DNA of 64,000 nt from Roseibacillus sp. (GCA_002686085.1 NZAC01000002.1:45920-109919); one strand, 5' to 3'; positions 1 through 64,000 are shown, counted from the first letter of the stretch. Notes: generated by a model from the sequence alone, not told the origin. Numbers and translations: made by a program.

Positions 1-140
1 GGTCTTTGCCCTAATATGGCTCAGAGGATGAAAGGGATAAGAAAGGGACTTTAGCCCAATAGCACGACAAAATGAAGTGATTTGGCTTCAAGCAATCAGG
101 GTGGGGGCGTGTTTGCCCAAGAGTCCCAGCAGGCCCGCTC

Positions 141-1103
141 TCATAAGACACGATGCTTAGCCATCCGGGCCATGATCCCTTTCTGCACGTGAAGGCGGTT
201 TTCGGCTTGTTGGAAGATCGTTTTGGAGTGCTTCTCAAGCACGTCCTCGCTGATTTCTTTTCCGCGATACGCGGGGAGGCAGTGGAGGACAATATGTCCC
301 TCAGAGGCCTCGGCCAGCAGTTCACTGTTGACCTGGTAGGATTTGAACTGTGCCTCTTTTTCAGATTGGCCCTCCTGCCCCATGGAGAGCCAAACATCGG
401 TGTTGACGACGTCTGCTCCTGCCACAGCCTCGGCAGGATTCGAGGTGACGCTAATATTTGGGGCATCAATTTTACCGAGAAAATCTGAGGGGGGTTGGTA
501 ATCCGAGGGCGAGCCGATCGTCAGTTGGAATCCGAGGTGTTTGGCGGCCCAGCACCACGAACGGGCCATATTACTATAGCCGTCACCTACGAAGGCAAAT
601 CTCTTGCCATCCCAGCCACCTAGTTTTTCCCTGACGGTGAGCAAGTCGGCGAGGATCTGGCAGGGGTGTTCGTCATCTGTAAGCGCATTAATGGTGGGGA
701 TGCCTGCGAAGGAGGAGAATTCCTCAACATCACTCTGGGCGTAGGTCCGGATAATCGCACCGTGCACCATGCGGCCCAGAACGCGGGCGGTGTCCTTAAT
801 TGGTTCCCCTCGGCCGAGCTGAATATCGTTCGAACTCAGAAAAAGGGGTGATCCTCCGAGCTCACGGATACCCACCTCGAAGGAGACGCGAGTACGGGTT
901 GAGGACTTAGAAAAAATGAGAGCCCAGATTTGTCCGGAGAGGGGAAATTCTTCGTGATTGCCCCGGCGCGTCTTAAGAGTCACCGCATGGTCAATATACT
1001 TCACGATGTTCTGGGGGTACATCGATTCTATTGAGAGAAGATGGTCCATTTGGTCTAAGTTTTCAGTATCTGCTGATTGGAGGAGCCGGACAGCACCAAC
1101 CAT
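141..1103 (-). CDS. argF: ornithine carbamoyltransferase
   Basis: 320-aa ORF with the carbamoyl-phosphate motif STRTRVSFE and the HCLPA motif. It lies downstream of argB and argD on the same strand. An alternative ATG is at 1049. Confidence 0.9.
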   Translation of the reverse strand: MVGAVRLLQSADTENLDQMDHLLSIESMYPQNIVKYIDHAVTLKTRRGNHEEFPLSGQIWALIFSKSSTRTRVSFEVGIRELGGSPLFLSSNDIQLGRGEPIKDTARVLGRMVHGAIIRTYAQSDVEEFSSFAGIPTINALTDDEHPCQILADLLTVREKLGGWDGKRFAFVGDGYSNMARSWCWAAKHLGFQLTIGSPSDYQPPSDFLGKIDAPNISVTSNPAEAVAGADVVNTDVWLSMGQEGQSEKEAQFKSYQVNSELLAEASEGHIVLHCLPAYRGKEISEDVLEKHSKTIFQQAENRLHVQKGIMARMAKHRVL

Positions 1104-1174
1104 CGGAAAAAGGGAAGGGAGACCGTGAGGGAGAATCGGCAGAGAATCAAGGAAAGCAGAAGAAAATCCCGGCC

Positions 1175-2431
1175 CTACCTATTGCTAAGCCGATCGAGAG
1201 TGTGCTTGAAAATCCCGAGAGCCTCGTGAATTTCCTCCTCTGAAACCGTGAGCGGTGGCATGAGGCGGACGGTATCAGGTCCAGCAGGAGGGGCGAGAAG
1301 GCCGGACTTTGCTAGTTCCTTGGAGAGGTAGATCGATGCGGGCGTGCCCTCGGGAGCGTCGAATGCCGCAGCTTGGAGGCCAACGCCCAGAAGAAGGCCT
1401 TTTCCACGAACTTCGGTGATGGCCTGGTGTTGCCAGCCGTCGACGGTGGCTCGGATGGTTTGTCCGTGCAGGGTGGCGCGCTGAGGGAGGTCGTTATCGA
1501 TGACTTCACGAAGAACAGCCTGCGCCGCGGCACAGGCGAGGGGACTTCCTCCGAAGGTGGAACCGTGAGATCCGGTCCCAAGTAGCTCGAAAAGAGGCGT
1601 ATTTTGAGAGGTAAGCCTGTCGGATACCCAGAAAGCCCCGACGGGAAAGCCTCCTCCCAGACCCTTTGCCCACGAAACAGCATCAGGAGTCAGGTTGGGC
1701 TCGATACTACGCCAGCCGGCCATATTCCCTGTTCGCCCGAGACCGCATTGGACCTCATCAAGAAGAAGAAGAAGGTCTTTCTGTTCACAAAGATCCTGCA
1801 CCCCCCGGAGGAATTCGGGAGTTGCCAGATGAATTCCGCCCTCTCCCTGAATAGGCTCAAGCATGATGGCGCAGGTGGTAGGTCCTATCGCGGAGGCAAG
1901 AGATTCCAAATCGTTGAGGGGGCAATGGTGAAACCCGGGAAGGAGGGGATCGAAGCCTTCTTTCACCTTGCTTTGGGCGGTCGCTGCGATTCCTCCAAGT
2001 GTGCGGCCATGAAAGGACTGGTGGAAGGTGATGATCTCATGACGAGACTCAGCCTTGTCCCCGGTCCGCGCTCCGCCAAAACGCCGGGCGAGCTTGACGA
2101 GACCGTCGTTTGATTCGGCGCCGGAGTTGCTGAAAAAGACTCGCCCTTGGAGTTCGAGACACTCCTCTACAAGGCATTCTGCCAGCTCTGCCTGCTTGTC
2201 GATCTGATAGAGGTTGCAGCAGTGAATTAAATCGCCGGCCTGACGCGCGATAGCGCGGGAGAGTGCGTTGTCTCCGTGGCCGAGAGTGCACGTCGCCAGG
2301 CCGGAGCAGAAATCGAGATAGCGCTTACCGTCCGCGTCCCAGAGCAGGGTGCCTTCACCTCTTACCGGGCTGACGGAAAAGCGCGAATAAGTGGGGAGGA
2401 CGTAGCGGGCGAGTTTTTCGGCCGTATTCAT
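1175..2431 (-). CDS. argD: acetylornithine aminotransferase (class III PLP aminotransferase)
   Basis: Class-III aminotransferase signature LLLDEVQCGLGRTG, and the gene sits between argB and argF. The ORF-track start at 2473 is a TTG, so the first ATG (2431, MNTAEKLARYV) is used here. Confidence 0.85.
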   Translation of the reverse strand: MNTAEKLARYVLPTYSRFSVSPVRGEGTLLWDADGKRYLDFCSGLATCTLGHGDNALSRAIARQAGDLIHCCNLYQIDKQAELAECLVEECLELQGRVFFSNSGAESNDGLVKLARRFGGARTGDKAESRHEIITFHQSFHGRTLGGIAATAQSKVKEGFDPLLPGFHHCPLNDLESLASAIGPTTCAIMLEPIQGEGGIHLATPEFLRGVQDLCEQKDLLLLLDEVQCGLGRTGNMAGWRSIEPNLTPDAVSWAKGLGGGFPVGAFWVSDRLTSQNTPLFELLGTGSHGSTFGGSPLACAAAQAVLREVIDNDLPQRATLHGQTIRATVDGWQHQAITEVRGKGLLLGVGLQAAAFDAPEGTPASIYLSKELAKSGLLAPPAGPDTVRLMPPLTVSEEEIHEALGIFKHTLDRLSNR

Positions 2432-2515
2432 CAGAAGGAGGTCAGGGTCGGGAAAGGTAAGCTCTAAAGTCAAGTGCCGGAAACCGCGAGACCGGTCCGG
2501 GCCCAGATTTTGGCA

Positions 2516-3487
2516 CTAGTGAGTAATTTCGGTTCCGATTCCTTCGGGGGTAAAGATTTCAAGGAGAACAGTATGTGGAATTCGTCCATCAATAAAGTGA
2601 ACCTTCTCCACTCCCGCTTCGAGGGCTTTGATTGCGGATCGGACTTTCGGGATCATTCCACCGGAGATGACTCCGGAATCTGTAAGGGCGGTAGCCTCCA
2701 AGGGATCCACGGAAGGAATCAGACTCGAGGGATCCTGTGGGTCGCGAAGAAGTCCGGGGACGTCCGAGACAAAAAGCAACTTGGCAGGTTTAAGGGTACA
2801 CGCTAGAGCTGCGGCGGCGAGGTCCGCGTTGATGTTGAGAGCCTTCCCGGAGCCGATCTCACAGCCGAGGGGTGAAACAACTGGAATCGCGTCCGAGGCA
2901 ATGGTCTTCAGGATCTTGTCGGTGTGGCAGGACTCAACCTTGCCGACCCGACCGATATCAACAGCTACCTGCTCCGACTCCGTGATACGTGTTGCTTGGA
3001 ACACCTCGGTTCCTGGGATTCCGGTGGCGTGCCCTCCGTGCTTACTCAGAAGGTCTACGAGGGCCGGGTTGATGGTGTTGCCAAGGGTTGCCTCTACAAT
3101 CGAGATTGCTTCCGAACTGGTGACCCGGAAGCCCTCTACAAATCTGGCCTCGAGGCCGGCGGCCTCCATCGCGGCTGAAATCGCCTTGCCACCCCCATGA
3201 ACGACTACCGGGTTGATACCGGCCACTTCCAGAAAGACAATGTCTCGCATGATAGAACTTACCAAGTCCGGGCTGTCCATTGCGGATCCACCGATCTTGA
3301 TAAGAAATGTTTTTCCCCGGAAGCGCTGCAGGTAGGGCAGGGCTTCAACCAGAGTTGCGGCTTTTTCTTTGGTATTCACAGGAATGAGGCCTTTTACAGA
3401 GAGGCCCTTCTCTTGAGGGGAGACAATCGTTCCGGGGAATAGACCTAGGGGCGGTCCGCCCGGGCGGAAAGTGGAAAATGATTTCAA
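2516..3487 (-). CDS. argB: acetylglutamate kinase
   Basis: Amino-acid kinase motifs GKTFLIKIGGSAM and VVVHGGG. The start is uncertain: 3487 is a TTG only two codons after the upstream stop, and a GTG at 3379 is also possible. Confidence 0.85.
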   Translation of the reverse strand: MKSFSTFRPGGPPLGLFPGTIVSPQEKGLSVKGLIPVNTKEKAATLVEALPYLQRFRGKTFLIKIGGSAMDSPDLVSSIMRDIVFLEVAGINPVVVHGGGKAISAAMEAAGLEARFVEGFRVTSSEAISIVEATLGNTINPALVDLLSKHGGHATGIPGTEVFQATRITESEQVAVDIGRVGKVESCHTDKILKTIASDAIPVVSPLGCEIGSGKALNINADLAAAALACTLKPAKLLFVSDVPGLLRDPQDPSSLIPSVDPLEATALTDSGVISGGMIPKVRSAIKALEAGVEKVHFIDGRIPHTVLLEIFTPEGIGTEITH

Positions 3488-3493
3488 GACGCG

Positions 3494-4834
3494 CTAATCG
3501 GCTGTCGCCGTTCCGGGAGGGCGTGCGTCAGACGATCTTTTCGGTCGCTTACGGGAAGGGAGGTAGCGAGCCATGCGCAGGGCGAGGACCCACCCAGTCA
3601 GGGCGGTCGCTACCGCAGGTGCAAAGAGGGTCCATTGTTCGGAGTCCTTGTGCATCAGTAGTAGAAGGGCGGGTGACGCAACCAGCATGAGAAGGTAGCA
3701 AAAATGTCGTAGAAAAGCTGGGAAGCCGGCTACCAGAGCTGCAATGACAGCGATCGCGCTGAGCAGGAGAATTTCATTTCGCAGGCTCATACGTCGATAG
3801 CGCTCAATTTTTTCCGGGCGGGGAAGGGTGTCGATAGTCGCAATCGTTCGCAGGATTGAGTTTCCCGCCGCGGAGGAAGGTTCAGTTTGCTTGTCGGCAA
3901 AAAGAACGGAACGAGGAACCGTGCCAAGAGATTCGTTTATAGCACGGCGGGTTTCTTCTATCTGGCTGGGGGAATAGGCCTCGACGGCAAGACGCTCGAG
4001 GAAAAGGGGGCGGTCTGCCCGGTCGATCCTGAAAGCTCCGAATTCGTCAATTGGAACGATGGGGCCATCTCCCAGGCGGAGATGATTGCCCAGAGAGAGA
4101 TGGACCTCTTCTGGTGAGATGTCTGCCTGCGCCATGGCGACCGCCAGAGGAAAAGAAGGAATCAGGTGTTTCCCCCAGCGGACGATTGCAAGGTTGCCAG
4201 TGCCAGTGCTCTCATCCGGACGGAAGGAGAACTGAGTGTTGGGAGCGAAGTCAATAGAGGTCGGAAAAACGACACTATTGAAGAGTCGAAGTCCGTCAGC
4301 TCCTCCCTTTACATTCGAGACAGGGATTGCGCTGGCCTTCAGATATGAAGGAATTGGCTGGGATCGGGGGAGGCGCTCGAGATCAACGGTGACGACGACT
4401 TTTTCGAACTGTGTAAGTGCTGTATTGAGGCTGGCTAGCCGCCCGAGATGAGCCAACCCCTCTCCTTCCCACGAGAGGGGTTCCTCGATTGCTGCGACCC
4501 GGCAGCCAAGGGAGTGGGCATGATTGAAGAGGCCCCACCAGTCCTCAGGCTCGAGCGGATAGTGAAGATCGGCTGCAGCCTGTTCGTCGACAGCGATCTG
4601 GAGATAAGGCCGGGGTTTGCCCTTCACGAGGGGGCGAACAACCCGGGTCCGGGGATTTGGCTGGGTTTTGTCGACAACGAAGGTTTCGTCTTTTCGGGAC
4701 TCGGTTAGGAGCTTTTGGAAGAGTGCGTCCTCCTGATCCCGGAGAGGTCGCCAGTCCTCGGAGAGGAGGGTCACGCAGATTCCGACCTCAAGGGCTACAA
4801 AAGCAAGAATCAGGCGAACGATCCAGGGGGTCAT
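3494..4834 (-). CDS. membrane protein with CHASE2-like architecture and no output domain
   Basis: N-terminal TM helix, an extracytoplasmic region of about 330 aa (LQIAVDEQ...WWGLFNHAHSLGCRVAAIE resembles the CHASE2 core), then three C-terminal TM helices and a short basic tail. The family call is tentative. Confidence 0.45.
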   Translation of the reverse strand: MTPWIVRLILAFVALEVGICVTLLSEDWRPLRDQEDALFQKLLTESRKDETFVVDKTQPNPRTRVVRPLVKGKPRPYLQIAVDEQAAADLHYPLEPEDWWGLFNHAHSLGCRVAAIEEPLSWEGEGLAHLGRLASLNTALTQFEKVVVTVDLERLPRSQPIPSYLKASAIPVSNVKGGADGLRLFNSVVFPTSIDFAPNTQFSFRPDESTGTGNLAIVRWGKHLIPSFPLAVAMAQADISPEEVHLSLGNHLRLGDGPIVPIDEFGAFRIDRADRPLFLERLAVEAYSPSQIEETRRAINESLGTVPRSVLFADKQTEPSSAAGNSILRTIATIDTLPRPEKIERYRRMSLRNEILLLSAIAVIAALVAGFPAFLRHFCYLLMLVASPALLLLMHKDSEQWTLFAPAVATALTGWVLALRMARYLPSRKRPKRSSDARPPGTATAD

Positions 4835-4911
4835 GATGGAGAGGTTGGGCGCGGCGCATCCCGTGGAACTGGAAGTGACCAGCGTGAGGCCGAATTATGA
4901 AAAACGAAATC

Positions 4912-5868
4912 TTATTTCTCGACCGCGCCCTCGAGAATCGGGCGGAGCAAGTCGTCCAGGGGACTATCCTCTATCTGAGCGAGAAGCAGTTTCGCTCCCG
5001 CTGAGATGTGCTGCGCATACCAATCATTTCTCTGCTCATGGAGAATATACGCATAGGCACCCAGAGCTTGCATGAGCCTCTGAATGGCGCAATCGCGCAA
5101 CAGCTCAGGGACGGGCCGTTCTTCAGAAATCTCCTCCCAGAGATCGAGAAGTTTGTTTTGGTCCTCCTCTGAGTGATCGAGGTATGGGTCGTAAATCAGT
5201 GAGGCAAGATCGTATTCCTGCCGCCCAAGTCGGAGGCCTTGGAAGTCGATGATCCATGTTTTTTCCTCATGGAGGATAAGATTTTGTGACTGAAAGTCTC
5301 GATGGACGAGGTTGCGATGGGATGCTCCCAGATTTTTGCTGAGTCGGGAAAGTTCTTCGTGGTCTCGGAGAGCTGTTCCGTCGAGGCCAAGGTGCCGCTC
5401 AACAAAGTTATCGATGAAGTAGTCCTGCTCCCACGCGTAGATCTCAGGACCGAACGGAGGAGAGAGTTCGAGATCTCGGGGCAGACGGATGTAAAAGAGC
5501 CGATCCAGCTGTTCGAGCGCACTCCGGTAATAGGGTTCCCGCACTTCCCATGGTTGATCGGCCAGCGAAAGCAGATCTTTCTCGCCAAGGTCCTCGACTA
5601 GAGCGATGTGACGACCTGGATTATCGTAAAGAACCTCGGGGACATTCAGGCGGTTCTTTCTCAGGAAGTGTGCCACAGGCAGGAAGAAGCGATTGTCCTT
5701 ACGCTCCATCGTATAGTGAATCCCAATGAAAGGAGGATGCCCGTCAGCCTTGAGCCGAACAATAGTTCGCCCAGAAGCCCCCCGTTTGATCGGCTCGAGA
5801 ATAACGGTGTGATCCGGTTGGAGCTGCAGGTGGGCACGAACGGCAGTGAGGAGGGTGTCGGCAGCCAT
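4912..5868 (-). CDS. aminoglycoside-phosphotransferase-fold kinase, AmgK-like (anomeric sugar kinase candidate)
   Basis: Catalytic loop HRDFQSQNLIL and IIDFQG (DFG-equivalent). It lies next to a sugar-1-phosphate nucleotidyltransferase on the same strand. Confidence 0.6.
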   Translation of the reverse strand: MAADTLLTAVRAHLQLQPDHTVILEPIKRGASGRTIVRLKADGHPPFIGIHYTMERKDNRFFLPVAHFLRKNRLNVPEVLYDNPGRHIALVEDLGEKDLLSLADQPWEVREPYYRSALEQLDRLFYIRLPRDLELSPPFGPEIYAWEQDYFIDNFVERHLGLDGTALRDHEELSRLSKNLGASHRNLVHRDFQSQNLILHEEKTWIIDFQGLRLGRQEYDLASLIYDPYLDHSEEDQNKLLDLWEEISEERPVPELLRDCAIQRLMQALGAYAYILHEQRNDWYAQHISAGAKLLLAQIEDSPLDDLLRPILEGAVEK

Positions 5869-5969
5869 GGGGAGAAGCGGGTGTCGGCGGTATTACTAAC
5901 GCCAGGATGAGTGAGATCTGGTCAGGAGTTTTTCAGGAAAGAAGTATTTGGAATCTGGACCCGGCATAC

Positions 5970-6878
5970 TCAGAGATCAGAGTCGTGCCGGATTCCTGTC
6001 ACAGGAGTGGAAGAATAGACGATGCAGTTTGTCAATTGCGCACCTTCCTCAACTGCTGCACCGGGCCAGAGAATGGACGAACGGACACTGGCATTCCTGC
6101 TGACTCGGGATCCCGGCCCTAGGGCAGAGCTTTCTACCAGGGCGGAAGAGGCCACTGAGGATTCGGGATGCCGCAGTGTCCCCAGCTCAGAGCAGAGGTG
6201 GGCTTCCAGATAGGCTCTACGTGTACCAAGATCGAGCCAGATTCCCTCGTCGTGGAAGGAAGCACCCATCTTCCTGGCTCGGATCAATTCGAGAAAAGAG
6301 GGGATTATCGAAACTTTCTTGTGTTTGGGTATCTGGCAGAAGATTTCAGGATTGGCACAGTAGACCCCAGTAAACTGGTAATTGCCTTCGGAACGACCTA
6401 GCATTCCCCGGATATCCGTCACGGATTCTCCTTCGGCTGCAACGTGGGCCTCGTGGCCTTTGGAGCGCAGCGCCATCGTGACAGTCTTTCCCGAGCGGAT
6501 ATGGGTCTTTAGCAGCTTCTCGAGATCCAGAGTGGCCAGAATGTCTCCGTTGTAGACAAGCAGGGGCTCACCTTGAGTCCATTCCTCGATATTTTTCAGC
6601 CCACCCCCGGTTTCGAGCAGAACGGGTTCATGAAAAAATGTCAGGGGTGCCCCGCGGTAGGACTGGTCAGGGAAGCATTCTGCCCATTTGTCGGGGAGGT
6701 GGTGGGTATTCACTGCGAATTCCGTGACCCCTGCGGCGAGGCATTGGTCGAGGGCATATTCGATCAGGGGCCGGTTAAATACCGGGATCAGGGGCTTTGG
6801 AAGAACGTCAGTGAGTGGGCGCAATCGCGTTCCGAGCCCGGCTCCGAGAAGGAAGGCTTTCTGGATGACGGAGTTCAC
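5970..6878 (-). CDS. sugar-1-phosphate nucleotidyltransferase (MurU/GlmU-N-like) with a C-terminal hexapeptide-like tail
   Basis: N-terminal LLGAGLGTRLRPLTDVLPKPLIPV nucleotidyltransferase signature. The C-terminal ~70 aa look like left-handed beta-helix repeats. Confidence 0.7.
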   Translation of the reverse strand: MNSVIQKAFLLGAGLGTRLRPLTDVLPKPLIPVFNRPLIEYALDQCLAAGVTEFAVNTHHLPDKWAECFPDQSYRGAPLTFFHEPVLLETGGGLKNIEEWTQGEPLLVYNGDILATLDLEKLLKTHIRSGKTVTMALRSKGHEAHVAAEGESVTDIRGMLGRSEGNYQFTGVYCANPEIFCQIPKHKKVSIIPSFLELIRARKMGASFHDEGIWLDLGTRRAYLEAHLCSELGTLRHPESSVASSALVESSALGPGSRVSRNASVRSSILWPGAAVEEGAQLTNCIVYSSTPVTGIRHDSDL

Positions 6879-6968
6879 GAGGCAAGAGGTGGGGGGCAGC
6901 GGAATAGATGCAAGGTTTTGTCTCTTTCTCTTCCGGCATCTTCCCCCTGTGAGAGGCCTTGCCGGTGA

Positions 6969-7673
6969 TTACCTTTTAGGTTGGCTGGAATCTTCAGGAG
7001 TAAGACCTACAACAAGATCCATTCGTGCGGTGAGTTCACCTAGCTTGGATGTTGCCAGCGGTTTGAAAGGAATAGTGACCAGTTTCTGGAGCTCTGGATT
7101 GCCACCTCCGATTCTCCGGTAGAGAAAGTCCTTGGCGTTCTGTTTTTCTCCTTCGACGTAGAGCTGGGTTGTGAGAATCCGCTTCCCCCGGTAAGTGACT
7201 CCGTAGTGAATGTGTGGAGTGCGCCCTGGATACGCAGGAGGCCTGATGGTGCGAAAATGGTAACGGCCTTTGGCATCGGTCAGGAAGCGCCCGTAACTCT
7301 GGAAGTTGCTGTCTCTCTTGTCCTGGTTTGGGGCCTTGGAGTGGAGGTAGATTCCCTTGTTGTCGACTTGCCATATTTCAACGAGGGCGTTGCGAAGGGG
7401 GCGACCTTTTGTATCCATAACCACACCGCCAAGGTAGGTCACCGCCCCGACCGCAGGCGTGATCTTGTCGTTCACGAGAAGGAGGTCATTGTCAGTGTCC
7501 AGAGGCAGCTTGTCCGGGTAAAACGGGCCTTCAACATCAGTAGGAGTTCTTTGCAGGGCCTCAGCGAGAGCACCTGGCACTGTGAAAAGTGCTGCTGCTC
7601 CTGCGGTTGCCTGGCGTAGGAAACGACGCCGATGGCAGATTTCGCAATTCGTGTGGGAGGAGATGGGTCTCAT
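6969..7673 (-). CDS. Tat-signal intradiol ring-cleavage dioxygenase family protein
   Basis: Twin-arginine signal HRRRFLRQATAGAAALFTVPGALA, and an intradiol dioxygenase-like Fe-ligand region YPGRTPHIHY. Confidence 0.6.
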   Translation of the reverse strand: MRPISSHTNCEICHRRRFLRQATAGAAALFTVPGALAEALQRTPTDVEGPFYPDKLPLDTDNDLLLVNDKITPAVGAVTYLGGVVMDTKGRPLRNALVEIWQVDNKGIYLHSKAPNQDKRDSNFQSYGRFLTDAKGRYHFRTIRPPAYPGRTPHIHYGVTYRGKRILTTQLYVEGEKQNAKDFLYRRIGGGNPELQKLVTIPFKPLATSKLGELTARMDLVVGLTPEDSSQPKR

Positions 7674-7733
7674 ACTCGTCTAGGATTAGCGGCCCTTCCC
7701 CTTGGGTAACAGCATGATCTCCCCAAAAACAGG

Positions 7734-8786
7734 CTATGCTTGAAGAAGCGCCTGAAGGGCTTTCCGGAAAGGAGAGGGCATGGGCAGGTCGATAATTTCC
7801 CGTGAGGAGTGGAATTTTTCGGTGGTCTTTTTCTCCTGCGGAGGAAGCTGGGATGGGCTGCAACGGTAGATATGCATGGTAACCTTATGGTGAGTAATAC
7901 CATAATTGCGTGTGCCTAGGAGGGGAAAGTCGGCGAGTTGATGATGGCTCCGCTCTGGGAGCCTCCAGAGGCCCTTCCGGCGTGTTCCTTCCTCCTGCGC
8001 GAGAAGCACTGGGCCGCTGCGCTTCTGCACGAACAGAACGTGCTCGTCTACCTTCACCTGTGCACGTCGGGTCCTTTTAAGAGGAAGCTTTTCCGGTTCA
8101 CGAGTGAGACAGAAATCCCTGACAGGACATCGGGGGCAGCCGGGGGACCGTGGAGTGCAAAACGTCTGACCGAGTTCCATCAGTGCGGAGTTAAAAGGCC
8201 GGGGCTGATCGCAGTCGAGCAGTTGTCTCGCCCAGGACCAGAGCCTGGTCTGGCTCCCGGAGGTCTGGATTTGCTCGCGCCAATCAAAAAGGCGGCTCAG
8301 GAGCCGGGAGACGTTCGCATCAACGATTGGGGCAGGATAATTAAACGCGAAGCTCGCGACAGCGCCGGCCGTGTAACGGCCAACCCCGGGCAGGGACTCC
8401 AGCCCCTCCGGGGTGGCAGGGAATACCCCCTCGTGCTCAGCAAGGATACTCTGCGCTGCTCTCTGGAGGTTGCGAATACGGTTATAGTAACCCAGACCTT
8501 CCCAAGCTCTGAGGAGATCACGTTCCGGGGCCTCAGCCAGAGAGTGTAGATCGGGGAAGGTATCCAGAAATCGCTCGAAGCGGCGATTTTGAATTACGGA
8601 CCCGATTGTGGTTTGCTGGAGCATGATCTCGGAAACAAGAATTGCGTAGGGGTCCCTCGTTTTCCTCCAGGGATAGTCTGCTCCGTAACGTGCAAACCAG
8701 TTTAGCAGAGTCCGCCGGAAGGCCCTCACGTTCCGGAGGGCGTGACGGGAGGCTATGGGCTTGGACACGGATTGAGGATCGGACAT
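7734..8786 (-). CDS. mutY: A/G-specific adenine DNA glycosylase
   Basis: HhH-GPD region YPWRKTRDPYAILVSEIMLQQT, 4Fe-4S cysteine cluster CTPRSPGCPRCPVRDFC, and a C-terminal NUDIX-like domain. Confidence 0.9.
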   Translation of the reverse strand: MSDPQSVSKPIASRHALRNVRAFRRTLLNWFARYGADYPWRKTRDPYAILVSEIMLQQTTIGSVIQNRRFERFLDTFPDLHSLAEAPERDLLRAWEGLGYYNRIRNLQRAAQSILAEHEGVFPATPEGLESLPGVGRYTAGAVASFAFNYPAPIVDANVSRLLSRLFDWREQIQTSGSQTRLWSWARQLLDCDQPRPFNSALMELGQTFCTPRSPGCPRCPVRDFCLTREPEKLPLKRTRRAQVKVDEHVLFVQKRSGPVLLAQEEGTRRKGLWRLPERSHHQLADFPLLGTRNYGITHHKVTMHIYRCSPSQLPPQEKKTTEKFHSSREIIDLPMPSPFRKALQALLQA

Positions 8787-8821
8787 TGCGTAAGCGAGGT
8801 CGAATCTAGAAACTCAGGGAA

Positions 8822-9745
8822 GTGGGATTAACAACGTATACTCAGGAGATCGAGGAAGGTGATGTAGAAAAGTTGCGAGAGCTTCTCAAGCGGGGTGGCT
8901 TTGAGATGCTGGTAAAGCCCTATGCCTATTACGGTGCCCGCAAAGGAAAGCTCAATGTAACGGTTTACGAGAAAGGGCCCAAAGTACTGATTCAAGGGAA
9001 AGATACGGAGGAGTTCGTAAAATTCATCTTGGAACCGGAAATCCTTGGCGAGGCCCGCCTAGGTTATGAAGAGGTGCATAACCCCGAAATGTTTCAGCCT
9101 CATTTCGGGATCGACGAGAGTGGAAAGGGTGATTATTTCGGCCCTCTGGTCATCGCGGGAGCCTATACCGACTCGGAGAGCACGCGGGCCCTGATGGAGG
9201 CTGGTGTCATGGATTCCAAAAGAGTGAGCTCCAGGGATAGGATCGTCAATTTGTCGGGAATTATCAGGAGAACTCAGGGAGTGAAGGTGTCGGTGATCTT
9301 GGTGGGTCCCAAGCGCTATAACGAACTCTATGAAAGATTTGCTAACCTGAATGAGTTACTGGCCTGGGGGCATGCAAAGGTGATCAAGGAGCTCTCCGAA
9401 CTTGTTCCTGGATGCCCTCGAGCCCTGAGTGATCAATTCGCCAACCCACGCGTCCTCGAGCGTGCTCTCGCGCGCCAAGAGGTGAACGTGAAGCTTCAGC
9501 AGCGGACGAAGGGTGAGAGCGATGTGGCTGTTGCAGCGGCGTCTATTTTAGCACGGGAGGCTTTTGTCCGGTGGATCGAGAATGCATCCGAAACTTGGGG
9601 CCTTGCTCTTCCTCTGGGGGCTGGTGCCCCCGTTCTCGCATCGGGCCGGGAATTTATCGCACTGCATGGAAGAGAGCGGTTGGCAGAGATTGCGAAATTT
9701 CATTTCAAGACCACAAATCAGTTGACCAGAACAGAAAATGAGTGA
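8822..9745 (+). CDS. rnhC: ribonuclease HIII
   Basis: 307 aa. It has the HIII-type active-site motif GIDESGKGDYFGPLVIAG, an N-terminal extension of about 85 aa, and a GTG start. Confidence 0.8.
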   Translation: MGLTTYTQEIEEGDVEKLRELLKRGGFEMLVKPYAYYGARKGKLNVTVYEKGPKVLIQGKDTEEFVKFILEPEILGEARLGYEEVHNPEMFQPHFGIDESGKGDYFGPLVIAGAYTDSESTRALMEAGVMDSKRVSSRDRIVNLSGIIRRTQGVKVSVILVGPKRYNELYERFANLNELLAWGHAKVIKELSELVPGCPRALSDQFANPRVLERALARQEVNVKLQQRTKGESDVAVAAASILAREAFVRWIENASETWGLALPLGAGAPVLASGREFIALHGRERLAEIAKFHFKTTNQLTRTENE

Positions 9746-9819
9746 GTTCTTATTCGTAGTGGCTTCTGTCGTTACATGCGGCACGGGGTGTGCTGTATAT
9801 AGAAATTGTAAGCGATTTA

Positions 9820-10149
9820 ATGTCTACGATTACGAAAAGAGATTTGGTTGTCCGGATCAGCAATGAGACGGGATTAACGCAGCAACAGGTTTTTGACGTG
9901 GTTCAAAAAACCCTCGATGCTGTCACCTTGGACCTTGCGCAGGGAAACACGGTGGTGATGAGGAATTTTGGCACTTTCGAGGTTCGCCAGACCAAGGCCA
10001 AGGTCGGGAGGAACCCAAAGGATCCAGGGAAGGATGTTCCGATCCCGCCCCGGGCAGTGGTGAAATTCAAGCCGGGAAAAGAGATGAAGGAAAAAGTGGC
10101 CCGGATTCTTCCATCTATCCAGCAGCAAGTCCAAGTCGATTTGGATTAG
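9820..10149 (+). CDS. HU/IHF-family DNA-binding protein
   Basis: FGTFEVRQTKAKVGRNPKDPGKDVPIPPRAVVKFKPG matches the HU/IHF beta-arm. The ATG at 9820 is chosen over the GTG at 9790. Confidence 0.8.
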   Translation: MSTITKRDLVVRISNETGLTQQQVFDVVQKTLDAVTLDLAQGNTVVMRNFGTFEVRQTKAKVGRNPKDPGKDVPIPPRAVVKFKPGKEMKEKVARILPSIQQQVQVDLD

Positions 10150-10163
10150 GGTTACACCTAAAA

Positions 10164-10197
10164 CCCTTCAGACGTCTCCCGAAGGGGGCTGATTTTC
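10164..10197 (+). terminator. possible weak intrinsic terminator after the HU/IHF-like gene
   Basis: CCCTTC (10164-10169) pairs with GAAGGG (10181-10186), followed by GGCTGATTTT. The loop is long and the T-tract is short. Confidence 0.3.
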
Positions 10198-10247
10198 CAG
10201 GCTGCTGATGAATTGTCACAGTGGTATGACTCTGTCACTATGACGGC

Positions 10248-10763
10248 ATGCGGAAATACCTCATGCTTGCTGTTGCCCTCGGCTCATTAATTTTGACCTC
10301 CTGTGGCGGGGGTGGCTACAGCGGCTATATGACCCGTTCTTACACGATTAAGGGCGTGCGATATAACCCCATGACCGTCGAGGAGGCTCTGAGCTACGAT
10401 GAGACGGGAATTGCCTCATGGTATGACGAGAGCAGTTTTTTTGGTTTTAAGAGAGGCGATTCTTCGCTGGGCGAAAAGGTGGGGCGTTTTGATGTTAGTG
10501 GAGCCCACAAGACTCTGCCGCTTCCGTGCAGGGTCAAAGTTACAAACCTGACAAATGGTAGATCCGTAACGATGCGGCTCAATGACCGCGGGCCTTTTAT
10601 CGCGGGAAGGATCATCGATGTCACTCCTCGAGCAGCAAAGAAGCTGGGATTCAAGGACCAGGGACTCACGAGAGTGCGGGTCGAATGCCTGAGCGTGGGA
10701 GACGGAAGATATAAGCGAAAGGCAAGGCGATCACGGGGAATACCATTTGTGCCCTTTTTGTAA
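10248..10763 (+). CDS. rlpA: septal ring lytic transglycosylase RlpA-family lipoprotein
   Basis: Lipoprotein signal LILTSCGG and a DPBB domain (ASWYDE...HKTLPLPCRVKVTNLTNGRSVTMRLNDRGPF). Confidence 0.8.
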   Translation: MRKYLMLAVALGSLILTSCGGGGYSGYMTRSYTIKGVRYNPMTVEEALSYDETGIASWYDESSFFGFKRGDSSLGEKVGRFDVSGAHKTLPLPCRVKVTNLTNGRSVTMRLNDRGPFIAGRIIDVTPRAAKKLGFKDQGLTRVRVECLSVGDGRYKRKARRSRGIPFVPFL

Positions 10764-10855
10764 GCGGAATGTGGCAACTGGCGGGTAAAGGGAAACGGTA
10801 AATTCACTGGTTCGCTGCGAGAAAAGCTGTTAGGAGCTCCGCCCCCCGACGAGAA

Positions 10856-11803
10856 ATGGCTCAGGAAGACATAACGGAAGTTCGCGTATTTGCCCCTGCC
10901 ACGGTGGCAAATGTAGCGTGTGGCTATGATGTTCTGGGCTTTGCCATTGAAGCGCCTGGAGATGAAGTAGTCGCAAGGCATTCGCCTGAACCGGGTTTAC
11001 GTATTGTAAAAATCACCGGGGATGATGGCAAACTTCCCATGGAGGTAACCCAGAACACTGCGGGGGTGGCGGCTCAGGATTTGCTGCGCCATCTGGGAAT
11101 GCTAGATCGCGGGGTCGAACTTGAGATTCACAAGAAGATGCCCTTTGGTAGCGGTCTGGGTTCCAGTGCTGCCAGCGCGGTTGCTGGAGTCTATGCCGTA
11201 AATAAATTGATTGGGGAGCCTTTGACCAAGAAGCAGCTTCTCCCTTTTGCGATGGCTGGAGAGTCGAGCGCGGATGGGGCGTGGCATGCGGATAATGTAG
11301 GGCCATGCCTTCTTGGAGGGATCGTATTCATCCGGTCGAATCAGGAATTGGACATGGCGCAATTACCAGGGCCGGAGAACCTCTGGGCGACGGTGGTACA
11401 TCCTGATATTGAGATTCTTACCAAGGTAGCGAGAGAGATCCTGCCGCTTGAGGTGCCCCTGGACAACGTCACACAGCAGGTAGGAAACCTGGGAGGATTG
11501 TTATGTGGATTGATCCAAGACGACTATGAGTTGATCAGTCGTTCAATACACGACGTGATTGCTGAACCGCGTCGCCAGAAACTGATTCCTGAGTTTTACC
11601 GTGCCAAGCGAGACGCCATGGCTGCGGGAGCTCTTGGGTTCAGCATATCGGGTGCGGGGCCGAGTGTATTCGCCCTGTGTGAAGGGGAAGAAACTGCTCG
11701 CCGCGTAGGGGAAGAGGTCTCGCGCGTGTTTTCAGAGGCTCCGATTCGTAGCCAAGTTTACGTATCGAGAATCAATCCTCGCGGAGTGTATGTAGTGGAC
11801 TAA
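10856..11803 (+). CDS. thrB: homoserine kinase
   Basis: GHMP kinase motif PFGSGLGSSAASAVAG, and thrC follows directly. Confidence 0.9.
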   Translation: MAQEDITEVRVFAPATVANVACGYDVLGFAIEAPGDEVVARHSPEPGLRIVKITGDDGKLPMEVTQNTAGVAAQDLLRHLGMLDRGVELEIHKKMPFGSGLGSSAASAVAGVYAVNKLIGEPLTKKQLLPFAMAGESSADGAWHADNVGPCLLGGIVFIRSNQELDMAQLPGPENLWATVVHPDIEILTKVAREILPLEVPLDNVTQQVGNLGGLLCGLIQDDYELISRSIHDVIAEPRRQKLIPEFYRAKRDAMAAGALGFSISGAGPSVFALCEGEETARRVGEEVSRVFSEAPIRSQVYVSRINPRGVYVVD

Positions 11804-11863
11804 TGCCCTGTAAGCCCGGGGGGCCGTGTCTTGAAGTAGAAACGAAATACCCATCCGTTTTCC

Positions 11864-13174
11864 GTGGCCCAGAAATTCTATAGTACTGCCTCAGCTGACA
11901 GGTTCGTCGATCTCAAGCAGGCGGTTTTGCGGTCGCTCCCTTCAGATAACGGGCTTTACATGCCTAGCGAAGTGCCACGACCGGATGAAGTATTGCAGCC
12001 GGGTTGGCGTGAGTGGTCTTTTGCAGAACTCAGTTACCGGGTAGCGTCAGCATTTTTTAACGCGTCCGTTCCGGAGCAGGATCTGCGTGACATGGTCGGG
12101 CAGGCTATTAATTTTGATGCTCCGCTGGTGAAGATAGCGGAGGGCATGAATATTCTGGAGCTCTTTCATGGCCCCTCGCTGGCGTTTAAGGATTTCGGTG
12201 CTCGTTTCATGGCGCGGCTCATGGGCTGGCTGACTCGCGAAGATGATCGCGAGTTGACGGTGCTGGTGGCAACCTCTGGAGATACCGGTGGAGCAGTAGC
12301 CAGTGCGTTCCACCGGGTGACAGGGACAAGGGTCGTGGTGCTTTATCCCAGCGGGAAAGTCAGTGCCCTTCAGGAAAAACAACTCACTACTCTTGGGGAC
12401 AACGTCACGGCGCTCGAGGTGAGGGGCTCTTTCGATGATTGTCAGCGATTGGTCAAAGCAGCGTTTCTTGATGAGGCTCTTTCGGAGAAACTGAACCTGA
12501 CGTCTGCCAATTCGATCAATATTGCCCGGCTGCTTCCGCAGGCGTTTTACTACTTCCGCGCAGCTCAGCAGATGCCTGAAGAATCGAAGCCTGTTTTTGT
12601 CGTCCCGAGCGGTAATTTTGGGAACCTGACTGCAGGACTTCTGGCCCGCCAGATGGGTCTCCCTGTCAGCCATTTTGTGGCAGCTACAAACCTCAATGAT
12701 GTGGTTCCGGCCTACCTAAGAAGCGGTCATTATGAGCCGCGGCCCAGCCTTCGTACTATTTCTAACGCAATGGACGTCGGGGCTCCCAGCAACTTTGTCC
12801 GGATCCTTGAGCTGCATGGCCGGGAGCACAGCCGAGTCACCGACCAGATTTCTGGTTTTCACTTTGATGATCATGCTACCAGAGAAGCTATCAGAGAAGT
12901 CAGGGAGACCACTGGCTACGTGATCGATCCTCATGGAGCAGTGGGCTATCTCGCCGCTAAGCAGTGGAGAAGAGATTCCCCAGAGGACGAAATGGTTATC
13001 CTGGAGACAGCCCACCCCTCCAAATTTCTCGACGTGATGGAGGAGGAACTAGGCTCTGGCGCTGTGGAAATCCCTGAGCGTCTTGCATGCCTTGCAACAC
13101 GGGAAAAAATAGCAATTGAGCTGGGAGCTCAGGAGGGTCCTTTTCTCGATTGGTTGTCGGGAATGATCTCCTGA
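11864..13174 (+). CDS. thrC: threonine synthase
   Basis: PLP-lysine region FHGPSLAFKDFGARFMA. It has a GTG start and lies immediately after thrB. Confidence 0.9.
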   Translation: MAQKFYSTASADRFVDLKQAVLRSLPSDNGLYMPSEVPRPDEVLQPGWREWSFAELSYRVASAFFNASVPEQDLRDMVGQAINFDAPLVKIAEGMNILELFHGPSLAFKDFGARFMARLMGWLTREDDRELTVLVATSGDTGGAVASAFHRVTGTRVVVLYPSGKVSALQEKQLTTLGDNVTALEVRGSFDDCQRLVKAAFLDEALSEKLNLTSANSINIARLLPQAFYYFRAAQQMPEESKPVFVVPSGNFGNLTAGLLARQMGLPVSHFVAATNLNDVVPAYLRSGHYEPRPSLRTISNAMDVGAPSNFVRILELHGREHSRVTDQISGFHFDDHATREAIREVRETTGYVIDPHGAVGYLAAKQWRRDSPEDEMVILETAHPSKFLDVMEEELGSGAVEIPERLACLATREKIAIELGAQEGPFLDWLSGMIS

Positions 13175-13193
13175 ACCGGACCGGGCGGCAAAT

Positions 13194-13970
13194 TCAGCTT
13201 CCGAAAGGAGCAATGATCAACTCATCCCCTGGGTTTATCTCAGGCGCTTCGCCATCAGGAAATGTGCCGCGGACAGGATTTGCAGAGGCCTGATTCTTGT
13301 CGGTATAGATGTGATCCACCATGAGACGGCCGTAAATGCCAGATTGCCTGCGGATAGCGAGAATTGTCCCAGGCGGCATATCCCGGTGAAGCTCAATGAT
13401 GGCAAACCCTCCCGACTGCTGGTCTGGTTGCTTGGCAACCCACTCGATGACCTTGGCCTGAAGCCAGGCCTGTTTGACAGTTGAGGCCCGGGCTTTCTGC
13501 TTTTCCGCAGATTCAATCATGCTCTTGGAGATTAGTCCCTCCCGAGCTTCCCTTTTCAAAAGCTCATTTTCCTGCTCTGCTTTTGCGAGCTCCTCTTCCA
13601 GCTGGGCTCGTGTTGGAGCGGAGGTTCCGTCCGCAGTGTCTGGTGCCGTAATTGGATCGGAGGGAATATCCTCGGGGCTCGCCTCGGCCGTTCTGGGAGT
13701 AGACTCAGATTCGGGAGGAGAAGGGCTTATGCCCGTTGGTGGGGTGATTTCCGGTGACGGATCGAGGCTCGGCGTGGAAAGAGGATTTGGTAATGAAGCA
13801 GAAGGTGTCTGGGTGAGTTGGGCCTGTTGTGCATTCAGGAGGTCGAGCTCCGCCCGCAGCTTCCTGATCTCCGCTTCTTCATCACCTTTACCCATTTTCA
13901 TGACGGAGAGGGCCACGGCAACCACGAGAAGTAAGCCGGTTGCTCCCAGAAGCGTGGTGATCAGATTCAT
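13194..13970 (-). CDS. hypothetical membrane-anchored coiled-coil / Pro-Ser-Thr-rich protein
   Basis: The ATG at 13970 gives an immediate TM helix (MNLITTLLGATGLLLVVAVALSV). A coiled coil, a P/S/T-rich linker and a small C-terminal domain follow. I recognise no family. Confidence 0.5.
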   Translation of the reverse strand: MNLITTLLGATGLLLVVAVALSVMKMGKGDEEAEIRKLRAELDLLNAQQAQLTQTPSASLPNPLSTPSLDPSPEITPPTGISPSPPESESTPRTAEASPEDIPSDPITAPDTADGTSAPTRAQLEEELAKAEQENELLKREAREGLISKSMIESAEKQKARASTVKQAWLQAKVIEWVAKQPDQQSGGFAIIELHRDMPPGTILAIRRQSGIYGRLMVDHIYTDKNQASANPVRGTFPDGEAPEINPGDELIIAPFGS

Positions 13971-14082
13971 GCCTAAAGTCTGGGATATCCTCGTGAAAAA
14001 GTCAAAAACCCAGCTTGGATACCTGCAATGACGGGGCACGCAGGGCTTGCGGCGGCGGGAGTGCGCCGCTACAGGAAGGCCG

Positions 14083-16860
14083 ATGAGCGCTCCGGAGAAG
14101 GGCTACAAGGGTACATTATCGCTGCCGCAGACGAGTTTCCCGATGCGAGGGGATCTCGTGAAAAACGAGCCCGAGCGCCTCGCGCAGTGGGAGAGGGACG
14201 GCATTTACCAGAAGATCATCGCCCGTCGCCGGTCGGAGGGAGCGCCAAAATTCATCCTGCATGATGGGCCTCCGTTTGCGAATGGGGATGTGCATATGGG
14301 GACTGCGCTCAACAAGGTCCTCAAGGACCTTGTTGCGAAATCAAGGACCATGTCGGGGTATGAGGTCCCATTCATTCCGGGTTGGGATTGTCATGGCCTT
14401 CCCATTGAATTCAAGGTGGTACAAGAGGCACGGGATGAGGAGCCTGCTGAGATTCGGAGACGTTGTGAGCGCTTTGCGCGGAAGTGGATCGACACCCAGA
14501 GGGAAAGTTTCCAGCGCCTTGGAGTGTTCGGGGACTGGGCAAACCCCTATCTCACCCTCGATCCCAGCTACGAGGCGGAAATTATTCGTGTTTTTGCCAA
14601 GCTGGTCGAGAGGGGCGCAGTGTATCAGAGCAAGAAGCCGGTGCAGTGGTCCTATGGTGCTCATACGGCTCTCGCAGAGGCAGAGGTGGAGTACAAGGAG
14701 AAGATAAGTCCTGCGATCTGGGTGCCCTTTGCCTTAACGGAAGAGTCGGAAAGTAAGTTTTGTGAAGCGACGGGTTCAGTCTCGGAGCAATCTCACAAGT
14801 TCGTTATCTGGACGACAACGCCATGGACCCTGCCCGCCAACGTAGGACTAGCGGTGCACCGGGATTTTACCTACCTGGCCGGAGCCTTTGAGAATCAGGA
14901 GGGAGTGAGTCACCGGCTTGTCCTTGCGAAGGACCTCTTGGAAGAGTTCACCGCCAAGACTGGGTTCGCCCCGCATGGCGAGATGGTTGAATTCAAAGGA
15001 GCTCTCGCCGAAGGCCTTGAGGCCCAGCATCCCTTTCTGCCACGCGCTTCACGAATCATTCTGGGGTCCTTTGTCACGACCGAGACGGGGACAGGCATCG
15101 TACATGTAGCACCGGGGCATGGAGCAGACGACTATGTGGCGGGCAGGGAGTATGGGCTTGAGGTAGTCTCACCGGTAGATAGTGATGGGAAATTTACAGA
15201 AGAGGTCGGTATCCCTGATCTTGTAGGGCGGCATGTCTTCGAGAGTAATGAAGAGATTATAGGTATGCTGGCAGGTTTGTCTGTTCTTCTGGGTCGAGAA
15301 GAATACCGGCACGACTACCCGCACTGCTGGCGCTCCAAGACGCCAATTATCTTTCGCGCCGTTGAACAGTTCTTTATCTCGTTGGATGGGCTTCGAGACA
15401 CCGCGCTTTCCGAAATTGATCAAACAGAGTGGTTGCCTCACTGGGGACGGAATCGGATTTACGGAACCGTGGAATCCCGTCCGGACTGGTGTATCAGCCG
15501 CCAACGGACCTGGGGAGTCCCGCTTCCCGTGTTCTTCACTGCTGAGGGCGAAGTGCTTCTTGATGCGGACCTCGCTCGAAAGGTCGCAGATCTGGTGGAG
15601 AAGGAGGGAACCAATATCTGGTTTGAGCTCGAAGAGGCTGATCTGGTAAGTCGCCTGGGGTTACCAGAGGGCACTCGTAAATGCAGGGATACTCTGGATG
15701 TCTGGATTGACTCGGGAAGCAGCCACGTTGCGGTTCTGGACCGTCATGCAGAGTTAGAGAGCCCGGCACATCTCTACCTCGAGGCGACTGATCAGCATCG
15801 GGGATGGTTCCAGAGCTCCCTTATGTTGAGCGTGGCCTATCGTGGTTGTGCGCCCTATAAAACGGTGATGACCCACGGCTTCGTGGTCGATAAGGACAAA
15901 AAGGGAAAGCTCTCCAAGAGCGAGGCCGAGAAGTCCGGCAAGCCTATTGATGCAGCTCACTATTACAACAAGTACGGCGCGGATATCCTGCGACTCTGGG
16001 TCAGCAGCGTTGACTGGCAGAGTGAGGTGCCCTTCGGGGAGGATCTGTTCAAGCAGGTTGCAGAGCCCTACCGCCGGATTCGTAACACTCTGAGGATCCT
16101 GCTGGGTAATTTACACGGGTTTGATCCGGAGCGGAACTCGGTGGATCCGGGCAAGATGACATTGGTGGACCGGTGGATTCTTGAATGTCTGAATGAAGTG
16201 GTAAGAGAATGCCGGCGAGCCTATGACGCCTATGAATTTCGGAAAGTATTCACGGTAATCAATCAATTCTGTGCCCGAGAACTGAGCGCGGTGTATATCG
16301 ACCTTACCAAGGACCGACTCTACTGTGACCGGGAAGATTCTGATCGTCGCCGGGCAAGTCAGACGGCCATGAACAGCGTCGTCGATGTTCTAACGCGGCT
16401 TTTAGCTCCTATCCTGGCCTTCACTGCGGAGGAGGCATGGGAGCATGCGGGACGGGAGGGAAGTGTACACGAACAGGATTTCCCCACACCGGACCAGCGC
16501 TTTGATGGCCGGGAAGCCACAGACGAGGTTAATAAGCTGCTCGAGCTCCGAGAAGTCATCCAGAACGCGATTGAAGTAGAAGTACAGGCGAAGGTCTTCA
16601 ACAAGAATAACGAGGCAGCAGTCGAGCTGACCCTCCCCGCGGATCATGAATTGCGTGAGCTCCTGAGTGATCGTGATTTCTTCACGGAGTTCTTCATTAT
16701 CTCAGACCTTAAGCTCGTCGAGGGTGACCGGATTTCCGCCAAGGCGAAGAAGACCGAGTATCCTATGTGTCCGCGTTGCCGGCGCTATGAACCACCAGCT
16801 GCGACAGGCGAAGAAGGATTGTGTCGCCGGTGCGAGGAGGTTATGTCCAGCACTGAGTGA
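14083..16860 (+). CDS. ileS: isoleucine--tRNA ligase
   Basis: HIGH-type motif PPFANGDVHMG, KMSKS-type motif KLSKS, and a C-terminal zinc finger (CPRCRR...CRRC). The ATG at 14083 follows AGGAAGG. Confidence 0.95.
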   Translation: MSAPEKGYKGTLSLPQTSFPMRGDLVKNEPERLAQWERDGIYQKIIARRRSEGAPKFILHDGPPFANGDVHMGTALNKVLKDLVAKSRTMSGYEVPFIPGWDCHGLPIEFKVVQEARDEEPAEIRRRCERFARKWIDTQRESFQRLGVFGDWANPYLTLDPSYEAEIIRVFAKLVERGAVYQSKKPVQWSYGAHTALAEAEVEYKEKISPAIWVPFALTEESESKFCEATGSVSEQSHKFVIWTTTPWTLPANVGLAVHRDFTYLAGAFENQEGVSHRLVLAKDLLEEFTAKTGFAPHGEMVEFKGALAEGLEAQHPFLPRASRIILGSFVTTETGTGIVHVAPGHGADDYVAGREYGLEVVSPVDSDGKFTEEVGIPDLVGRHVFESNEEIIGMLAGLSVLLGREEYRHDYPHCWRSKTPIIFRAVEQFFISLDGLRDTALSEIDQTEWLPHWGRNRIYGTVESRPDWCISRQRTWGVPLPVFFTAEGEVLLDADLARKVADLVEKEGTNIWFELEEADLVSRLGLPEGTRKCRDTLDVWIDSGSSHVAVLDRHAELESPAHLYLEATDQHRGWFQSSLMLSVAYRGCAPYKTVMTHGFVVDKDKKGKLSKSEAEKSGKPIDAAHYYNKYGADILRLWVSSVDWQSEVPFGEDLFKQVAEPYRRIRNTLRILLGNLHGFDPERNSVDPGKMTLVDRWILECLNEVVRECRRAYDAYEFRKVFTVINQFCARELSAVYIDLTKDRLYCDREDSDRRRASQTAMNSVVDVLTRLLAPILAFTAEEAWEHAGREGSVHEQDFPTPDQRFDGREATDEVNKLLELREVIQNAIEVEVQAKVFNKNNEAAVELTLPADHELRELLSDRDFFTEFFIISDLKLVEGDRISAKAKKTEYPMCPRCRRYEPPAATGEEGLCRRCEEVMSSTE

Positions 16861-17462
16861 TGAAGACCTTTCCCCGCCTCCTGCTCTTACTGGTGCTGCC
16901 CCTTTATGCGCTGGACCAGATCACGAAGTGGATCGTAGTTCTTAAATTTGAGGCGCCAGCTCCCGGATTTAACGTGTCTCATCAGAATCACGTTGTGATC
17001 GAGGATTTCTTCACGATTGTCCGAGTGCATAATCAGGGGGCGGCTTTCGGAATGGGAAATGATACGGCATGGGCGCCCTTTGTCTTTTTCTTCATTGCGG
17101 TAGTCGCACTTGGGCTGATCCCCTTCTTCTGGCGGCGGGGTGCTTTTAATATTCTCCCCCTTAGGCTGGCTGCAGGGCTCATGATGGCGGGGATTCTGGG
17201 CAACCTGACTGACCGGATGCTCCAGGGATTTTTTCTTCCTGCTTACGAGAATGCTGGTTTCTTTGCCCGGCTGGCGCAGGGCTATGTTGTTGATTTCCTC
17301 GATTTCAATATCGGGCTGGAAACCAAATTGACTCCGCATGGGCACTGGCCCTCCTTCAATGTTGCAGATTCGTGTATATGCGTGGCTGCATTTTTTCTGA
17401 TTCTCTCGACGTTTCGGGCGGAGGAAAAAGGTGAAGACGAGGGAGGAGGGAAGAGTAAATGA
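16860..17462 (+). CDS. lspA: signal peptidase II (lipoprotein signal peptidase)
   Basis: Conserved ileS-lspA linkage, multi-TM protein, FNVADSCICVAAFFLIL region. The start overlaps the ileS stop (GTGATG). Confidence 0.85.
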   Translation: MKTFPRLLLLLVLPLYALDQITKWIVVLKFEAPAPGFNVSHQNHVVIEDFFTIVRVHNQGAAFGMGNDTAWAPFVFFFIAVVALGLIPFFWRRGAFNILPLRLAAGLMMAGILGNLTDRMLQGFFLPAYENAGFFARLAQGYVVDFLDFNIGLETKLTPHGHWPSFNVADSCICVAAFFLILSTFRAEEKGEDEGGGKSK

Positions 17463-17560
17463 TATGCCACCGAGTCGTTGGGACCGGTTCAAATAGTATC
17501 CTTGGACTACGGAAAAGCTTCAGCGGAGAAAGACTGGAAATCGTTATGAAGGGCTAGAAA

Positions 17561-18361
17561 ATGGAGATCTGGAAAGCCATTCTGGTCGGAATCGTGCAGG
17601 GACTCTCCGAGTTTCTTCCAGTGTCGTCGTCGGGGCATATCGCACTACTCCAGCACGCCCTCGGGATGCGGGAGGCCGGAGAGGGAGCCCAACAGGATAT
17701 TACGTTCGAGCTAATACTCCATCTGGGAACCTTTCTTAGTGTCGTCATTTATTTCCGGAGACGCTTAGCAGGACTTCTATTGTGCCTGTGGCAGAAGGAA
17801 CGGAAAGAGGATCGAACCATGATCCTGTGGTTGATCATGGCCACTGTGCCGGCTACCGTGGCGTTTTTCTCTGCGAAGGACCTTTTTGAGGGAGCCTACG
17901 ATAATCCGGTCCTTGTAGGCGGATGCCTTCTAGTCACCGGTGTGATTCTTCTCCTGCCCAAACTCTTTGCCCGGGAGAGCCGGGAGTTCGGCATGCGGCA
18001 GGCGATCTGGATGGGCGTAGCGCAGTCGCTAGCTATCCTGCCAGGAATTTCGCGGAGTGGGGCTACTATTACTGCAGGTCTCCTTGCGGGAGGCAAGGCC
18101 TCGAAGGCGGCAGAATTTTCCTTCCTCATGTTCTTGCCCGCGATTGGAGGGGGAACGCTCCTCAAGCTTCGTGAGCTGAAAGATGTCATGCAGGGGGAAG
18201 CCGCCGCTGCCTATCTTCTTGGGTTTATGGCGGCCTTTGTTTCGGGCCTCTTTGCGGTCTATCTCGTTCTCAAAACCATTCAGAAGGGCAAGTTCGAATA
18301 CTTTGGCTACTATTGTTTCCTGGTCGGGGTCGTGGCCATGATCTACTTTGGCAACCGCTGA
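17561..18361 (+). CDS. uppP: undecaprenyl-diphosphate phosphatase
   Basis: [17 protein letters not shown] and [10 protein letters not shown] motifs. Confidence 0.9.
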
Positions 18362-18446
18362 AAGGCTGATCTTTCCCCAGACGTGGAGTAGTGAGGTAGA
18401 CGAGGAGTTGGCAAATGAAGGGGATTGGTCATATTCGGGCCACCGC

Positions 18447-19241
18447 ATGTTGGCCAAACGCATTATTCCCTGCCTCGATGTCACGGATGGTCGTGTCGTA
18501 AAAGGGGTGAATTTTGTCGGTCTCCGGGATGCTGGAGACCCTGTCGATTGCGCAGTGGCATACAACGACCAGGAGGCGGATGAAATCGTGTTTCTCGATA
18601 TTACAGCTTCTTCTGATGAACGTGACACGATGTTGGAGGTTGTGCGTAGAACGGCGGAGCGCTGCTTTGTTCCGCTGACGGTAGGGGGCGGTATCCGCGA
18701 GGTGGAGGACATGCGAAGAATGTTATTCGCAGGAGCCGACAAGGTTGGCGTGAACACCGCTGCGATCAACCGTCCGGAGGTTGTCGATGAGGGAGCAGGC
18801 ACTTTCGGAAGCCAAGCGATCGTAGTCGCGATCGATGCCAAGCGGCAGGGTTCTGACAAGTGGGGAGTCTATACCCATGGTGGGAGGAATCCAGTGGAGG
18901 GACTCGATGCGATCGAGTGGGCTCGTGAGGTGTATAATCGTGGTGCTGGTGAGATTCTTCTCACCAGTATGGATGCGGACGGGACCAAGGATGGCTATGA
19001 TATTGAGCTGACGCGTGCTGTTAGTGATGCAGTCGGAATTCCTGTGATTGCCAGTGGAGGTTGTGGGACCCTTGATCACATGGTGGATGTATTGCGCGAT
19101 GGGAATGCTGACGCGGTTTTGGCCGCCAGCATTTTTCACTTTGGAGAGTTCACGGTCCCGGAAACCAAAAAATACCTTCAGGAACGTGGCATTCCAGTGC
19201 GCCCAGAATTTGAAACTCAGTGTGAGGAAGAGGCCGAGTAA
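18447..19241 (+). CDS. hisF: imidazole glycerol phosphate synthase cyclase subunit
   Basis: [12 protein letters not shown] start typical of HisF, and (beta/alpha)8 motifs ([13 protein letters not shown]). The ORF-track start at 18348 overlaps uppP and is probably too long. Confidence 0.9.
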
Positions 19242-19259
19242 ACGTCTTTTCTTGGGGCG

Positions 19260-20366
19260 TTATCCTTTATAAATCCGCTCAACTCGAGGGGTGATCCCGG
19301 TAAAAATTTCCCACGGGATCGTTCCAGCTCTGAGCGCCACCTCCTCGACAGGAATATTTGGACCGAAGAGTTCAACCTCATCACCGGGAGAGCACTCAGG
19401 AAGATCAGTCAGGTCTGCCATGACCTGATCCATGGTGATTCTTCCCAGTAGAGGAACTCGTCGGCCTCGAACAAAAACTTCCGGGCTTTGCTCTGTAGTA
19501 ACCCTGGGATAACCATCCCCGTATCCGATCCCGATGGTCCCCACCTTTGTCGTGCGAGTTGTGACGAAAGTTCGTCCATAGGAGATGCCATGGCCAGAGG
19601 GTAGATCCCGAATGACTGCGATCCTGGACTTCAGGGCCATCACGGGCCGTAGCGAGATATCAGCGCTGGTAACGGGGGACACTCCGTAGAGCATCAGCCC
19701 GGGGCGGGCTAGCGTGGTGGTACGGGACTGATATCCGAGAAGTCCTGCTGAGTTAGCGAGGTGAACGTGCGTGAGTTTTTCCCGTTCAGGAAGGGATTCG
19801 ATCAAGGTGTCGAAAGAGTTAAACTGTTTTATGGTAAACGCATCGTCCTCATCGGCGCAGGGCAGGTGGGACCCTATCCCGGTTACTCTAAGGCCGGGGA
19901 GTGCCCGGATGGCGATCAGGGCAGAGGGAGTGTCCGAAGGGAGAAATCCGCCGCGACCCATTCCGGTATCGACGGTAATATGAGCTTCCACGATGGAGCC
20001 TCGGGCGCGAGCGAGCTGGTCGAAGTGTTCTGCCTCCTCCATGGTGTTCAGACAGGGAAGCCATTGACGGGCTACGACTTCCTCTCGCTCGGCAGGAAAC
20101 GTTCCCCCGAGGAGGTAGATGGGAGTCTGGATCCCAGCTTCGGAAAGACGCCTCGCTTCGCCAACATTGGCTACGCCGAAAAACGTGAGGTCCTCCTGGT
20201 CCAAGGTGTTTGCTATTGGTTCCAGCCCGTGGCCATAGGCACTGGCCTTGACCACGGCCATTATCTGCTGGTGACCGAGGTTCCGAGCCGCCCTGAAATT
20301 GTGCCGAAGGGCACCAAGGTCGACCTCAGCCCAAGAGCGGGGAGGGCTTTCGGGGGCAGCACTCAC
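19260..20366 (-). CDS. alr: alanine racemase
   Basis: PLP-lysine motif AVVKASAYGHG. GTG start. Confidence 0.9.
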   Translation of the reverse strand: MSAAPESPPRSWAEVDLGALRHNFRAARNLGHQQIMAVVKASAYGHGLEPIANTLDQEDLTFFGVANVGEARRLSEAGIQTPIYLLGGTFPAEREEVVARQWLPCLNTMEEAEHFDQLARARGSIVEAHITVDTGMGRGGFLPSDTPSALIAIRALPGLRVTGIGSHLPCADEDDAFTIKQFNSFDTLIESLPEREKLTHVHLANSAGLLGYQSRTTTLARPGLMLYGVSPVTSADISLRPVMALKSRIAVIRDLPSGHGISYGRTFVTTRTTKVGTIGIGYGDGYPRVTTEQSPEVFVRGRRVPLLGRITMDQVMADLTDLPECSPGDEVELFGPNIPVEEVALRAGTIPWEIFTGITPRVERIYKG

Positions 20367-20409
20367 GCTTCAGACTCTAGGGATAATGGGAGTTAGGGCA
20401 AACTCACAG

Positions 20410-20431
20410 GGAGCCTCCGGGGGGTGGCTCC
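20410..20431 (-). terminator. hairpin between the small lipoprotein gene and alr (possible terminator or 5' UTR structure)
   Basis: GGAGCC (20410-20415) pairs with GGCTCC (20426-20431). On the minus strand only a weak U-rich stretch follows. Confidence 0.25.
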
Positions 20432-20537
20432 GAGGTTCTCCAGCCCATCTCTTCAGGAAACCGCAGCCTTCCGGACCCCTGCGCTTCGGCAAGGTTGATC
20501 GTTCAGCGTCGAGGGCTGAGAATTAAGAATTAGCGGC

Positions 20538-20678
20538 TTACCTGTTCTTGGCCGCCTCGGACGCATACTGCAGGTCACGTCCGAAACCGGAGATGGTTTC
20601 GCATGAGGTCAGCATCGAAAAGGCGACGAGACTACCAAGGAGGAGCACAAGCTTGAGGATCTTATTACCTGAATTCAT
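20538..20678 (-). CDS. entericidin A/B-like small lipoprotein (46 aa; below the ORF-track length cutoff)
   Basis: Hand translation gives MNSGNKILKLVLLLGSLVAFSMLTSCETISGFGRDLQYASEAAKNR. It has a lipobox-like LTSC followed by a G-x-G-x-D pattern, as in entericidin-family peptides. Confidence 0.5.
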   Translation of the reverse strand: MNSGNKILKLVLLLGSLVAFSMLTSCETISGFGRDLQYASEAAKNR

Positions 20679-20766
20679 TTTGTTTTCTTAATAATTCACA
20701 GATTCTAATCGTTTCCGGCAAGAACCAAATGAGAGTAATGGCGCATCCGGGAGACAGAGCGGGCGG

Positions 20767-21519
20767 CTACTTTTCTTTCGATTTCTCAAAGACCATGAAG
20801 TGTTGCCAAGGCAGTAGCTTGGAATCAGTGCTTTTCCATTTCAATCCAACTGCTTCCATTTCCTTGCGGGACTGAGCTTCCGTCATTTTGTGGAGCGGTT
20901 TGATCGGAACGGTAGGGTCCTCAGCACGGTATTCCAGAAGGATAATGCGCCCCCCAGGCCTCAAGGCCTTGAACAGAGACTGCATCATTTCACGGGGGTG
21001 AGAAAACTCATGATAAGCATCAACCATTAAAGCAGCATCGATCGAGCCTGCTTTGAGCATGGTGTCATCTACTTTTCCGAGATGCGCCTCAACGTTGGCC
21101 AGCCCCAGTGTTTTCTCCTTTCTTTCGAGAAAAGTGATCATTTCGGGTTGGATGTCGACGGCGACGACCTTTCCCTTCGGGACCAGCGGAGCGAGACGAA
21201 AAGTGTAGTAGCCTGAACCCGCTCCTATGTCCGCAATCACATCGGTTGGTTTGAGGTTCAGAGCGGCTATGGCTTTGCTGGGGGCTTCCTCTTCCTCACG
21301 ATTGCCTCGCTCCAGCCAGCGGATGGCTTGGTGCCCCATCACATAGGAGATTTCTCTTCCCATGTAGTATTTGCCGGTTCCATCGAAGGTCTTGCGCCCT
21401 TTTGAGTAGTGACTGGGCCAGGCAGTCTCACCTTTGCTTTTCGGCTTATCTGCACCGGTTTCCCCGAGAGAGACAAAGGGCAGAAGAAGACTAAAGAATA
21501 CGACAGGGAATCGAGCCAT
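20767..21519 (-). CDS. class I SAM-dependent methyltransferase with an N-terminal signal peptide
   Basis: Motif I DIGAGSGYYTF. The ATG at 21519 gives MARFPVVFFSLLLPFVSLG. The ORF-track start at 21537 is a TTG. Confidence 0.75.
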   Translation of the reverse strand: MARFPVVFFSLLLPFVSLGETGADKPKSKGETAWPSHYSKGRKTFDGTGKYYMGREISYVMGHQAIRWLERGNREEEEAPSKAIAALNLKPTDVIADIGAGSGYYTFRLAPLVPKGKVVAVDIQPEMITFLERKEKTLGLANVEAHLGKVDDTMLKAGSIDAALMVDAYHEFSHPREMMQSLFKALRPGGRIILLEYRAEDPTVPIKPLHKMTEAQSRKEMEAVGLKWKSTDSKLLPWQHFMVFEKSKEK

Positions 21520-21734
21520 TGTGACAGATAGGTTCAAGTTTCATGGATAAAGTTCGGCCTTCGCAGGGCTTGGCGCAATCAGAAAGCTCACCACGGGCGC
21601 CTACAGAAACGTAAAGAGTGGGAGTGGAGGCAGTCGCCATAATAAGGGCGATTTGAGAATAAAGGCTCCCGGGAGGGCAACTTCGGCTGTATTTCGGGGT
21701 TTCCTCTGAGACGAATTTCCGTTTGGCCTGTATC

Positions 21735-24176
21735 ATGAAGCTTCCCCCTTTGCTTGCCTGTCTTTTGCTTTGTTGTCTGTCTCCTGCACTTACAGCGCAG
21801 GAAAATCCTCCCAATCGTGGCGGAAATGGTCCGGGTGATGAGCCAAGGGGCGAGCGCGGACCACGGCGAGGTCCGGAACAATTCCTGCGGAGACTTCCTG
21901 TAGTGCAAGCTCTGGACAGCGACGGGGACCTCATTATCAGCGAGGAAGAATTAAAAGACGCGCCTGCGAAGCTGAAAACTCTTGATAAGAACAAGGACCA
22001 GATTCTCGAAGGGGAAGAAATCCTGCCTCCGCCCCCGCAGGGTCGAGAACCCCGAGGAGGGGGGGAAGGCAGGGGCCATGGTAACAGGGGGGGACCAGGA
22101 GGAGATGGATTCCTGATGCGTCTTCCGCTGATGTCGGCTCTCGACCAGGACAGGGATGGGAAAATCTCTGACGAAGAGCGGAAGAAGGCCTCCGGTGCCC
22201 TCGCGAAGCTGGATACAAATAGTGATGGAAGGATTGAAATGAGAGAACTGGCACCTCCTCGCCCTCCCCGCGGAGGACGAGGTCCGGGATTTGGGCCACA
22301 GCCCCAAAACGTGGATCGACAGTCCCCAGATGAGATCGAGATAGAAGATGGGGCGGCCACTATTCCTGACCGTAAATCCTTCGAAACACTCAGCTATCAG
22401 GGGGAAGAGGTCATGATTGATACCCACCTCGCAGGAAATCAGTTCGTCAAATTTCAGATTGAGGGTGCGGATGGAGAAAATCCGGAACTCTATTTCATTA
22501 ATACCAAGACACATCGAGCCCATATGAGATTCATGTCGGCGGTGGGGCTTCCAAGAGCCCGTCCCGGGGAAGGAGGGCAGATGAGGGGAGTGCTCGTTTA
22601 TCGCCCGAGACTGAAGGGGTCGAACGGTGACAGGGGTCTTTACACTTTTGAGTTTAACCCCAATGACCGCTACCCCTACGAAACAATTAAGAAAGCGTAT
22701 GAGCTGCTTATCGGGAAGAGTGCCGAGCTTAGAGGCAGACTGGGTTACTATCCGATGCCTGCTGCTCTGATCCGCTATCACGAGGAAAAAGACCTCTATG
22801 ATGACGCGCCCTTCCGCGTCTATCTGGACGAGGACCTCTTTGGTGATATTGACTACCTTCCCCTTAATCCGGGAGAAAGTTTTGGACGGCTGAGAATTAT
22901 GAAGCTGGATGAGTATCCACGACCTCGCGAGATTGTTCTTTATAGATCCCTTCCGAACGAAATGCCTCGCAGTGCGGGGATTATCACTGAAGTTCGTCAG
23001 ACTCCGCTCTCGCATGTCAATCTGCGAGCGATTCAGGACAAGGTGCCAAATGCGTTCATCGCGGAGGCTTCTCAAATGAAGCAGGTCAGCTCATTGGCAG
23101 GTAAATACGTCTATTATAAGGTTGAGGCTGGGGGTTTCACTCTCCGCGAGGCCAATGATGATGAGGTGGAGGCTCATTTCGCGAAACTCCGTCCAGTAAA
23201 GCCGCAGAGTCCTTCGCGTGATCTGGAGGAAACTCGGATTCGCGCACTGGACGATATCGGTTTCGGGGATTGGAAAAGCGTCGGGGTAAAAGCTGCGAAT
23301 CTTGCGGCAATGAGTTCCTTTGAGCTTTCAGAGGGAGTGATTCCGCAGGGATTTGCCGTGCCGTTTCATTTTTATCATACCTTCATGAAGCATAATGGGT
23401 TTTATGAAAAGGTAGCGGAGCTTTTTTCAGAGCACGAAAAGGGGGGTGACTCAGAGACGCTACGGAAGGCATTGGGCGATTTTCGAAGATTGATTCGAGA
23501 AGGCGATTTTCCCGATGATCTGCGGGAGAGGCTCGCCAAAATACATGCTTCGTTTCCGGAAGGAACCTCCCTGCGCTGCCGCTCAAGTACGAATAATGAA
23601 GACCTGCCCGGATTTAGCGGGGCAGGCCTCTATGACTCCTTTACGCATCGAGTCGATGAGGGGCATCTCGCGAATTCCATCAAGCAGGTCTTCGCTAGCT
23701 TGTGGAATTTTCGGGCAGTACAGGAGAGGGAATTCTATAGAATTGATCATATGCTTACTGCTATGGGTGTACTGATTCACCCCAATTATGATGAGGAAGA
23801 GGCCAACGGAGTGGCCGTAACAACTGACATTCTCTATCGCACGGAAGGAACCTACTACCTGAATACCCAGGTGGGGGAGGACCTCGTCACGAATCCGGAA
23901 GAAGACTCCATTCCAGAAGAACTGCTCCTCGACTGGTTTGATGCAGGTAAGATTAAGGTCATGCGTCGCTCCAATCACGCCAAGGGGGAGCTCATTCTCA
24001 GCGCGAAACATCTGGAACAGCTTCGCGAAGGGCTCGGAATTATTCATAACCGGTTTGCGAAACTTTATGGCTACTCATACGAGGCCAAGGACTTTGCCAT
24101 GGAATTAGAATTTAAGATTACAAAAGAAGGAAAACTCAGCATCAAGCAGGCCCGGCCATGGATTTTCTCGGAGTGA
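21735..24176 (+). CDS. exported EF-hand protein fused to a PEP-utilizer swivel-like domain and a PPDK_N-type ATP-grasp (dikinase-like phosphotransferase)
   Basis: Signal peptide MKLPPLLACLLLCCLSPALTAQ. EF-hand loops DSDGDLIISEEE, DQDRDGKISDEE and DTNSDGRIEMRE. Swivel-like segment EIVLYRSLPNEMPRSAGIITEVRQTPLSHVNLRA. ATP-grasp motif LRCRSSTNNEDLPGFSGAGLYDSF. Confidence 0.65.
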   Translation: MKLPPLLACLLLCCLSPALTAQENPPNRGGNGPGDEPRGERGPRRGPEQFLRRLPVVQALDSDGDLIISEEELKDAPAKLKTLDKNKDQILEGEEILPPPPQGREPRGGGEGRGHGNRGGPGGDGFLMRLPLMSALDQDRDGKISDEERKKASGALAKLDTNSDGRIEMRELAPPRPPRGGRGPGFGPQPQNVDRQSPDEIEIEDGAATIPDRKSFETLSYQGEEVMIDTHLAGNQFVKFQIEGADGENPELYFINTKTHRAHMRFMSAVGLPRARPGEGGQMRGVLVYRPRLKGSNGDRGLYTFEFNPNDRYPYETIKKAYELLIGKSAELRGRLGYYPMPAALIRYHEEKDLYDDAPFRVYLDEDLFGDIDYLPLNPGESFGRLRIMKLDEYPRPREIVLYRSLPNEMPRSAGIITEVRQTPLSHVNLRAIQDKVPNAFIAEASQMKQVSSLAGKYVYYKVEAGGFTLREANDDEVEAHFAKLRPVKPQSPSRDLEETRIRALDDIGFGDWKSVGVKAANLAAMSSFELSEGVIPQGFAVPFHFYHTFMKHNGFYEKVAELFSEHEKGGDSETLRKALGDFRRLIREGDFPDDLRERLAKIHASFPEGTSLRCRSSTNNEDLPGFSGAGLYDSFTHRVDEGHLANSIKQVFASLWNFRAVQEREFYRIDHMLTAMGVLIHPNYDEEEANGVAVTTDILYRTEGTYYLNTQVGEDLVTNPEEDSIPEELLLDWFDAGKIKVMRRSNHAKGELILSAKHLEQLREGLGIIHNRFAKLYGYSYEAKDFAMELEFKITKEGKLSIKQARPWIFSE

Positions 24177-24318
24177 GCCTTTCTTCGTTTGCGGCCGCTG
24201 GAACGCAGTAAACTGAGCATAGAAGAGAGCCTGCCCATAGACCTCTTGCTATCTGACTTAATTTCCATCACGCTGAGGGGCCGTAACATTCAGAGGTCTT
24301 CCACGGGGCCAGAATTCG

Positions 24319-25176
24319 ATGAGAGTCACCCGGATATTTTTCGCAACCATTCTTGTGGTCGCGCTCAGTAGTACGTGGTCAAAGGCGCAGGAGAAAGGTG
24401 CGCGCGCGGATATACTAGAGATTCCCATGGTTCCGTCTGGAGCAGGTGCTCGTTCAGGTTTTCTCGGAGTGGGTGCTGAGGAGCTAACCGCGGAGGAGGT
24501 GGAAAAGCTGGGGATCGCCGGAGGTCTTCGCCTCACGGAAGTTGAGAATGATAGTCCAGCGAATAAAGCAGGGGTTGCGATCGGAGATATTGTCCTGAGG
24601 GTCGAGGGAGAAGAAATTAGCGGCGTGCTTCAGTTTCGCAATGTGATTGCCGGTTATCGGGAGGGCGAGGTCGTTAGGCTCAGGCTGATCCAGAGGGGAG
24701 AGCAGGTGGAGAAGAGAGTGACCTTGGGGAAACGTCCCCCCCTGCCCATGGTGGTCATCCCGCCCGAGGCGATTGAGCAAAAAGGACCCCAAGCTTTGCC
24801 TAACGCTAGGATAGCTGACCCTCGGTTCCAACGGTTCGGTCTGGGAGACGACGGCCAGCGTTTCAAGATGCGAGACAACGATGGGACAGTTGAAGTTGTC
24901 GGTGCCCCAGAAGCGCGCGAGGCCACAGTGTGGGACATGTCTAACAAGGTCGCCTTCGAAGGTCCATGGGTGACCCCACAGGACAAGGCTGTTCCCTCCG
25001 CAAAAACCCGGCAGCGAATCGAAAGGGTCGAAAAAACATTTGCGCTTAGATTGCGGGGTCCCAAGGCCTTTTTGCCGCCGCGGCGCCCTGATCCCGCGCC
25101 TCGTGTTCCGGCAATTCCCCCGCAGCTGAAAAATGCACCTAAGTCGGAGCTCCCTGAGCCGGAACGAGGCAAATGA
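24319..25176 (+). CDS. exported PDZ domain protein
   Basis: Signal peptide MRVTRIFFATILVVALSSTWSKAQE, a PDZ-like region (GGLRLTEVENDSPANKAGVAIGDIVLRVEGEEI) and a Pro-rich tail. Confidence 0.6.
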   Translation: MRVTRIFFATILVVALSSTWSKAQEKGARADILEIPMVPSGAGARSGFLGVGAEELTAEEVEKLGIAGGLRLTEVENDSPANKAGVAIGDIVLRVEGEEISGVLQFRNVIAGYREGEVVRLRLIQRGEQVEKRVTLGKRPPLPMVVIPPEAIEQKGPQALPNARIADPRFQRFGLGDDGQRFKMRDNDGTVEVVGAPEAREATVWDMSNKVAFEGPWVTPQDKAVPSAKTRQRIERVEKTFALRLRGPKAFLPPRRPDPAPRVPAIPPQLKNAPKSELPEPERGK

Positions 25177-25336
25177 GTTCGAATATAGTAGGTATTCAAC
25201 GGAGTTTCACAAAGGTAAGAATCTCTGAGTCCTGAAGGCATTTTCTCATCAGGGCACCCTGATAAAGTGCAAGGTTGGCAAGCGCATCGGCATTGGATAG
25301 ACCATCGGCGAGTTTCACCTGACCAACCGGAATTTC

Positions 25337-28306
25337 ATGCGTTATGCCATTTTCTCGGACGTCCATGCCAACCGGCAGGCGTGGGAGGCGGTGCTTGCAG
25401 ATATCGCGCAGCAAGGCGTGGACACTCTGGTCTGCCTCGGTGATGTCGTTGGTTACGGTCCGAAGCCTCTTGAGGTGCTCGCAGGGGTCAGGGCGGTAAC
25501 CGCTAATTTCGTTCTGGGGAATCACGATGCGGCAGCCTGTGGTCGGCTTGATCCTTCGATCTTTAATGATCGCGCGCGGGTTGTTATCGAATGGACAAGG
25601 GAGCAGCTCGATAATGACGCCCTACAATTTCTTGGGCAGGTGCCCCTCCAGATGAATGGACCAGATGTCTACTTCGTTCATGCCGAGGTAGTACGGCCCG
25701 GGGAGTTCGGCTACGTGGAGGGGGTTTCATCTGCGAAGGCCAATCTGGAGGCAATGGTCGAGACCCTCGGGTTCATTGGTCACACCCATCTGCCGCTTGC
25801 GTATTCAATATCAAAGCGAGGTGGAGCGGTAACGCAGTTGCCTCCGAAGGATTTTCAGCTGGAACGAGGACAGCGCTATCTCGTCAACGTGGGATCTGTT
25901 GGTGAACCCCGGACTACAGACGTTAGAGCCAGCTATGTCATCTATGATGACGCAACCCAAACAGTTTTCTTCCGCAGGGTAGCTTTTGATGTAGAAGCCT
26001 ACAAGAGGGACCTCCAGCAGGCCGGCCTAGAGATTCTCCCATACTTTGTGCAGGTTGTTGATGCTGGGAAGGTGGCAGATGCTCCCCGTCCTTCCGCAGC
26101 GCCACAGCTTGCCCTCGCGCATCTCCCGAAGGTTGGGGAGGTCGTGGCTGGAGGCCAGGGACACTTAGTGATGGGAATGCCTGGAACGGGAGGGCGTCCG
26201 GCGACAGGTATAGGGGGCTCGGTTTCGCAGCCCAAGTCCAGTCTGCCTTGGGTTCTGAGCATTGCTGCCCTTGTCACTATTCTGATAGCGATCATCGCTA
26301 TCGGTATGATGCAGGGCGAAGAGGGTGATGCAGGAGTCGACGTAGAGACAATACCCCGGAGTCCTGAAAAAATTCTGACAAATACGGCTCCCACGAAAGA
26401 GGTTGAGCGAGTGGATACGGTGCAGGGTCCGATTAGAGATTTGATTGTTCAACGATTCGGAAAAAATTTTCGCAGTCTTGCAGAGCTTCGTTCAGAGGCT
26501 GGTGAATTGAATTCAGGCAAGCCAATACCAGAGGGCATGCTGGATCTCGGAGCTGCAGGTAACGAGCCTTCCGGACTAGTGTGGGAGGGCTACTTGCGTG
26601 TTCCAGAGAGAGGATTCTACAAGTTCTCTCTTGAGGCTTCGTCTGGTGCAGCTCTTCTTATCTACGGGGAAGAGCAGGTCTCCTCGATTTCAGGATCGCA
26701 AGAATCAGCTCGAGTTCTCTGTAGAAAGGGCCATGCACCATTCCGTGTAGAATATTTTCAGCAGGGCGGGGAGCAGAGCCCGGGGCTTAGTCTGACTTGG
26801 TCTGGTCCCGGGCTAGGCGGCACGCTTTCTCTGGTGCGCGAGGCAGGCAGTAGTGGGGCGGCGATTGCAGGGAGCCCCTCGCCGGGGGATTCCGAGTCTA
26901 CCTCGACGGATCCTACAGCGCCCGGCAGCACTGCTGAAGACCAGGTGGATCGAACGGCTCCGGAAAGTATGAGCGAGGGCCTGACCGCCTATTGGCCTCT
27001 CGATCGCCGGGCCTCCACAGCCGTTTCGCGTTTTCAAGTGACGGAGCGGGGAGTCGAGGAGAAGCTCATTATGAAAGGTCAGCCCCTGCGTTACCTCCGG
27101 CCGGCTGCTGACCCGGGAGCGCTGAAGTGGGAGAGGCCTGGGTTTGACGACTCAAATGGCTGGCTTGATGGGAGCAATGGCATTGGCTATGAGGATGTTC
27201 CGGGAGCGTTCAAAGAGCTTCTTGAGACTCGGATTGAAACAGCAAAGGGGAAGCACCCACATAGTCTCTATCTGCGAATTCCGTTCGAGGTAAAGGACCC
27301 AAAGGCTTACGAACAACTTGCGCTTTATATTTATTACGACGATGGATTTAAGGCCTATCTGAACGGTTCGGAACTAGGTAGCAGGAATGCGCCTTTTCCT
27401 TTCCTATGGAACTCGGGTTCCGCCAAGAAGAGGAACGATAGTGACGCGGTCAAAGCGGAGGCAATCAGGCTTAGTGCGCGACGGGTCAGCCAACTGGTGA
27501 AGGGGACTAATGTTTTGGCAATTCATGCCCTTAATGACGGGGAGAAGAGTAAGCCCAATGCAACAAATACCAGTTGTGCGAGTACCGATATGCTCATTCT
27601 TGCTCAGCTCGTTGGCTTACGCAAAGACGATCAATTGCCCGAGGAGTCGATTAGCAGGGTGCCAAGCAAACATGAGTTGCCGATCGAAGACGCCATGATC
27701 AAGGGAGAGGTGAAGGTGGTAGACGAGGGCAGATTCGGGGAGGCCTATGACTTTGGTGGAGGCAGCCTTGATATCGGAAGTAAGAATGAGTTCGCGATCG
27801 CGGACCAATCCTTTACTGCGAGTCTTTGGTTCACTAGGAATCCCGGTTCCACTGACGGCCATGCAAGGCGGTTGATCTCTGCGGGGGCCGGTTCGGATCA
27901 GAAGGCGGGTTGGGCGCTTTGGCTTCAGAAGGATGGCACGGGTCTCACCTTTCGCGTGAGTGATGGTGATTCTGGCTCGGACCTTACGGCCAAATACGAA
28001 AGCCTTGTGAATGGTGAGTGGCACCACGTGGCGGTGGTTGTTGAACGAGATAGCAGCAGAGTTCAGGTATTCATCGACGGAGCTTTGGTAGCGGAGAAGG
28101 TTGCTGCGGCCCTGCTTGACGGGCAGACTATCGGAGCTTCCTCGGGGCTTTGCATCGGGCGTAATTCTGATGATCAACAGCATCACTCTGGCAAGATTGA
28201 TGACGTTGCGCTTTGGCGTCGGGCCCTATTGCCGGAGGAAATCGAAAGAATTTTCCAATCGGAGCAATCGGTCGGAGGGCTCTTTGAATTGGATCCGCGG
28301 GATTAA
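25337..28306 (+). CDS. single-pass membrane protein: cytoplasmic metallophosphoesterase with extracytoplasmic PA14-like, beta-sandwich and LamG-like domains
   Basis: Metallophosphoesterase motifs SDVHAN, LGDVVGYGP, GNHD and GHTH. TM helix LPWVLSIAALVTILIAIIAIGMM (26243-26311). PA14-like region GLVWEGYLRVPERGFYKF. LamG-like region GEWHHVAVVVERDSSRVQVFIDG...GKIDDVALWRRAL. Confidence 0.7.
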   Translation: MRYAIFSDVHANRQAWEAVLADIAQQGVDTLVCLGDVVGYGPKPLEVLAGVRAVTANFVLGNHDAAACGRLDPSIFNDRARVVIEWTREQLDNDALQFLGQVPLQMNGPDVYFVHAEVVRPGEFGYVEGVSSAKANLEAMVETLGFIGHTHLPLAYSISKRGGAVTQLPPKDFQLERGQRYLVNVGSVGEPRTTDVRASYVIYDDATQTVFFRRVAFDVEAYKRDLQQAGLEILPYFVQVVDAGKVADAPRPSAAPQLALAHLPKVGEVVAGGQGHLVMGMPGTGGRPATGIGGSVSQPKSSLPWVLSIAALVTILIAIIAIGMMQGEEGDAGVDVETIPRSPEKILTNTAPTKEVERVDTVQGPIRDLIVQRFGKNFRSLAELRSEAGELNSGKPIPEGMLDLGAAGNEPSGLVWEGYLRVPERGFYKFSLEASSGAALLIYGEEQVSSISGSQESARVLCRKGHAPFRVEYFQQGGEQSPGLSLTWSGPGLGGTLSLVREAGSSGAAIAGSPSPGDSESTSTDPTAPGSTAEDQVDRTAPESMSEGLTAYWPLDRRASTAVSRFQVTERGVEEKLIMKGQPLRYLRPAADPGALKWERPGFDDSNGWLDGSNGIGYEDVPGAFKELLETRIETAKGKHPHSLYLRIPFEVKDPKAYEQLALYIYYDDGFKAYLNGSELGSRNAPFPFLWNSGSAKKRNDSDAVKAEAIRLSARRVSQLVKGTNVLAIHALNDGEKSKPNATNTSCASTDMLILAQLVGLRKDDQLPEESISRVPSKHELPIEDAMIKGEVKVVDEGRFGEAYDFGGGSLDIGSKNEFAIADQSFTASLWFTRNPGSTDGHARRLISAGAGSDQKAGWALWLQKDGTGLTFRVSDGDSGSDLTAKYESLVNGEWHHVAVVVERDSSRVQVFIDGALVAEKVAAALLDGQTIGASSGLCIGRNSDDQQHHSGKIDDVALWRRALLPEEIERIFQSEQSVGGLFELDPRD

Positions 28307-28331
28307 AATATGGGGAAGGTCCCGGGCAGCC

Positions 28332-29885
28332 TTATCGGCGGCGGTAGGCCCAGAGATGAGCAGTTCCGCGGATATAAAGCGTATCATGGTCGAGAGCCGG
28401 GGAAACGGATGCGGATTCAGGCAGCTGAAAACGATGTGCCATCTCGAACTTACTGCCAGCTTTCACCACGGAGAGAATTCCCTGATCGGAGAGCAGGTAG
28501 AGATGTCCATTCGCCGCAACTGGGGATGCACTATATTGTCCGGTTCCTCCAAGACGTCCACGGTAGCTGAGTTTACCTGTCTCTGGGTCTACCGCCGCAA
28601 GTGTTCCCCCATTTCGAACCATGTAGATCCGGTCACGATAGAAAAGAGGCGAGGGAATCTCTGGCACACTGCGGTTGAGTTCCCAGGCGATATGTTCTTT
28701 CCCGAGCTCGCCCCGTCCTCCAGGAGTAATAGCCATGAGAATCGGCCTTCCCGGGCGGTTCGTGATATGGGCAGACAACTCCTGCTCCGTCCACAGGTTG
28801 TCGCGGTTCTTGTCGGCCCACCCGAAGATTCCCTGTTGACGCTCGCGCCGGCGTGCCGGGTCAGAGGGCAGGGGAATCCCCCATCCTGGGTGTCCCAGAG
28901 GGAGCTCAGGTCGTAGAGGCCACGTAAAATTTTCGGTAATCTCGTCCCTGCCAACTTTGCCGTCCTTATTCTTGTCGAATTTCAACATGGAGTCCCAGAA
29001 GGGCTTGGGGTCGATCTCGGCGTCGGATACCCCACCAAGTTGTGCAGAGGAAATGTAGATTTTGTCTCTGCCCTGGACCGGAATGGCGATGGTCTCGCGT
29101 GAAAAGCCTTTTGCGAACCATTTTTCCTGACCGGTCAGGGGGTTGTAGCCAACCACCCTCCCATGCCCAAGGACCACAAGCTCGTCAGCATCTTTGTGTC
29201 TCCAGATTGTCGGAGTCGACCAGCCACTTCGCAGGAAAGGTCGTGCGGTTTCCCATACCAGTTTCCCGTTAGCCCGGCTGAATGCGAGGACCCGGGAACG
29301 GCTCACTCTACTGTTCTCGAGATTAGCATCATCATCTGTAACAAGAATCAGAAGGTCTTTATAGGCAATCGGAGATGTAGAGGCTCCATAAAGGCTTTTT
29401 GAGGTCTGCAGGGGTTTTTTCCAGACCTCCGTCCCGTCGTGTTGGTAGGCAAGAAGGCCATAAGATCCGAAATAGACGTAAACTTTTTCTTTGTCGACAA
29501 GGGCAGAGGGAGAGGCAGGGGTGTTTGCCTTATGAACCTTTTGGAGAGGTTTTTCTGGCGCCGTACGACGCCAGAGTTCCTGGCCGTTTCTGCGATCGAG
29601 GGCAATGGTGAAGAGTCGTCCTTCATCGAAAGCGGTAAGAAAAATTCGGTCTCCGGCAATGACAGGGGACGAGAGACCAGCGGGTAGGGCTGCTTTCCAG
29701 GCTAAGTCGCCAGGCTGAATCATGACTGGGGGTTTGGACTCCTCCATGACGCCGGAGCCATCTGGGCCCCGGAACTGATTCCAAGTCTTCTTCGTTGCCT
29801 CACCAGCGTATCCAAGTGAAATCATGAGGATGCCGGTCAGGATCAAAATTCTGCTCACCTTGGAATCTTCCCTGTGCCCCGGCAA
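28332..29885 (-). CDS. PQQ-like beta-propeller repeat protein with an inserted EF-hand pair
   Basis: Signal peptide and a WNQFRGPDGSG N-terminal motif shared with the two neighbouring paralogues. Repeated propeller blades. EF-hand-like loops DKNKDGKVGRDE and DKNRDNLWTEQE. The start is uncertain because 29885 is a TTG. Confidence 0.65.
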   Translation of the reverse strand: MPGHREDSKVSRILILTGILMISLGYAGEATKKTWNQFRGPDGSGVMEESKPPVMIQPGDLAWKAALPAGLSSPVIAGDRIFLTAFDEGRLFTIALDRRNGQELWRRTAPEKPLQKVHKANTPASPSALVDKEKVYVYFGSYGLLAYQHDGTEVWKKPLQTSKSLYGASTSPIAYKDLLILVTDDDANLENSRVSRSRVLAFSRANGKLVWETARPFLRSGWSTPTIWRHKDADELVVLGHGRVVGYNPLTGQEKWFAKGFSRETIAIPVQGRDKIYISSAQLGGVSDAEIDPKPFWDSMLKFDKNKDGKVGRDEITENFTWPLRPELPLGHPGWGIPLPSDPARRRERQQGIFGWADKNRDNLWTEQELSAHITNRPGRPILMAITPGGRGELGKEHIAWELNRSVPEIPSPLFYRDRIYMVRNGGTLAAVDPETGKLSYRGRLGGTGQYSASPVAANGHLYLLSDQGILSVVKAGSKFEMAHRFQLPESASVSPALDHDTLYIRGTAHLWAYRRR

Positions 29886-30156
29886 GGAACCAAGGAGATT
29901 TTCGCCGCACTCTCAGGAGAGACATCTCCGTCCTCCCGTCGCAATGTGGGTAATTCTGCTTTTGAGGCAGAATAAGGAGGAGACCCTGTCCGTATGGGAT
30001 TACGGATTTCTACGCGGAGGTTCTACGATTCCAGCGATATTGGCTCCTTATAGCTGTCATGCTAATGGAGAAAAATCTGGCTAGAATACCGAGGGTTTTT
30101 ACGGCGTTGCAAGTTTAGGCGTGGAAAGGCCGTTTGAACTTATCCAGACTACAGCC

Positions 30157-31680
30157 ATGGTCTCGAGAAACATTAAATTTATGGTGAGCGGATTTTTTCT
30201 CCTCTGCGCCAATTATTGCCCTGCGGCCCCGTGGGCACAGTGGGGGGGGAGCCCAGACAAGAATATGGTTTCCCCTGAGCTGGGTTTGCCAATGGAGATT
30301 TCCGGAGGCGAGGAGAGGGAGGACCGGGAAGGAGAGATTAACCTTGCGAGTGCCAAGGGGTGCAAATGGGTCGTTGCCCTTGGTTCAGAGTCATATGGAA
30401 CGCCAACAGTGGGCAGTGGAGTGGTTCTGGTGGGAACGAATAATGAAAAGCCAAGAAACCCATCCATCGCAGGGGACCGTGGAGTAGTGATGGCTTTCCG
30501 GGAAAAGGACGGAGAGTTTCTCTGGCAGCTGACCGCACCTAAGCTTCCGGGCGGGGATGAGGTAGACTGGGAATACCTTGGGATCTGCTCGTCCACGTTG
30601 ATTGAAGGAGAGCGGGGGTATGTCATGACCAATCGGGGAGAGGTCGCTTGTCTCGACCTGAAGGGGCTGGTCAATGGCAATCAGGGCATTCAGAGCGAGG
30701 GTCAATATATGGCGGGGCCAGGTAAGAAGGGAGCTGATGTGGGGCCTACAGATGCCGATATTTTATGGACCTATGACATGATCAAGGAGCTTGGAGTTGT
30801 TCCACATAATATCACGAGTAGCTCCGTTGCTTTGGTGGAGGGAAAGATTGTGGCGACAACTTCGAATGGAATCAATGAAGAGCATGATCATATCCCTTCA
30901 CCGAAGGCACCTGCCTTGATCACATTGAATGCAATGACTGGAAAGCTCGAGGGCATCGAGAAGGCTGGCATCTCGGCGGCAACAATGCATTGCAATTGGT
31001 CTTCACCCTGCATTGGAAAACGGCGTGGGCGCCCTGCGATATTCTTCGGAGGTGGAGATGGCTTCCTGCATGCATTTGATCCTGCAGGAAAGAAGTCGGA
31101 TGAAGGCAGCCCTGTCCTGCAGGAGGATTGGCGGGTAGATGCCAATCCTCCGGAATATCGGTTTGATGAGGACGGTAAGCCTCGGGACTACCCGTCATAT
31201 CGGGGTCCGAGTGAAATTGTGGGAACCCCGGTTTATCATAAGGGAAAGGTGTTCGTGACGGTAGGGCAGGACCCGGAAAATGGAGATGGAGTGGGGATGC
31301 TCAGTTGCGTAGATGCAGAAACTGGAAAGCCGGATTGGACCTACAAGAAGATTAACCGCTCTCTATCAACTCCCTCCGTGAAGGACGGCCTCGTTTACAT
31401 TGCGGATTTCACTGGTCAGATTCATTGTGTCGATGCCAGCTCTGGTAAGGCGCTTTGGGTTCACGATACGCTAAGCCGAATCTGGGGTTCCACTCTGGTG
31501 GCAGACGGCCGGATCTATATTGGGACAGAGGATGGGGAAGTGATTATCCTGAAAGAGGGACGTAATCTTGAAGAGGTGGGGACTGCTGAGTTCTCAGGCC
31601 CTATTTATTCCAGTTTGGTGGCGGCCAATGGGACCTTATATGTCCAGACCCAGAACCATCTTTACGCTTTCGGGAAATAA
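30157..31680 (+). CDS. PQQ-like beta-propeller repeat protein
   Basis: The ATG at 30157 gives the signal peptide [25 protein letters not shown]. It has the [11 protein letters not shown] motif and repeated blades ([49 protein letters not shown]). Confidence 0.65.
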
Positions 31681-31692
31681 TACCAGACCTGC

Positions 31693-32973
31693 TCACTGGT
31701 TGCGCAGGCCGTAGAGGGCCTTTTTAGTTCTCACGATGAGCATATCCCCGGAAACCGCGGGAGACCCCATGCATCCAGCTTCCAGTTCGTTCGTTGAGAT
31801 GACCTTGAAATTACGCTCAGCGGCAAGAACGGTGCCCTTCCCGTTTTCGTCGAACAGGTAGATCATCCCGCCGGCCATGATGGGAGAGGCGGAGAAGTTC
31901 CCCCCAATCCGCTTCTTCCATATTTCAGTGCCCGTCCGGGCATCGAGGCAAGCGGCGACTCCCCCATCATCGATCATGAAAAGAAGGTCGCCCCTGATAA
32001 GGATGGATGGCTTTTTCGGTGCCGCCTTCGTATATCGCCAAGCCACGTGACTCTCGGTAACGTGACCCTCTCCATCTGGACGAACGGCGAGGAGAATGCC
32101 CTTACTGAAGCCCATTGTGGTGTAGACCATCCCAAGGCCTGTGACCGGTCTGCAGGAGGTGGAATGAGTTCCAATCGTCTCCACCCGCCAAAGCTCCTTT
32201 CCAGTAGTTGGATTGTATCCATACAGAGCCATTGCTCCCGCACTGACGAGGACGGACTTTCCGCCGGGGGTTTTGACCATTATCGGAGTGCCATAGGCCT
32301 TGCGCATGTCGCCGTCTCTCTTCGGTTTTCCACTGGCGTCGAGATCGCGGTAATCGACGCTCCGAGGCGTTTTCCAGAGCGTCTTCCCAGTCAGCTTATC
32401 GAGTGCCACAACAAATTGATGATCAGCGCCGTCGAAGTTTAGGATAAGAGAATCACCATGGAGGATTGGAGAAGAGCCGGCGCCCCGGAAATGATCGCAG
32501 GTAAAGTCAGTACGTTTCCAGACAACCTCACCATCGGAAGCCCTGAGGCACGCTGTATATGGAGAGCCGAAAGTCAGGTATACTAATCCGTCTTCAAGCG
32601 CTGGAGTAGGTGAGGCGTAAGAGTTAAAGGCGTGACAGAACTGTGGTTTTTCCACCGTCCAAAGCAGCTTATCGTAGAGAACTTTGCCATTGGATTTGTT
32701 GAGACAGAGAACCGAGAGTTTCGTGCCCTCGACATTCGCATTTGTAACCCAGACTCGGTCCCCCCAGACCACGGGAGAAGACCAGGCCTTGCCCTGCAAG
32801 GGGGTTTTCCAAGCGACATTCCTCTCCTCATTCCATACCGTGGGTAATCCAGCATTTTCGGCCCGCCCATCCTCGCCGGGACCCCGGAACTGGTCCCAGT
32901 TCTCAGTCGCGTTGGAGAGGATGCAGAGAGCCGCGAGATAGAGAAGGGTGAGACATGCCTGACGGAAAAACAT
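31693..32973 (-). CDS. PQQ-like beta-propeller repeat protein
   Basis: Signal peptide MFFRQACLTLLYLAALCILSNA, the NWDQFRGPGEDG motif and repeated propeller blades. Confidence 0.65.
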   Translation of the reverse strand: MFFRQACLTLLYLAALCILSNATENWDQFRGPGEDGRAENAGLPTVWNEERNVAWKTPLQGKAWSSPVVWGDRVWVTNANVEGTKLSVLCLNKSNGKVLYDKLLWTVEKPQFCHAFNSYASPTPALEDGLVYLTFGSPYTACLRASDGEVVWKRTDFTCDHFRGAGSSPILHGDSLILNFDGADHQFVVALDKLTGKTLWKTPRSVDYRDLDASGKPKRDGDMRKAYGTPIMVKTPGGKSVLVSAGAMALYGYNPTTGKELWRVETIGTHSTSCRPVTGLGMVYTTMGFSKGILLAVRPDGEGHVTESHVAWRYTKAAPKKPSILIRGDLLFMIDDGGVAACLDARTGTEIWKKRIGGNFSASPIMAGGMIYLFDENGKGTVLAAERNFKVISTNELEAGCMGSPAVSGDMLIVRTKKALYGLRNQ

Positions 32974-33036
32974 GGTGAGATCCTCCTCTCCTCATCACTT
33001 CTGGTCAAAGGAGAAATACGGCCCTCTTCCTCACTC

Positions 33037-34830
33037 TCATGGAGCAGTTCGACCCAGTGGGGAAGGAAGCGTTTTCCCCTGCTGGTAGAGTTTCAGGCGT
33101 TCCTGTTGCTCCTTCTGCTTGTCTGGCCGCTGGCCGGCCTCCAGAAGTGCAATGACTTTCAAGGTTGTCTGAATTGCTGCAGGAAACTGGTTCGCAGCGG
33201 CGTGAGCGGCTGCGAGGGTAGAGAGAAGAGCTGGGTCATCGGTAGCACCCGGAGCCTGCATCATGAATTTTGCGTAACGGAGGGACTCCGCTCCATTCCT
33301 TACAGAGGAGTTGCCGGCGGTGGCCAAGAGCCACGAAACTCTGTTCAGGGCTGCAATCTGCTTTGGCGTGTATTTCAGGCTTGTGAGAAAAGAGGATAAG
33401 GCTTCCGCTTCTCGATTTTGCCGAAGAAAAATTTCGCCAAACTGGAAATGTACGGATCCGAGCTGCATGTTTCGTTTTTGTTCTGCCGGAATACCGGGGT
33501 TTCCAGGAGGGGCTTCGTGCTTCTCCAGAAAGCTGAGCAGGGAGGCACGGGCCTCTTCGAGATAGGCCCCTTCCATGGAGGCCCTCGAAAGTGCCACGGG
33601 ATCCGCAGGAAAATATTTTTTGGCCCATACTCCCTGGAAGGGAACGGCAGCCTCAAGCGCGGACTGAGGGTTTCTTCCAAGCTTCTCAAGGTCCGATATG
33701 ATGTGTGATACCTCTACCGGGCCTTTATAGATCGCGCTGAGCCACCCTCCCCGGTCGATCAGAAAACTTACTGGTACCGGCATCTGATGATGACGGTAGA
33801 CAGTCGCTAGAATCGATTGCTGAAGAAGCGAGAGGAGTCGTTCATCCGCCATCCCTCCCGCACCTCGAAACCCAAATTTTGCCAGAGCTCGTGCGGCATC
33901 CTCCGGAGTAATCTGTTCATCTGGATTGAGGTGGTCGACGTTTAGGGCGATAACCCTGATACCTTTGGATTCGAGCAAGCTACGAGAGCTCTCAAATGCC
34001 TCCAGTTCGGAAGCGCAAGGGGTGCACCAACTCGCCCAGAGATTGATGAGAACCGCCGTGCTTGCAGTCAGTCGAGTAATGCTTTGTGCCTTGCCCGAGA
34101 AATCCTGGTAGCTGAGCTCGGGAATCTTGAGAGGTTGCGAGAGCCGGATGCGAGCGACCTCCGTCGCCTCGGGGAGGCTTATTGGCTTAGCCGGAAGACT
34201 GACGGTCTCTCTCTTGCCTGCCTCTATCGCTTGCCCACGTTCCTGCGTCAGTATCCAGCGTTTCCCTTCCTCGAGCCCTTTAAATTCTTCTTCCGCTCCG
34301 CCCGCCCAGCGGACCTTTGCCGCTACAAGACGCTTGTCCGCGGCTCCAAGGCCAAAGTGAATCCACTTACTCGATTGGCTCATCAGGCCATTACCAGCGT
34401 GGAGGGTCTTTACCCGGCGCTGGGCAGAGTCAGAGAATATGAGTTCGACCTGCGACCCAATGGCATCCCGGGAACATTTGCTTGCCGGGTTGCCCACCAG
34501 TCTGAAGGAAATCCAGCGGGAGCTCTCCGGAGGAATCTTGTTCTGAAGGAACTGTAGACGAGGAGCGGAGCGGTTGGAGAACCAGAGATCCAAGTCTCCA
34601 TCGTGGTCCCAATCTGTAAGTGCAAGGCCTCTTCCATCCGAGGGCATTCCAAACCCACTGAGTGTTGAGATGTCGGCGAAGTCACCCTGCCCGGTGTTCA
34701 GGAAGGCACAATGCCGCTCCCTCCCGCTGAAGGAGGAGCCATCCCGAATGCGTTGGGCGAGATCGCTGAAAGCTCGAAGGTAGCCCTTGGTTCCCTCGTC
34801 CGGACTACTTGTCTCTGGTGCTTGCGACAC
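33037..34830 (-). CDS. ASPIC/UnbV-like + TlpA-like thioredoxin (WCTPC) + TPR-like protein; possibly the C-terminal part of a read-through product with 34852..36603
   Basis: No signal peptide. The GTG start is merely the first start-like codon, 7 codons after an in-frame TGA. FG-GAP-like blade LTDWDHDGDLDLWFSN, ASPIC/UnbV-like RDAIGSQVELIFSD...LHAGNGLMSQSS, thioredoxin motif WASWCTPC, and a helical TPR-like C-terminus. Confidence 0.6.
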   Translation of the reverse strand: MSQAPETSSPDEGTKGYLRAFSDLAQRIRDGSSFSGRERHCAFLNTGQGDFADISTLSGFGMPSDGRGLALTDWDHDGDLDLWFSNRSAPRLQFLQNKIPPESSRWISFRLVGNPASKCSRDAIGSQVELIFSDSAQRRVKTLHAGNGLMSQSSKWIHFGLGAADKRLVAAKVRWAGGAEEEFKGLEEGKRWILTQERGQAIEAGKRETVSLPAKPISLPEATEVARIRLSQPLKIPELSYQDFSGKAQSITRLTASTAVLINLWASWCTPCASELEAFESSRSLLESKGIRVIALNVDHLNPDEQITPEDAARALAKFGFRGAGGMADERLLSLLQQSILATVYRHHQMPVPVSFLIDRGGWLSAIYKGPVEVSHIISDLEKLGRNPQSALEAAVPFQGVWAKKYFPADPVALSRASMEGAYLEEARASLLSFLEKHEAPPGNPGIPAEQKRNMQLGSVHFQFGEIFLRQNREAEALSSFLTSLKYTPKQIAALNRVSWLLATAGNSSVRNGAESLRYAKFMMQAPGATDDPALLSTLAAAHAAANQFPAAIQTTLKVIALLEAGQRPDKQKEQQERLKLYQQGKTLPSPLGRTAP

Positions 34831-34854
34831 GACCTGCCGCCAGTAGAAACTTCA
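34821..34854 (-). promoter_or_regulatory. in-frame UGA plus a candidate SECIS-like hairpin
   Basis: Minus-strand RNA is UGAAGUUUCUACUGGCGGCAGGUCGUGUCGCAAG. The 5-bp stem GCGGC/GUCGC closes the loop AGGUCGU, which begins 16 nt after the UGA. The stem can be extended by C-G and U-A pairs across a G.A mismatch. Confidence 0.3.
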
Positions 34855-36603
34855 CAAGTCATCCGGGTCTCTCTGAGTGATGAATCCGTTGGTTACGAGG
34901 AGGTCCTCCCATCCATTGTTGTCGAGGTCAGCGAAGAGGGAACTCCATGCCCATCGACCCATGGTGGTACCGGAGGAAACGCTGACATCCTTGAAGCGCC
35001 CCTGGCCAAGGTTCTGAAAAAGTGAATTTCCTCTTGCATGGCGCTGATAAAGCGCCCGAGTTTCGGCTTTGCCTCCGCTCTTGAACTTTTCCTGAAAAGC
35101 AATGCGGTTACCGGCCGAGGAGAACATGTTTCCGACGTAGAGGTCGGCAAGTCCATTGTTGTCAAAGTCACCCCAGCATGCAGACATGCCGGCTGCGACA
35201 TCCCGCACACCGGCCTCGGCAGCTACGTCAGTGAAAGTGGATTTACCAGATTCTCGGAGAGCATTGCGGTAGAGGTTATTTCCGCCAAAATCATTGGCGA
35301 CGTAGAGGTCCATATCCCCGTCCTGGTCGTAGTCCTCCCAGCTGGCGGAATACGAGAACTTGCTGTTGCCGGGATGCAGACCCGCTTCCTTGGTCACATT
35401 GCGGAAGCGCAAGCTGCCTTCGTTCCTCAGTAGTTCATTGCGGCCTCCATTGGTAGCATCATGGTAGGGTAGTGGCCTTGCCACAAAGGAGTGGCGATTT
35501 GCTCCAGCCCGTTGCACGTAGCAGCTGGCAAAGAGGTCGAGATCTCCATCTTCGTCATAATCCGCCGCCGCCAGAGAATATGGAACAGCAGAAGGAAAGC
35601 TTTTTGCGGTTACCGGAGAAAAAGTTCCCGTTCCATCATTTTCAAGGATGAGAACCCCTGAAGCCATTGCAATGGCTGCATCCTGATCCCCGTCATTATC
35701 AAAGTCGGCGAACAGTGATCCAAAGCTGTGATCGAGAAGTCCAAGTCCAGATTCCCGGGATCGATCAATAACCGTGCCATCCTGCTGCTGAACGAACAGT
35801 CTGTTGGGGAGACCGCCGCCGTCGCAAAGGTAGATGTCATCAAGTCCGTCATTATTGATGTCGGCGGCAGCGAGTCCGTGCCAGCCTCCAATTTCGATAC
35901 CAAGAAGAGTCTCAATCCGGCCTACCCAGTGATCCATTCCATGGACGACCTGAGTCTTCTCCTCAAAGGAAGCAAGCACTGCGCCTGTGGAATCTGCCAA
36001 ACTTCCTCCAGTACCCCGAAGGCACTCCTCATGGCTTGTGACTTTCAGATCCAGAAGGGCAGGAGGATCATCCTTGGTCCACTGGGCGGTCCATCTGGCA
36101 TTTATCTGCAGCCTTGAATCGGCAATCTGAACATTGAGTGCAGTGGTTGCTGTTTCTCCGGAGAGGTCGACTTTGACGACTTTAATTTCGGCCATTGTCG
36201 CCTTGTCGTTGCTGAACTTACCGCGGAGATCTTGAAGAGCCTCAGAAAGATCCATTGGCTTGCCCTCGATATTGCTGGCCCGTTGGACATGAAAGGCTTC
36301 GCCAGCAGGAAGAGAGTTCATAAGGAATCCGCTCAGGGGGTGGCACGTTCCCGCTGGTGGAGTTGTAATCTTGGCACGGAGAAAGTCCTTGATTTCTTTC
36401 AGCTGGAGCCCGGTCGCGGAGGCAAAAACCTCGGTCTCCCACTCCGAGAGCGTTGGGTCAGGATCTGAATTAACTGTTTCCGGCGCTGACCGAGATTCGT
36501 TCCAAGCAGGGTCGGGACGTGACGGCTCTTCTTTCTTCTGTTGACAGGCCGAGGATAGCATTGTCAGGAAGAGCAGACTGGCCAAGCGAGAAGAAGAAAG
36601 CAT
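34852..36603 (-). CDS. FG-GAP/VCBS repeat protein (CRTAC1-like N-terminal part) with an export signal
   Basis: Signal/lipoprotein-like N-terminus MLSSSRLASLLFLTMLSSAC. Multiple FG-GAP-type Ca-binding loops (DINNDGLDD, DFDNDGDQD, DYDEDGDLD, DYDQDGDMD, DFDNNGLAD, DLDNNGWED). It ends at a TGA in frame with the next ORF. Confidence 0.7.
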   Translation of the reverse strand: MLSSSRLASLLFLTMLSSACQQKKEEPSRPDPAWNESRSAPETVNSDPDPTLSEWETEVFASATGLQLKEIKDFLRAKITTPPAGTCHPLSGFLMNSLPAGEAFHVQRASNIEGKPMDLSEALQDLRGKFSNDKATMAEIKVVKVDLSGETATTALNVQIADSRLQINARWTAQWTKDDPPALLDLKVTSHEECLRGTGGSLADSTGAVLASFEEKTQVVHGMDHWVGRIETLLGIEIGGWHGLAAADINNDGLDDIYLCDGGGLPNRLFVQQQDGTVIDRSRESGLGLLDHSFGSLFADFDNDGDQDAAIAMASGVLILENDGTGTFSPVTAKSFPSAVPYSLAAADYDEDGDLDLFASCYVQRAGANRHSFVARPLPYHDATNGGRNELLRNEGSLRFRNVTKEAGLHPGNSKFSYSASWEDYDQDGDMDLYVANDFGGNNLYRNALRESGKSTFTDVAAEAGVRDVAAGMSACWGDFDNNGLADLYVGNMFSSAGNRIAFQEKFKSGGKAETRALYQRHARGNSLFQNLGQGRFKDVSVSSGTTMGRWAWSSLFADLDNNGWEDLLVTNGFITQRDPDDL

Positions 36604-36722
36604 TGGTGAAGAGAACTTTCCAGTAAGGAGAACCTTCCGTCAACTATCTGCCGGAGCCAATCCTATGAGGTTGAGGAGATTCCGCCCAAATATGGAGGAA
36701 TTTGGGAGGAAAGCGGATCGGT

Positions 36723-39700
36723 CTACTGCCCGATCGCAATCCTTACGCGAGTGTATCGGTTCGAGTTCCCGGAAGCAGGAATCTGGTCCCGGATGGTCAC
36801 AGTTTCTGTTCCATCACCATTATCTCGAGGTTCGCCGACAGTTTCTTCTGAGGGGATCCAGCTTATCAGATCGTTTGAGAATTGAACTTCGTAGGAGAGA
36901 TCAAGAGCGCCCTTCTGTCTTCGGAAGGAGAGAGCCAGATAGTCCGCGCCATCATACTCTACCAATGAGGCGCGGTAATTATTGCCGGAATCACTGGTGG
37001 TCGGGTTGCGACCAAATCCATACTCCATCACGGTATTCAGGGTATCTGCATCAAGATCTACCGACCCTCCAGTGATCGTCGGGTCAGAAACGGACTCCTC
37101 GGAAAAATTCTGGTACTTCCACGAGGAGAAAGTGACGGCAAAAAATGAAGAGGAAATGCCGGGATCTCCTCCCTGCTGAAGGCTGACACCCCAATTGGCG
37201 GGGCGATCGAAGTCAGTGATCGGAGTGGTGGCTGGATTGCGCGCAACGAGCGAATGCCCTGCGTCGTCGGTGGCATCATACCATGCATCGTTGTAGCTAA
37301 ATTCGAGTATGTTCTCGCCCTCCGCGTCCAGAATCTGGAGCTGCTCTCCATCATTACTGAGTTTGCCTGTGTATTCCCCGGCGACATTATCTGTCCCTTG
37401 ATATCGTAAATTAAAGGCGGTCAGGTTTGCTACCACCAGAATATGCTGGCCCGCTGCGAGGATAGTTTGTGGTGGAAAGGATAGTGAGATTCCCTCCACG
37501 AAACTGGCTCCACTGATATCCAGAGGAGTGGATCCTGTATTTGTCAGCTCGACGAATTCGAAGTCCTCTGCCGTGAGGGTGGGATCGATTGCAAGTTCAC
37601 TTTCTGTTGGCGCTGCAGGAGCAAAAAGGATTTCAGTTATCCTCAGGAAGTCCTGTCCGGGTGTTGGGCTTCCTGGGTAGGAAAGAGTATCAATTACTAC
37701 TCCCATTTCGTTTTTTAACGTAAGGGTCTCTCCTCGAGCGGAGAGCTGACCGTCATAGCCGCTGATCAGATAGCGTTTCTCGCCCGCCTTGGGGCTGATG
37801 CTTCGCTCTCGAAATCCCCGGGCGTCCCGCGCTACGTTAAGGCGCCCTCGTGCGGGTATGACTGTGCCGGCAGGGAAAGAAAAAGAGATGCCTCCTGAAA
37901 TCTCCCAGTTTGAGCAGTCGATTGCGGTTCGGTTGGGATTCACGAGGAGGAAGTATTCTCCACTCTGGTCGGGTGAAGCGCCTCTTGCTGCTGGATTATA
38001 GTCGACGGTCCCGAACCTGATGACCGGAGTCTCCGGCTGTCCGGCAGGAATCTCACTCAGCCCGTAGAGCTGATTGCGCCGCCCCGGAATGTGCTCGACC
38101 TTGATTCGGTTTGCCGCTTCCCGAAGGGTATTGCGATTACCCCAAGATCCCCATTTTCTGTAATCGAGATCGGCATCATCGTTTCCTCTCTGAGCGTTGT
38201 TGTCGTTGGGGTCAATGAGAGCAGTCAGCTCATCGACTCTGTCGGGGAGGTAACTGACGGGAGAGGAAGCAGGCCCAATGAGCTGATCCATCAGGGTTCG
38301 GACTCGACGCAAGTACATCTGGTTCAGGGTCGTATCGTTGAAGATAAAGGTCTTAAGACGGTTTGAGGCTCCGGCCCGTAGATTATTATTTGTAAAGGTG
38401 TCATCAAAATACGCTGGTCCACTGACCCAGTTGCGCCCCAAGCAAAGGTCAATATCCCAAACCAGTGGCCGCCACTCCCCAGTCCCTAGAGTATCCCGGT
38501 AGAGGTAGTAATTCTTGTGGCCATGATCTCTGTTGTTCGTGAGATCGAGCGCTGCAAGGTAGTTGATAGTTCCGGGGATATCAATATTGTCATAGCCATA
38601 CCGAAGTTTGGCTTCTCCCGACAGGCCAAGCCCGTTTATGAGGTCCTGAAGATCACGATTATTTTCATTTTTCCTGGTTTTCTTGTTAATACCACTGCTC
38701 GAGGAATCGAGCCGGTTGTACATCTTGTAGAGGGCACCTTCAGGGTCTAGTCCTACTCGGTCCAGATACCGGTCATCGCCATCTTCCACCATGTCCGCGA
38801 CACTGAAGAAGGATCCGTTTTGCTGGATCCGAACCGGAAAAGCAAAGTGTGCGGGCTCTCCCGAGCGGCGGACCATCTCGTAGCCGAGAGTATTCCGTGT
38901 TTTTGACTTATCCGCCCAGTTCGTGAGCATGTTGATGTCTTTCACCCGCCCTTCGCCTTCCTGAAAGAGAAAGCGGTTGCTCTTATTGAAATCGAAATCG
39001 TAGCTCTTCTTCGGGAATCCTCCCGTCGACTGGCCATGCCGATCTGCTTGGATGTTATCGTAGAATTCCCCCAGGTAGTAGACCGATCCCCGGGAGCCGC
39101 TGGTTGTGTTGGCCCCTCCGGGATTGGAGGTAAACCAGTGGAAGATGGGAAGGTTGGAATTTGTCACGGAGGCATCCGCAGCAATCGTTCCGAAGTATTC
39201 CGGCGAGTCTCTTGGGTCAGGGAACTGGGGTTGCCTGGCAGTAACGCCCGCTGTGTCCGTGGCCAGCACTTTCCAGCGCAGCATTTCGCCCCGGCTGAGA
39301 TCGGTAGTTGAAATCGTGGCGGTGAAGATTCCATCACCAGCGAAGGCGTCACCCCCTCGTCCGTCATCCAGCATGGGAGAAGTAGTTTCCTGATCATACA
39401 TGACCCGCCAGATCAGGCTCACGGTGTCGACCGGGTGCATGGTCGGAAGGACCTCTGCCTCGATGACCACACTTGTCGTGCCGAAAGATCCTTCGTAGAT
39501 GGTGACAGTCTGGTCGGTGCCGTCTGATCCATCCTGATCAAAGGGGCCACTGTCGACGAGGAAATCCAGACGGTCTCCCTCATTCAGATTTCTTATGATT
39601 GAGAAATCGACCGGCCCCCCATCTGTGAGCTGGGAGAAGATTTCATTCCCCTCATGGAAAACTCGTCCAGTTGTGCCATCCCCAGAGGCACTGAGGTTAT

Positions 39701-41195
39701 GAAAGGTTCCCGCGATGGTGTGCAGACCGGAGGTGTCAGAGACCCACCTTCGAATCGGATACTGCTCGGGACCTGGATTAGAGTCATTAGGGTGCATACT
39801 GGTGGCTTCCAGAGAAGTCCATGGTGAGGAAGCCGAGGTGTTGGCATCCCAGGCACTTCCGGACCACTCCTGCGTTGTACCGTTCCAAGGCCCTCCTTGT
39901 TCGCCACCTGCGAAGGGAATGAAGCTCGTATCAGGGTCATAAGGCCCTGCGCCCTCCTGATAGCCGTAAAACCAGCCCAGCGCGCCCTGGTTGCCCGAGA
40001 ATTCTTCAGCTGAGTCAGCCACAACCGGGGGTGTGGCCGTAGCGAGGGTAATCGGAGGAATATTTCTGGTGACATTCCGGATTAGCGGGCCCACTGAGGA
40101 ATTTCCAGTGTTGTTTGGCGCGTTGGGGGTTGGGACAGCGAAGTAGGCAGGGGTGCTTGTTCCGCTTGAGCTAAGGGCCTCGAGCTCTGGAACGATCAGG
40201 AAGTCCGAGCTTCCCGGGGAAACATTGAGCCCGTGTATACAGAGAACATTTTCCCCCAACGACAGGAGAGAGGGAGAAATATCATAATTATCATACACCA
40301 CGGCCTGACTATCACTATGGCTGGCCGTCGCTCTCGATTGGTAGTTCAGTTCGTCGGTTGACGGTGCGTTTTCCTCTGCAACCGGAAGGGGGTTTCCGTT
40401 GAGGTAGGCAACGAATCCATCATCCCACTTCATTTTCAGATTCAGGGCGGACAGAGAAGATGGATCTGGAGCAGTGAAGGGGATCCGAATGTAAACGGAG
40501 GTTGCTTCGCTGAACATCTGCTCCTCGACGTCAGTTTCAATCAGGAGATCGTAGGCATCGGGGCTGCCCGTGGCATATCCGATTCCCGCACTACCGGCAC
40601 TCCATTGGCTATCCGGAAACTCGGTTGCGATCCACGAGTCCGCATTGGTTCCCTCGAGAACATCACTTTCGCCGTTGGAGGGGATTTGGTATCTGATCGC
40701 TGTGCCAGGGCCGATGAGGGCAGTCGCCGAGGTTATCTGCTGAAGACCATAGGAGATATCCTGAGCCTGCAGAGGGAAGGATGGGGAGAAGTGCTGTTCC
40801 ACAGTCAGCCCATCTGGGCGGACAATCGCGAGATACTCTCCTTCGCTGGCGAGCTTGAAGTTTGTGTGCAGGGTGCGATCCGGATCTTGACGATCCTTTG
40901 CCGAGGCAAAGACGAGGAGGCGCTCATTTGGATTCAGGGTGAGATCAGGAAAGGCCCACTTATTCAGGTTTGTTGCGTTGTCGGTGAGGAACCAGCCCTC
41001 CAGATTAATCGCGACAGTGCCCTGATTGAGAAGCTCGATCCAGTCTTCATAGTCGCCATCCTCATCACGGATACTGCTCTGGTTAGATGCCATGAATTCG
41101 GCAATAACGAGAGACTGGGAGAAGGAGGGAAGCGCGGTAGTGGCGATGATGGCTACGGCAACCGCGGGTGCCACGAAGCGGTTAAGGGGTGTCAT
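36723..41195 (-). CDS. giant exported lamin-tail-domain (LTD) / CotH kinase-family protein
   Basis: The ATG at 41195 gives the signal peptide MTPLNRFVAPAVAVAIIATTALPSFSQ. LTD motifs VIAEFMASN...WIELLNQGTVAINLEGWFLTD, EYFLLVNPNRTAIDCSNWEISG and ITEILFAP...FEFVELTNTGSTPLDISG. CotH-like motif KNYYLYRDTLGTGEWRPLVWDIDLCLG. Confidence 0.8.
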   Translation of the reverse strand: MTPLNRFVAPAVAVAIIATTALPSFSQSLVIAEFMASNQSSIRDEDGDYEDWIELLNQGTVAINLEGWFLTDNATNLNKWAFPDLTLNPNERLLVFASAKDRQDPDRTLHTNFKLASEGEYLAIVRPDGLTVEQHFSPSFPLQAQDISYGLQQITSATALIGPGTAIRYQIPSNGESDVLEGTNADSWIATEFPDSQWSAGSAGIGYATGSPDAYDLLIETDVEEQMFSEATSVYIRIPFTAPDPSSLSALNLKMKWDDGFVAYLNGNPLPVAEENAPSTDELNYQSRATASHSDSQAVVYDNYDISPSLLSLGENVLCIHGLNVSPGSSDFLIVPELEALSSSGTSTPAYFAVPTPNAPNNTGNSSVGPLIRNVTRNIPPITLATATPPVVADSAEEFSGNQGALGWFYGYQEGAGPYDPDTSFIPFAGGEQGGPWNGTTQEWSGSAWDANTSASSPWTSLEATSMHPNDSNPGPEQYPIRRWVSDTSGLHTIAGTFHNLSASGDGTTGRVFHEGNEIFSQLTDGGPVDFSIIRNLNEGDRLDFLVDSGPFDQDGSDGTDQTVTIYEGSFGTTSVVIEAEVLPTMHPVDTVSLIWRVMYDQETTSPMLDDGRGGDAFAGDGIFTATISTTDLSRGEMLRWKVLATDTAGVTARQPQFPDPRDSPEYFGTIAADASVTNSNLPIFHWFTSNPGGANTTSGSRGSVYYLGEFYDNIQADRHGQSTGGFPKKSYDFDFNKSNRFLFQEGEGRVKDINMLTNWADKSKTRNTLGYEMVRRSGEPAHFAFPVRIQQNGSFFSVADMVEDGDDRYLDRVGLDPEGALYKMYNRLDSSSSGINKKTRKNENNRDLQDLINGLGLSGEAKLRYGYDNIDIPGTINYLAALDLTNNRDHGHKNYYLYRDTLGTGEWRPLVWDIDLCLGRNWVSGPAYFDDTFTNNNLRAGASNRLKTFIFNDTTLNQMYLRRVRTLMDQLIGPASSPVSYLPDRVDELTALIDPNDNNAQRGNDDADLDYRKWGSWGNRNTLREAANRIKVEHIPGRRNQLYGLSEIPAGQPETPVIRFGTVDYNPAARGASPDQSGEYFLLVNPNRTAIDCSNWEISGGISFSFPAGTVIPARGRLNVARDARGFRERSISPKAGEKRYLISGYDGQLSARGETLTLKNEMGVVIDTLSYPGSPTPGQDFLRITEILFAPAAPTESELAIDPTLTAEDFEFVELTNTGSTPLDISGASFVEGISLSFPPQTILAAGQHILVVANLTAFNLRYQGTDNVAGEYTGKLSNDGEQLQILDAEGENILEFSYNDAWYDATDDAGHSLVARNPATTPITDFDRPANWGVSLQQGGDPGISSSFFAVTFSSWKYQNFSEESVSDPTITGGSVDLDADTLNTVMEYGFGRNPTTSDSGNNYRASLVEYDGADYLALSFRRQKGALDLSYEVQFSNDLISWIPSEETVGEPRDNGDGTETVTIRDQIPASGNSNRYTRVRIAIGQ
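39495..40025 (-). repeat. fifth copy (in the CotH protein) of the unnamed ~180-aa module shared with the neighbouring gene
   Basis: ADSAEEFSGNQGALGWFYGYQEG...PWTSLEATSMHPN...PIRRWVSD...GDGTTGRVFHEGNEI...DQDGSDGTD matches the consensus of the four copies in 41357..45043. Confidence 0.6.
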
Positions 41196-41251
41196 AAATG
41201 GGGAGGGGTTACCCTGTTCGATCGTCACTCAGGGCTGAGATAAAGGCAATG

Positions 41252-41281
41252 ACAGAAAGAGGCCGGCTTGACGCCGACCTC
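41252..41281 (-). terminator. rho-independent terminator between the two giant exoprotein genes
   Basis: On the minus strand GAGGUCGGC-GUCAA-GCCGGCCUC forms a 9-bp stem (one G.U pair) with a 5-nt loop, followed by UUUCUGU. Confidence 0.55.
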
Positions 41282-41356
41282 CCTCACATTAGGTAGAATC
41301 AGTCCCTCCAGCCCTTGAATTCTGGAAATCGATTTCCGTTCCGGCCGGCGGGCATA

Positions 41357-44300
41357 TCAGGGTTCAAGCTGCAAGAGGCGGTAATAGCGTGCGGATGCCG
41401 GGGCATCAGGAATAATGATCTCCGTTTCTCCTCCGGCGGCTCCGGTGGCGGTCGCTCCAATGTTAGTCCAGTTCTGGAGGTCGCTTGACTGCTGGGCCTG
41501 GTACTCCTGTCCCTGATTGGATGTCCAACGCAGGATCACATTGCCCTCCTCGTAAGAAAAATCGATCAGGCGCAAATCCGACACCTCACCCGGAGAGAAA
41601 GGTCGTCCATCGGGTTGCAGCGGGTTTTCTGGAATGGTCGGATCGATAATCAGGTAGAAGTTGGAACCGTCGGATCCGTCGTTGTCGCTTCCGTCAACAC
41701 CGCGCGGGCTCAAGGCTAGTTCAATGTAGTCTCCGGCTCTCGCATCGACAAATGACCATGCCGTCTGCCCCAAGATATCGTCTCCCGCAATCGTTGTGCT
41801 GTGCAGCTGTTGCCCATTGTGTAGAAGAACAGCTGTCACCCCATTGCCTCCGGCACTCACTTTCTGGACCGAGTAATGAAGAGCAAGCTCGGCATCCTGA
41901 TCCACTTCCCACCGACGTGTAGCCCAATGAACCACGCCATTGTTGTCACCACTTGGGTGTCCGTCGAGGGCCCCTAACGCGGTCCAGGGAGGATTAACGG
42001 GAGTCCCGGACGCGTCACTCCAATCAAAAGCGAATCCATCCCAGAAGTTTTGCTCACTTAAGAAGGGCGTCCCGTCGGAGGGGAAGGGGATGAAGTTTGA
42101 GTTGGCGGGAGGCTCCCCGTCCGCGCTGATATCATAGTAACCATGGGTCCACCCATATTCTCCCTGGGGGTCGTCGCTAAAGGGGAAGTCGAATTGCGAA
42201 TCTGCGATGGCGGTGAAGTTTTCAGCAACATTCGAAAACCCATCCAGGGGATCAAATCCGGTGGCGACCTCATGAAAATCGCCAAAGGAATCATTATCGG
42301 TATCAGAATTGCGAGGGTCAGTCCCAGCGACTGCCTCCGCTCCATCTGCTAGACCATCGGCATCCGTATCGGCAAGGGTGGGATTTGTCCCTGCGAGAAA
42401 CTCCTCCTCGTCAGGAAGTCCATCGGAGTCGTAGTCGCTTCCTGCAGAAAGCTGATCGAGATCACCGGGAAAGTAGACCTCTTCCCACAGGTCAAAAATT
42501 CCATCCTCATCCGTATCGGGAGCGTTGGCAGGAATAAAAAGGCTGCCATCGGGCTGTATGGCAACAGCGGGAATCCGGTTATCGATTCTCATCGAATTGG
42601 CTGAGCCATCGCTTCCATCAATGGCGCTGGTCCGACCCTGAGGGCTGAGAATGAGATCGAGTACGTCACCATTAGAAATATTGGCGTAGTAAATTCGGTT
42701 GACGCCCGCGGTGTCGCTGACAACAGCACTATCGAGCCGCTCTCCGTTCAGGTGCACCGCCCCGGTGACTCCGTCGCCGTTGGGGTTCACTTTACGGGTT
42801 GACCAACTGATCCTTACGGCAGACTCACCGTCCAAGCCCTCTGCCGTCCATCTCCGAACGGTCCAATGTTCCTCGTTCGGTGCGCTATTGGTGCCATTTG
42901 GATGGCTATTTTCGGCTTCCAAAAGGGTCCAAGGGGCTCCGCCGGGAGCCAGACGCCATCCCGTGCCTCTCCAGCTTTCGGCAGGGAAGGGGACAAAATC
43001 TGCGACGTGGTCATAATCGATTCCGCCACCATCGAGGGTAACGTTCCGGTAGCCGGATTCCCATCCACTCTCTCCTTGGATTTCAGAAAAGCTCAAAACG
43101 GAGTCTGCGAGAGTTCCGGAAAGTGGGGTGTCTCCCTGACTATTGGGATCACTACCTGCTTGCAGCTCTTCGCTGTCACTAAAGCCATCCCCGTCGGAGT
43201 CCGCGTTGTTGGGATCTGTCGCAGGCACTCCAAATACCTCGTCACCATCATTAAGGCCATCTCCGTCACTGTCAGGGTTGCAGGGGTCAGTTTCAAAGGT
43301 CTCAATTTCCGCTCCATCGTCGACTCCATCTTCGTCGGTGTCGCCGATCGTTGGATTCGATCCGCTGGCGACCTCGATCTCATCCGCCGCCCCATCGGCA
43401 TCCCAGTCTGATCCTGCGGCTAACTGAGTCAGGTCTTCGCCGAGAAGATCTGTTTCAATGAAATCAGGGATCGAGTCACCATCTGAGTCCACGGCATCCA
43501 TGGGGATGAAATATTTGCCATTGGGCTGAACTGGAGCAGCCGGGATCTTCGTGTCGATGCGCATCCAGTTGGCGGAACCATCGCTCCCATCAATTCGGTT
43601 GCCACTGACTCCCACCGGTGTCACTACCTGGTCGATGATATCTCCATTGTTGATCGTAAGGTAATAGGATCGGGTATCGCCCACGCCATCAGAAACAGCA
43701 ATGGAGTCAACGCGCTCCCCGTTAAGATGGATCGCTCCTGTGGTGCCGTCTCCCGCAGTGTTCGCGGCCCTGTGTGTCCAATAGACTCTCACATCAGTCG
43801 GGCTATCTACCGAGGCGACCCAGCGCCTGATCGTCCAGTGCTCCTCATTGGGAGCACTGTTTGTGCCATTGGGATGGGTGTTTTCTGCTCCAAGAGTGGT
43901 CCAAGGAGCTCCTCCCGGGGCAAGGCGCCACTGGCTCTGAGCTTCCCTCCATGCCTCGGCAGGAAACTGAATGAACCCACTATTGGGATCATAATTGTCG
44001 CCACCTCCGTCGATAGAATAGTTACGATATCCAGAAATCCATCCTTCTGCTCCTTGGACGTTGCTGAATTGCTCGCGGGAATCAGCAAGCCCGGCTCCCT
44101 GCGGCAGGGACAAGGCGTTACTGGGGCTACTACCGCCATCGATCTCCTCGGCGTCCGGGTAGCCGTCGCCGTCAGTATCTGCATTCCCAGGATCGGTTCC
44201 ATTAGCAAATTCTTCCTCGTCGGAGAGGCCGTCCGAATCGAAATCTGCCCCACCCGACAGTACGGTCAGGTCCCCGGGAGCCCACGTTTCTTCCCAGGCG

Positions 44301-45043
44301 TCGGGTAACTGGTCGCCGTCACTATCAACAATAGTGGAGATAATCATCGAGAGAAGGGAGCTGTCACTTCCGTCCGCGGTGTTCCCTCCTGGACCTTCAG
44401 ACGTGTGGACCAAGTCAATGTGGTCACCTACATCGGCTGTTACAAATACGGTCTTTGTGATGCCCGTGGTATCATCTCCGGCAATAGTGGTTTTGCCGAC
44501 CATGGTTCCGTTAAGATGGATCTGGGCGGTGACTCCTTGTCCGTTGGTGTTACCTGCAGTCTTGGAAATGAACCATTCGACTTGCAGGAGAGTTGGATCG
44601 GTCAGATCGTCCTCTGTGGCCGTCCATCGGCGCACCGTCCAGTGGATTTCGTCCTGATTGGTGCCGTTTGGATGGGAGCTTTCGACGCCAAGAGTCGTCC
44701 AAGGGGGATTGGTGGTATTTCCACCAGCGTCAAAAAAGTCGAAGATCGTACCATTCCAAGCATTCGTGTCAGAACCGAAGTTTGTGCCATCAACCGGGAA
44801 GGCAATGAAGTCGTTTTCCGGGTCGTAATCATTACCGCCGCCGTCGAGGGTAAGATTGCGGTAACCGTAATACCAATCTTCCTGACCTTGGATTCCTGAG
44901 AACTCTGCGGCTGAGTCGGCTAGTGTGCGTTGGGCAGAAGCCTGACCGCAGATGAGGAGGAGGGGGCAGACACAAGCAGAGAGAAGAGCTCTGCTTTTCA
45001 GGGACAGGGAGGGAACGCGAGGAGTTGGAGGATGGATCTTCAT
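41357..45043 (-). CDS. giant exported protein: four unnamed ~180-200-aa modules separated by thrombospondin-type-3-like Ca-binding repeats
   Basis: The ATG at 45043 gives the signal peptide MKIHPPTPRVPSLSLKSRALLSACVCPLLLICGQASAQ. D-x-D-x-D-G repeats include DSDGDQLPD, DTDGDGYPD, DSDGDGLND, DSDGDGFSD, DTDEDGIFD and DTDADGLAD. A C-terminal beta-rich domain ends RYYRLLQLEP. Confidence 0.75.
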   Translation of the reverse strand: MKIHPPTPRVPSLSLKSRALLSACVCPLLLICGQASAQRTLADSAAEFSGIQGQEDWYYGYRNLTLDGGGNDYDPENDFIAFPVDGTNFGSDTNAWNGTIFDFFDAGGNTTNPPWTTLGVESSHPNGTNQDEIHWTVRRWTATEDDLTDPTLLQVEWFISKTAGNTNGQGVTAQIHLNGTMVGKTTIAGDDTTGITKTVFVTADVGDHIDLVHTSEGPGGNTADGSDSSLLSMIISTIVDSDGDQLPDAWEETWAPGDLTVLSGGADFDSDGLSDEEEFANGTDPGNADTDGDGYPDAEEIDGGSSPSNALSLPQGAGLADSREQFSNVQGAEGWISGYRNYSIDGGGDNYDPNSGFIQFPAEAWREAQSQWRLAPGGAPWTTLGAENTHPNGTNSAPNEEHWTIRRWVASVDSPTDVRVYWTHRAANTAGDGTTGAIHLNGERVDSIAVSDGVGDTRSYYLTINNGDIIDQVVTPVGVSGNRIDGSDGSANWMRIDTKIPAAPVQPNGKYFIPMDAVDSDGDSIPDFIETDLLGEDLTQLAAGSDWDADGAADEIEVASGSNPTIGDTDEDGVDDGAEIETFETDPCNPDSDGDGLNDGDEVFGVPATDPNNADSDGDGFSDSEELQAGSDPNSQGDTPLSGTLADSVLSFSEIQGESGWESGYRNVTLDGGGIDYDHVADFVPFPAESWRGTGWRLAPGGAPWTLLEAENSHPNGTNSAPNEEHWTVRRWTAEGLDGESAVRISWSTRKVNPNGDGVTGAVHLNGERLDSAVVSDTAGVNRIYYANISNGDVLDLILSPQGRTSAIDGSDGSANSMRIDNRIPAVAIQPDGSLFIPANAPDTDEDGIFDLWEEVYFPGDLDQLSAGSDYDSDGLPDEEEFLAGTNPTLADTDADGLADGAEAVAGTDPRNSDTDNDSFGDFHEVATGFDPLDGFSNVAENFTAIADSQFDFPFSDDPQGEYGWTHGYYDISADGEPPANSNFIPFPSDGTPFLSEQNFWDGFAFDWSDASGTPVNPPWTALGALDGHPSGDNNGVVHWATRRWEVDQDAELALHYSVQKVSAGGNGVTAVLLHNGQQLHSTTIAGDDILGQTAWSFVDARAGDYIELALSPRGVDGSDNDGSDGSNFYLIIDPTIPENPLQPDGRPFSPGEVSDLRLIDFSYEEGNVILRWTSNQGQEYQAQQSSDLQNWTNIGATATGAAGGETEIIIPDAPASARYYRLLQLEP
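41642..44923 (-). repeat. four intragenic copies of the module (about 44333-44923, 43547-44089, 42581-43111, 41642-42208)
   Basis: Each copy starts (L/I)ADS..(F)S..QG..GW..GY and contains PWT.LG/E...HP.G, HW..RRW, G.G(V/T)T(A/G)..H.NG and DGSD(G/S). The two central copies share the identical runs WRLAPGGAPWT and HPNGTNSAPNEEHWT. Confidence 0.8.
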
Positions 45044-45187
45044 CGTGGGAGGCGTCGGGGTTCCCGGTATTCTTACCTCACCATGGGGCTCATAAGCAAG
45101 GAGGCAAATGCGCACGCTATTGGGGTGTAGGCCAGGAGGGGGTGAACCAGAGCCTCCTGGTGACATCATTCACCCCGACCACTGGGT

Positions 45188-45901
45188 TTAATGCCACTCG
45201 TTGCTGGGAAAGACAACGATTCGCTTGAAGATACTGTGATCTGGTTGGGCAAGAATGTATGAGATGAGGTCAACAATCTCGCTTGGCTGAATTGTCTTCT
45301 TTATGTCGCCGGGATAGGGGTTTTTCTCGGGATCCCAGAGTGGGGTGTCGATGGCCCCTGGGCAGATGGTAGCGACTTGGATATTGTGGGGAATGAGTTC
45401 CTGAGTAAGGGCATCTGCAAAGCCCACCATTCCGTGCTTTGAGGCACAGTAGCTGACTTGTCCGGAAATTCCGCGAATCCCTGCCACTGACGAAACGTTG
45501 ATTATTTTACCGGCCCTGCGGGGAATCATCTGCTGGATGACGGCATGCGTGCAGTAGAGCGTGCCCTTGAGGTTGCTGTCGACGATGGCGTCAATTTGGG
45601 CGACCGATTGCTCTGCGAAGGGAATGTTCTCAACCACGGCGGCGTTGTTGACGAGCGTCTCGATCGGGCCTTGGTTCTCTAGGGCGCTCACGCACTGATA
45701 GATTGCATCTGGATCACGGAGGTCGACAGCACAGGGGATGATTGCCCCCGAGAGACGCTCAGCTTCAGCTTTTTCTGCGAGGGCTTGAAGGGGCTTTTCG
45801 GTTCGCGCCAGAGCTGCCACGGTGTGGCCTTCTCCAGCTAATTTCCAAGCGAGGGCCTCGCCAACCCCACGACTGGCTCCGGTAATAAGGGTAATCGACA
45901 T
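45188..45901 (-). CDS. SDR-family oxidoreductase
   Basis: TGASRGVGEA cofactor motif, NNAAV, and the catalytic YCASK. Confidence 0.85.
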   Translation of the reverse strand: MSITLITGASRGVGEALAWKLAGEGHTVAALARTEKPLQALAEKAEAERLSGAIIPCAVDLRDPDAIYQCVSALENQGPIETLVNNAAVVENIPFAEQSVAQIDAIVDSNLKGTLYCTHAVIQQMIPRRAGKIINVSSVAGIRGISGQVSYCASKHGMVGFADALTQELIPHNIQVATICPGAIDTPLWDPEKNPYPGDIKKTIQPSEIVDLISYILAQPDHSIFKRIVVFPSNEWH

Positions 45902-46052
45902 AGGTTAAAGATTTGGATGAGTGAATTGGGACCTCCCGGAGTTGTTTGCGCGGGGGCAGGGTTTCGATCTTTCGGTCTCGTCTTCAGAGCTGTCCAGAAT
46001 ATTGTGTCCGGTGAGCGGGGATTACAATTTGGGATGCGGGGGCGGAGCTGAG

Positions 46053-48416
46053 ATGCTATGGACGAGGGAGATGACTCGGGCTCAACTGTTTGAGCGCACT
46101 CTAAGGGATGCGCTTGATGAAGACGCGCTGGCCGAATTGGCCAGACGGCGGGAGGAAGACCCCGAATTCGCAGCAAAGTTTGACGCCGATCTTGTGGCAA
46201 CGGGAAAGTTTCGTGAAACCAAGGATGGAGTGGTGAGAATCGAGGGAGATCAGCCCAGCTCCCGAAAGCGCCCCAAGTTGATTACTGCGGTCGACCCAGA
46301 AACGGAAGGAGCTACTCCGGCACCCAAGCTGATCATGGGAGCATCCGCCGAGATGCCGAAAGCTTTGCAGTTTCTGGGCGTCGGAGAGGAGCCTCCTCCT
46401 GACTTTTACACGGATAAGCCGAATCCCATGGTGGGCGAGCGCGTAAATGAGGAGCGATTGCCTGAGAACGAATCTGGGGATCTCTCTGCGGTGCATGGGA
46501 GCGCTGCTGCTCCGGCGACTCTGGGCGATGATGAGGGAGCTCGAGCCCCCGAAGAGGATCCTCTCACCGTGCAAACAGGGGTGGAGGATCAAATTTCGGA
46601 GGAGAGTGCCGAAATGGCTCAACTACCTCCAGTCGGGGCTGCTACCAGAGAGGAGCTATCGCGGGTGGGTGGACCTTCCGTCGAAGCGGCGGAGGTGTCG
46701 GGACACGCCGATAATTTAGGCGAATGCCACCAAGCTCAGAGCGAGCACGATCGTGAGGGTTCGCGTAGGGCGATCGATAGTGAGCCTGATACGTCACCAC
46801 CACCTGCGCCCGCGTCACCACCACCTGCGCCCGCGTCATCTCCACCTGCACCTGCGTCATCTCCACCTGTACCTGCGTCACCTCCGCCTGCACCTGCGTC
46901 ACCTCCGCCTGCACCTGCGTCACCTCCGCCTGCGCCTGCGTCACCTCCGCCTGCACCTGCGTCACCTCCACCTGCACCTGCGTCACCTCCGCCTGCACTT
47001 GTGCCCCCTTCGCCCGCACCAGTCTCGCAGCAGTCTCATCAGCCATCTGCGATACCCGTCAGGCCTCTACAGGCCAAAATTATTCCTCCAGAGCCTGGCG
47101 ATCCTGCCTACGAGTATTTTCAGAATGTTGCGGAGTCCTACGGGCAGCAATATGGAGCAGGGGATCCCAATGCGGGAATCCTGCAGGGCCAGAACCCTCC
47201 GCAGAGACTACGGTCTGCCAAGCAGAGCACCTCGAAAGTCTTTGTTGGCATTGCGATCCTGTTATTGCTTGGGATTATTGGAGCTCTCTTCTTTGGGATG
47301 AACCGGATGACGCCTCGTCCATCAGAGGGAGCGGGCGTGATTGCGAAGGTGGACTTTATACAGGGAGAAGCCGTCCTTCTTCGAAAGGTTGGTAGCCAGA
47401 GCCGGCTTGAAAACGGTTATGAACTTCGAGAGGGCGATGTCATCACGGTTCGCGAGGGATTCTTACGAGTCGCCTACGTTGAGGAGAAAACGTATCTGCA
47501 CATTCGATCCGGAAGTGAGATTACGCTCAAAAAGCAAAACAAAGGTAAGCAGGTCAGAGTTGGGCGGGGCGTGATAACCTTGGACGTTGCGCCGCAACCG
47601 GTTGGGCAACCAATGGTAGTGCTGGGAGGAAATGCTACAGTGACTTTGGAAAGCGCGCGAGTAACAGTGCTCAGCGGCGCACAGGCAACGAGGGTGGAAG
47701 TATCGGAGGGATCGGCCGAGGTTGTGCGTCCACGAGATGGGGCTACTTTACAGATCATTGCGGGAGGGTGGACTGAGGTGAATGAACAGGCTCTGCCAAG
47801 AGCATGGAGCTTTCTGGCGGGAGTGAATCTGAACGGTGGCGAAGTGGCAGTAGATGGAGGAAGGTGGCTTTCATACGCCAAGGCCCAGTCAGAGGGATTC
47901 GAGGTTGGAATAGAGGGCAAGGAGGGGAGTGTAGAGACAACAATTTCGACGCAGCAACCGCTGGGATACGTCTCGGGTGCGGGATTGCAGGGTATGCTGA
48001 TGAGTAAGGTCTCAGTCAACAACGCGACAATGTCGCTTCGGTGGCCTAGAGAGAATGGTCTGTATCAGGTTTACGTCTGGATGATGGAGGATGAGGGGAA
48101 TTCGGTGCGGTCGCTACGCCTGAACGTGGAGAACAAGAAGATCCCGGAGGAACTAGGTAGGAAGCAGACTTTGGGTGCGTGGAACCGCTATGGGCCCTAC
48201 CGCGCGGAGGTTAAGGATGGGAGCTTGGATCTTCTTCTCAGTGCGAACTCGAAATTCGAGAGCAAGACTCCCCATCTATCTGGAATAGCGATCTATGGGC
48301 TCGCAGGAACGGGAGCCACCGCGGGGCTTCCAGAGGAGAGAGCCGTCGGTGCCTTGGAAGTTGATTCGAGCTTCAGGGGTAGTAATCTGGCGACGGAGCC
48401 AACGGTGCCGGACTGA
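46053..48416 (+). CDS. membrane protein with acidic/Pro-rich cytoplasmic region, FecR-like and malectin-like domains (anti-sigma-like architecture)
   Basis: TM helix VFVGIAILLLLGIIGALFFGM. FecR-like region GEAVLLRKVGSQSRLENGYELREGDVITVREG. Malectin-like C-terminus (NLNGGEVAVDGGRWL...YQVYVWMMEDEG...HLSGIAIYG). The ATG at 46053 follows GGAG; the ORF-track GTG at 45921 is also possible. Confidence 0.6.
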   Translation: MLWTREMTRAQLFERTLRDALDEDALAELARRREEDPEFAAKFDADLVATGKFRETKDGVVRIEGDQPSSRKRPKLITAVDPETEGATPAPKLIMGASAEMPKALQFLGVGEEPPPDFYTDKPNPMVGERVNEERLPENESGDLSAVHGSAAAPATLGDDEGARAPEEDPLTVQTGVEDQISEESAEMAQLPPVGAATREELSRVGGPSVEAAEVSGHADNLGECHQAQSEHDREGSRRAIDSEPDTSPPPAPASPPPAPASSPPAPASSPPVPASPPPAPASPPPAPASPPPAPASPPPAPASPPPAPASPPPALVPPSPAPVSQQSHQPSAIPVRPLQAKIIPPEPGDPAYEYFQNVAESYGQQYGAGDPNAGILQGQNPPQRLRSAKQSTSKVFVGIAILLLLGIIGALFFGMNRMTPRPSEGAGVIAKVDFIQGEAVLLRKVGSQSRLENGYELREGDVITVREGFLRVAYVEEKTYLHIRSGSEITLKKQNKGKQVRVGRGVITLDVAPQPVGQPMVVLGGNATVTLESARVTVLSGAQATRVEVSEGSAEVVRPRDGATLQIIAGGWTEVNEQALPRAWSFLAGVNLNGGEVAVDGGRWLSYAKAQSEGFEVGIEGKEGSVETTISTQQPLGYVSGAGLQGMLMSKVSVNNATMSLRWPRENGLYQVYVWMMEDEGNSVRSLRLNVENKKIPEELGRKQTLGAWNRYGPYRAEVKDGSLDLLLSANSKFESKTPHLSGIAIYGLAGTGATAGLPEERAVGALEVDSSFRGSNLATEPTVPD
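46794..47003 (+). repeat. 21-bp tandem repeat, about 10 units, encoding (S-P/S-P-P-A/V-P-A)n
   Basis: The unit tcaccaccacctgcgcccgcg and close variants run head to tail in frame. The translation is SPPPAPA x2, SSPPAPA, SSPPVPA, SPPPAPA x5, then a degenerate SPPPALV. Confidence 0.9.
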
Positions 48417-48425
48417 TGGGCAAGC

Positions 48426-49298
48426 TTATTGCTGTTGCCGTGGGATCAGCTTGGTAACGAAGGCAGTTCCCAGGAGTGCTACCACCATTCCGAGGGTCAT
48501 CCGGCTGGTGATTTCCTCGGCGAGGAAGAGCGATCCCCAGAGAATACCAAAGACCGGGATCACAAAGGTAACCGTGGTTGCAGCTGTCGCCCCATTTCGT
48601 TTGAGTAGATCGAAGAAGAGGAGAAAGGCAGAGGCTGTGCAGAGAAGGCCGAGGGCCAGCAGGCTGAAGATAGTAGCGGATCCAAGCGCTTGTGCCGGGC
48701 TGAAGAGAATGGCGAATGGAAGCAGGGCAAGTGTTGAAGCGAGAAGGCTTCCGGCCGAAACCGCGAGGGGAGAGACACCAGGGAGCCTGATCTTGGCATA
48801 GTGTCCAGCGTAGGCATAGCAGCAGGTAGCACAGAGGACCGCGACAATAGGCCACCCGGCCCCATCCTTGGAAAAGTCGAGCTGATTGCCGGTAAGAATT
48901 GTGATTCCAGAGAGACCTATCGCAAGGCCAAGGACCTGAAGTCGCGAGAGAGGAATACGGAGCCACAAGAGCCCCATGACGGCAGCGCAGATCGGAGTGG
49001 TAGCATTCAGAAGCGAGGTAAACCCCGCCTCGAGATGGAGTGAAGCCCAGCAGAGAAGGGAAAAGGGCAGGGCGGAGTTAAAAATCCCCAGGATGAGAAG
49101 AGAACACTTATGGGAACTGAGAGCATTGCGATGCTTCACTCGCAGAAGGAAAGGCGCGAGAGCCACTGCTGCAATGGCAACGCGGGCGAAGGTTGTGAGG
49201 AAGGGCCCCAGCTCGGGAGCAGTGATCCGCATGAAGAGAAACGATGCTCCCCAGATCGCGGAAAGGAGTATCAACTTGATGACGTCGCCCGGGCTCAC
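48426..49298 (-). CDS. EamA/DMT-family transporter
   Basis: About 10 TM segments with a duplicated EamA-like pattern (LLSAIWGASFLFMRI... and ...FLAEEITSRMTLGMVVALLG). Confidence 0.8.
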   Translation of the reverse strand: MSPGDVIKLILLSAIWGASFLFMRITAPELGPFLTTFARVAIAAVALAPFLLRVKHRNALSSHKCSLLILGIFNSALPFSLLCWASLHLEAGFTSLLNATTPICAAVMGLLWLRIPLSRLQVLGLAIGLSGITILTGNQLDFSKDGAGWPIVAVLCATCCYAYAGHYAKIRLPGVSPLAVSAGSLLASTLALLPFAILFSPAQALGSATIFSLLALGLLCTASAFLLFFDLLKRNGATAATTVTFVIPVFGILWGSLFLAEEITSRMTLGMVVALLGTAFVTKLIPRQQQ

Positions 49299-49460
49299 CT
49301 GTTCACCGTAAAGTTTTCCCGTAGGAGTTCTGGGTTGCCTTAGGAGAAGAGAGCGTGCGGGTCGGTCTCGTCCCTAAAGCGGAGAGCGGGGAGTGTTCTG
49401 GGACGGGGGATTCCGCAAGGAGAAGTTCTCCAACCGTGCGAAAGACGCTCCGACCCTCTC

Positions 49461-50780
49461 CTAAGTCAGCTTAAGAGGCCCGTCCTTGCTCTGGGACTTG
49501 TTGCCAAAGTGCTCAATCTCATGACCAAAGGAATGAGCCAGAGAGATGAGAAGCCGGTTGTGAGGTTGGCCGCCAAAATTGTGAGACAGCCCCATTTTGA
49601 AGCCCGATCCACCTCCCAGGAGAAGGAAGGGAATATCGTTCTGGCTATGAGAGTTTCCCTTACCGAGTTCGTTGGTCCACATTATAGTGGTATGATCGAG
49701 CATCGAGCCTTCGGCTCCGGGTTCGGGCAGGCTGTCCAGCTTTGAAGCAAGGTAGGCGATCTCTCCGGCGAACCACTTATTGATCCGGAGAAGCTTCTCC
49801 TGAGCGGCATTGTTTTTGTCGGGCTCGTGGGAAAGGCTGTGGTGCCCCTCGTTGACGTCAAGCCATCTCATGCGTGCCTGCCCCACCGATCGCATATACT
49901 GGAGACTTGCTACCCTGCACATGTCATTTGCCAGCGAATTGACAAGCAGGTCAATCTGCATCCTGCTGATTTCCGGAGTGTTGTCGTTGACCAGTTCGAT
50001 ATTGGGATCCAGCTCGGGTTCTGGGTGGACGAGAGTGTTTCCGCTTTCGGCAGCCTTAAGCTCACTCTCCATCGCACGCACCAGCTCAAGGTGATCCTTG
50101 AGTCTCTGTTGGTCTTCACTGCTGATCCTTGAGGAAACCTTGCTCAAGTCTTCGCTTACATCATCAAGGAGCCCTGCAAGGGTTGCCCGGTCCTTGTTTT
50201 GACCGTAGAGACGGTTCAGCATCTGGTAGGGATCGTCAACAGGAGCCACGGGCTTGTTCGATCCGGCGTAAACCATCCGCGTCCAGTTGTCGGCCCGAGC
50301 TGGCACTGCTACCCCGAACTCGAGGGATCCGAAGCGGGTGCGGGTTGCGGGGTTTCTCTGAAGGAAGTTCCTGATCTCCTGATCGATCGAGATGCCACTT
50401 GCCCACCCTGCCGGTGAGTCTGATCCACCCTGAATATTTCCAGGAAGCAGTTCGATGCCGGTGAGCAGGCAGCTCATACCCCGCTGATGGCCGTCGCCGT
50501 CACCACGAATTTTGTTATTCAGCCCCTTAAGCATGAGCATGCGGTCCTTGTAGGGAGCAAGCGGCTGCAGGATGGACTTAAGCTCTTTCAACGGGCCGGG
50601 AGAATCCTGCCAAAAATGGGGAGGAAGAGTCCCATTGGGAGAGAACACGATGATCAGGCGTTGTCGTCTGGTCTCGTTTTGGGCCGCCTGCAGACTCGGG
50701 AGACCGGCTACAAAAGGCAGTGATGCACCCGATAAACCGAGGTCTCGGAGGAAGCTGCGGCGGCTGCGCGGTATTGTCAT
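49461..50780 (-). CDS. DUF1552-family protein with a Tat signal
   Basis: Twin-arginine signal [27 protein letters not shown]. Its size and its pairing with an upstream DUF1592-type gene are typical of this family. Confidence 0.65.
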
Positions 50781-50800
50781 TGGTCCGGGAATGAAGCCGC

Positions 50801-53092
50801 TTATTTCGCGGCGAACGGTTTGGTTTCAGCTGTATGGCTTACTGCCACCTTGGTTAATTCTACGAGCAAACTCCTGATATTGTAACCAGATTTTACGAAT
50901 TTTGCATGCAGTGAGGCTTTCGTGTCAGCGCCATAGGCATTGATGGACTGCTTGGTAAAGTGGTGGAACAGCTGGGTAATGAAGGCTTCGTGGGCCAATC
51001 GGCTTCCGGCAGCCATGGTGGCGACATCGTGGATGCTGCGGATCGGAATCTCTCTCTCATTCTCGTTGACGTAGCGGGTGACCGTGTCGACTGGCTTTCT
51101 ATTATCCTTGAGCCGGTGGCGACCGACGGCATCGAAGTTTTCAAGGCTGAATCCCACAGGATTGATGACCCGGTGGCATTCCATGCATGAGGTCGCCTTG
51201 GTGAGCTGGGTAATCTTTTCGCGCATGGTCAGGGCCGGGTCGAATTCGTCGTCTTTGAACGCGACTGCCTCGACGGGCGGCTTGAGAAGGCGGCCGAGGA
51301 CGTTTCGGCTGATGAAGACACCCCGGTGAATGGGCGAGGTGTTGTTGTGGTAGGCATGAGCAGCAAGCAGGAACGGATGAGTGAGAATACCGGAGTTAGG
51401 CCTGTTGGGGAGGGTTACTTTTCGCAACGCTTCACCCTGCAGAGGCTCAGCTCCATAAAAAGTGGCAAGGCGCTCATTCAGGAAGATGTTTTTGTTGAGC
51501 AAGAGGTCCCGGTAGTCGGAGCGATCACTCCAGACCACCTCATCGACAAAATGCTCCAGCGACCGTCGCAGATCCCTCACGAGGCGCTCGTCGAAACCGG
51601 GGAAAAGGTCGGGATCCTTCCGGAGGTCATGCTGCTCGTCTAGAGCCAGCCACTCTCGGAAGAATCCCTGCATCTTTCTCCTCGTCTTATTGCTGAGAAT
51701 CATGCGCTGGATCTGAGTGGTAATCTGCTCTGGGCTTTGAAGGGAGCCCTCGCCGGCGGCGTGGAGGAGCTTTTTGTCGGGGAGCCCATCCCAGAGGGTC
51801 AGGGCCAGGCGCGATGCCACGGTGAAGTTGTCCGGGCGCCCATTGTTATCGGCGAGTCCCGGGTAGAGAAAGCGGGGAGAGGTCAGGACCAGCAGCATGG
51901 AATGCCGGAGTGCAACCATTGGGTCGGGCTGATGGTTGAACCGGCTGTCAACGAACCTCTCCTGCTGCTCTGCGTCAAGAGGCCGCCTGAATGCCCGGGC
52001 AGCGAATTGGTGGGCGTAGGAGCGAAGGGTCGCCGGGTCCTTACGCTGTTCCTTGCTCAGTCCAGAGACCGTGCCAAGATAGGTGATGAGGTGATTGACC
52101 AGTTCGACAGCGGCATAGGTGGAGGCCCGCTGCCATTCCTTCGAGACTCCGGAACCACGTTCATAGCCAAGACTGCGATCATCCGGGGGAAACTTGGTTC
52201 CAACTACCGTGACGGTGTCGAGGACCTCAGGCATGAGGTAGTCATTAGGGATGGCCTCCCAGATTCCACCGGGAGGTTTCCACTCAAGGTGTAGAGATGC
52301 CACCTTCTCCTTGTAGGTGAAGTAGCGCAGATAGACCGGATAGCCCCGACCTCCTAGCAGGAATTTACTCCCTGACTTTTCGTGGGACTCGTTCCTTGTG
52401 CTTACGTAGGCGTCAATAAAGGAGTTCTTGTCGTCATCTCCACGGAATGAGTTCAGCAGGAAGAGAGCGCTGTTGTGGGTTCTCACCCGGAACTGGTAGA
52501 GGCCTGTTACCGGGGCAAGAAGGGAGCCCGACCAGCGGACCGAAAAACCAGTTTGGTTGATTTTGTCAGCCGGAACCCCACCTCCCCAGTTGAAATCGAT
52601 GGTGGGATCGATCCGGTCCAGGACGTGTTCTTTCTCCTTGTTCATCTTTTCGACATTAAAGTAGCGCCCTCGGAGGCCCCGTTCTGGCACGAGAGTCTGG
52701 GGCCGTTTGAAGGACTCAATGAGATCCGCTGCAGATTGCCTGAACTGTTCGTTTGTCAGCCGTAGAAGTTCGACTCGTGGGGGGCGATTGCGGAGCTGTG
52801 CCGCCGGGCTGTAGAATTCCTCGTGAATATACCGGGCCACGGCATGGGCATCCTCATCGACCACCGTGTCCTCTTTTTCCTCAGGCATCGACCGGTGAAT
52901 GTAGCGAGCGAGGGACTCTACCGACTTGCGCCCCCAAAGTGGCTCTTCGTATTCACCGTCGGCTCCCTGTCCGTTGTCTCCATGGCAAGAGGCGCAGTGA
53001 GTGACGTAGATTTTCCTGCCATCAGGCTGTCCGAGAGCGCTTCCTGTCATCAGGAGCGCTATCAGGATAAACCGGAGGTGGAGTAATCGCAT
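50801..53092 (-). CDS. DUF1592/DUF1588-type protein with an N-terminal cytochrome-c motif and a PA14-like insert
   Basis: CxxCH motif (CASCHGDNG). PA14-like region [12 protein letters not shown]...[21 protein letters not shown]. Conserved [25 protein letters not shown]. Confidence 0.7.
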
Positions 53093-53249
53093 GGATGCTA
53101 TCTGAATACGGTGCCAAGCGGGGAATATTTCGTCCGTCGGTTAGGTCATTATACCCCACAACTGGGATGATTGAACTTCCTTCTGGGCGGAATGTCTCTT
53201 TGGAGAGTGGAAGTGGTCGCTTGAGCGTAGCCGAGCAGGGATTTTGGCC

Positions 53250-54758
53250 CTATTTCGATAGCTTGAGAGGATAGCGGGTGCTTATAGTGCGATCGGTAAG
53301 GAAGGCTTTTTCGAGTCGTCGCAGCACTGCCGGGTGCTTCTGGGCAAGATTTGTGGCCTCCGCAGGATCCTGATCGAGATTATAGAGTTCCCACGGCCCG
53401 GGCTTTTTGGTGCGCACGTTTTGACGCACGGCCTTCCATTTGCCCTCCATGACGGCAAGCTGCCCGCGGTATCCATGGAACTCCCAGATCATCGGCTTAC
53501 GGCGGTGGAAGGGCTTGGGCTTGCCCGTATTGCGAATGAGCGGTAACAGGCTGTCTCCGTCGAGGCTGTCGGGGTGCGGGGCTCCTGCGACATCACAGAG
53601 GGAGGGAAACCAGTCGGGGAAATAGCAAGGAGTATTGTCGGTCGTTCCCGGGCGGGTCAGTCCCGGCCAGCGCACGACGCATGGCACTCGCATTCCCCCC
53701 TCGTAGACGCTTCCCTTGAATCCGCGGAGACCGGCAGTGGAATTGAAAAAGTCGGCATCGACGCCGCCCACACCAAAGTTGGGATCCCGGGAACGGTGGG
53801 TGGTCCCATTGTCCGAAGTGAAGATGACAATGGTGTTCTCGACGAGGTCATGCTTCTCGAGCCGTTTCAGGATCGCTCCAACATGCTCATCGAGATCTGA
53901 GATCATTGCCGCATAGCCTGCCCGCGGACGGGGATGGGGAAGGTAGCCATTCTGCCCCCTGTAGGGCCCTTTTTCCGTGTCCCACTCCTTCGGGTAGCGG
54001 TCGACCCACTCTGCTGGGGGGTGCATGGCGACGTGGGGTTCAACAAATGGGCAATAAAGAAAGAAGGGGCCCTTTTTGTGAGCATCAATGAATTTGAGAG
54101 CCTCTTCGAGAATGCGGTCTGGCGCGTAGGTCTTTGCCCGGTAATCATCGGCAACGATCTCGCCTTCGGGCTTTCGCTGATGCCCGCGAATGGGGTTGCT
54201 ATTGATAGGATCAATTCCCTCATCGTCATCAAGGAAGGGCGGGAAGAATGAGTGGGCGTTACGCTGGCAGTTGTAGCCATAAAAGCGGTCAAACCCCTGT
54301 CGAATCGGCGAGCCGGAGGTGTCAGTGGGTCCAAGGCCCCATTTCCCGAAGCCTCCGGTCGCGTAGCCTTTCTCCTTCAATGCCTCAGCAATGGTGATGG
54401 CCTTTGCGCTGATTGGCCACTGTCCGGGAAACGGCTTGCCGTTCCCGGAGTCTCCGTTATTGCGAATCTCAGCGTGGCCGAGATGGCGGCCAGTCATCAG
54501 GACGCAGCGGGCTGGGGCACAAACCGGGGCCCCGGTGTAGTGCCGGAGGAATCGGACCCCCTCGCTTGCCAGTCGGTCGATGTTGGGAGTTTTGATTTTC
54601 TTCTGGCCGTAGCAGCCCAGTTCGCCCCACCCAAGATCGTCAGCGAGGATGAAAACAATATTGGATCCGGTGCGGGTAGCCTCGGTGGCCGAGACCTTTG
54701 TATGCAAGAGGGACAGAGAACAGAGTGCAAAAATTTTTAGGAAAAGGGGAGCCTTCAT
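53250..54758 (-). CDS. arylsulfatase (S1 formylglycine-dependent sulfatase)
   Basis: Signal peptide, ILADDLGWG, and the active-site CAPARCVLMTGR (C-x-P-x-R). Confidence 0.85.
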   Translation of the reverse strand: MKAPLFLKIFALCSLSLLHTKVSATEATRTGSNIVFILADDLGWGELGCYGQKKIKTPNIDRLASEGVRFLRHYTGAPVCAPARCVLMTGRHLGHAEIRNNGDSGNGKPFPGQWPISAKAITIAEALKEKGYATGGFGKWGLGPTDTSGSPIRQGFDRFYGYNCQRNAHSFFPPFLDDDEGIDPINSNPIRGHQRKPEGEIVADDYRAKTYAPDRILEEALKFIDAHKKGPFFLYCPFVEPHVAMHPPAEWVDRYPKEWDTEKGPYRGQNGYLPHPRPRAGYAAMISDLDEHVGAILKRLEKHDLVENTIVIFTSDNGTTHRSRDPNFGVGGVDADFFNSTAGLRGFKGSVYEGGMRVPCVVRWPGLTRPGTTDNTPCYFPDWFPSLCDVAGAPHPDSLDGDSLLPLIRNTGKPKPFHRRKPMIWEFHGYRGQLAVMEGKWKAVRQNVRTKKPGPWELYNLDQDPAEATNLAQKHPAVLRRLEKAFLTDRTISTRYPLKLSK

Positions 54759-54816
54759 GAATTGCTAAAAGTGTTTGGATGAGGGGCAGAGCAAGGGCGA
54801 GCTGTGGGGAGGGGTT

Positions 54817-56268
54817 CTAGTTCTTCTTGCGCTTTTTGCTCCGGTTGAAGTTGGCTTTGCGCGTGTGGGCAATTTCTTCCGTCGTGGCACCCTTGTCGCC
54901 CTGAGACTTCATCCAGCTATCGAGCTGGGTTGAGAGCTCTTTTCGGACTCCTGCAAGGGCAGTATCTTCAATGAGATTGACGAGGCAGTGGGGGTCTTTT
55001 TCGACATCGTAGAGCTCTTCGGCAGGCCGTCGCTGGTATTTTTTGACCATCGCCTTAGCGTGAGGATCTCCCTTCTCAGCTTTGTCCTGCCAGCTGACCC
55101 AGAAATTGGCTTTTCCGTCTCCTCCTTTACGAGTAACAGCGTTCGTGAAGGTTGCCTCTGGGTGAAGGTTCCGGATATAGCGGTAGCGGGCATTGCCACA
55201 ACTCCGGATTCCATAGGCATCACTACCGTTGATAATGCCGCGGGTGGTCTGCAAGCCAAAGGTATATTTCTTGTGCTCACTGGCATCGCCAAGGAGAACC
55301 GGAAGGAAGGATTTACCATCGAGATCCTCAGGAGTCGCGCCCGCCGCGTCGACGAAGGTTGGTAGGAGGTCAACATACTCGACCAAGGCATTGGTGGAAG
55401 TGCCTGCCTTCACTTTTCCGGGCCAGCGGGCGATCATTCCGGAAGCGAGCCCCATTTCGAAGCAAGTCCATTTCGCGAAGGGGAAAGCCGACCCCTGCTC
55501 TGACACTACGATGACGAGGGTGTTGTCCCTGAGTCCAAAATCATCAAGCAATGAGAGCAAGGCTCCACATTGCCAGTCATAGTAGGTGATTTCGGCAAGA
55601 TACTTCGAATAGGAAGCTCTCGTGGCTGGGGTGTCCACCCACGAGGGAGGGAGCTTGAGAGATTCGGGGGGATAGGCTGAGGCGTCACCCATGGTGTACG
55701 GCGAGTGGGGTTCGTTCGAGCATGCAACAAGACAAAAGGGAGTCTCCGAAGAACGGCATTGGGCGATAAATTTCTTCAGGTTCGGGAAGAACGGCCGCGT
55801 CTCAGGCTCGTTTTTGCTGAAGTCGTTGGAATACTCAAATGGGAAGGACTCTCTGGGAGAAATATGACCTTTCCCGCTCAAGGCTACCCGATAGCCAGAG
55901 TCCCCCAGATAGTGGACGATCGATTTGGTTCCCGGGTAAACCTGAGTGTGGTTTGGCCATGCGCCAGAACGCACAGGGTAGAGCCCGGTATAGATATTGT
56001 GTCTGGTGGGAGAACACATCGGAGCCGTCTGGAAGCAGCGGTTGAAGGTAAGCCCCTCCTTGGCAAGCCGGTTCAGGTTTGGAGTTTTGGCCTGTCCACC
56101 ATAGACCTCCATATCAAGGTAGGTGCAATCGTCCGCGATCATCAGAACGATATTCGGGCGTTCTGCTGCACCGGCTATTGGAGAAGTGGCAAAAATTGTG
56201 AGAACTCCAACGAGAGTCGATAGCAGGACAGGAGGTGAGGGAAGGTTACAGGATGACAGAATCTTCAC
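54817..56268 (-). CDS. sulfatase (S1 family)
   Basis: Signal peptide, MIADDCTY, and the active-site CSPTRHNIYTG (C-x-P-x-R). Confidence 0.85.
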   Translation of the reverse strand: MKILSSCNLPSPPVLLSTLVGVLTIFATSPIAGAAERPNIVLMIADDCTYLDMEVYGGQAKTPNLNRLAKEGLTFNRCFQTAPMCSPTRHNIYTGLYPVRSGAWPNHTQVYPGTKSIVHYLGDSGYRVALSGKGHISPRESFPFEYSNDFSKNEPETRPFFPNLKKFIAQCRSSETPFCLVACSNEPHSPYTMGDASAYPPESLKLPPSWVDTPATRASYSKYLAEITYYDWQCGALLSLLDDFGLRDNTLVIVVSEQGSAFPFAKWTCFEMGLASGMIARWPGKVKAGTSTNALVEYVDLLPTFVDAAGATPEDLDGKSFLPVLLGDASEHKKYTFGLQTTRGIINGSDAYGIRSCGNARYRYIRNLHPEATFTNAVTRKGGDGKANFWVSWQDKAEKGDPHAKAMVKKYQRRPAEELYDVEKDPHCLVNLIEDTALAGVRKELSTQLDSWMKSQGDKGATTEEIAHTRKANFNRSKKRKKN

Positions 56269-56455
56269 GCCGGGATGCTACGGCCGGTTAACGGCTTGTC
56301 GATGGAGAACAGTTCATGCGGAGGCCTTGAATTTGAGTCCTGCAGAAAAGCGGCAACTTTACCCTTCACGCTTGTCCGTTTCTGCTCCTTGGCCGGCCTC
56401 GTTTTATACCTCAGACCGAGGTCTCTGCGTGGCCTCAGAAGCCTGGGCAGTCGAC

Positions 56456-57898
56456 CTACCCTAAGATGTCAGAAGCGATTTCACCGTAAACGTCTGTGAG
56501 GCGGAAGTCCCTGCCATTATGCCGGTAGGTAAGCCTTTTGTGGTCGATTCCGAGAAGATGGAGAATGGTAGCGTGCAGGTCGTGGATGGTGCACCTGTTT
56601 TCAATAGCGTGGTAACCGAATTCATCTGTGCGGCCGTAGCGGAATCCGCCTTTTACTCCCGCGCCCGCCATCCACATCGTAAATCCATCCGGATGGTGGT
56701 CCCGGCCTACTGGGCCATTGCCCTGCTGCGTTGTCGGCGTACGACCAAATTCTCCTCCCCAGAGGACCAGAGTGTCCTCGAGTAGCCCTCTGGCCTTGAG
56801 GTCGAGAATCAGGCCGGTGATGGGTTTGTCAATCTGTCCGACATTGAGGGAGTGCCCCTTTTCGAGGTGGGAGTGCTGGTCCCATTGTTCATTATTGAAT
56901 TTAAGTGAATGTGCATGGCTGACCTGAATAAACCGGACTCCCCGTTCTGCCAGTCTTCGAGCCATGATGCACTCCCTTGCGAAGTTTTCCGTTCGGGCGT
57001 CGTCCATACCATAGAGTTTGCGTGTTGCCTCGCTCTCGCCGGAGAGGTCCGTGGCCTCGGGCGCAGCCATCTGCATCCGAAAGGCAAGCTCGAAGCTTTT
57101 CATTCGGTCCTCGAGCAGAGCGCCTGCTTGGTCATTGGCTGACTGGCGCTCATGAATACGCCGTAAAAGCCCCAGTTGGAGAGACTGCTTCTGGTGGCTG
57201 ATGCGCTCGTTGGTCATGTAGTGAAACCGTGCGTCTCTTGCGGGACTGTTGGGATAGCCGGGAGTTCCGAGGGGGACCCCGCCAAATTCGGCTGGCAGGA
57301 AGGCCGGTCCGAAGTTGTCGGATCCCCCGTGCAGGGAGGTCGGGCAGATTGTCACGAAGCCGGGGAGATTATTGTTGTCGCTACCCAGCCCGTAGTTGAC
57401 CCAAGCACCCATGCTGGGCCGCAGAAGTGCTTCGTCGCCGGTATGCATTTTCATGCATGCACCTCCGTGGGAAACATTTGTCTCACACAGTGAGTGAATC
57501 ATGCAGAGTTCGTCGGCCACTTTGGGCAGGTGCTGCCAGAGCTCGGACATCCAGTGCCCGGAATTTCCGACCTGTCGCAGCGGCCACGGGGGTTTAAGCA
57601 GGTTGCCCCGCTTTGCGAACTGGACCTTGCGTTCCGGAAAGGGAAGCGGTTTGCCGTTGAATTCCTCGAGCTTGGGTTTGTGATCAAAAAGATCTACATG
57701 AGAGGGACCTCCGTGCATGAAGAGGAAAATGACCCTGCGTGCCCGGGCGGGAAACAGCGCCTGAGGTCGGAGGGGACTCGCCCCCTGAGACTGCTCTGCC
57801 AGAAGGGTGTTCAGGGCTAGCCCACCGAAGCCGAGAGCCATCCGCCCAAGTGCATTCCGGCGGGGCAGTAGATTCGGGGAAGGAAGGTTGCTACTCAT
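56456..57898 (-). CDS. DUF1501-family protein (sulfatase/alkaline-phosphatase-like fold) with a Tat-like signal
   Basis: FLFMHGGPSHVDLFDHKP and LWGGEFGRTP motifs. The ATG at 57898 overlaps the upstream stop (ATGA). Signal region RRNALGRMALGFGGLALNTLLA. Confidence 0.8.
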   Translation of the reverse strand: MSSNLPSPNLLPRRNALGRMALGFGGLALNTLLAEQSQGASPLRPQALFPARARRVIFLFMHGGPSHVDLFDHKPKLEEFNGKPLPFPERKVQFAKRGNLLKPPWPLRQVGNSGHWMSELWQHLPKVADELCMIHSLCETNVSHGGACMKMHTGDEALLRPSMGAWVNYGLGSDNNNLPGFVTICPTSLHGGSDNFGPAFLPAEFGGVPLGTPGYPNSPARDARFHYMTNERISHQKQSLQLGLLRRIHERQSANDQAGALLEDRMKSFELAFRMQMAAPEATDLSGESEATRKLYGMDDARTENFARECIMARRLAERGVRFIQVSHAHSLKFNNEQWDQHSHLEKGHSLNVGQIDKPITGLILDLKARGLLEDTLVLWGGEFGRTPTTQQGNGPVGRDHHPDGFTMWMAGAGVKGGFRYGRTDEFGYHAIENRCTIHDLHATILHLLGIDHKRLTYRHNGRDFRLTDVYGEIASDILG

Positions 57899-60234
57899 CG
57901 CAGGTAAAGAAATTCGTTGGAGATGAGAAGTGTATGACAGAGCAGGGCCCATGCTTGGGGCCCATTGTTGCCTGCCTCCCTGAGAAAGACCTGGGCCTCC
58001 CCGCGTTCCTCTCTGGTCACCGGCCGGGAGAAGAGGCGCAGATACAATTCGTGCAGGGGATCTTCATGAGATTGAATCTGTCGGGCGATAACGGCCGATT
58101 GGTTGATAAGAAATGAGCTGTTTAGCATGAGAAGGGCCTGAGTCGCTACCGTGCTGCTGCTGCGCCGGCCCGTAGGTGCCGTCGGATTCGGAAAATCGAG
58201 GAGGCTGAGAAAGTCGTAGACGTGGCTGCGCACCACTGGGAGGTAGATGCTTCGGTGTTGAGCATCCTCATAGATTTTTCGATTTTTGACTATGTCAGCA
58301 GGTGAGGGGTCTTGAGCCTTAACCTTTGGCGGAGGACCCGTGGGGGCCTCTCGAACGAGGGATCCTGAGACTGCGAGGACCGCATCGCGGAAGACTTCCG
58401 CTTCCATCCGTCGCAGCCCGCGACCTCCTTGTCCGCCGGAAATTTGATAGGTGTTTGAAAGCATAATATGGCGGTGAAGTTTTTTAAGTGACCATCCACT
58501 CTGGAGAAAATAGTGTGTGAGGTAGTCGAGAAGGGGCTGGTTTTCAGGGGTGTTTCCAGTGGTGCCAAAGTTGTCCGGAGTAGAGACCAGGCCCTTACCG
58601 AAGAGCCAGTGCCAAACCCGGTTGACCATTACCCTCGCTGTGAGGGGGTGAGCGGGTGAGGTCATCCATTCTGCAAGTTCAAGGCGACCGCTTTGGTTTG
58701 TGATTTTGCCTGGTCGACGGGGTGCTCCAACGGAGGTGAGGAAGCCTCGCGGAACCACGTCTCCGAGCTCGTGTGGATTCCCTCTGACATTGATCCGCGA
58801 GTCCGCGATTTTTCCATCTCTCACAGCCATGACCTTGGGGAGCTCTTCCTTTTTGCCTGTTTGCAGGGCCGATACCTCAGTTTGAAGGCCTTCTATTTTT
58901 TTGAGAAGAGTAGTGGCCTGTTCCGGGTTCTGAACGGGGATCAACTTGAGCTTGTCGAGATGCGACATCATTGGCTCTGACTCGAGCCGGAGGATTTGTT
59001 TGCCCATCTGAAGGAGCAGAAGACCTTCGGCATGCCAGCTCTGGTCGGAGGGCATCCAACCTCCGGTTACCTGAGAGATAGCGTCTTTCAACTCCACCGA
59101 GCCGTCGATGAGCACACGGCCGGGTCGAGAAGAGGCGGCTGCATAGCGTAAGGAGAGCTGATAGGTCCCCTGACGCGGGATATCGATGTCGTATTCGACA
59201 TAATTGCGCTGCGCTCCCGGGTCCGAGATTATACCGATTCCCGCTCCGTAATTGTCACGGTCGACGATAATATTACCCCGAGCAAAGTCCTCCGCTTCCC
59301 ATTCGATAGCCCCCTTTTGATTTCGGAGGGCTTCCAAGGCCTGCTCCTGCAGTTCGATTTTCCTTTTCAGATCTTCCGTCCGCTCGTGGCGCGCTTTTCG
59401 GGCCGCGGCTGAGTCCGGGGTGCGCAATTCCCGGTCCTCGATCTGGGTGCTGTGGAAGATCCCGGCAAGAGCGTAGTAATCTCGCTCCGATACGGGATCA
59501 AACTTGTGGTCGTGGCATCGGGCACAGCCGAGGGAGAGGGCAAGGAAGACCCGCCCCATCGTATCAATCTGCTCGTCGACGATATCTGCACGCTTTTTGA
59601 CCGGGTCTTTTTCGGCGAGAATCTTAGTTCCAATCGCGAGGAAACCGGTGGCGGCAATGCTCCCGGCCCGCTCTGGATCCATGAGGTCTCCTGATAACTG
59701 CTCGCGGACGAACTGATTGTAGGGCAGGTCACGGTTAAAGGCGCTGATTACCCAGTTACGATAGCGCCACGCGAACGGATAGGCGTGATTTTCGTCGCCA
59801 CCGTTCGAATCTCCGTAGCGCGCAAGGTCGAGCCAATGCCTTCCCCAGCGCTCTCCGTAGTGCGGAGAAGCCAGCAGGTGGTCGATCACCTTCTCCCAGG
59901 AACTGGGGGATTGATCTCTCAAGAAGGCTTCGATCTCAGCTGGCGCGGGAGGCAGTCCGATCAGGTCAAAGTAGGCGCGGCGGATGAGAGTACGCCGATC
60001 CGCGCGAGGTATGGAGGCAATGGATTCGCCCTCACTGTGAGCTAGAGTAAAGCGATCAAGATCGTTCTGAACCCACTCTTGATGGTCTACCTTCGGTAGT
60101 GTCGCCGGCAGCAGTGGCTGGAATGCCCAATGCCTACCCTCTCCACCCAAGACTGGGAGGGAGGCGAAGAGAAGAGCTGGATAAGCCAGCAGGAGGGCTA
60201 TGCGAAACGGGTTGATGGCTCTTTCACTTACCAC
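57895..60234 (-). CDS. DUF1549/DUF1553 (PSCyt2/PSD1) protein with a central CBM-like insert
   Basis: RRAYFDLIGLPP, CARCHDHKFDP and NRVWHWLFGKGLVSTPDNFG motifs. The central region WEAEDFARGN...YQLSLRYAAAS resembles CBM6/35. Confidence 0.8.
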   Translation of the reverse strand: MVSERAINPFRIALLLAYPALLFASLPVLGGEGRHWAFQPLLPATLPKVDHQEWVQNDLDRFTLAHSEGESIASIPRADRRTLIRRAYFDLIGLPPAPAEIEAFLRDQSPSSWEKVIDHLLASPHYGERWGRHWLDLARYGDSNGGDENHAYPFAWRYRNWVISAFNRDLPYNQFVREQLSGDLMDPERAGSIAATGFLAIGTKILAEKDPVKKRADIVDEQIDTMGRVFLALSLGCARCHDHKFDPVSERDYYALAGIFHSTQIEDRELRTPDSAAARKARHERTEDLKRKIELQEQALEALRNQKGAIEWEAEDFARGNIIVDRDNYGAGIGIISDPGAQRNYVEYDIDIPRQGTYQLSLRYAAASSRPGRVLIDGSVELKDAISQVTGGWMPSDQSWHAEGLLLLQMGKQILRLESEPMMSHLDKLKLIPVQNPEQATTLLKKIEGLQTEVSALQTGKKEELPKVMAVRDGKIADSRINVRGNPHELGDVVPRGFLTSVGAPRRPGKITNQSGRLELAEWMTSPAHPLTARVMVNRVWHWLFGKGLVSTPDNFGTTGNTPENQPLLDYLTHYFLQSGWSLKKLHRHIMLSNTYQISGGQGGRGLRRMEAEVFRDAVLAVSGSLVREAPTGPPPKVKAQDPSPADIVKNRKIYEDAQHRSIYLPVVRSHVYDFLSLLDFPNPTAPTGRRSSSTVATQALLMLNSSFLINQSAVIARQIQSHEDPLHELYLRLFSRPVTREERGEAQVFLREAGNNGPQAWALLCHTLLISNEFLYLR

Positions 60235-60349
60235 ACATCTCTGAATCCCGAAAATCGGGATTACAGATTTTTAAGATCGAGCGAGAAGAGCAGCGCGAGA
60301 CAGAATTCCTCGGAAGGTTCCGGCAGTTGTTGCGCTGCGCGTGGATATT

Positions 60350-61699
60350 TTATTTGGCTTTCTCCCTGAGCTCTTCCCAGCGCTTCCTCATTTCGATGAG
60401 CTTCTTGCGATGAGAGGGGCTTTCCACGAGATTCGTGCGCTCCATGGGATCAGATTGAAGATCGTAGAGCTCTTCAACTCCGGGTTTTGGAGCCAACCAA
60501 TGAATGTATTTCCAACGCTGGCCACGCACTGCCTCTGATTCGGGAATCCGGTTCGGGATGAAATGGTGTTCGTAAAAAAAATCTCGCCGCCATCCCTCGG
60601 AGGAGCCTGAGAGGAGAGGTGAGAGAGTTCGCCCCTGCATTTCTTCAGGTGCGGGTATGCCGGCATAGGAGAGAATGGTAGGAGCCATATCGATGTTAAG
60701 GGCGAGTTCGTCGAGAGGCTGTTTCCTCCCGCCCTGATCTCGGGGGTCGTGAATAACGAGGGGAATCCGGATCGATTCCTCGTGGGCAAACCATTTTCCA
60801 GCGAGACCTCTCTCCCCGAGATAGAACCCATGATCAGAGGTAAAGATGATCACGGTATTTTCGGCCATCCCGTGTTTCTTGAGGGCCTCCCTCATCCGAC
60901 CCACTTCCCGGTCCACTCCAAAGAGGAGTCGGTAGTAGTCCTTGACCGTTTCCTGATACAGCTTGGGAGAAAAGCGGATTTCCCAGCGTCGTCGGGATTC
61001 AGATGTTTGCAGGGGTTCATGGAGGGCCTGAAAGATCGCGGGATCCGAAAGCGGAGCCGCCGGGATCGTCGTTCCGGAGAACATATTTTCGTCGCGTGCG
61101 TCCGGGGGGAACTGTCGTTTCGCCCCATCTTGGCAATGGACAGCCTTGAAGCTGACAGACAGGCACCAGGGCTTGTCCGCCGGAACGGTGCGAAGGAATT
61201 CGAGGGATTGATCACCCTGAAGAGAGGTGAGGTGCTGATTGTTGGGGCGCTTCGGATCGAGGAAGCGTCCCTGGCCGGCAAAGCCGCGCCAGAAATCAAA
61301 GGTCTTGCGTGCCTCGGCCATTTTGTTTCCGACCCCGTATTTTCCGATGAATCCGGTATGGTAGCCAGCGGCTTTTAAAAGTTGAGGGTAGGATTTGGCC
61401 CATGCAGTTTCCGTGAACTCAGTCCGGAAATCATGAATCTTATGACGAGCCTCATACTGACCGGTGAAGATGCTCGCTCGGCTTACCATGCAGATCGCCG
61501 TGGTAACAAAGGCGTTCTTGAACACATGGCTTTCCGCGGCAAGACGGTCGAGGTGAGGAGTACGACAAATCTGATGCCCCGCGAAACCAAAGGTGTCGTG
61601 TCGGAGGTCATCGACGAGAAGAAAGAGGATATTGGGCCGGGCTGCCGCAGGGAAGAGGGAGGTGAATTGGAAGAGGAGCAGGAGAACGACGATCCGCAT
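60350..61699 (-). CDS. sulfatase-family protein with a non-canonical active-site motif C-M-V-S-R
   Basis: Signal peptide, LLVDDLRHD, and CMVSRASIFTG where C-x-P-x-R is expected. Confidence 0.75.
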   Translation of the reverse strand: MRIVVLLLLFQFTSLFPAAARPNILFLLVDDLRHDTFGFAGHQICRTPHLDRLAAESHVFKNAFVTTAICMVSRASIFTGQYEARHKIHDFRTEFTETAWAKSYPQLLKAAGYHTGFIGKYGVGNKMAEARKTFDFWRGFAGQGRFLDPKRPNNQHLTSLQGDQSLEFLRTVPADKPWCLSVSFKAVHCQDGAKRQFPPDARDENMFSGTTIPAAPLSDPAIFQALHEPLQTSESRRRWEIRFSPKLYQETVKDYYRLLFGVDREVGRMREALKKHGMAENTVIIFTSDHGFYLGERGLAGKWFAHEESIRIPLVIHDPRDQGGRKQPLDELALNIDMAPTILSYAGIPAPEEMQGRTLSPLLSGSSEGWRRDFFYEHHFIPNRIPESEAVRGQRWKYIHWLAPKPGVEELYDLQSDPMERTNLVESPSHRKKLIEMRKRWEELREKAK

Positions 61700-61772
61700 A
61701 CAATCTCACTATCGCTGAGCGGATACGGACGCGATCAAAAACGCACTCTCGAACCTCAGAAGCCGCTCTTGC

Positions 61773-62198
61773 TCACTCTGATTCATTTTCGTCCAGCCAG
61801 CCGTTCAGGATTTCCAGCGCAGCGACCTGATCAATAATATCACGCTGGGCTCTGGTGTCTTTACCGGCTTCCCGCAGTTTCTCAGAGGCGGTTGTCGTCG
61901 TTAGCCGCTCGTCGCTGTACTCCAGCCGGATGTTGGGAATTTTCTCGGTGAGCGCATTCCCAAAGCTTCGTACCCGCTGGGCGGCCTCGCCCTCGCTGCC
62001 GTCGAGTCTCAGGGGAAGGCCGAGAATAATGAGCGACACATTCCGTTGTGCGGCGATCTCTGGAATTCTTTTCAAGGGATCAGTCTGGCTGATATGAATG
62101 GTCTCAACGGGATGAGAGGCGATTCCAAGCTCATCCGTAGCAGCAATCCCGATGCGGGACTGGCCGTGGTCGATAGCGAGAATCGGATGAGGAGTCAT
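61773..62198 (-). CDS. ruvX: Holliday junction resolvase-like protein RuvX (YqgF)
   Basis: ILAIDHGQSRIGIAATD N-terminal motif; about 140 aa. Confidence 0.85.
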   Translation of the reverse strand: MTPHPILAIDHGQSRIGIAATDELGIASHPVETIHISQTDPLKRIPEIAAQRNVSLIILGLPLRLDGSEGEAAQRVRSFGNALTEKIPNIRLEYSDERLTTTTASEKLREAGKDTRAQRDIIDQVAALEILNGWLDENESE

Positions 62199-62223
62199 CT
62201 ACAGAGGAAATTCGAGCCTTTGC

Positions 62224-63315
62224 CTAGAGCAGGTTTTCCGGGAGCAGCCCAACCACCTTTTTAATTTCATCTGCACGTTCGCGGTCGGCAACTAGAATGG
62301 CATCATCAGTTTGCACGATAATCAGGTTGTCCACCCCGAGGAGAGCGACGTGCTTATTTTGCGAGCTGAAGACAATATTATTCGCGCTGTCGATGGGCGT
62401 GATCTGGGTATTGGTCTGGTTGCCGTCACCCGCAGTATCGAGATGTTTGGCCACAGAGATCCACGATCCCACGTCGTCCCAGTCAAAGGAGGCTTCAATA
62501 TTAAGGACTCTTGAAGCCTTTTCCAAGAGGGCGTAGTCAATGGAAATTGGCGTAAGATGAGGAAACCGGGATGTAATTGTGGCCTTCACGTCGGGACTCT
62601 CCTGGAGCTCTTTAGCAAACTCACCAAGCTCAGGGGCATGGCGTTGAAGTTCTGCCATCACGGTTGGAATCGACCAGATGAACATACCGGCATTCCAGGC
62701 AAAATTACCACTGGCAAGAAACCCTTCGGCCTGAGCGGCATCAGGCTTTTCACGAAAGCGCGTGACCTCGTGGGGGTGATGAGTCAGTTCTTGCCCGTCC
62801 AAAACTGCGGCTTCTCCTCGTTCTACGTATCCGTAGGATGGGCAGGGCCAGGTAGGCTTGATCCCAACCGTGACGAGGCCTCCACCCTCGGAGGCTGTCG
62901 CGATGGCGTCTTTCATGACCGATTGAAATTCAGCAGTATCCAGGATCAGCTGGTCGGACGGCAGGATCATCATGGCTGCTTCTGGATCACGGGCGGCGAC
63001 CAACCCGACGCCGAGAGCAACAGCAGGCGCTGTGTCCCTCCGTGCGGGTTCTGCGAAGATATTTTCCGGGGGTAGGGAAGAAGCGAGATGGCGCACCGCG
63101 TCCTCTTGGGCCGCATTGGTCAGAATAAGGATGTTTTCCCTGCGAATTAGGCCCTCCAACCGATTGATTGTCTGGTTCAGAAGGGTACCGGAGTCCAGCA
63201 GGTCGAGGAGCTGTTTGGGCCTTGAGTTTCGGCTTAGTGGCCAGAAACGTGTGCCGCTACCGCCGGCTAGAATCATTGCATATGGATCAGGCATCGGGGT
63301 TGATATTGAAGGCAT
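62224..63315 (-). CDS. mannose-1-phosphate guanylyltransferase (short form, no cupin isomerase domain)
   Basis: AMILAGGSGTRFWPLSR signature; 363 aa. Confidence 0.8.
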   Translation of the reverse strand: MPSISTPMPDPYAMILAGGSGTRFWPLSRNSRPKQLLDLLDSGTLLNQTINRLEGLIRRENILILTNAAQEDAVRHLASSLPPENIFAEPARRDTAPAVALGVGLVAARDPEAAMMILPSDQLILDTAEFQSVMKDAIATASEGGGLVTVGIKPTWPCPSYGYVERGEAAVLDGQELTHHPHEVTRFREKPDAAQAEGFLASGNFAWNAGMFIWSIPTVMAELQRHAPELGEFAKELQESPDVKATITSRFPHLTPISIDYALLEKASRVLNIEASFDWDDVGSWISVAKHLDTAGDGNQTNTQITPIDSANNIVFSSQNKHVALLGVDNLIIVQTDDAILVADRERADEIKKVVGLLPENLL

Positions 63316-63338
63316 AGGGGCTTCCGTTAAAAGCAGCG

Positions 63339-63716
63339 ATGTTGGGAATTTCTTGTTTTCCCCTGCTGAGGATTAGTTACGCTTCAGCAGTGAATGAGAA
63401 ACAGCAGGATCCTGCTAAAGCCCTGGTGGACGCCAGCGTTGAGTGTGCTCCGATCGCACTCGGGGTAGCGGCTGGAATTTTTCTAGGAGATATGATGCAC
63501 CGGAGTGCACGTCGTCCGGTGGCCTTTGCCCTTGGGGTTCTTGGAGTCGCTGCGATCGCCCCGGTGATCGTGGATACCGTTCGTGACAAGGTAGCGGGTC
63601 CACAGACTCGTCGGGGAACGCAGCGCACCCTGCGCAGCATCCGCGAAGGGGCTGGAGTCCCTGCTCGAGACATTGATTTCGTGGAAGAAGAGCTCGGCGA
63701 GGTCTATGCTGGCTGA
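63339..63716 (+). CDS. hypothetical small membrane protein
   Basis: Two hydrophobic segments (APIALGVAAGIFLG and VAFALGVLGVAAIAPVIV). I recognise no family. Overlapping antisense ORFs exist, and a GTG at 63390 is an alternative start. Confidence 0.3.
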   Translation: MLGISCFPLLRISYASAVNEKQQDPAKALVDASVECAPIALGVAAGIFLGDMMHRSARRPVAFALGVLGVAAIAPVIVDTVRDKVAGPQTRRGTQRTLRSIREGAGVPARDIDFVEEELGEVYAG

Positions 63717-63734
63717 GTGTTCCTTGGCGCAGAC

Positions 63735-64000
63735 TCAATCGGAAATGCTCCCCCGGAGGTTGCCGGCAATCTCGTTGACCACGAGGGGAAAGCTGGTCCG
63801 AAAGCGCTCCTTTGGTTGCCAGTCCAGTCCTGCTCGAGCCTTGCTGAAATCAACCGCGTAACGTCTGGCAGGCACCGATTTTGTTTCAACTCCGGGCTGA
63901 AGTGAGATCAACGACGAAGGCTTTTCCAGAGTCTCCAGGATACTTCGAGCGATACCAATGTCCGTGCGTTCACACTGCCCTCCAAGAAGGTAGACTGAGC
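63735..64000 (-). CDS. C-terminal fragment of an NAD-dependent sugar epimerase/dehydratase (dTDP-glucose 4,6-dehydratase-like); 5' end lies outside the window
   Basis: Hand translation of the minus strand gives ...VYLLGGQCERTDIGIARSILETLEKPSSLISLQPGVETKSVPARRYAVDFSKARAGLDWQPKERFRTSFPLVVNEIAGNLRGSISD followed by a stop. The pattern RYA.D.SK....L.W.P is typical of RfbB/GalE-type C-termini. Confidence 0.55.
   Translation of the reverse strand, partial: SVYLLGGQCERTDIGIARSILETLEKPSSLISLQPGVETKSVPARRYAVDFSKARAGLDWQPKERFRTSFPLVVNEIAGNLRGSISD

Follow-up and report, generated by a model that had tools for sequence, protein, structure and literature searches.

The protein described here is encoded in a 64,000-nucleotide stretch of Roseibacillus DNA (the window) and contains four copies of one module separated by acidic repeats. 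Several known systems resemble parts of it. Eukaryotic thrombospondin and COMP combine Ca-binding type 3 repeats with a C-terminal globe, TSP_C, which is a lectin-like beta-sandwich. The four-module protein is built on similar lines, but it has no Pfam TSP_C (PF05735) match and no thrombospondin chain is present among the best 50 fold matches of the module; the resemblance is one of architecture and not of demonstrated homology. Runs of calcium-binding DxDxDG repeats also occur in the Myxococcus cell-surface proteins CglD (NF033765) and MtsD (NF047639), the former being a Ca2+-dependent adhesin (10.1101/2023.10.19.562135). Against these two models the four-module protein scores 66 bits (cut-off 400) and 58 bits (cut-off 800), respectively, with the matches confined to the TSP3 stretches. 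What is more, it contains neither a VWA domain nor a lipoprotein signal, and its globular modules are unrelated.

For the globular part, the best structural matches are CBM6 and CBM35. Like the module as modeled, these are beta jelly-roll sandwiches that are extracellular, often arranged in tandem and appended to other domains, and a role for Ca2+ is plausible. However, they are about 130 aa long, compared to about 185-200 aa for the module in this protein, and show no sequence or profile similarity to it. The additional, loop-rich N-terminal half of the module holds its signature motifs, and no glycoside hydrolase is attached to the module here. PA14 domains, found in adhesins and surface proteins as well, are represented among the jelly-roll matches by an insert in the K. 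marxianus beta-glucosidase (3abz, E 1e-4, query-normalized TM 0.39), but the module has no match to Pfam PA14 (PF07691). The window itself encodes a PA14 domain in ORF 50801..53092; aligned with it by hhalign, the module profile gave a probability of 0.3%. Lastly, "choice-of-anchor" is an NCBIfam curation concept for one extracellular domain that occurs with different C-terminal sorting signals. The module is found with PEP-CTERM, T9SS C-terminal domain, dockerin-like Cys-rich or "FYRV" tails, but no NCBIfam choice-of-anchor model matches it.

The four-module protein

The gene occupies positions 41357..45043 of the minus strand, on which all features of this protein lie, and encodes 1,228 aa from the Met at 45043. 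The reading frame is open over 41357..45169, and the start at 45043 is preferred. From this Met the protein begins with MKIHPP, followed by a basic n-region, a hydrophobic core and ...LLLICGQASA|Q. Residues 1-38 (44930..45043) constitute a putative Sec signal peptide, as read from this N-terminal sequence. Orthologs with 70-97% identity are present in seven Roseibacillus MAGs; all four modules are retained, and the alignments start at residue 1 (residue 9 in locus L007), the signal-peptide region being the least conserved part (29-58% identity). The protein ends with ...ARYYRLLQLEP, and no PEP-CTERM tail was found on it or on any ORF of at least 150 aa in the window.

An earlier note on this DNA, made by inspection, reported four copies of one module, and these are real. 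Pairwise BLASTP comparisons gave E values from 1e-25 to 4e-77, the intervals proposed are all in frame (aa 41-237, 319-499, 645-821 and 946-1134), and the family profile matches each copy over profile positions 2-186 (hmmsearch domain E 7e-59 to 2e-66). With boundaries set by an HMM built from the module family, M1 spans aa 39-239 (44327..44929; HMM envelope, alignment and BLASTP against the other copies), M2 aa 317-500 (43544..44095; the copy used for AlphaFold2 modeling and the Foldseek search of the PDB), M3 aa 643-824 (42572..43117; HMM and ortholog comparison), and M4, the most divergent copy, aa 944-1137 (41633..42214; HMM and identities). The BLASTP E value is 4e-77 for M2-M3 (~60-61% protein identity), 4e-47 for M1-M2, 8e-44 for M1-M3, 3e-42 for M1-M4, and ~1e-26 for M2 or M3 with M4. 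The landmark motifs listed in the note are present with small deviations only: DW replaces GW in M1, LLE replaces LG in M3, and in M4 the sequence reads GYYD and the H is shifted. As stated there, M2 and M3 share WRLAPGGAPWT and HPNGTNSAPNEEHWT residue for residue.

M1 and M4 have a long-loop form and M2 and M3 a short-loop form. The long loops had been read as an extra insert in the outer copies. The loops exist, but the long form is the majority state of the family, so that it is the inner copies that carry deletions. Similarly, describing the copies as a-b-b-a is only loosely right: the long loops common to M1 and M4 are ancestral and the two copies do not group together as a clade, and with 42% identity, as against 47-48% for M1 with M2 or M3, they are not mutually closest.

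The likeness of M2 and M3 had suggested a recent internal duplication, which the nucleotide sequences contradict. The two modules differ at most synonymous sites: protein identity between them is 61% and DNA identity only 59%, the codon is the same at 39 of the 110 positions with identical residues, and the two shared peptide runs contain 6 nucleotide differences in 33 and 10 in 45. Across seven Roseibacillus genomes each module most resembles its positional counterpart in the ortholog, M2 for instance being 74% identical to L007.m2 and 61% to M3, and the duplication therefore predates those species. M3 is the best-conserved region in two of three ortholog comparisons (81% with L007 and 93% with L006). 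Judged from these codon comparisons, the runs shared by M2 and M3 are maintained by purifying selection.

The linkers between the modules are bacterial TSP3 repeats, in agreement with the earlier note. Pfam TSP3_bac (PF18884), which models a 22-residue DxDxDGxxDxxE repeat, matches seven stretches with 75.2 bits (gathering cut-off 25, E 3e-21). Twelve DxDxD motifs were located in the three linkers by regular expression: three in linker 1 (44096..44326; from aa 240, 267 and 289), five in linker 2 (43118..43543; from aa 519, 546, 568, 591 and 615) and four in linker 3 (42215..42571; from aa 843, 870, 892 and 914). There are none after M4. While the repeats had been said to follow every copy, this applies to M1-M3; M4 is followed by a different domain of ~90 aa. 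Binding of Ca2+ by the linkers is predicted from the motif and from the precedents of thrombospondin/COMP and CglD.

The C-terminal domain (41360..41632), which has a "FYRV"-type tail, was modeled by AlphaFold2 as a beta-sandwich with six strands (pLDDT 89.5). A search of PDB folds found no match to it below E 0.015; 8 of 25 homologous tails gave weak recurrent matches to F5/8 type C, in the C-terminal half of that domain. Possibly this domain has an anchoring or sorting role.

Fold of the module

Neither the four-module protein nor any of 72 diverse family members searched singly gave a Pfam-A or NCBIfam match on the module (E<=1), and PDB sequence-profile searches returned chance matches only. 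The only PDB sequence match, to staphopain (QGNNGW motif, E 0.03), was discarded as one of these, the fold being different and the catalytic Cys absent. The module thus belongs to no named family, as the earlier note had supposed; what we found is distant likeness of fold and no confident match to a characterized family.

The AlphaFold2 model of M2 (pLDDT 90.7, pTM 0.89) is an all-beta structure with a beta jelly-roll. The nearest solved folds, CBM6 (5fui, E 2e-5), CBM35 (4qb2, 2w47 and 2w1w) and PA14, are distant (Foldseek E ~1e-5, TM 0.3-0.5, 8-16% identity). The CBM6 and CBM35 chains were matched with a Foldseek probability of 1.00 and E values of 2e-5 to 3e-4, but the superposition is weak, with a TM of 0.31-0.37 when normalized to the query (0.31-0.40 if PA14 is included) and 0.43-0.48 when normalized to the target, and an rmsd of 4-8 A. 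Further sugar-binding matches include the PA14 insert of 3abz, a porphyran CBM (8xmz) and a pectate-lyase CBM (8x8h). Altogether, carbohydrate-binding jelly-rolls, or enzymes that contain such modules, account for about half of the best 50 PDB matches and for all of the best eight. Most of the others are influenza HA receptor-binding heads, and C1q (9lkk) and MAM (8a28) are also found among the 50. The matches cover mainly the C-terminal sandwich; nothing in CBM6/35 corresponds to the ~85 N-terminal residues, where most of the conserved motifs lie. Pfam searches with the four-module protein and the 72 modules, and hhalign, connected the module with no CBM, PA14 or lectin family at the level of sequence or profile.

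Genomic neighborhood and module family

Next to the four-module gene, and also on the minus strand, a gene at 36723..41228 encodes a secreted protein of 1,501 aa that combines Lamin-tail domains (Pfam LTD, E 9e-36), one module, a CotH kinase domain (E 2e-29) and a similar C-terminal tail. Its module, a fifth copy, corresponds to aa 401-581 (39486..40028, minus strand; hmmsearch E 1e-64) and is recognized by BLASTP with M1-M4 at E 1e-17 to 2e-21, which bears out the earlier count of five. A choice_anch_X match (E 2e-6) lies outside the module, at aa 618-641. In C. thermocellum, LTD-CotH proteins belong to the extracellular cellulosome (PMC6083626).

Downstream on the same strand (33037..36603) are two genes assigned with Pfam, one for an FG-GAP/VCBS propeller protein (34852..36603) and one for a UnbV_ASPIC and redoxin protein (33037..34830), which travel with the module genes. 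The order module-TSP3, module-CotH kinase, FG-GAP, usually followed by an ASPIC/UnbV gene, is kept in loci L001-L005, L007, L008 and L011-L013 and extends beyond the genus. The adjacency of the four-module and LTD-CotH genes is preserved in Roseibacillus and in the more distant Verrucomicrobiales locus L011, where three consecutive module genes precede the FG-GAP and ASPIC genes: one for a TSP3 protein with three modules, one for an LTD-module-CotH protein and one for a PEP-CTERM protein with a single module. Single-module relatives in other phyla have varied neighborhoods. A Pfam scan of the neighboring ORFs at 28.3-53.1 kb detected no gene for a glycoside hydrolase, a lyase or a sulfatase.

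The module defines a large family of extracellular domains that has not yet been named, with 3,529 representatives of 50%-identity clusters at E<=1e-3 from Verrucomicrobiota, Planctomycetota, Bacteroidota and Myxococcota. The profile search places its center in the PVC bacteria, where the earlier note had pointed. Members contain one to seven copies. Mean column identity in the alignment of 72 diverse sequences is 26%, while Q16, W21, G24, H76-P77, R92-R93, D157 and D174 (family-profile numbering) are invariant or at least 90% conserved; these residues and a full-length profile match are present in all four copies of our protein. Architectures were counted in the 149 best-scoring cluster representatives, each of which has two to seven copies. 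TSP3-type repeats are present in 57 of them, PEP-CTERM in 32, a similar "FYRV" tail (C-terminal motif regex) in 25 and CotH in 23. Among 23 long members of the family, 14 combine LTD with CotH, but a fused CotH partner is absent from most family members. In an Algibacter member, seven modules are combined with a ricin lectin and a T9SS tail. Legume-lectin, LamG, cadherin and Ig domains accompany the module elsewhere, and Planctomycete relatives have canonical Cys-containing TSP_3 repeats (PF02412).

Proposed function

We tentatively propose that the protein is an exported, calcium-dependent, multivalent lectin-like binding protein of the cell surface or matrix. The sugar-binding fold matches, the extracellular architectures of the family and the CotH link support this reading, as does the fact that WRLAPGGAPWT and HPNGTNSAPNEEHWT are unchanged between M2 and M3 although many synonymous sites differ, suggestive of selection on loops. 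On the other hand, the fold matches are weak, the ORFs at 28.3-53.1 kb gave no glycoside hydrolase, lyase or sulfatase, the neighborhoods of single-module relatives in other phyla vary, and the evidence of expression is faint. Each module would be a putative lectin- or CBM-like unit, with a candidate binding site formed by the conserved loops of the N-terminal half (FSGxQGxxGWxYGY, PPWT, HPN, RRW) and probably a Ca2+ site at the DGSDG loop. The ligand would most likely be a glycan, either the exopolysaccharide of the organism itself or an algal or particle polysaccharide, maybe anionic. Ca2+ is abundant in seawater, and with it the TSP3 runs could form stiff acidic spacers from which the four modules would bind with high avidity. 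Since the same module is carried by the adjacent CotH-family kinase and, in relatives, by a PEP-CTERM surface protein, it may act as a common address that brings scaffold, kinase and FG-GAP/ASPIC proteins to the same extracellular polymer.

Less likely, the module serves instead in protein-protein or self-association. The modules of the TSP3 scaffold, the CotH kinase and the PEP-CTERM proteins would then bind each other or a common protein partner, giving a protein coat or matrix cross-linked by Ca2+, with the kinase recruited to its substrates, by analogy with CotH-dependent assembly of the Bacillus spore coat. A conserved cluster in which two or three adjoining genes contain the module, the CotH fusions among the top members, the presence of the oligomerization or interaction jelly-rolls C1q and MAM among the fold matches, and the lack of carbohydrate-active enzymes at 28.3-53.1 kb would all be expected. 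Less easily accommodated are the sugar-binding modules, or enzymes with such modules, that make up about half of the top 50 fold matches and all of the best eight, the combination of the module with ricin, legume lectin and LamG domains, and the lack of a fused CotH partner in most members.

That the module is a very divergent member of CBM6/CBM35 or PA14, with uronic-acid, beta-glucan or similar specificity, seems improbable. The Foldseek probability for CBM6/CBM35 is high, the GDGvtGrI.vNG and GD.iD motifs resemble, in our own reading, jelly-roll strands of CBM6/CBM35/PA14 modules, and the acidic C-terminal DGSDG loop would presumably fit the structural Ca2+ site that CBM6/35 have. Yet no CBM_6, CBM35-type or PA14 Pfam match was obtained for the four-module protein or the 72 modules at E<=1, the TM scores are low, the module is ~55 residues longer than CBM6/35, and the 72-sequence profile has a probability of only 0.3% against the PA14 domain encoded in the window. 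A small jelly-roll enzyme, for example polysaccharide lyase- or hydrolase-like with Gln, His, Arg-Arg, Tyr and Asp as active site, is very unlikely: the near-invariant polar set Q16, H76, R92, R93, D157 and D174 of the 72-sequence alignment is, we assume, reminiscent of jelly-roll lyase active sites, but tandem arrays of up to seven copies, and stand-alone copies with a PEP-CTERM anchor, are what one expects of a binding module and not of a catalytic domain, no PL7-like or GH16-like catalytic domain occurs among the best 50 fold matches (enzymes match via appended binding modules), and neither the four-module protein nor the 72 modules have Pfam enzyme matches.

A more speculative reading, with little expectation that the whole is correct, is a conserved and so far undescribed extracellular system of marine Verrucomicrobiota in which the module is the shared address tag. 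This would be an ECM-like, Ca2+-dependent coat or adhesion matrix, built and regulated through extracellular phosphorylation. Its parts would be the acidic, Ca2+-binding module-TSP3 scaffold, a module-bearing secreted CotH-family (Fam20C-like) kinase, a module-bearing surface anchor with a PEP-CTERM or "FYRV" tail depending on lineage, and the FG-GAP and ASPIC/UnbV propeller proteins; together they would form a bacterial counterpart of the thrombospondin/integrin-alpha/secreted-kinase toolkit.

Implications and occurrence

To find an unnamed beta-sandwich repeat in one of the giant surface proteins of PVC bacteria is in itself nothing unusual, and the function suggested here is derived from sequence and a structural model. 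Marine Verrucomicrobiota and Planctomycetota are major degraders and colonizers of algal polysaccharides and particles. Thousands of their large surface proteins are annotated by a sorting signal only or as "hypothetical", and the definition of the ~185-aa module family, with its fold, signature motifs and partners, would provide an annotation handle for such proteins. If the family is indeed carbohydrate-binding, the module would be a new CBM and would point to the polymer bound by cosmopolitan Roseibacillus populations. The tight link to secreted CotH kinases offers a tractable entry to the role of extracellular CotH-family kinases in non-sporulating bacteria. The metatranscriptome trace of the four-module gene is a single contig of 181 nt, faint evidence of expression, and marine metagenomes contain a near-identical gene in at least 20 runs, which come from about ten studies.

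Module copies and linkers

The open reading frame of the four-module protein runs on the minus strand from 45169 to 41357 and gives 1,228 residues when counted from the Met at 45043. Its N-terminus, MKIHPPTPRVPSLSLKSRALLSACVCPLLLICGQASA followed by Q, is a putative Sec signal peptide, judging from the basic n-region, hydrophobic core and A-x-A. Family-HMM envelopes place the four modules (M1 to M4) at residues 39-239, 317-500, 643-824 and 944-1137. The four intervals proposed in an earlier note, made from the sequence by eye, are in frame and lie within 3 residues of these envelopes. That note's view of the four as copies of one module was borne out by BLASTP, which matched M2 to M3 at E 4e-77, M1 to the others at 3e-42 to 4e-47, and M2 and M3 to M4 at about 1e-26; its landmark motifs were found in the copies with minor deviations. 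A fifth copy, in the next gene, occupies residues 401-581 of the ORF at 36723..41228 and matches each of M1 to M4 at E 1e-17 to 2e-21.

Each copy had also been thought to be followed by TSP3-like repeats. The repeats are real (Pfam bacterial TSP3, 75 bits against a cut-off of 25), and the linkers are members of TSP3_bac, with 12 DxDxD motifs in the protein: 3 in linker 1, 5 in linker 2 and 4 in linker 3. No DxDxD motif follows M4, however, and the C-terminus is instead a domain of about 90 residues ending in ...RYYRLLQLEP.

The close likeness of the inner copies had been read as a recent internal duplication, and this proved wrong. In DNA the identity of M2 to M3 is 59%, and of the 110 residues that the two share only 39 are encoded by the same codon; the two identical peptide runs show 6 differences in 33 nucleotides and 10 in 45. 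The best match of every module is its positional counterpart in the orthologs: M2 is 74% identical to the second module of the L007 ortholog and 61% identical to M3. In a neighbour-joining tree the M2 clade and the M3 clade each take in all three included Roseibacillus species, and M1 and M4 group with the first and the last module, respectively, of P0023, a more distant four-module protein. It follows that the duplication is old and that purifying selection maintains the runs shared by M2 and M3, which stand out as loops of functional importance. M1 and M4, which are not sister copies, are indeed longer than the inner two, but most of the family has their supposed extra insert, and it is the loops of M2 and M3 that have been shortened.

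Relation to named families

The module regions of the protein gave no match to Pfam-A or NCBIfam at E≤1. When 72 diverse family members were scanned singly at the same threshold, no match to either database recurred, the best in Pfam being Laminin_G_3 in 2 of the 72. Profiles built from 5 and from 72 sequences found chance matches only among PDB sequences. The best of these, staphopain (E 0.03, through a 'QGNNGW' motif), was put down to chance, as the match is to a different fold and lacks the catalytic Cys. By hhalign, the family profile showed no relationship to the PA14 domain encoded in the window or to the jelly-roll region of the neighbouring CotH protein. Literature searches on Roseibacillus and CotH, and on PEP-CTERM, TSP3 and Verrucomicrobia, turned up nothing about this module, and the source names of homologs reflect other features ('PEP-CTERM sorting domain-containing protein', 'T9SS type A sorting domain-containing protein', 'thrombospondin type 3 repeat-containing protein', 'hypothetical'). 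Every sequence-based membership test that we ran came out negative, in agreement with the note, which could not assign the module to a named family. The most fitting description is that of a new, unnamed family within a known kind of thing, the extracellular jelly-roll binding modules.

Extent and architectures of the family

When 1.84 billion cluster representatives were searched exhaustively with the HMM, 3,529 proteins matched at E≤1e-3, of which 1,617 reached E≤1e-10 and 458 reached E≤1e-30; a word-indexed homolog search, which yields just 17-43 relatives, strongly under-reports the family by comparison. The named sources are Verrucomicrobiota, Planctomycetota, Bacteroidota and Myxococcota. 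In an alignment of 72 sequences W21, G24, R93 and D174 are invariant, and Q16, P66, H76, P77, R92, G119, G128, G153 and D157 are at least 90% conserved.

We examined the best 149 of the 3,529 scorers, whose ranking by total score biases them to multi-copy proteins. Two copies occur in 72 of them, three in 50, four in 20 and five to seven in 7. TSP3-type repeats are present in 57 of the 149, 27 having the bacterial kind and 30 the canonical cysteine-containing kind (C..N..Q.D.D.DG.GD.CD), which is typical of planctomycete members with dockerin-like Cys-rich tails. A C-terminal PEP-CTERM is found in 32 of the best 149 and a CotH domain in 23, and a fusion of LTD plus CotH was seen in 14 of 23 long members. 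An Algibacter (Bacteroidota) protein combines seven modules with a ricin lectin and a T9SS tail; a pectate-lyase-like beta-helix at its N-terminus, read from a motif, was set aside as having no Pfam support at E≤1e-3. With such varied C-terminal tails across the family, the module resembles a 'choice-of-anchor' extracellular domain in its behaviour.

In the planctomycete relatives P0020, P0026, P0028, P0036 and P0041 the modules are joined by canonical cysteine-containing thrombospondin type 3 repeats (PF02412), and the proteins end in dockerin/EF-hand-like repeats and a Cys-rich tail; in architecture they are closer to eukaryotic thrombospondins than the four-module protein is. In two LTD/CotH-type relatives, P0018 and P0021, the modules appear by eye to be nested in another jelly-roll-like domain, the halves of which bear the motifs W..P.FDDS.W and DDGFVAYL.G. 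The same domain is uninterrupted in the CotH neighbour at residues ~170-360 (about 40150-40720), and by hhalign it is unrelated to the module.

Conservation and gene neighbourhood

A degenerate-pattern scan of species-representative genomes found orthologs in seven Roseibacillus/Akkermansiaceae MAGs, at 70-97% whole-protein identity, and more distant relatives in other Verrucomicrobiota, which assigns the window to a marine Roseibacillus. Among the orthologs the modules, linkers and tail show similar conservation, the signal peptide is least conserved, and M3 is the best-conserved part of the protein in two of three comparisons. Marine metagenomes contain the gene in near-verbatim form, in at least 20 runs that belong to about ten studies. 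Marine metatranscriptomes gave one contig on the four-module gene (181 nt at the 3' end, within 41389-41569) and two on the CotH gene (within 38509-39000). These contigs, of 165-181 nt with 0-2 mismatches, are too few for expression levels and could reflect DNA carry-over, and give hints of low-level in situ transcription of both genes.

All genes from 45901 down to 31693 lie on the minus strand with short gaps between them, in the order SDR, four-module protein, 1,501-residue CotH protein, FG-GAP, UnbV_ASPIC/redoxin and PQQ-type propeller. The CotH protein (36723..41228) comprises LTD, one module, CotH, further LTD and a tail resembling that of the four-module protein. The order from SDR to FG-GAP is conserved in six Roseibacillus genomes; a seventh locus, L006, stops just past the four-module gene. 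The single-cell genome locus L008 has a gene resembling the four-module one, then FG-GAP and ASPIC. In a different Verrucomicrobiales lineage (L011-L013) a 3-module TSP3 protein is followed by an LTD-module-CotH-LTD protein, with the module in the same position as in the CotH protein of the window, then by a 238-residue one-module PEP-CTERM protein, FG-GAP and UnbV_ASPIC. Taken together, these gene orders show a conserved cluster in which two or three successive proteins carry the module. Elsewhere, the neighbours of single-module relatives are heterogeneous, one adjoining nucleotide-sugar genes and another, in Myxococcales (L017), ECF sigma/FecR/DUF1592/DUF1552 genes, so the association with CotH and FG-GAP cannot be generalised past Verrucomicrobiales and the fusion proteins. 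Promoter and terminator predictions over 31-46.5 kb did not exceed shuffled expectation in number and are uninformative on operon structure.

The group of LTD-module-CotH kinase, FG-GAP/VCBS propeller and UnbV_ASPIC genes (33037-41228, minus strand) was seen in L001-L005, L007, L008 and L011-L013, always beside a module-TSP3 protein. In L011 the group is interrupted by the one-module PEP-CTERM gene, which separates CotH from FG-GAP.

Fold and possible function

An AlphaFold2 model of M2, made from a 15-sequence alignment, is all-beta (pLDDT 90.7, pTM 0.89). Its N-terminal part of ~85 residues is rich in loops and contains FSGxQGxxGWxYGY, PPWT and HPN; the remainder forms a regular sandwich with about seven strands. 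Foldseek gave 109 PDB hits for the model at E≤1e-3, headed by CBM6 (5fui, E 2e-5) and CBM35 (4qb2, 2w47, 2w1w) and including the PA14 insert of yeast beta-glucosidase (3abz), other CBMs, influenza HA receptor-binding heads, C1q and MAM. The hits have low TM-scores, 0.3-0.4 when normalised to the query and at most 0.48 when normalised to the target, with sequence identities of 8-16%. The model thus suggests a jelly-roll of the sugar-binding kind. The thrombospondin signature domain has a similar architecture, type 3 repeats with a lectin-like globe, but no homology was found between its globular part and the module.

The protein has a secretion-type N-terminus, four jelly-roll modules and Ca-binding-type linkers, and the family as a whole has an extracellular architecture and a recurrent partnership with TSP3 repeats and CotH. 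We tentatively propose a reading to which we give not quite an even chance. The modules would be binding units, most likely for a glycan, and the conserved loops of the N-terminal part would make up the ligand and Ca2+ site together with the DGSDG loop. Seawater Ca2+ would load the TSP3 runs, which would serve as stiff acidic spacers that provide avidity; the Ca2+-dependent adhesin CglD is a precedent for such runs (bioRxiv 10.1101/2023.10.19.562135). Through the shared module, scaffold, secreted CotH kinase and anchor proteins would gather on a single polymer. LTD-CotH proteins have been described within an extracellular polysaccharide-bound complex before, in the C. thermocellum cellulosome (PMC6083626).

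Recurrence of the module in consecutive proteins would also suit a protein-docking or matrix-assembly unit; with CBMs at the head of the fold matches, we regard this as the less likely reading, though the strongest of the rivals. That the module is a divergent member of CBM6, CBM35 or PA14 is improbable: it passes a loose fold test only, and membership in any of the three is not demonstrable. A catalytic jelly-roll is the least likely reading. Whether glycan-binding, as we favour, or not, the conserved link of the module to secreted CotH kinases is an interesting feature of the new family.

C-terminal domain and flanking genes

The C-terminal domain (41360-41632, minus strand) is a beta-sandwich of ~75-90 residues ending in [FY]YR[VLI] plus 2-8 residues. 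A similar tail forms the last ~90 residues of the CotH protein, and by C-terminal motif this 'FYRV' tail is present in 25 of the best 149 family scorers. AlphaFold2 modelled the domain at pLDDT 89.5; a PDB fold search with it gave nothing below E 0.015 and a homolog search 3 matches only. The domain is a generic Ig/Fn3-like sandwich, weakly similar to the C-terminal half of F5/8 type C. Because its position is that of PEP-CTERM, T9SS C-terminal domains and dockerin-like tails in other homologs, it may be a verrucomicrobial sorting or anchoring domain.

Upstream, divergent from the adjoining SDR gene, an 831-residue FecR-domain protein (Pfam; 45921-48416, plus strand) contains a long proline-rich tandem repeat of roughly a dozen PPPAPAS-like units around residues 290-360. 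Also near the four-module gene, a DUF1552 (HXXSHH) gene lies next to a cytochrome-c/PA14/DUF1592/DUF1588 gene (49461-53092, minus strand). The company of DUF1552, DUF1592-family and FecR genes near a module gene recurs in another phylum (L017); this may be coincidence, such pairs being numerous in PVC genomes. Directly downstream of the cluster, at 28332-32973, are three consecutive PQQ/BamB-like beta-propeller genes: 28332..29885 (minus), 30121..31680 (plus) and 31693..32973 (minus).
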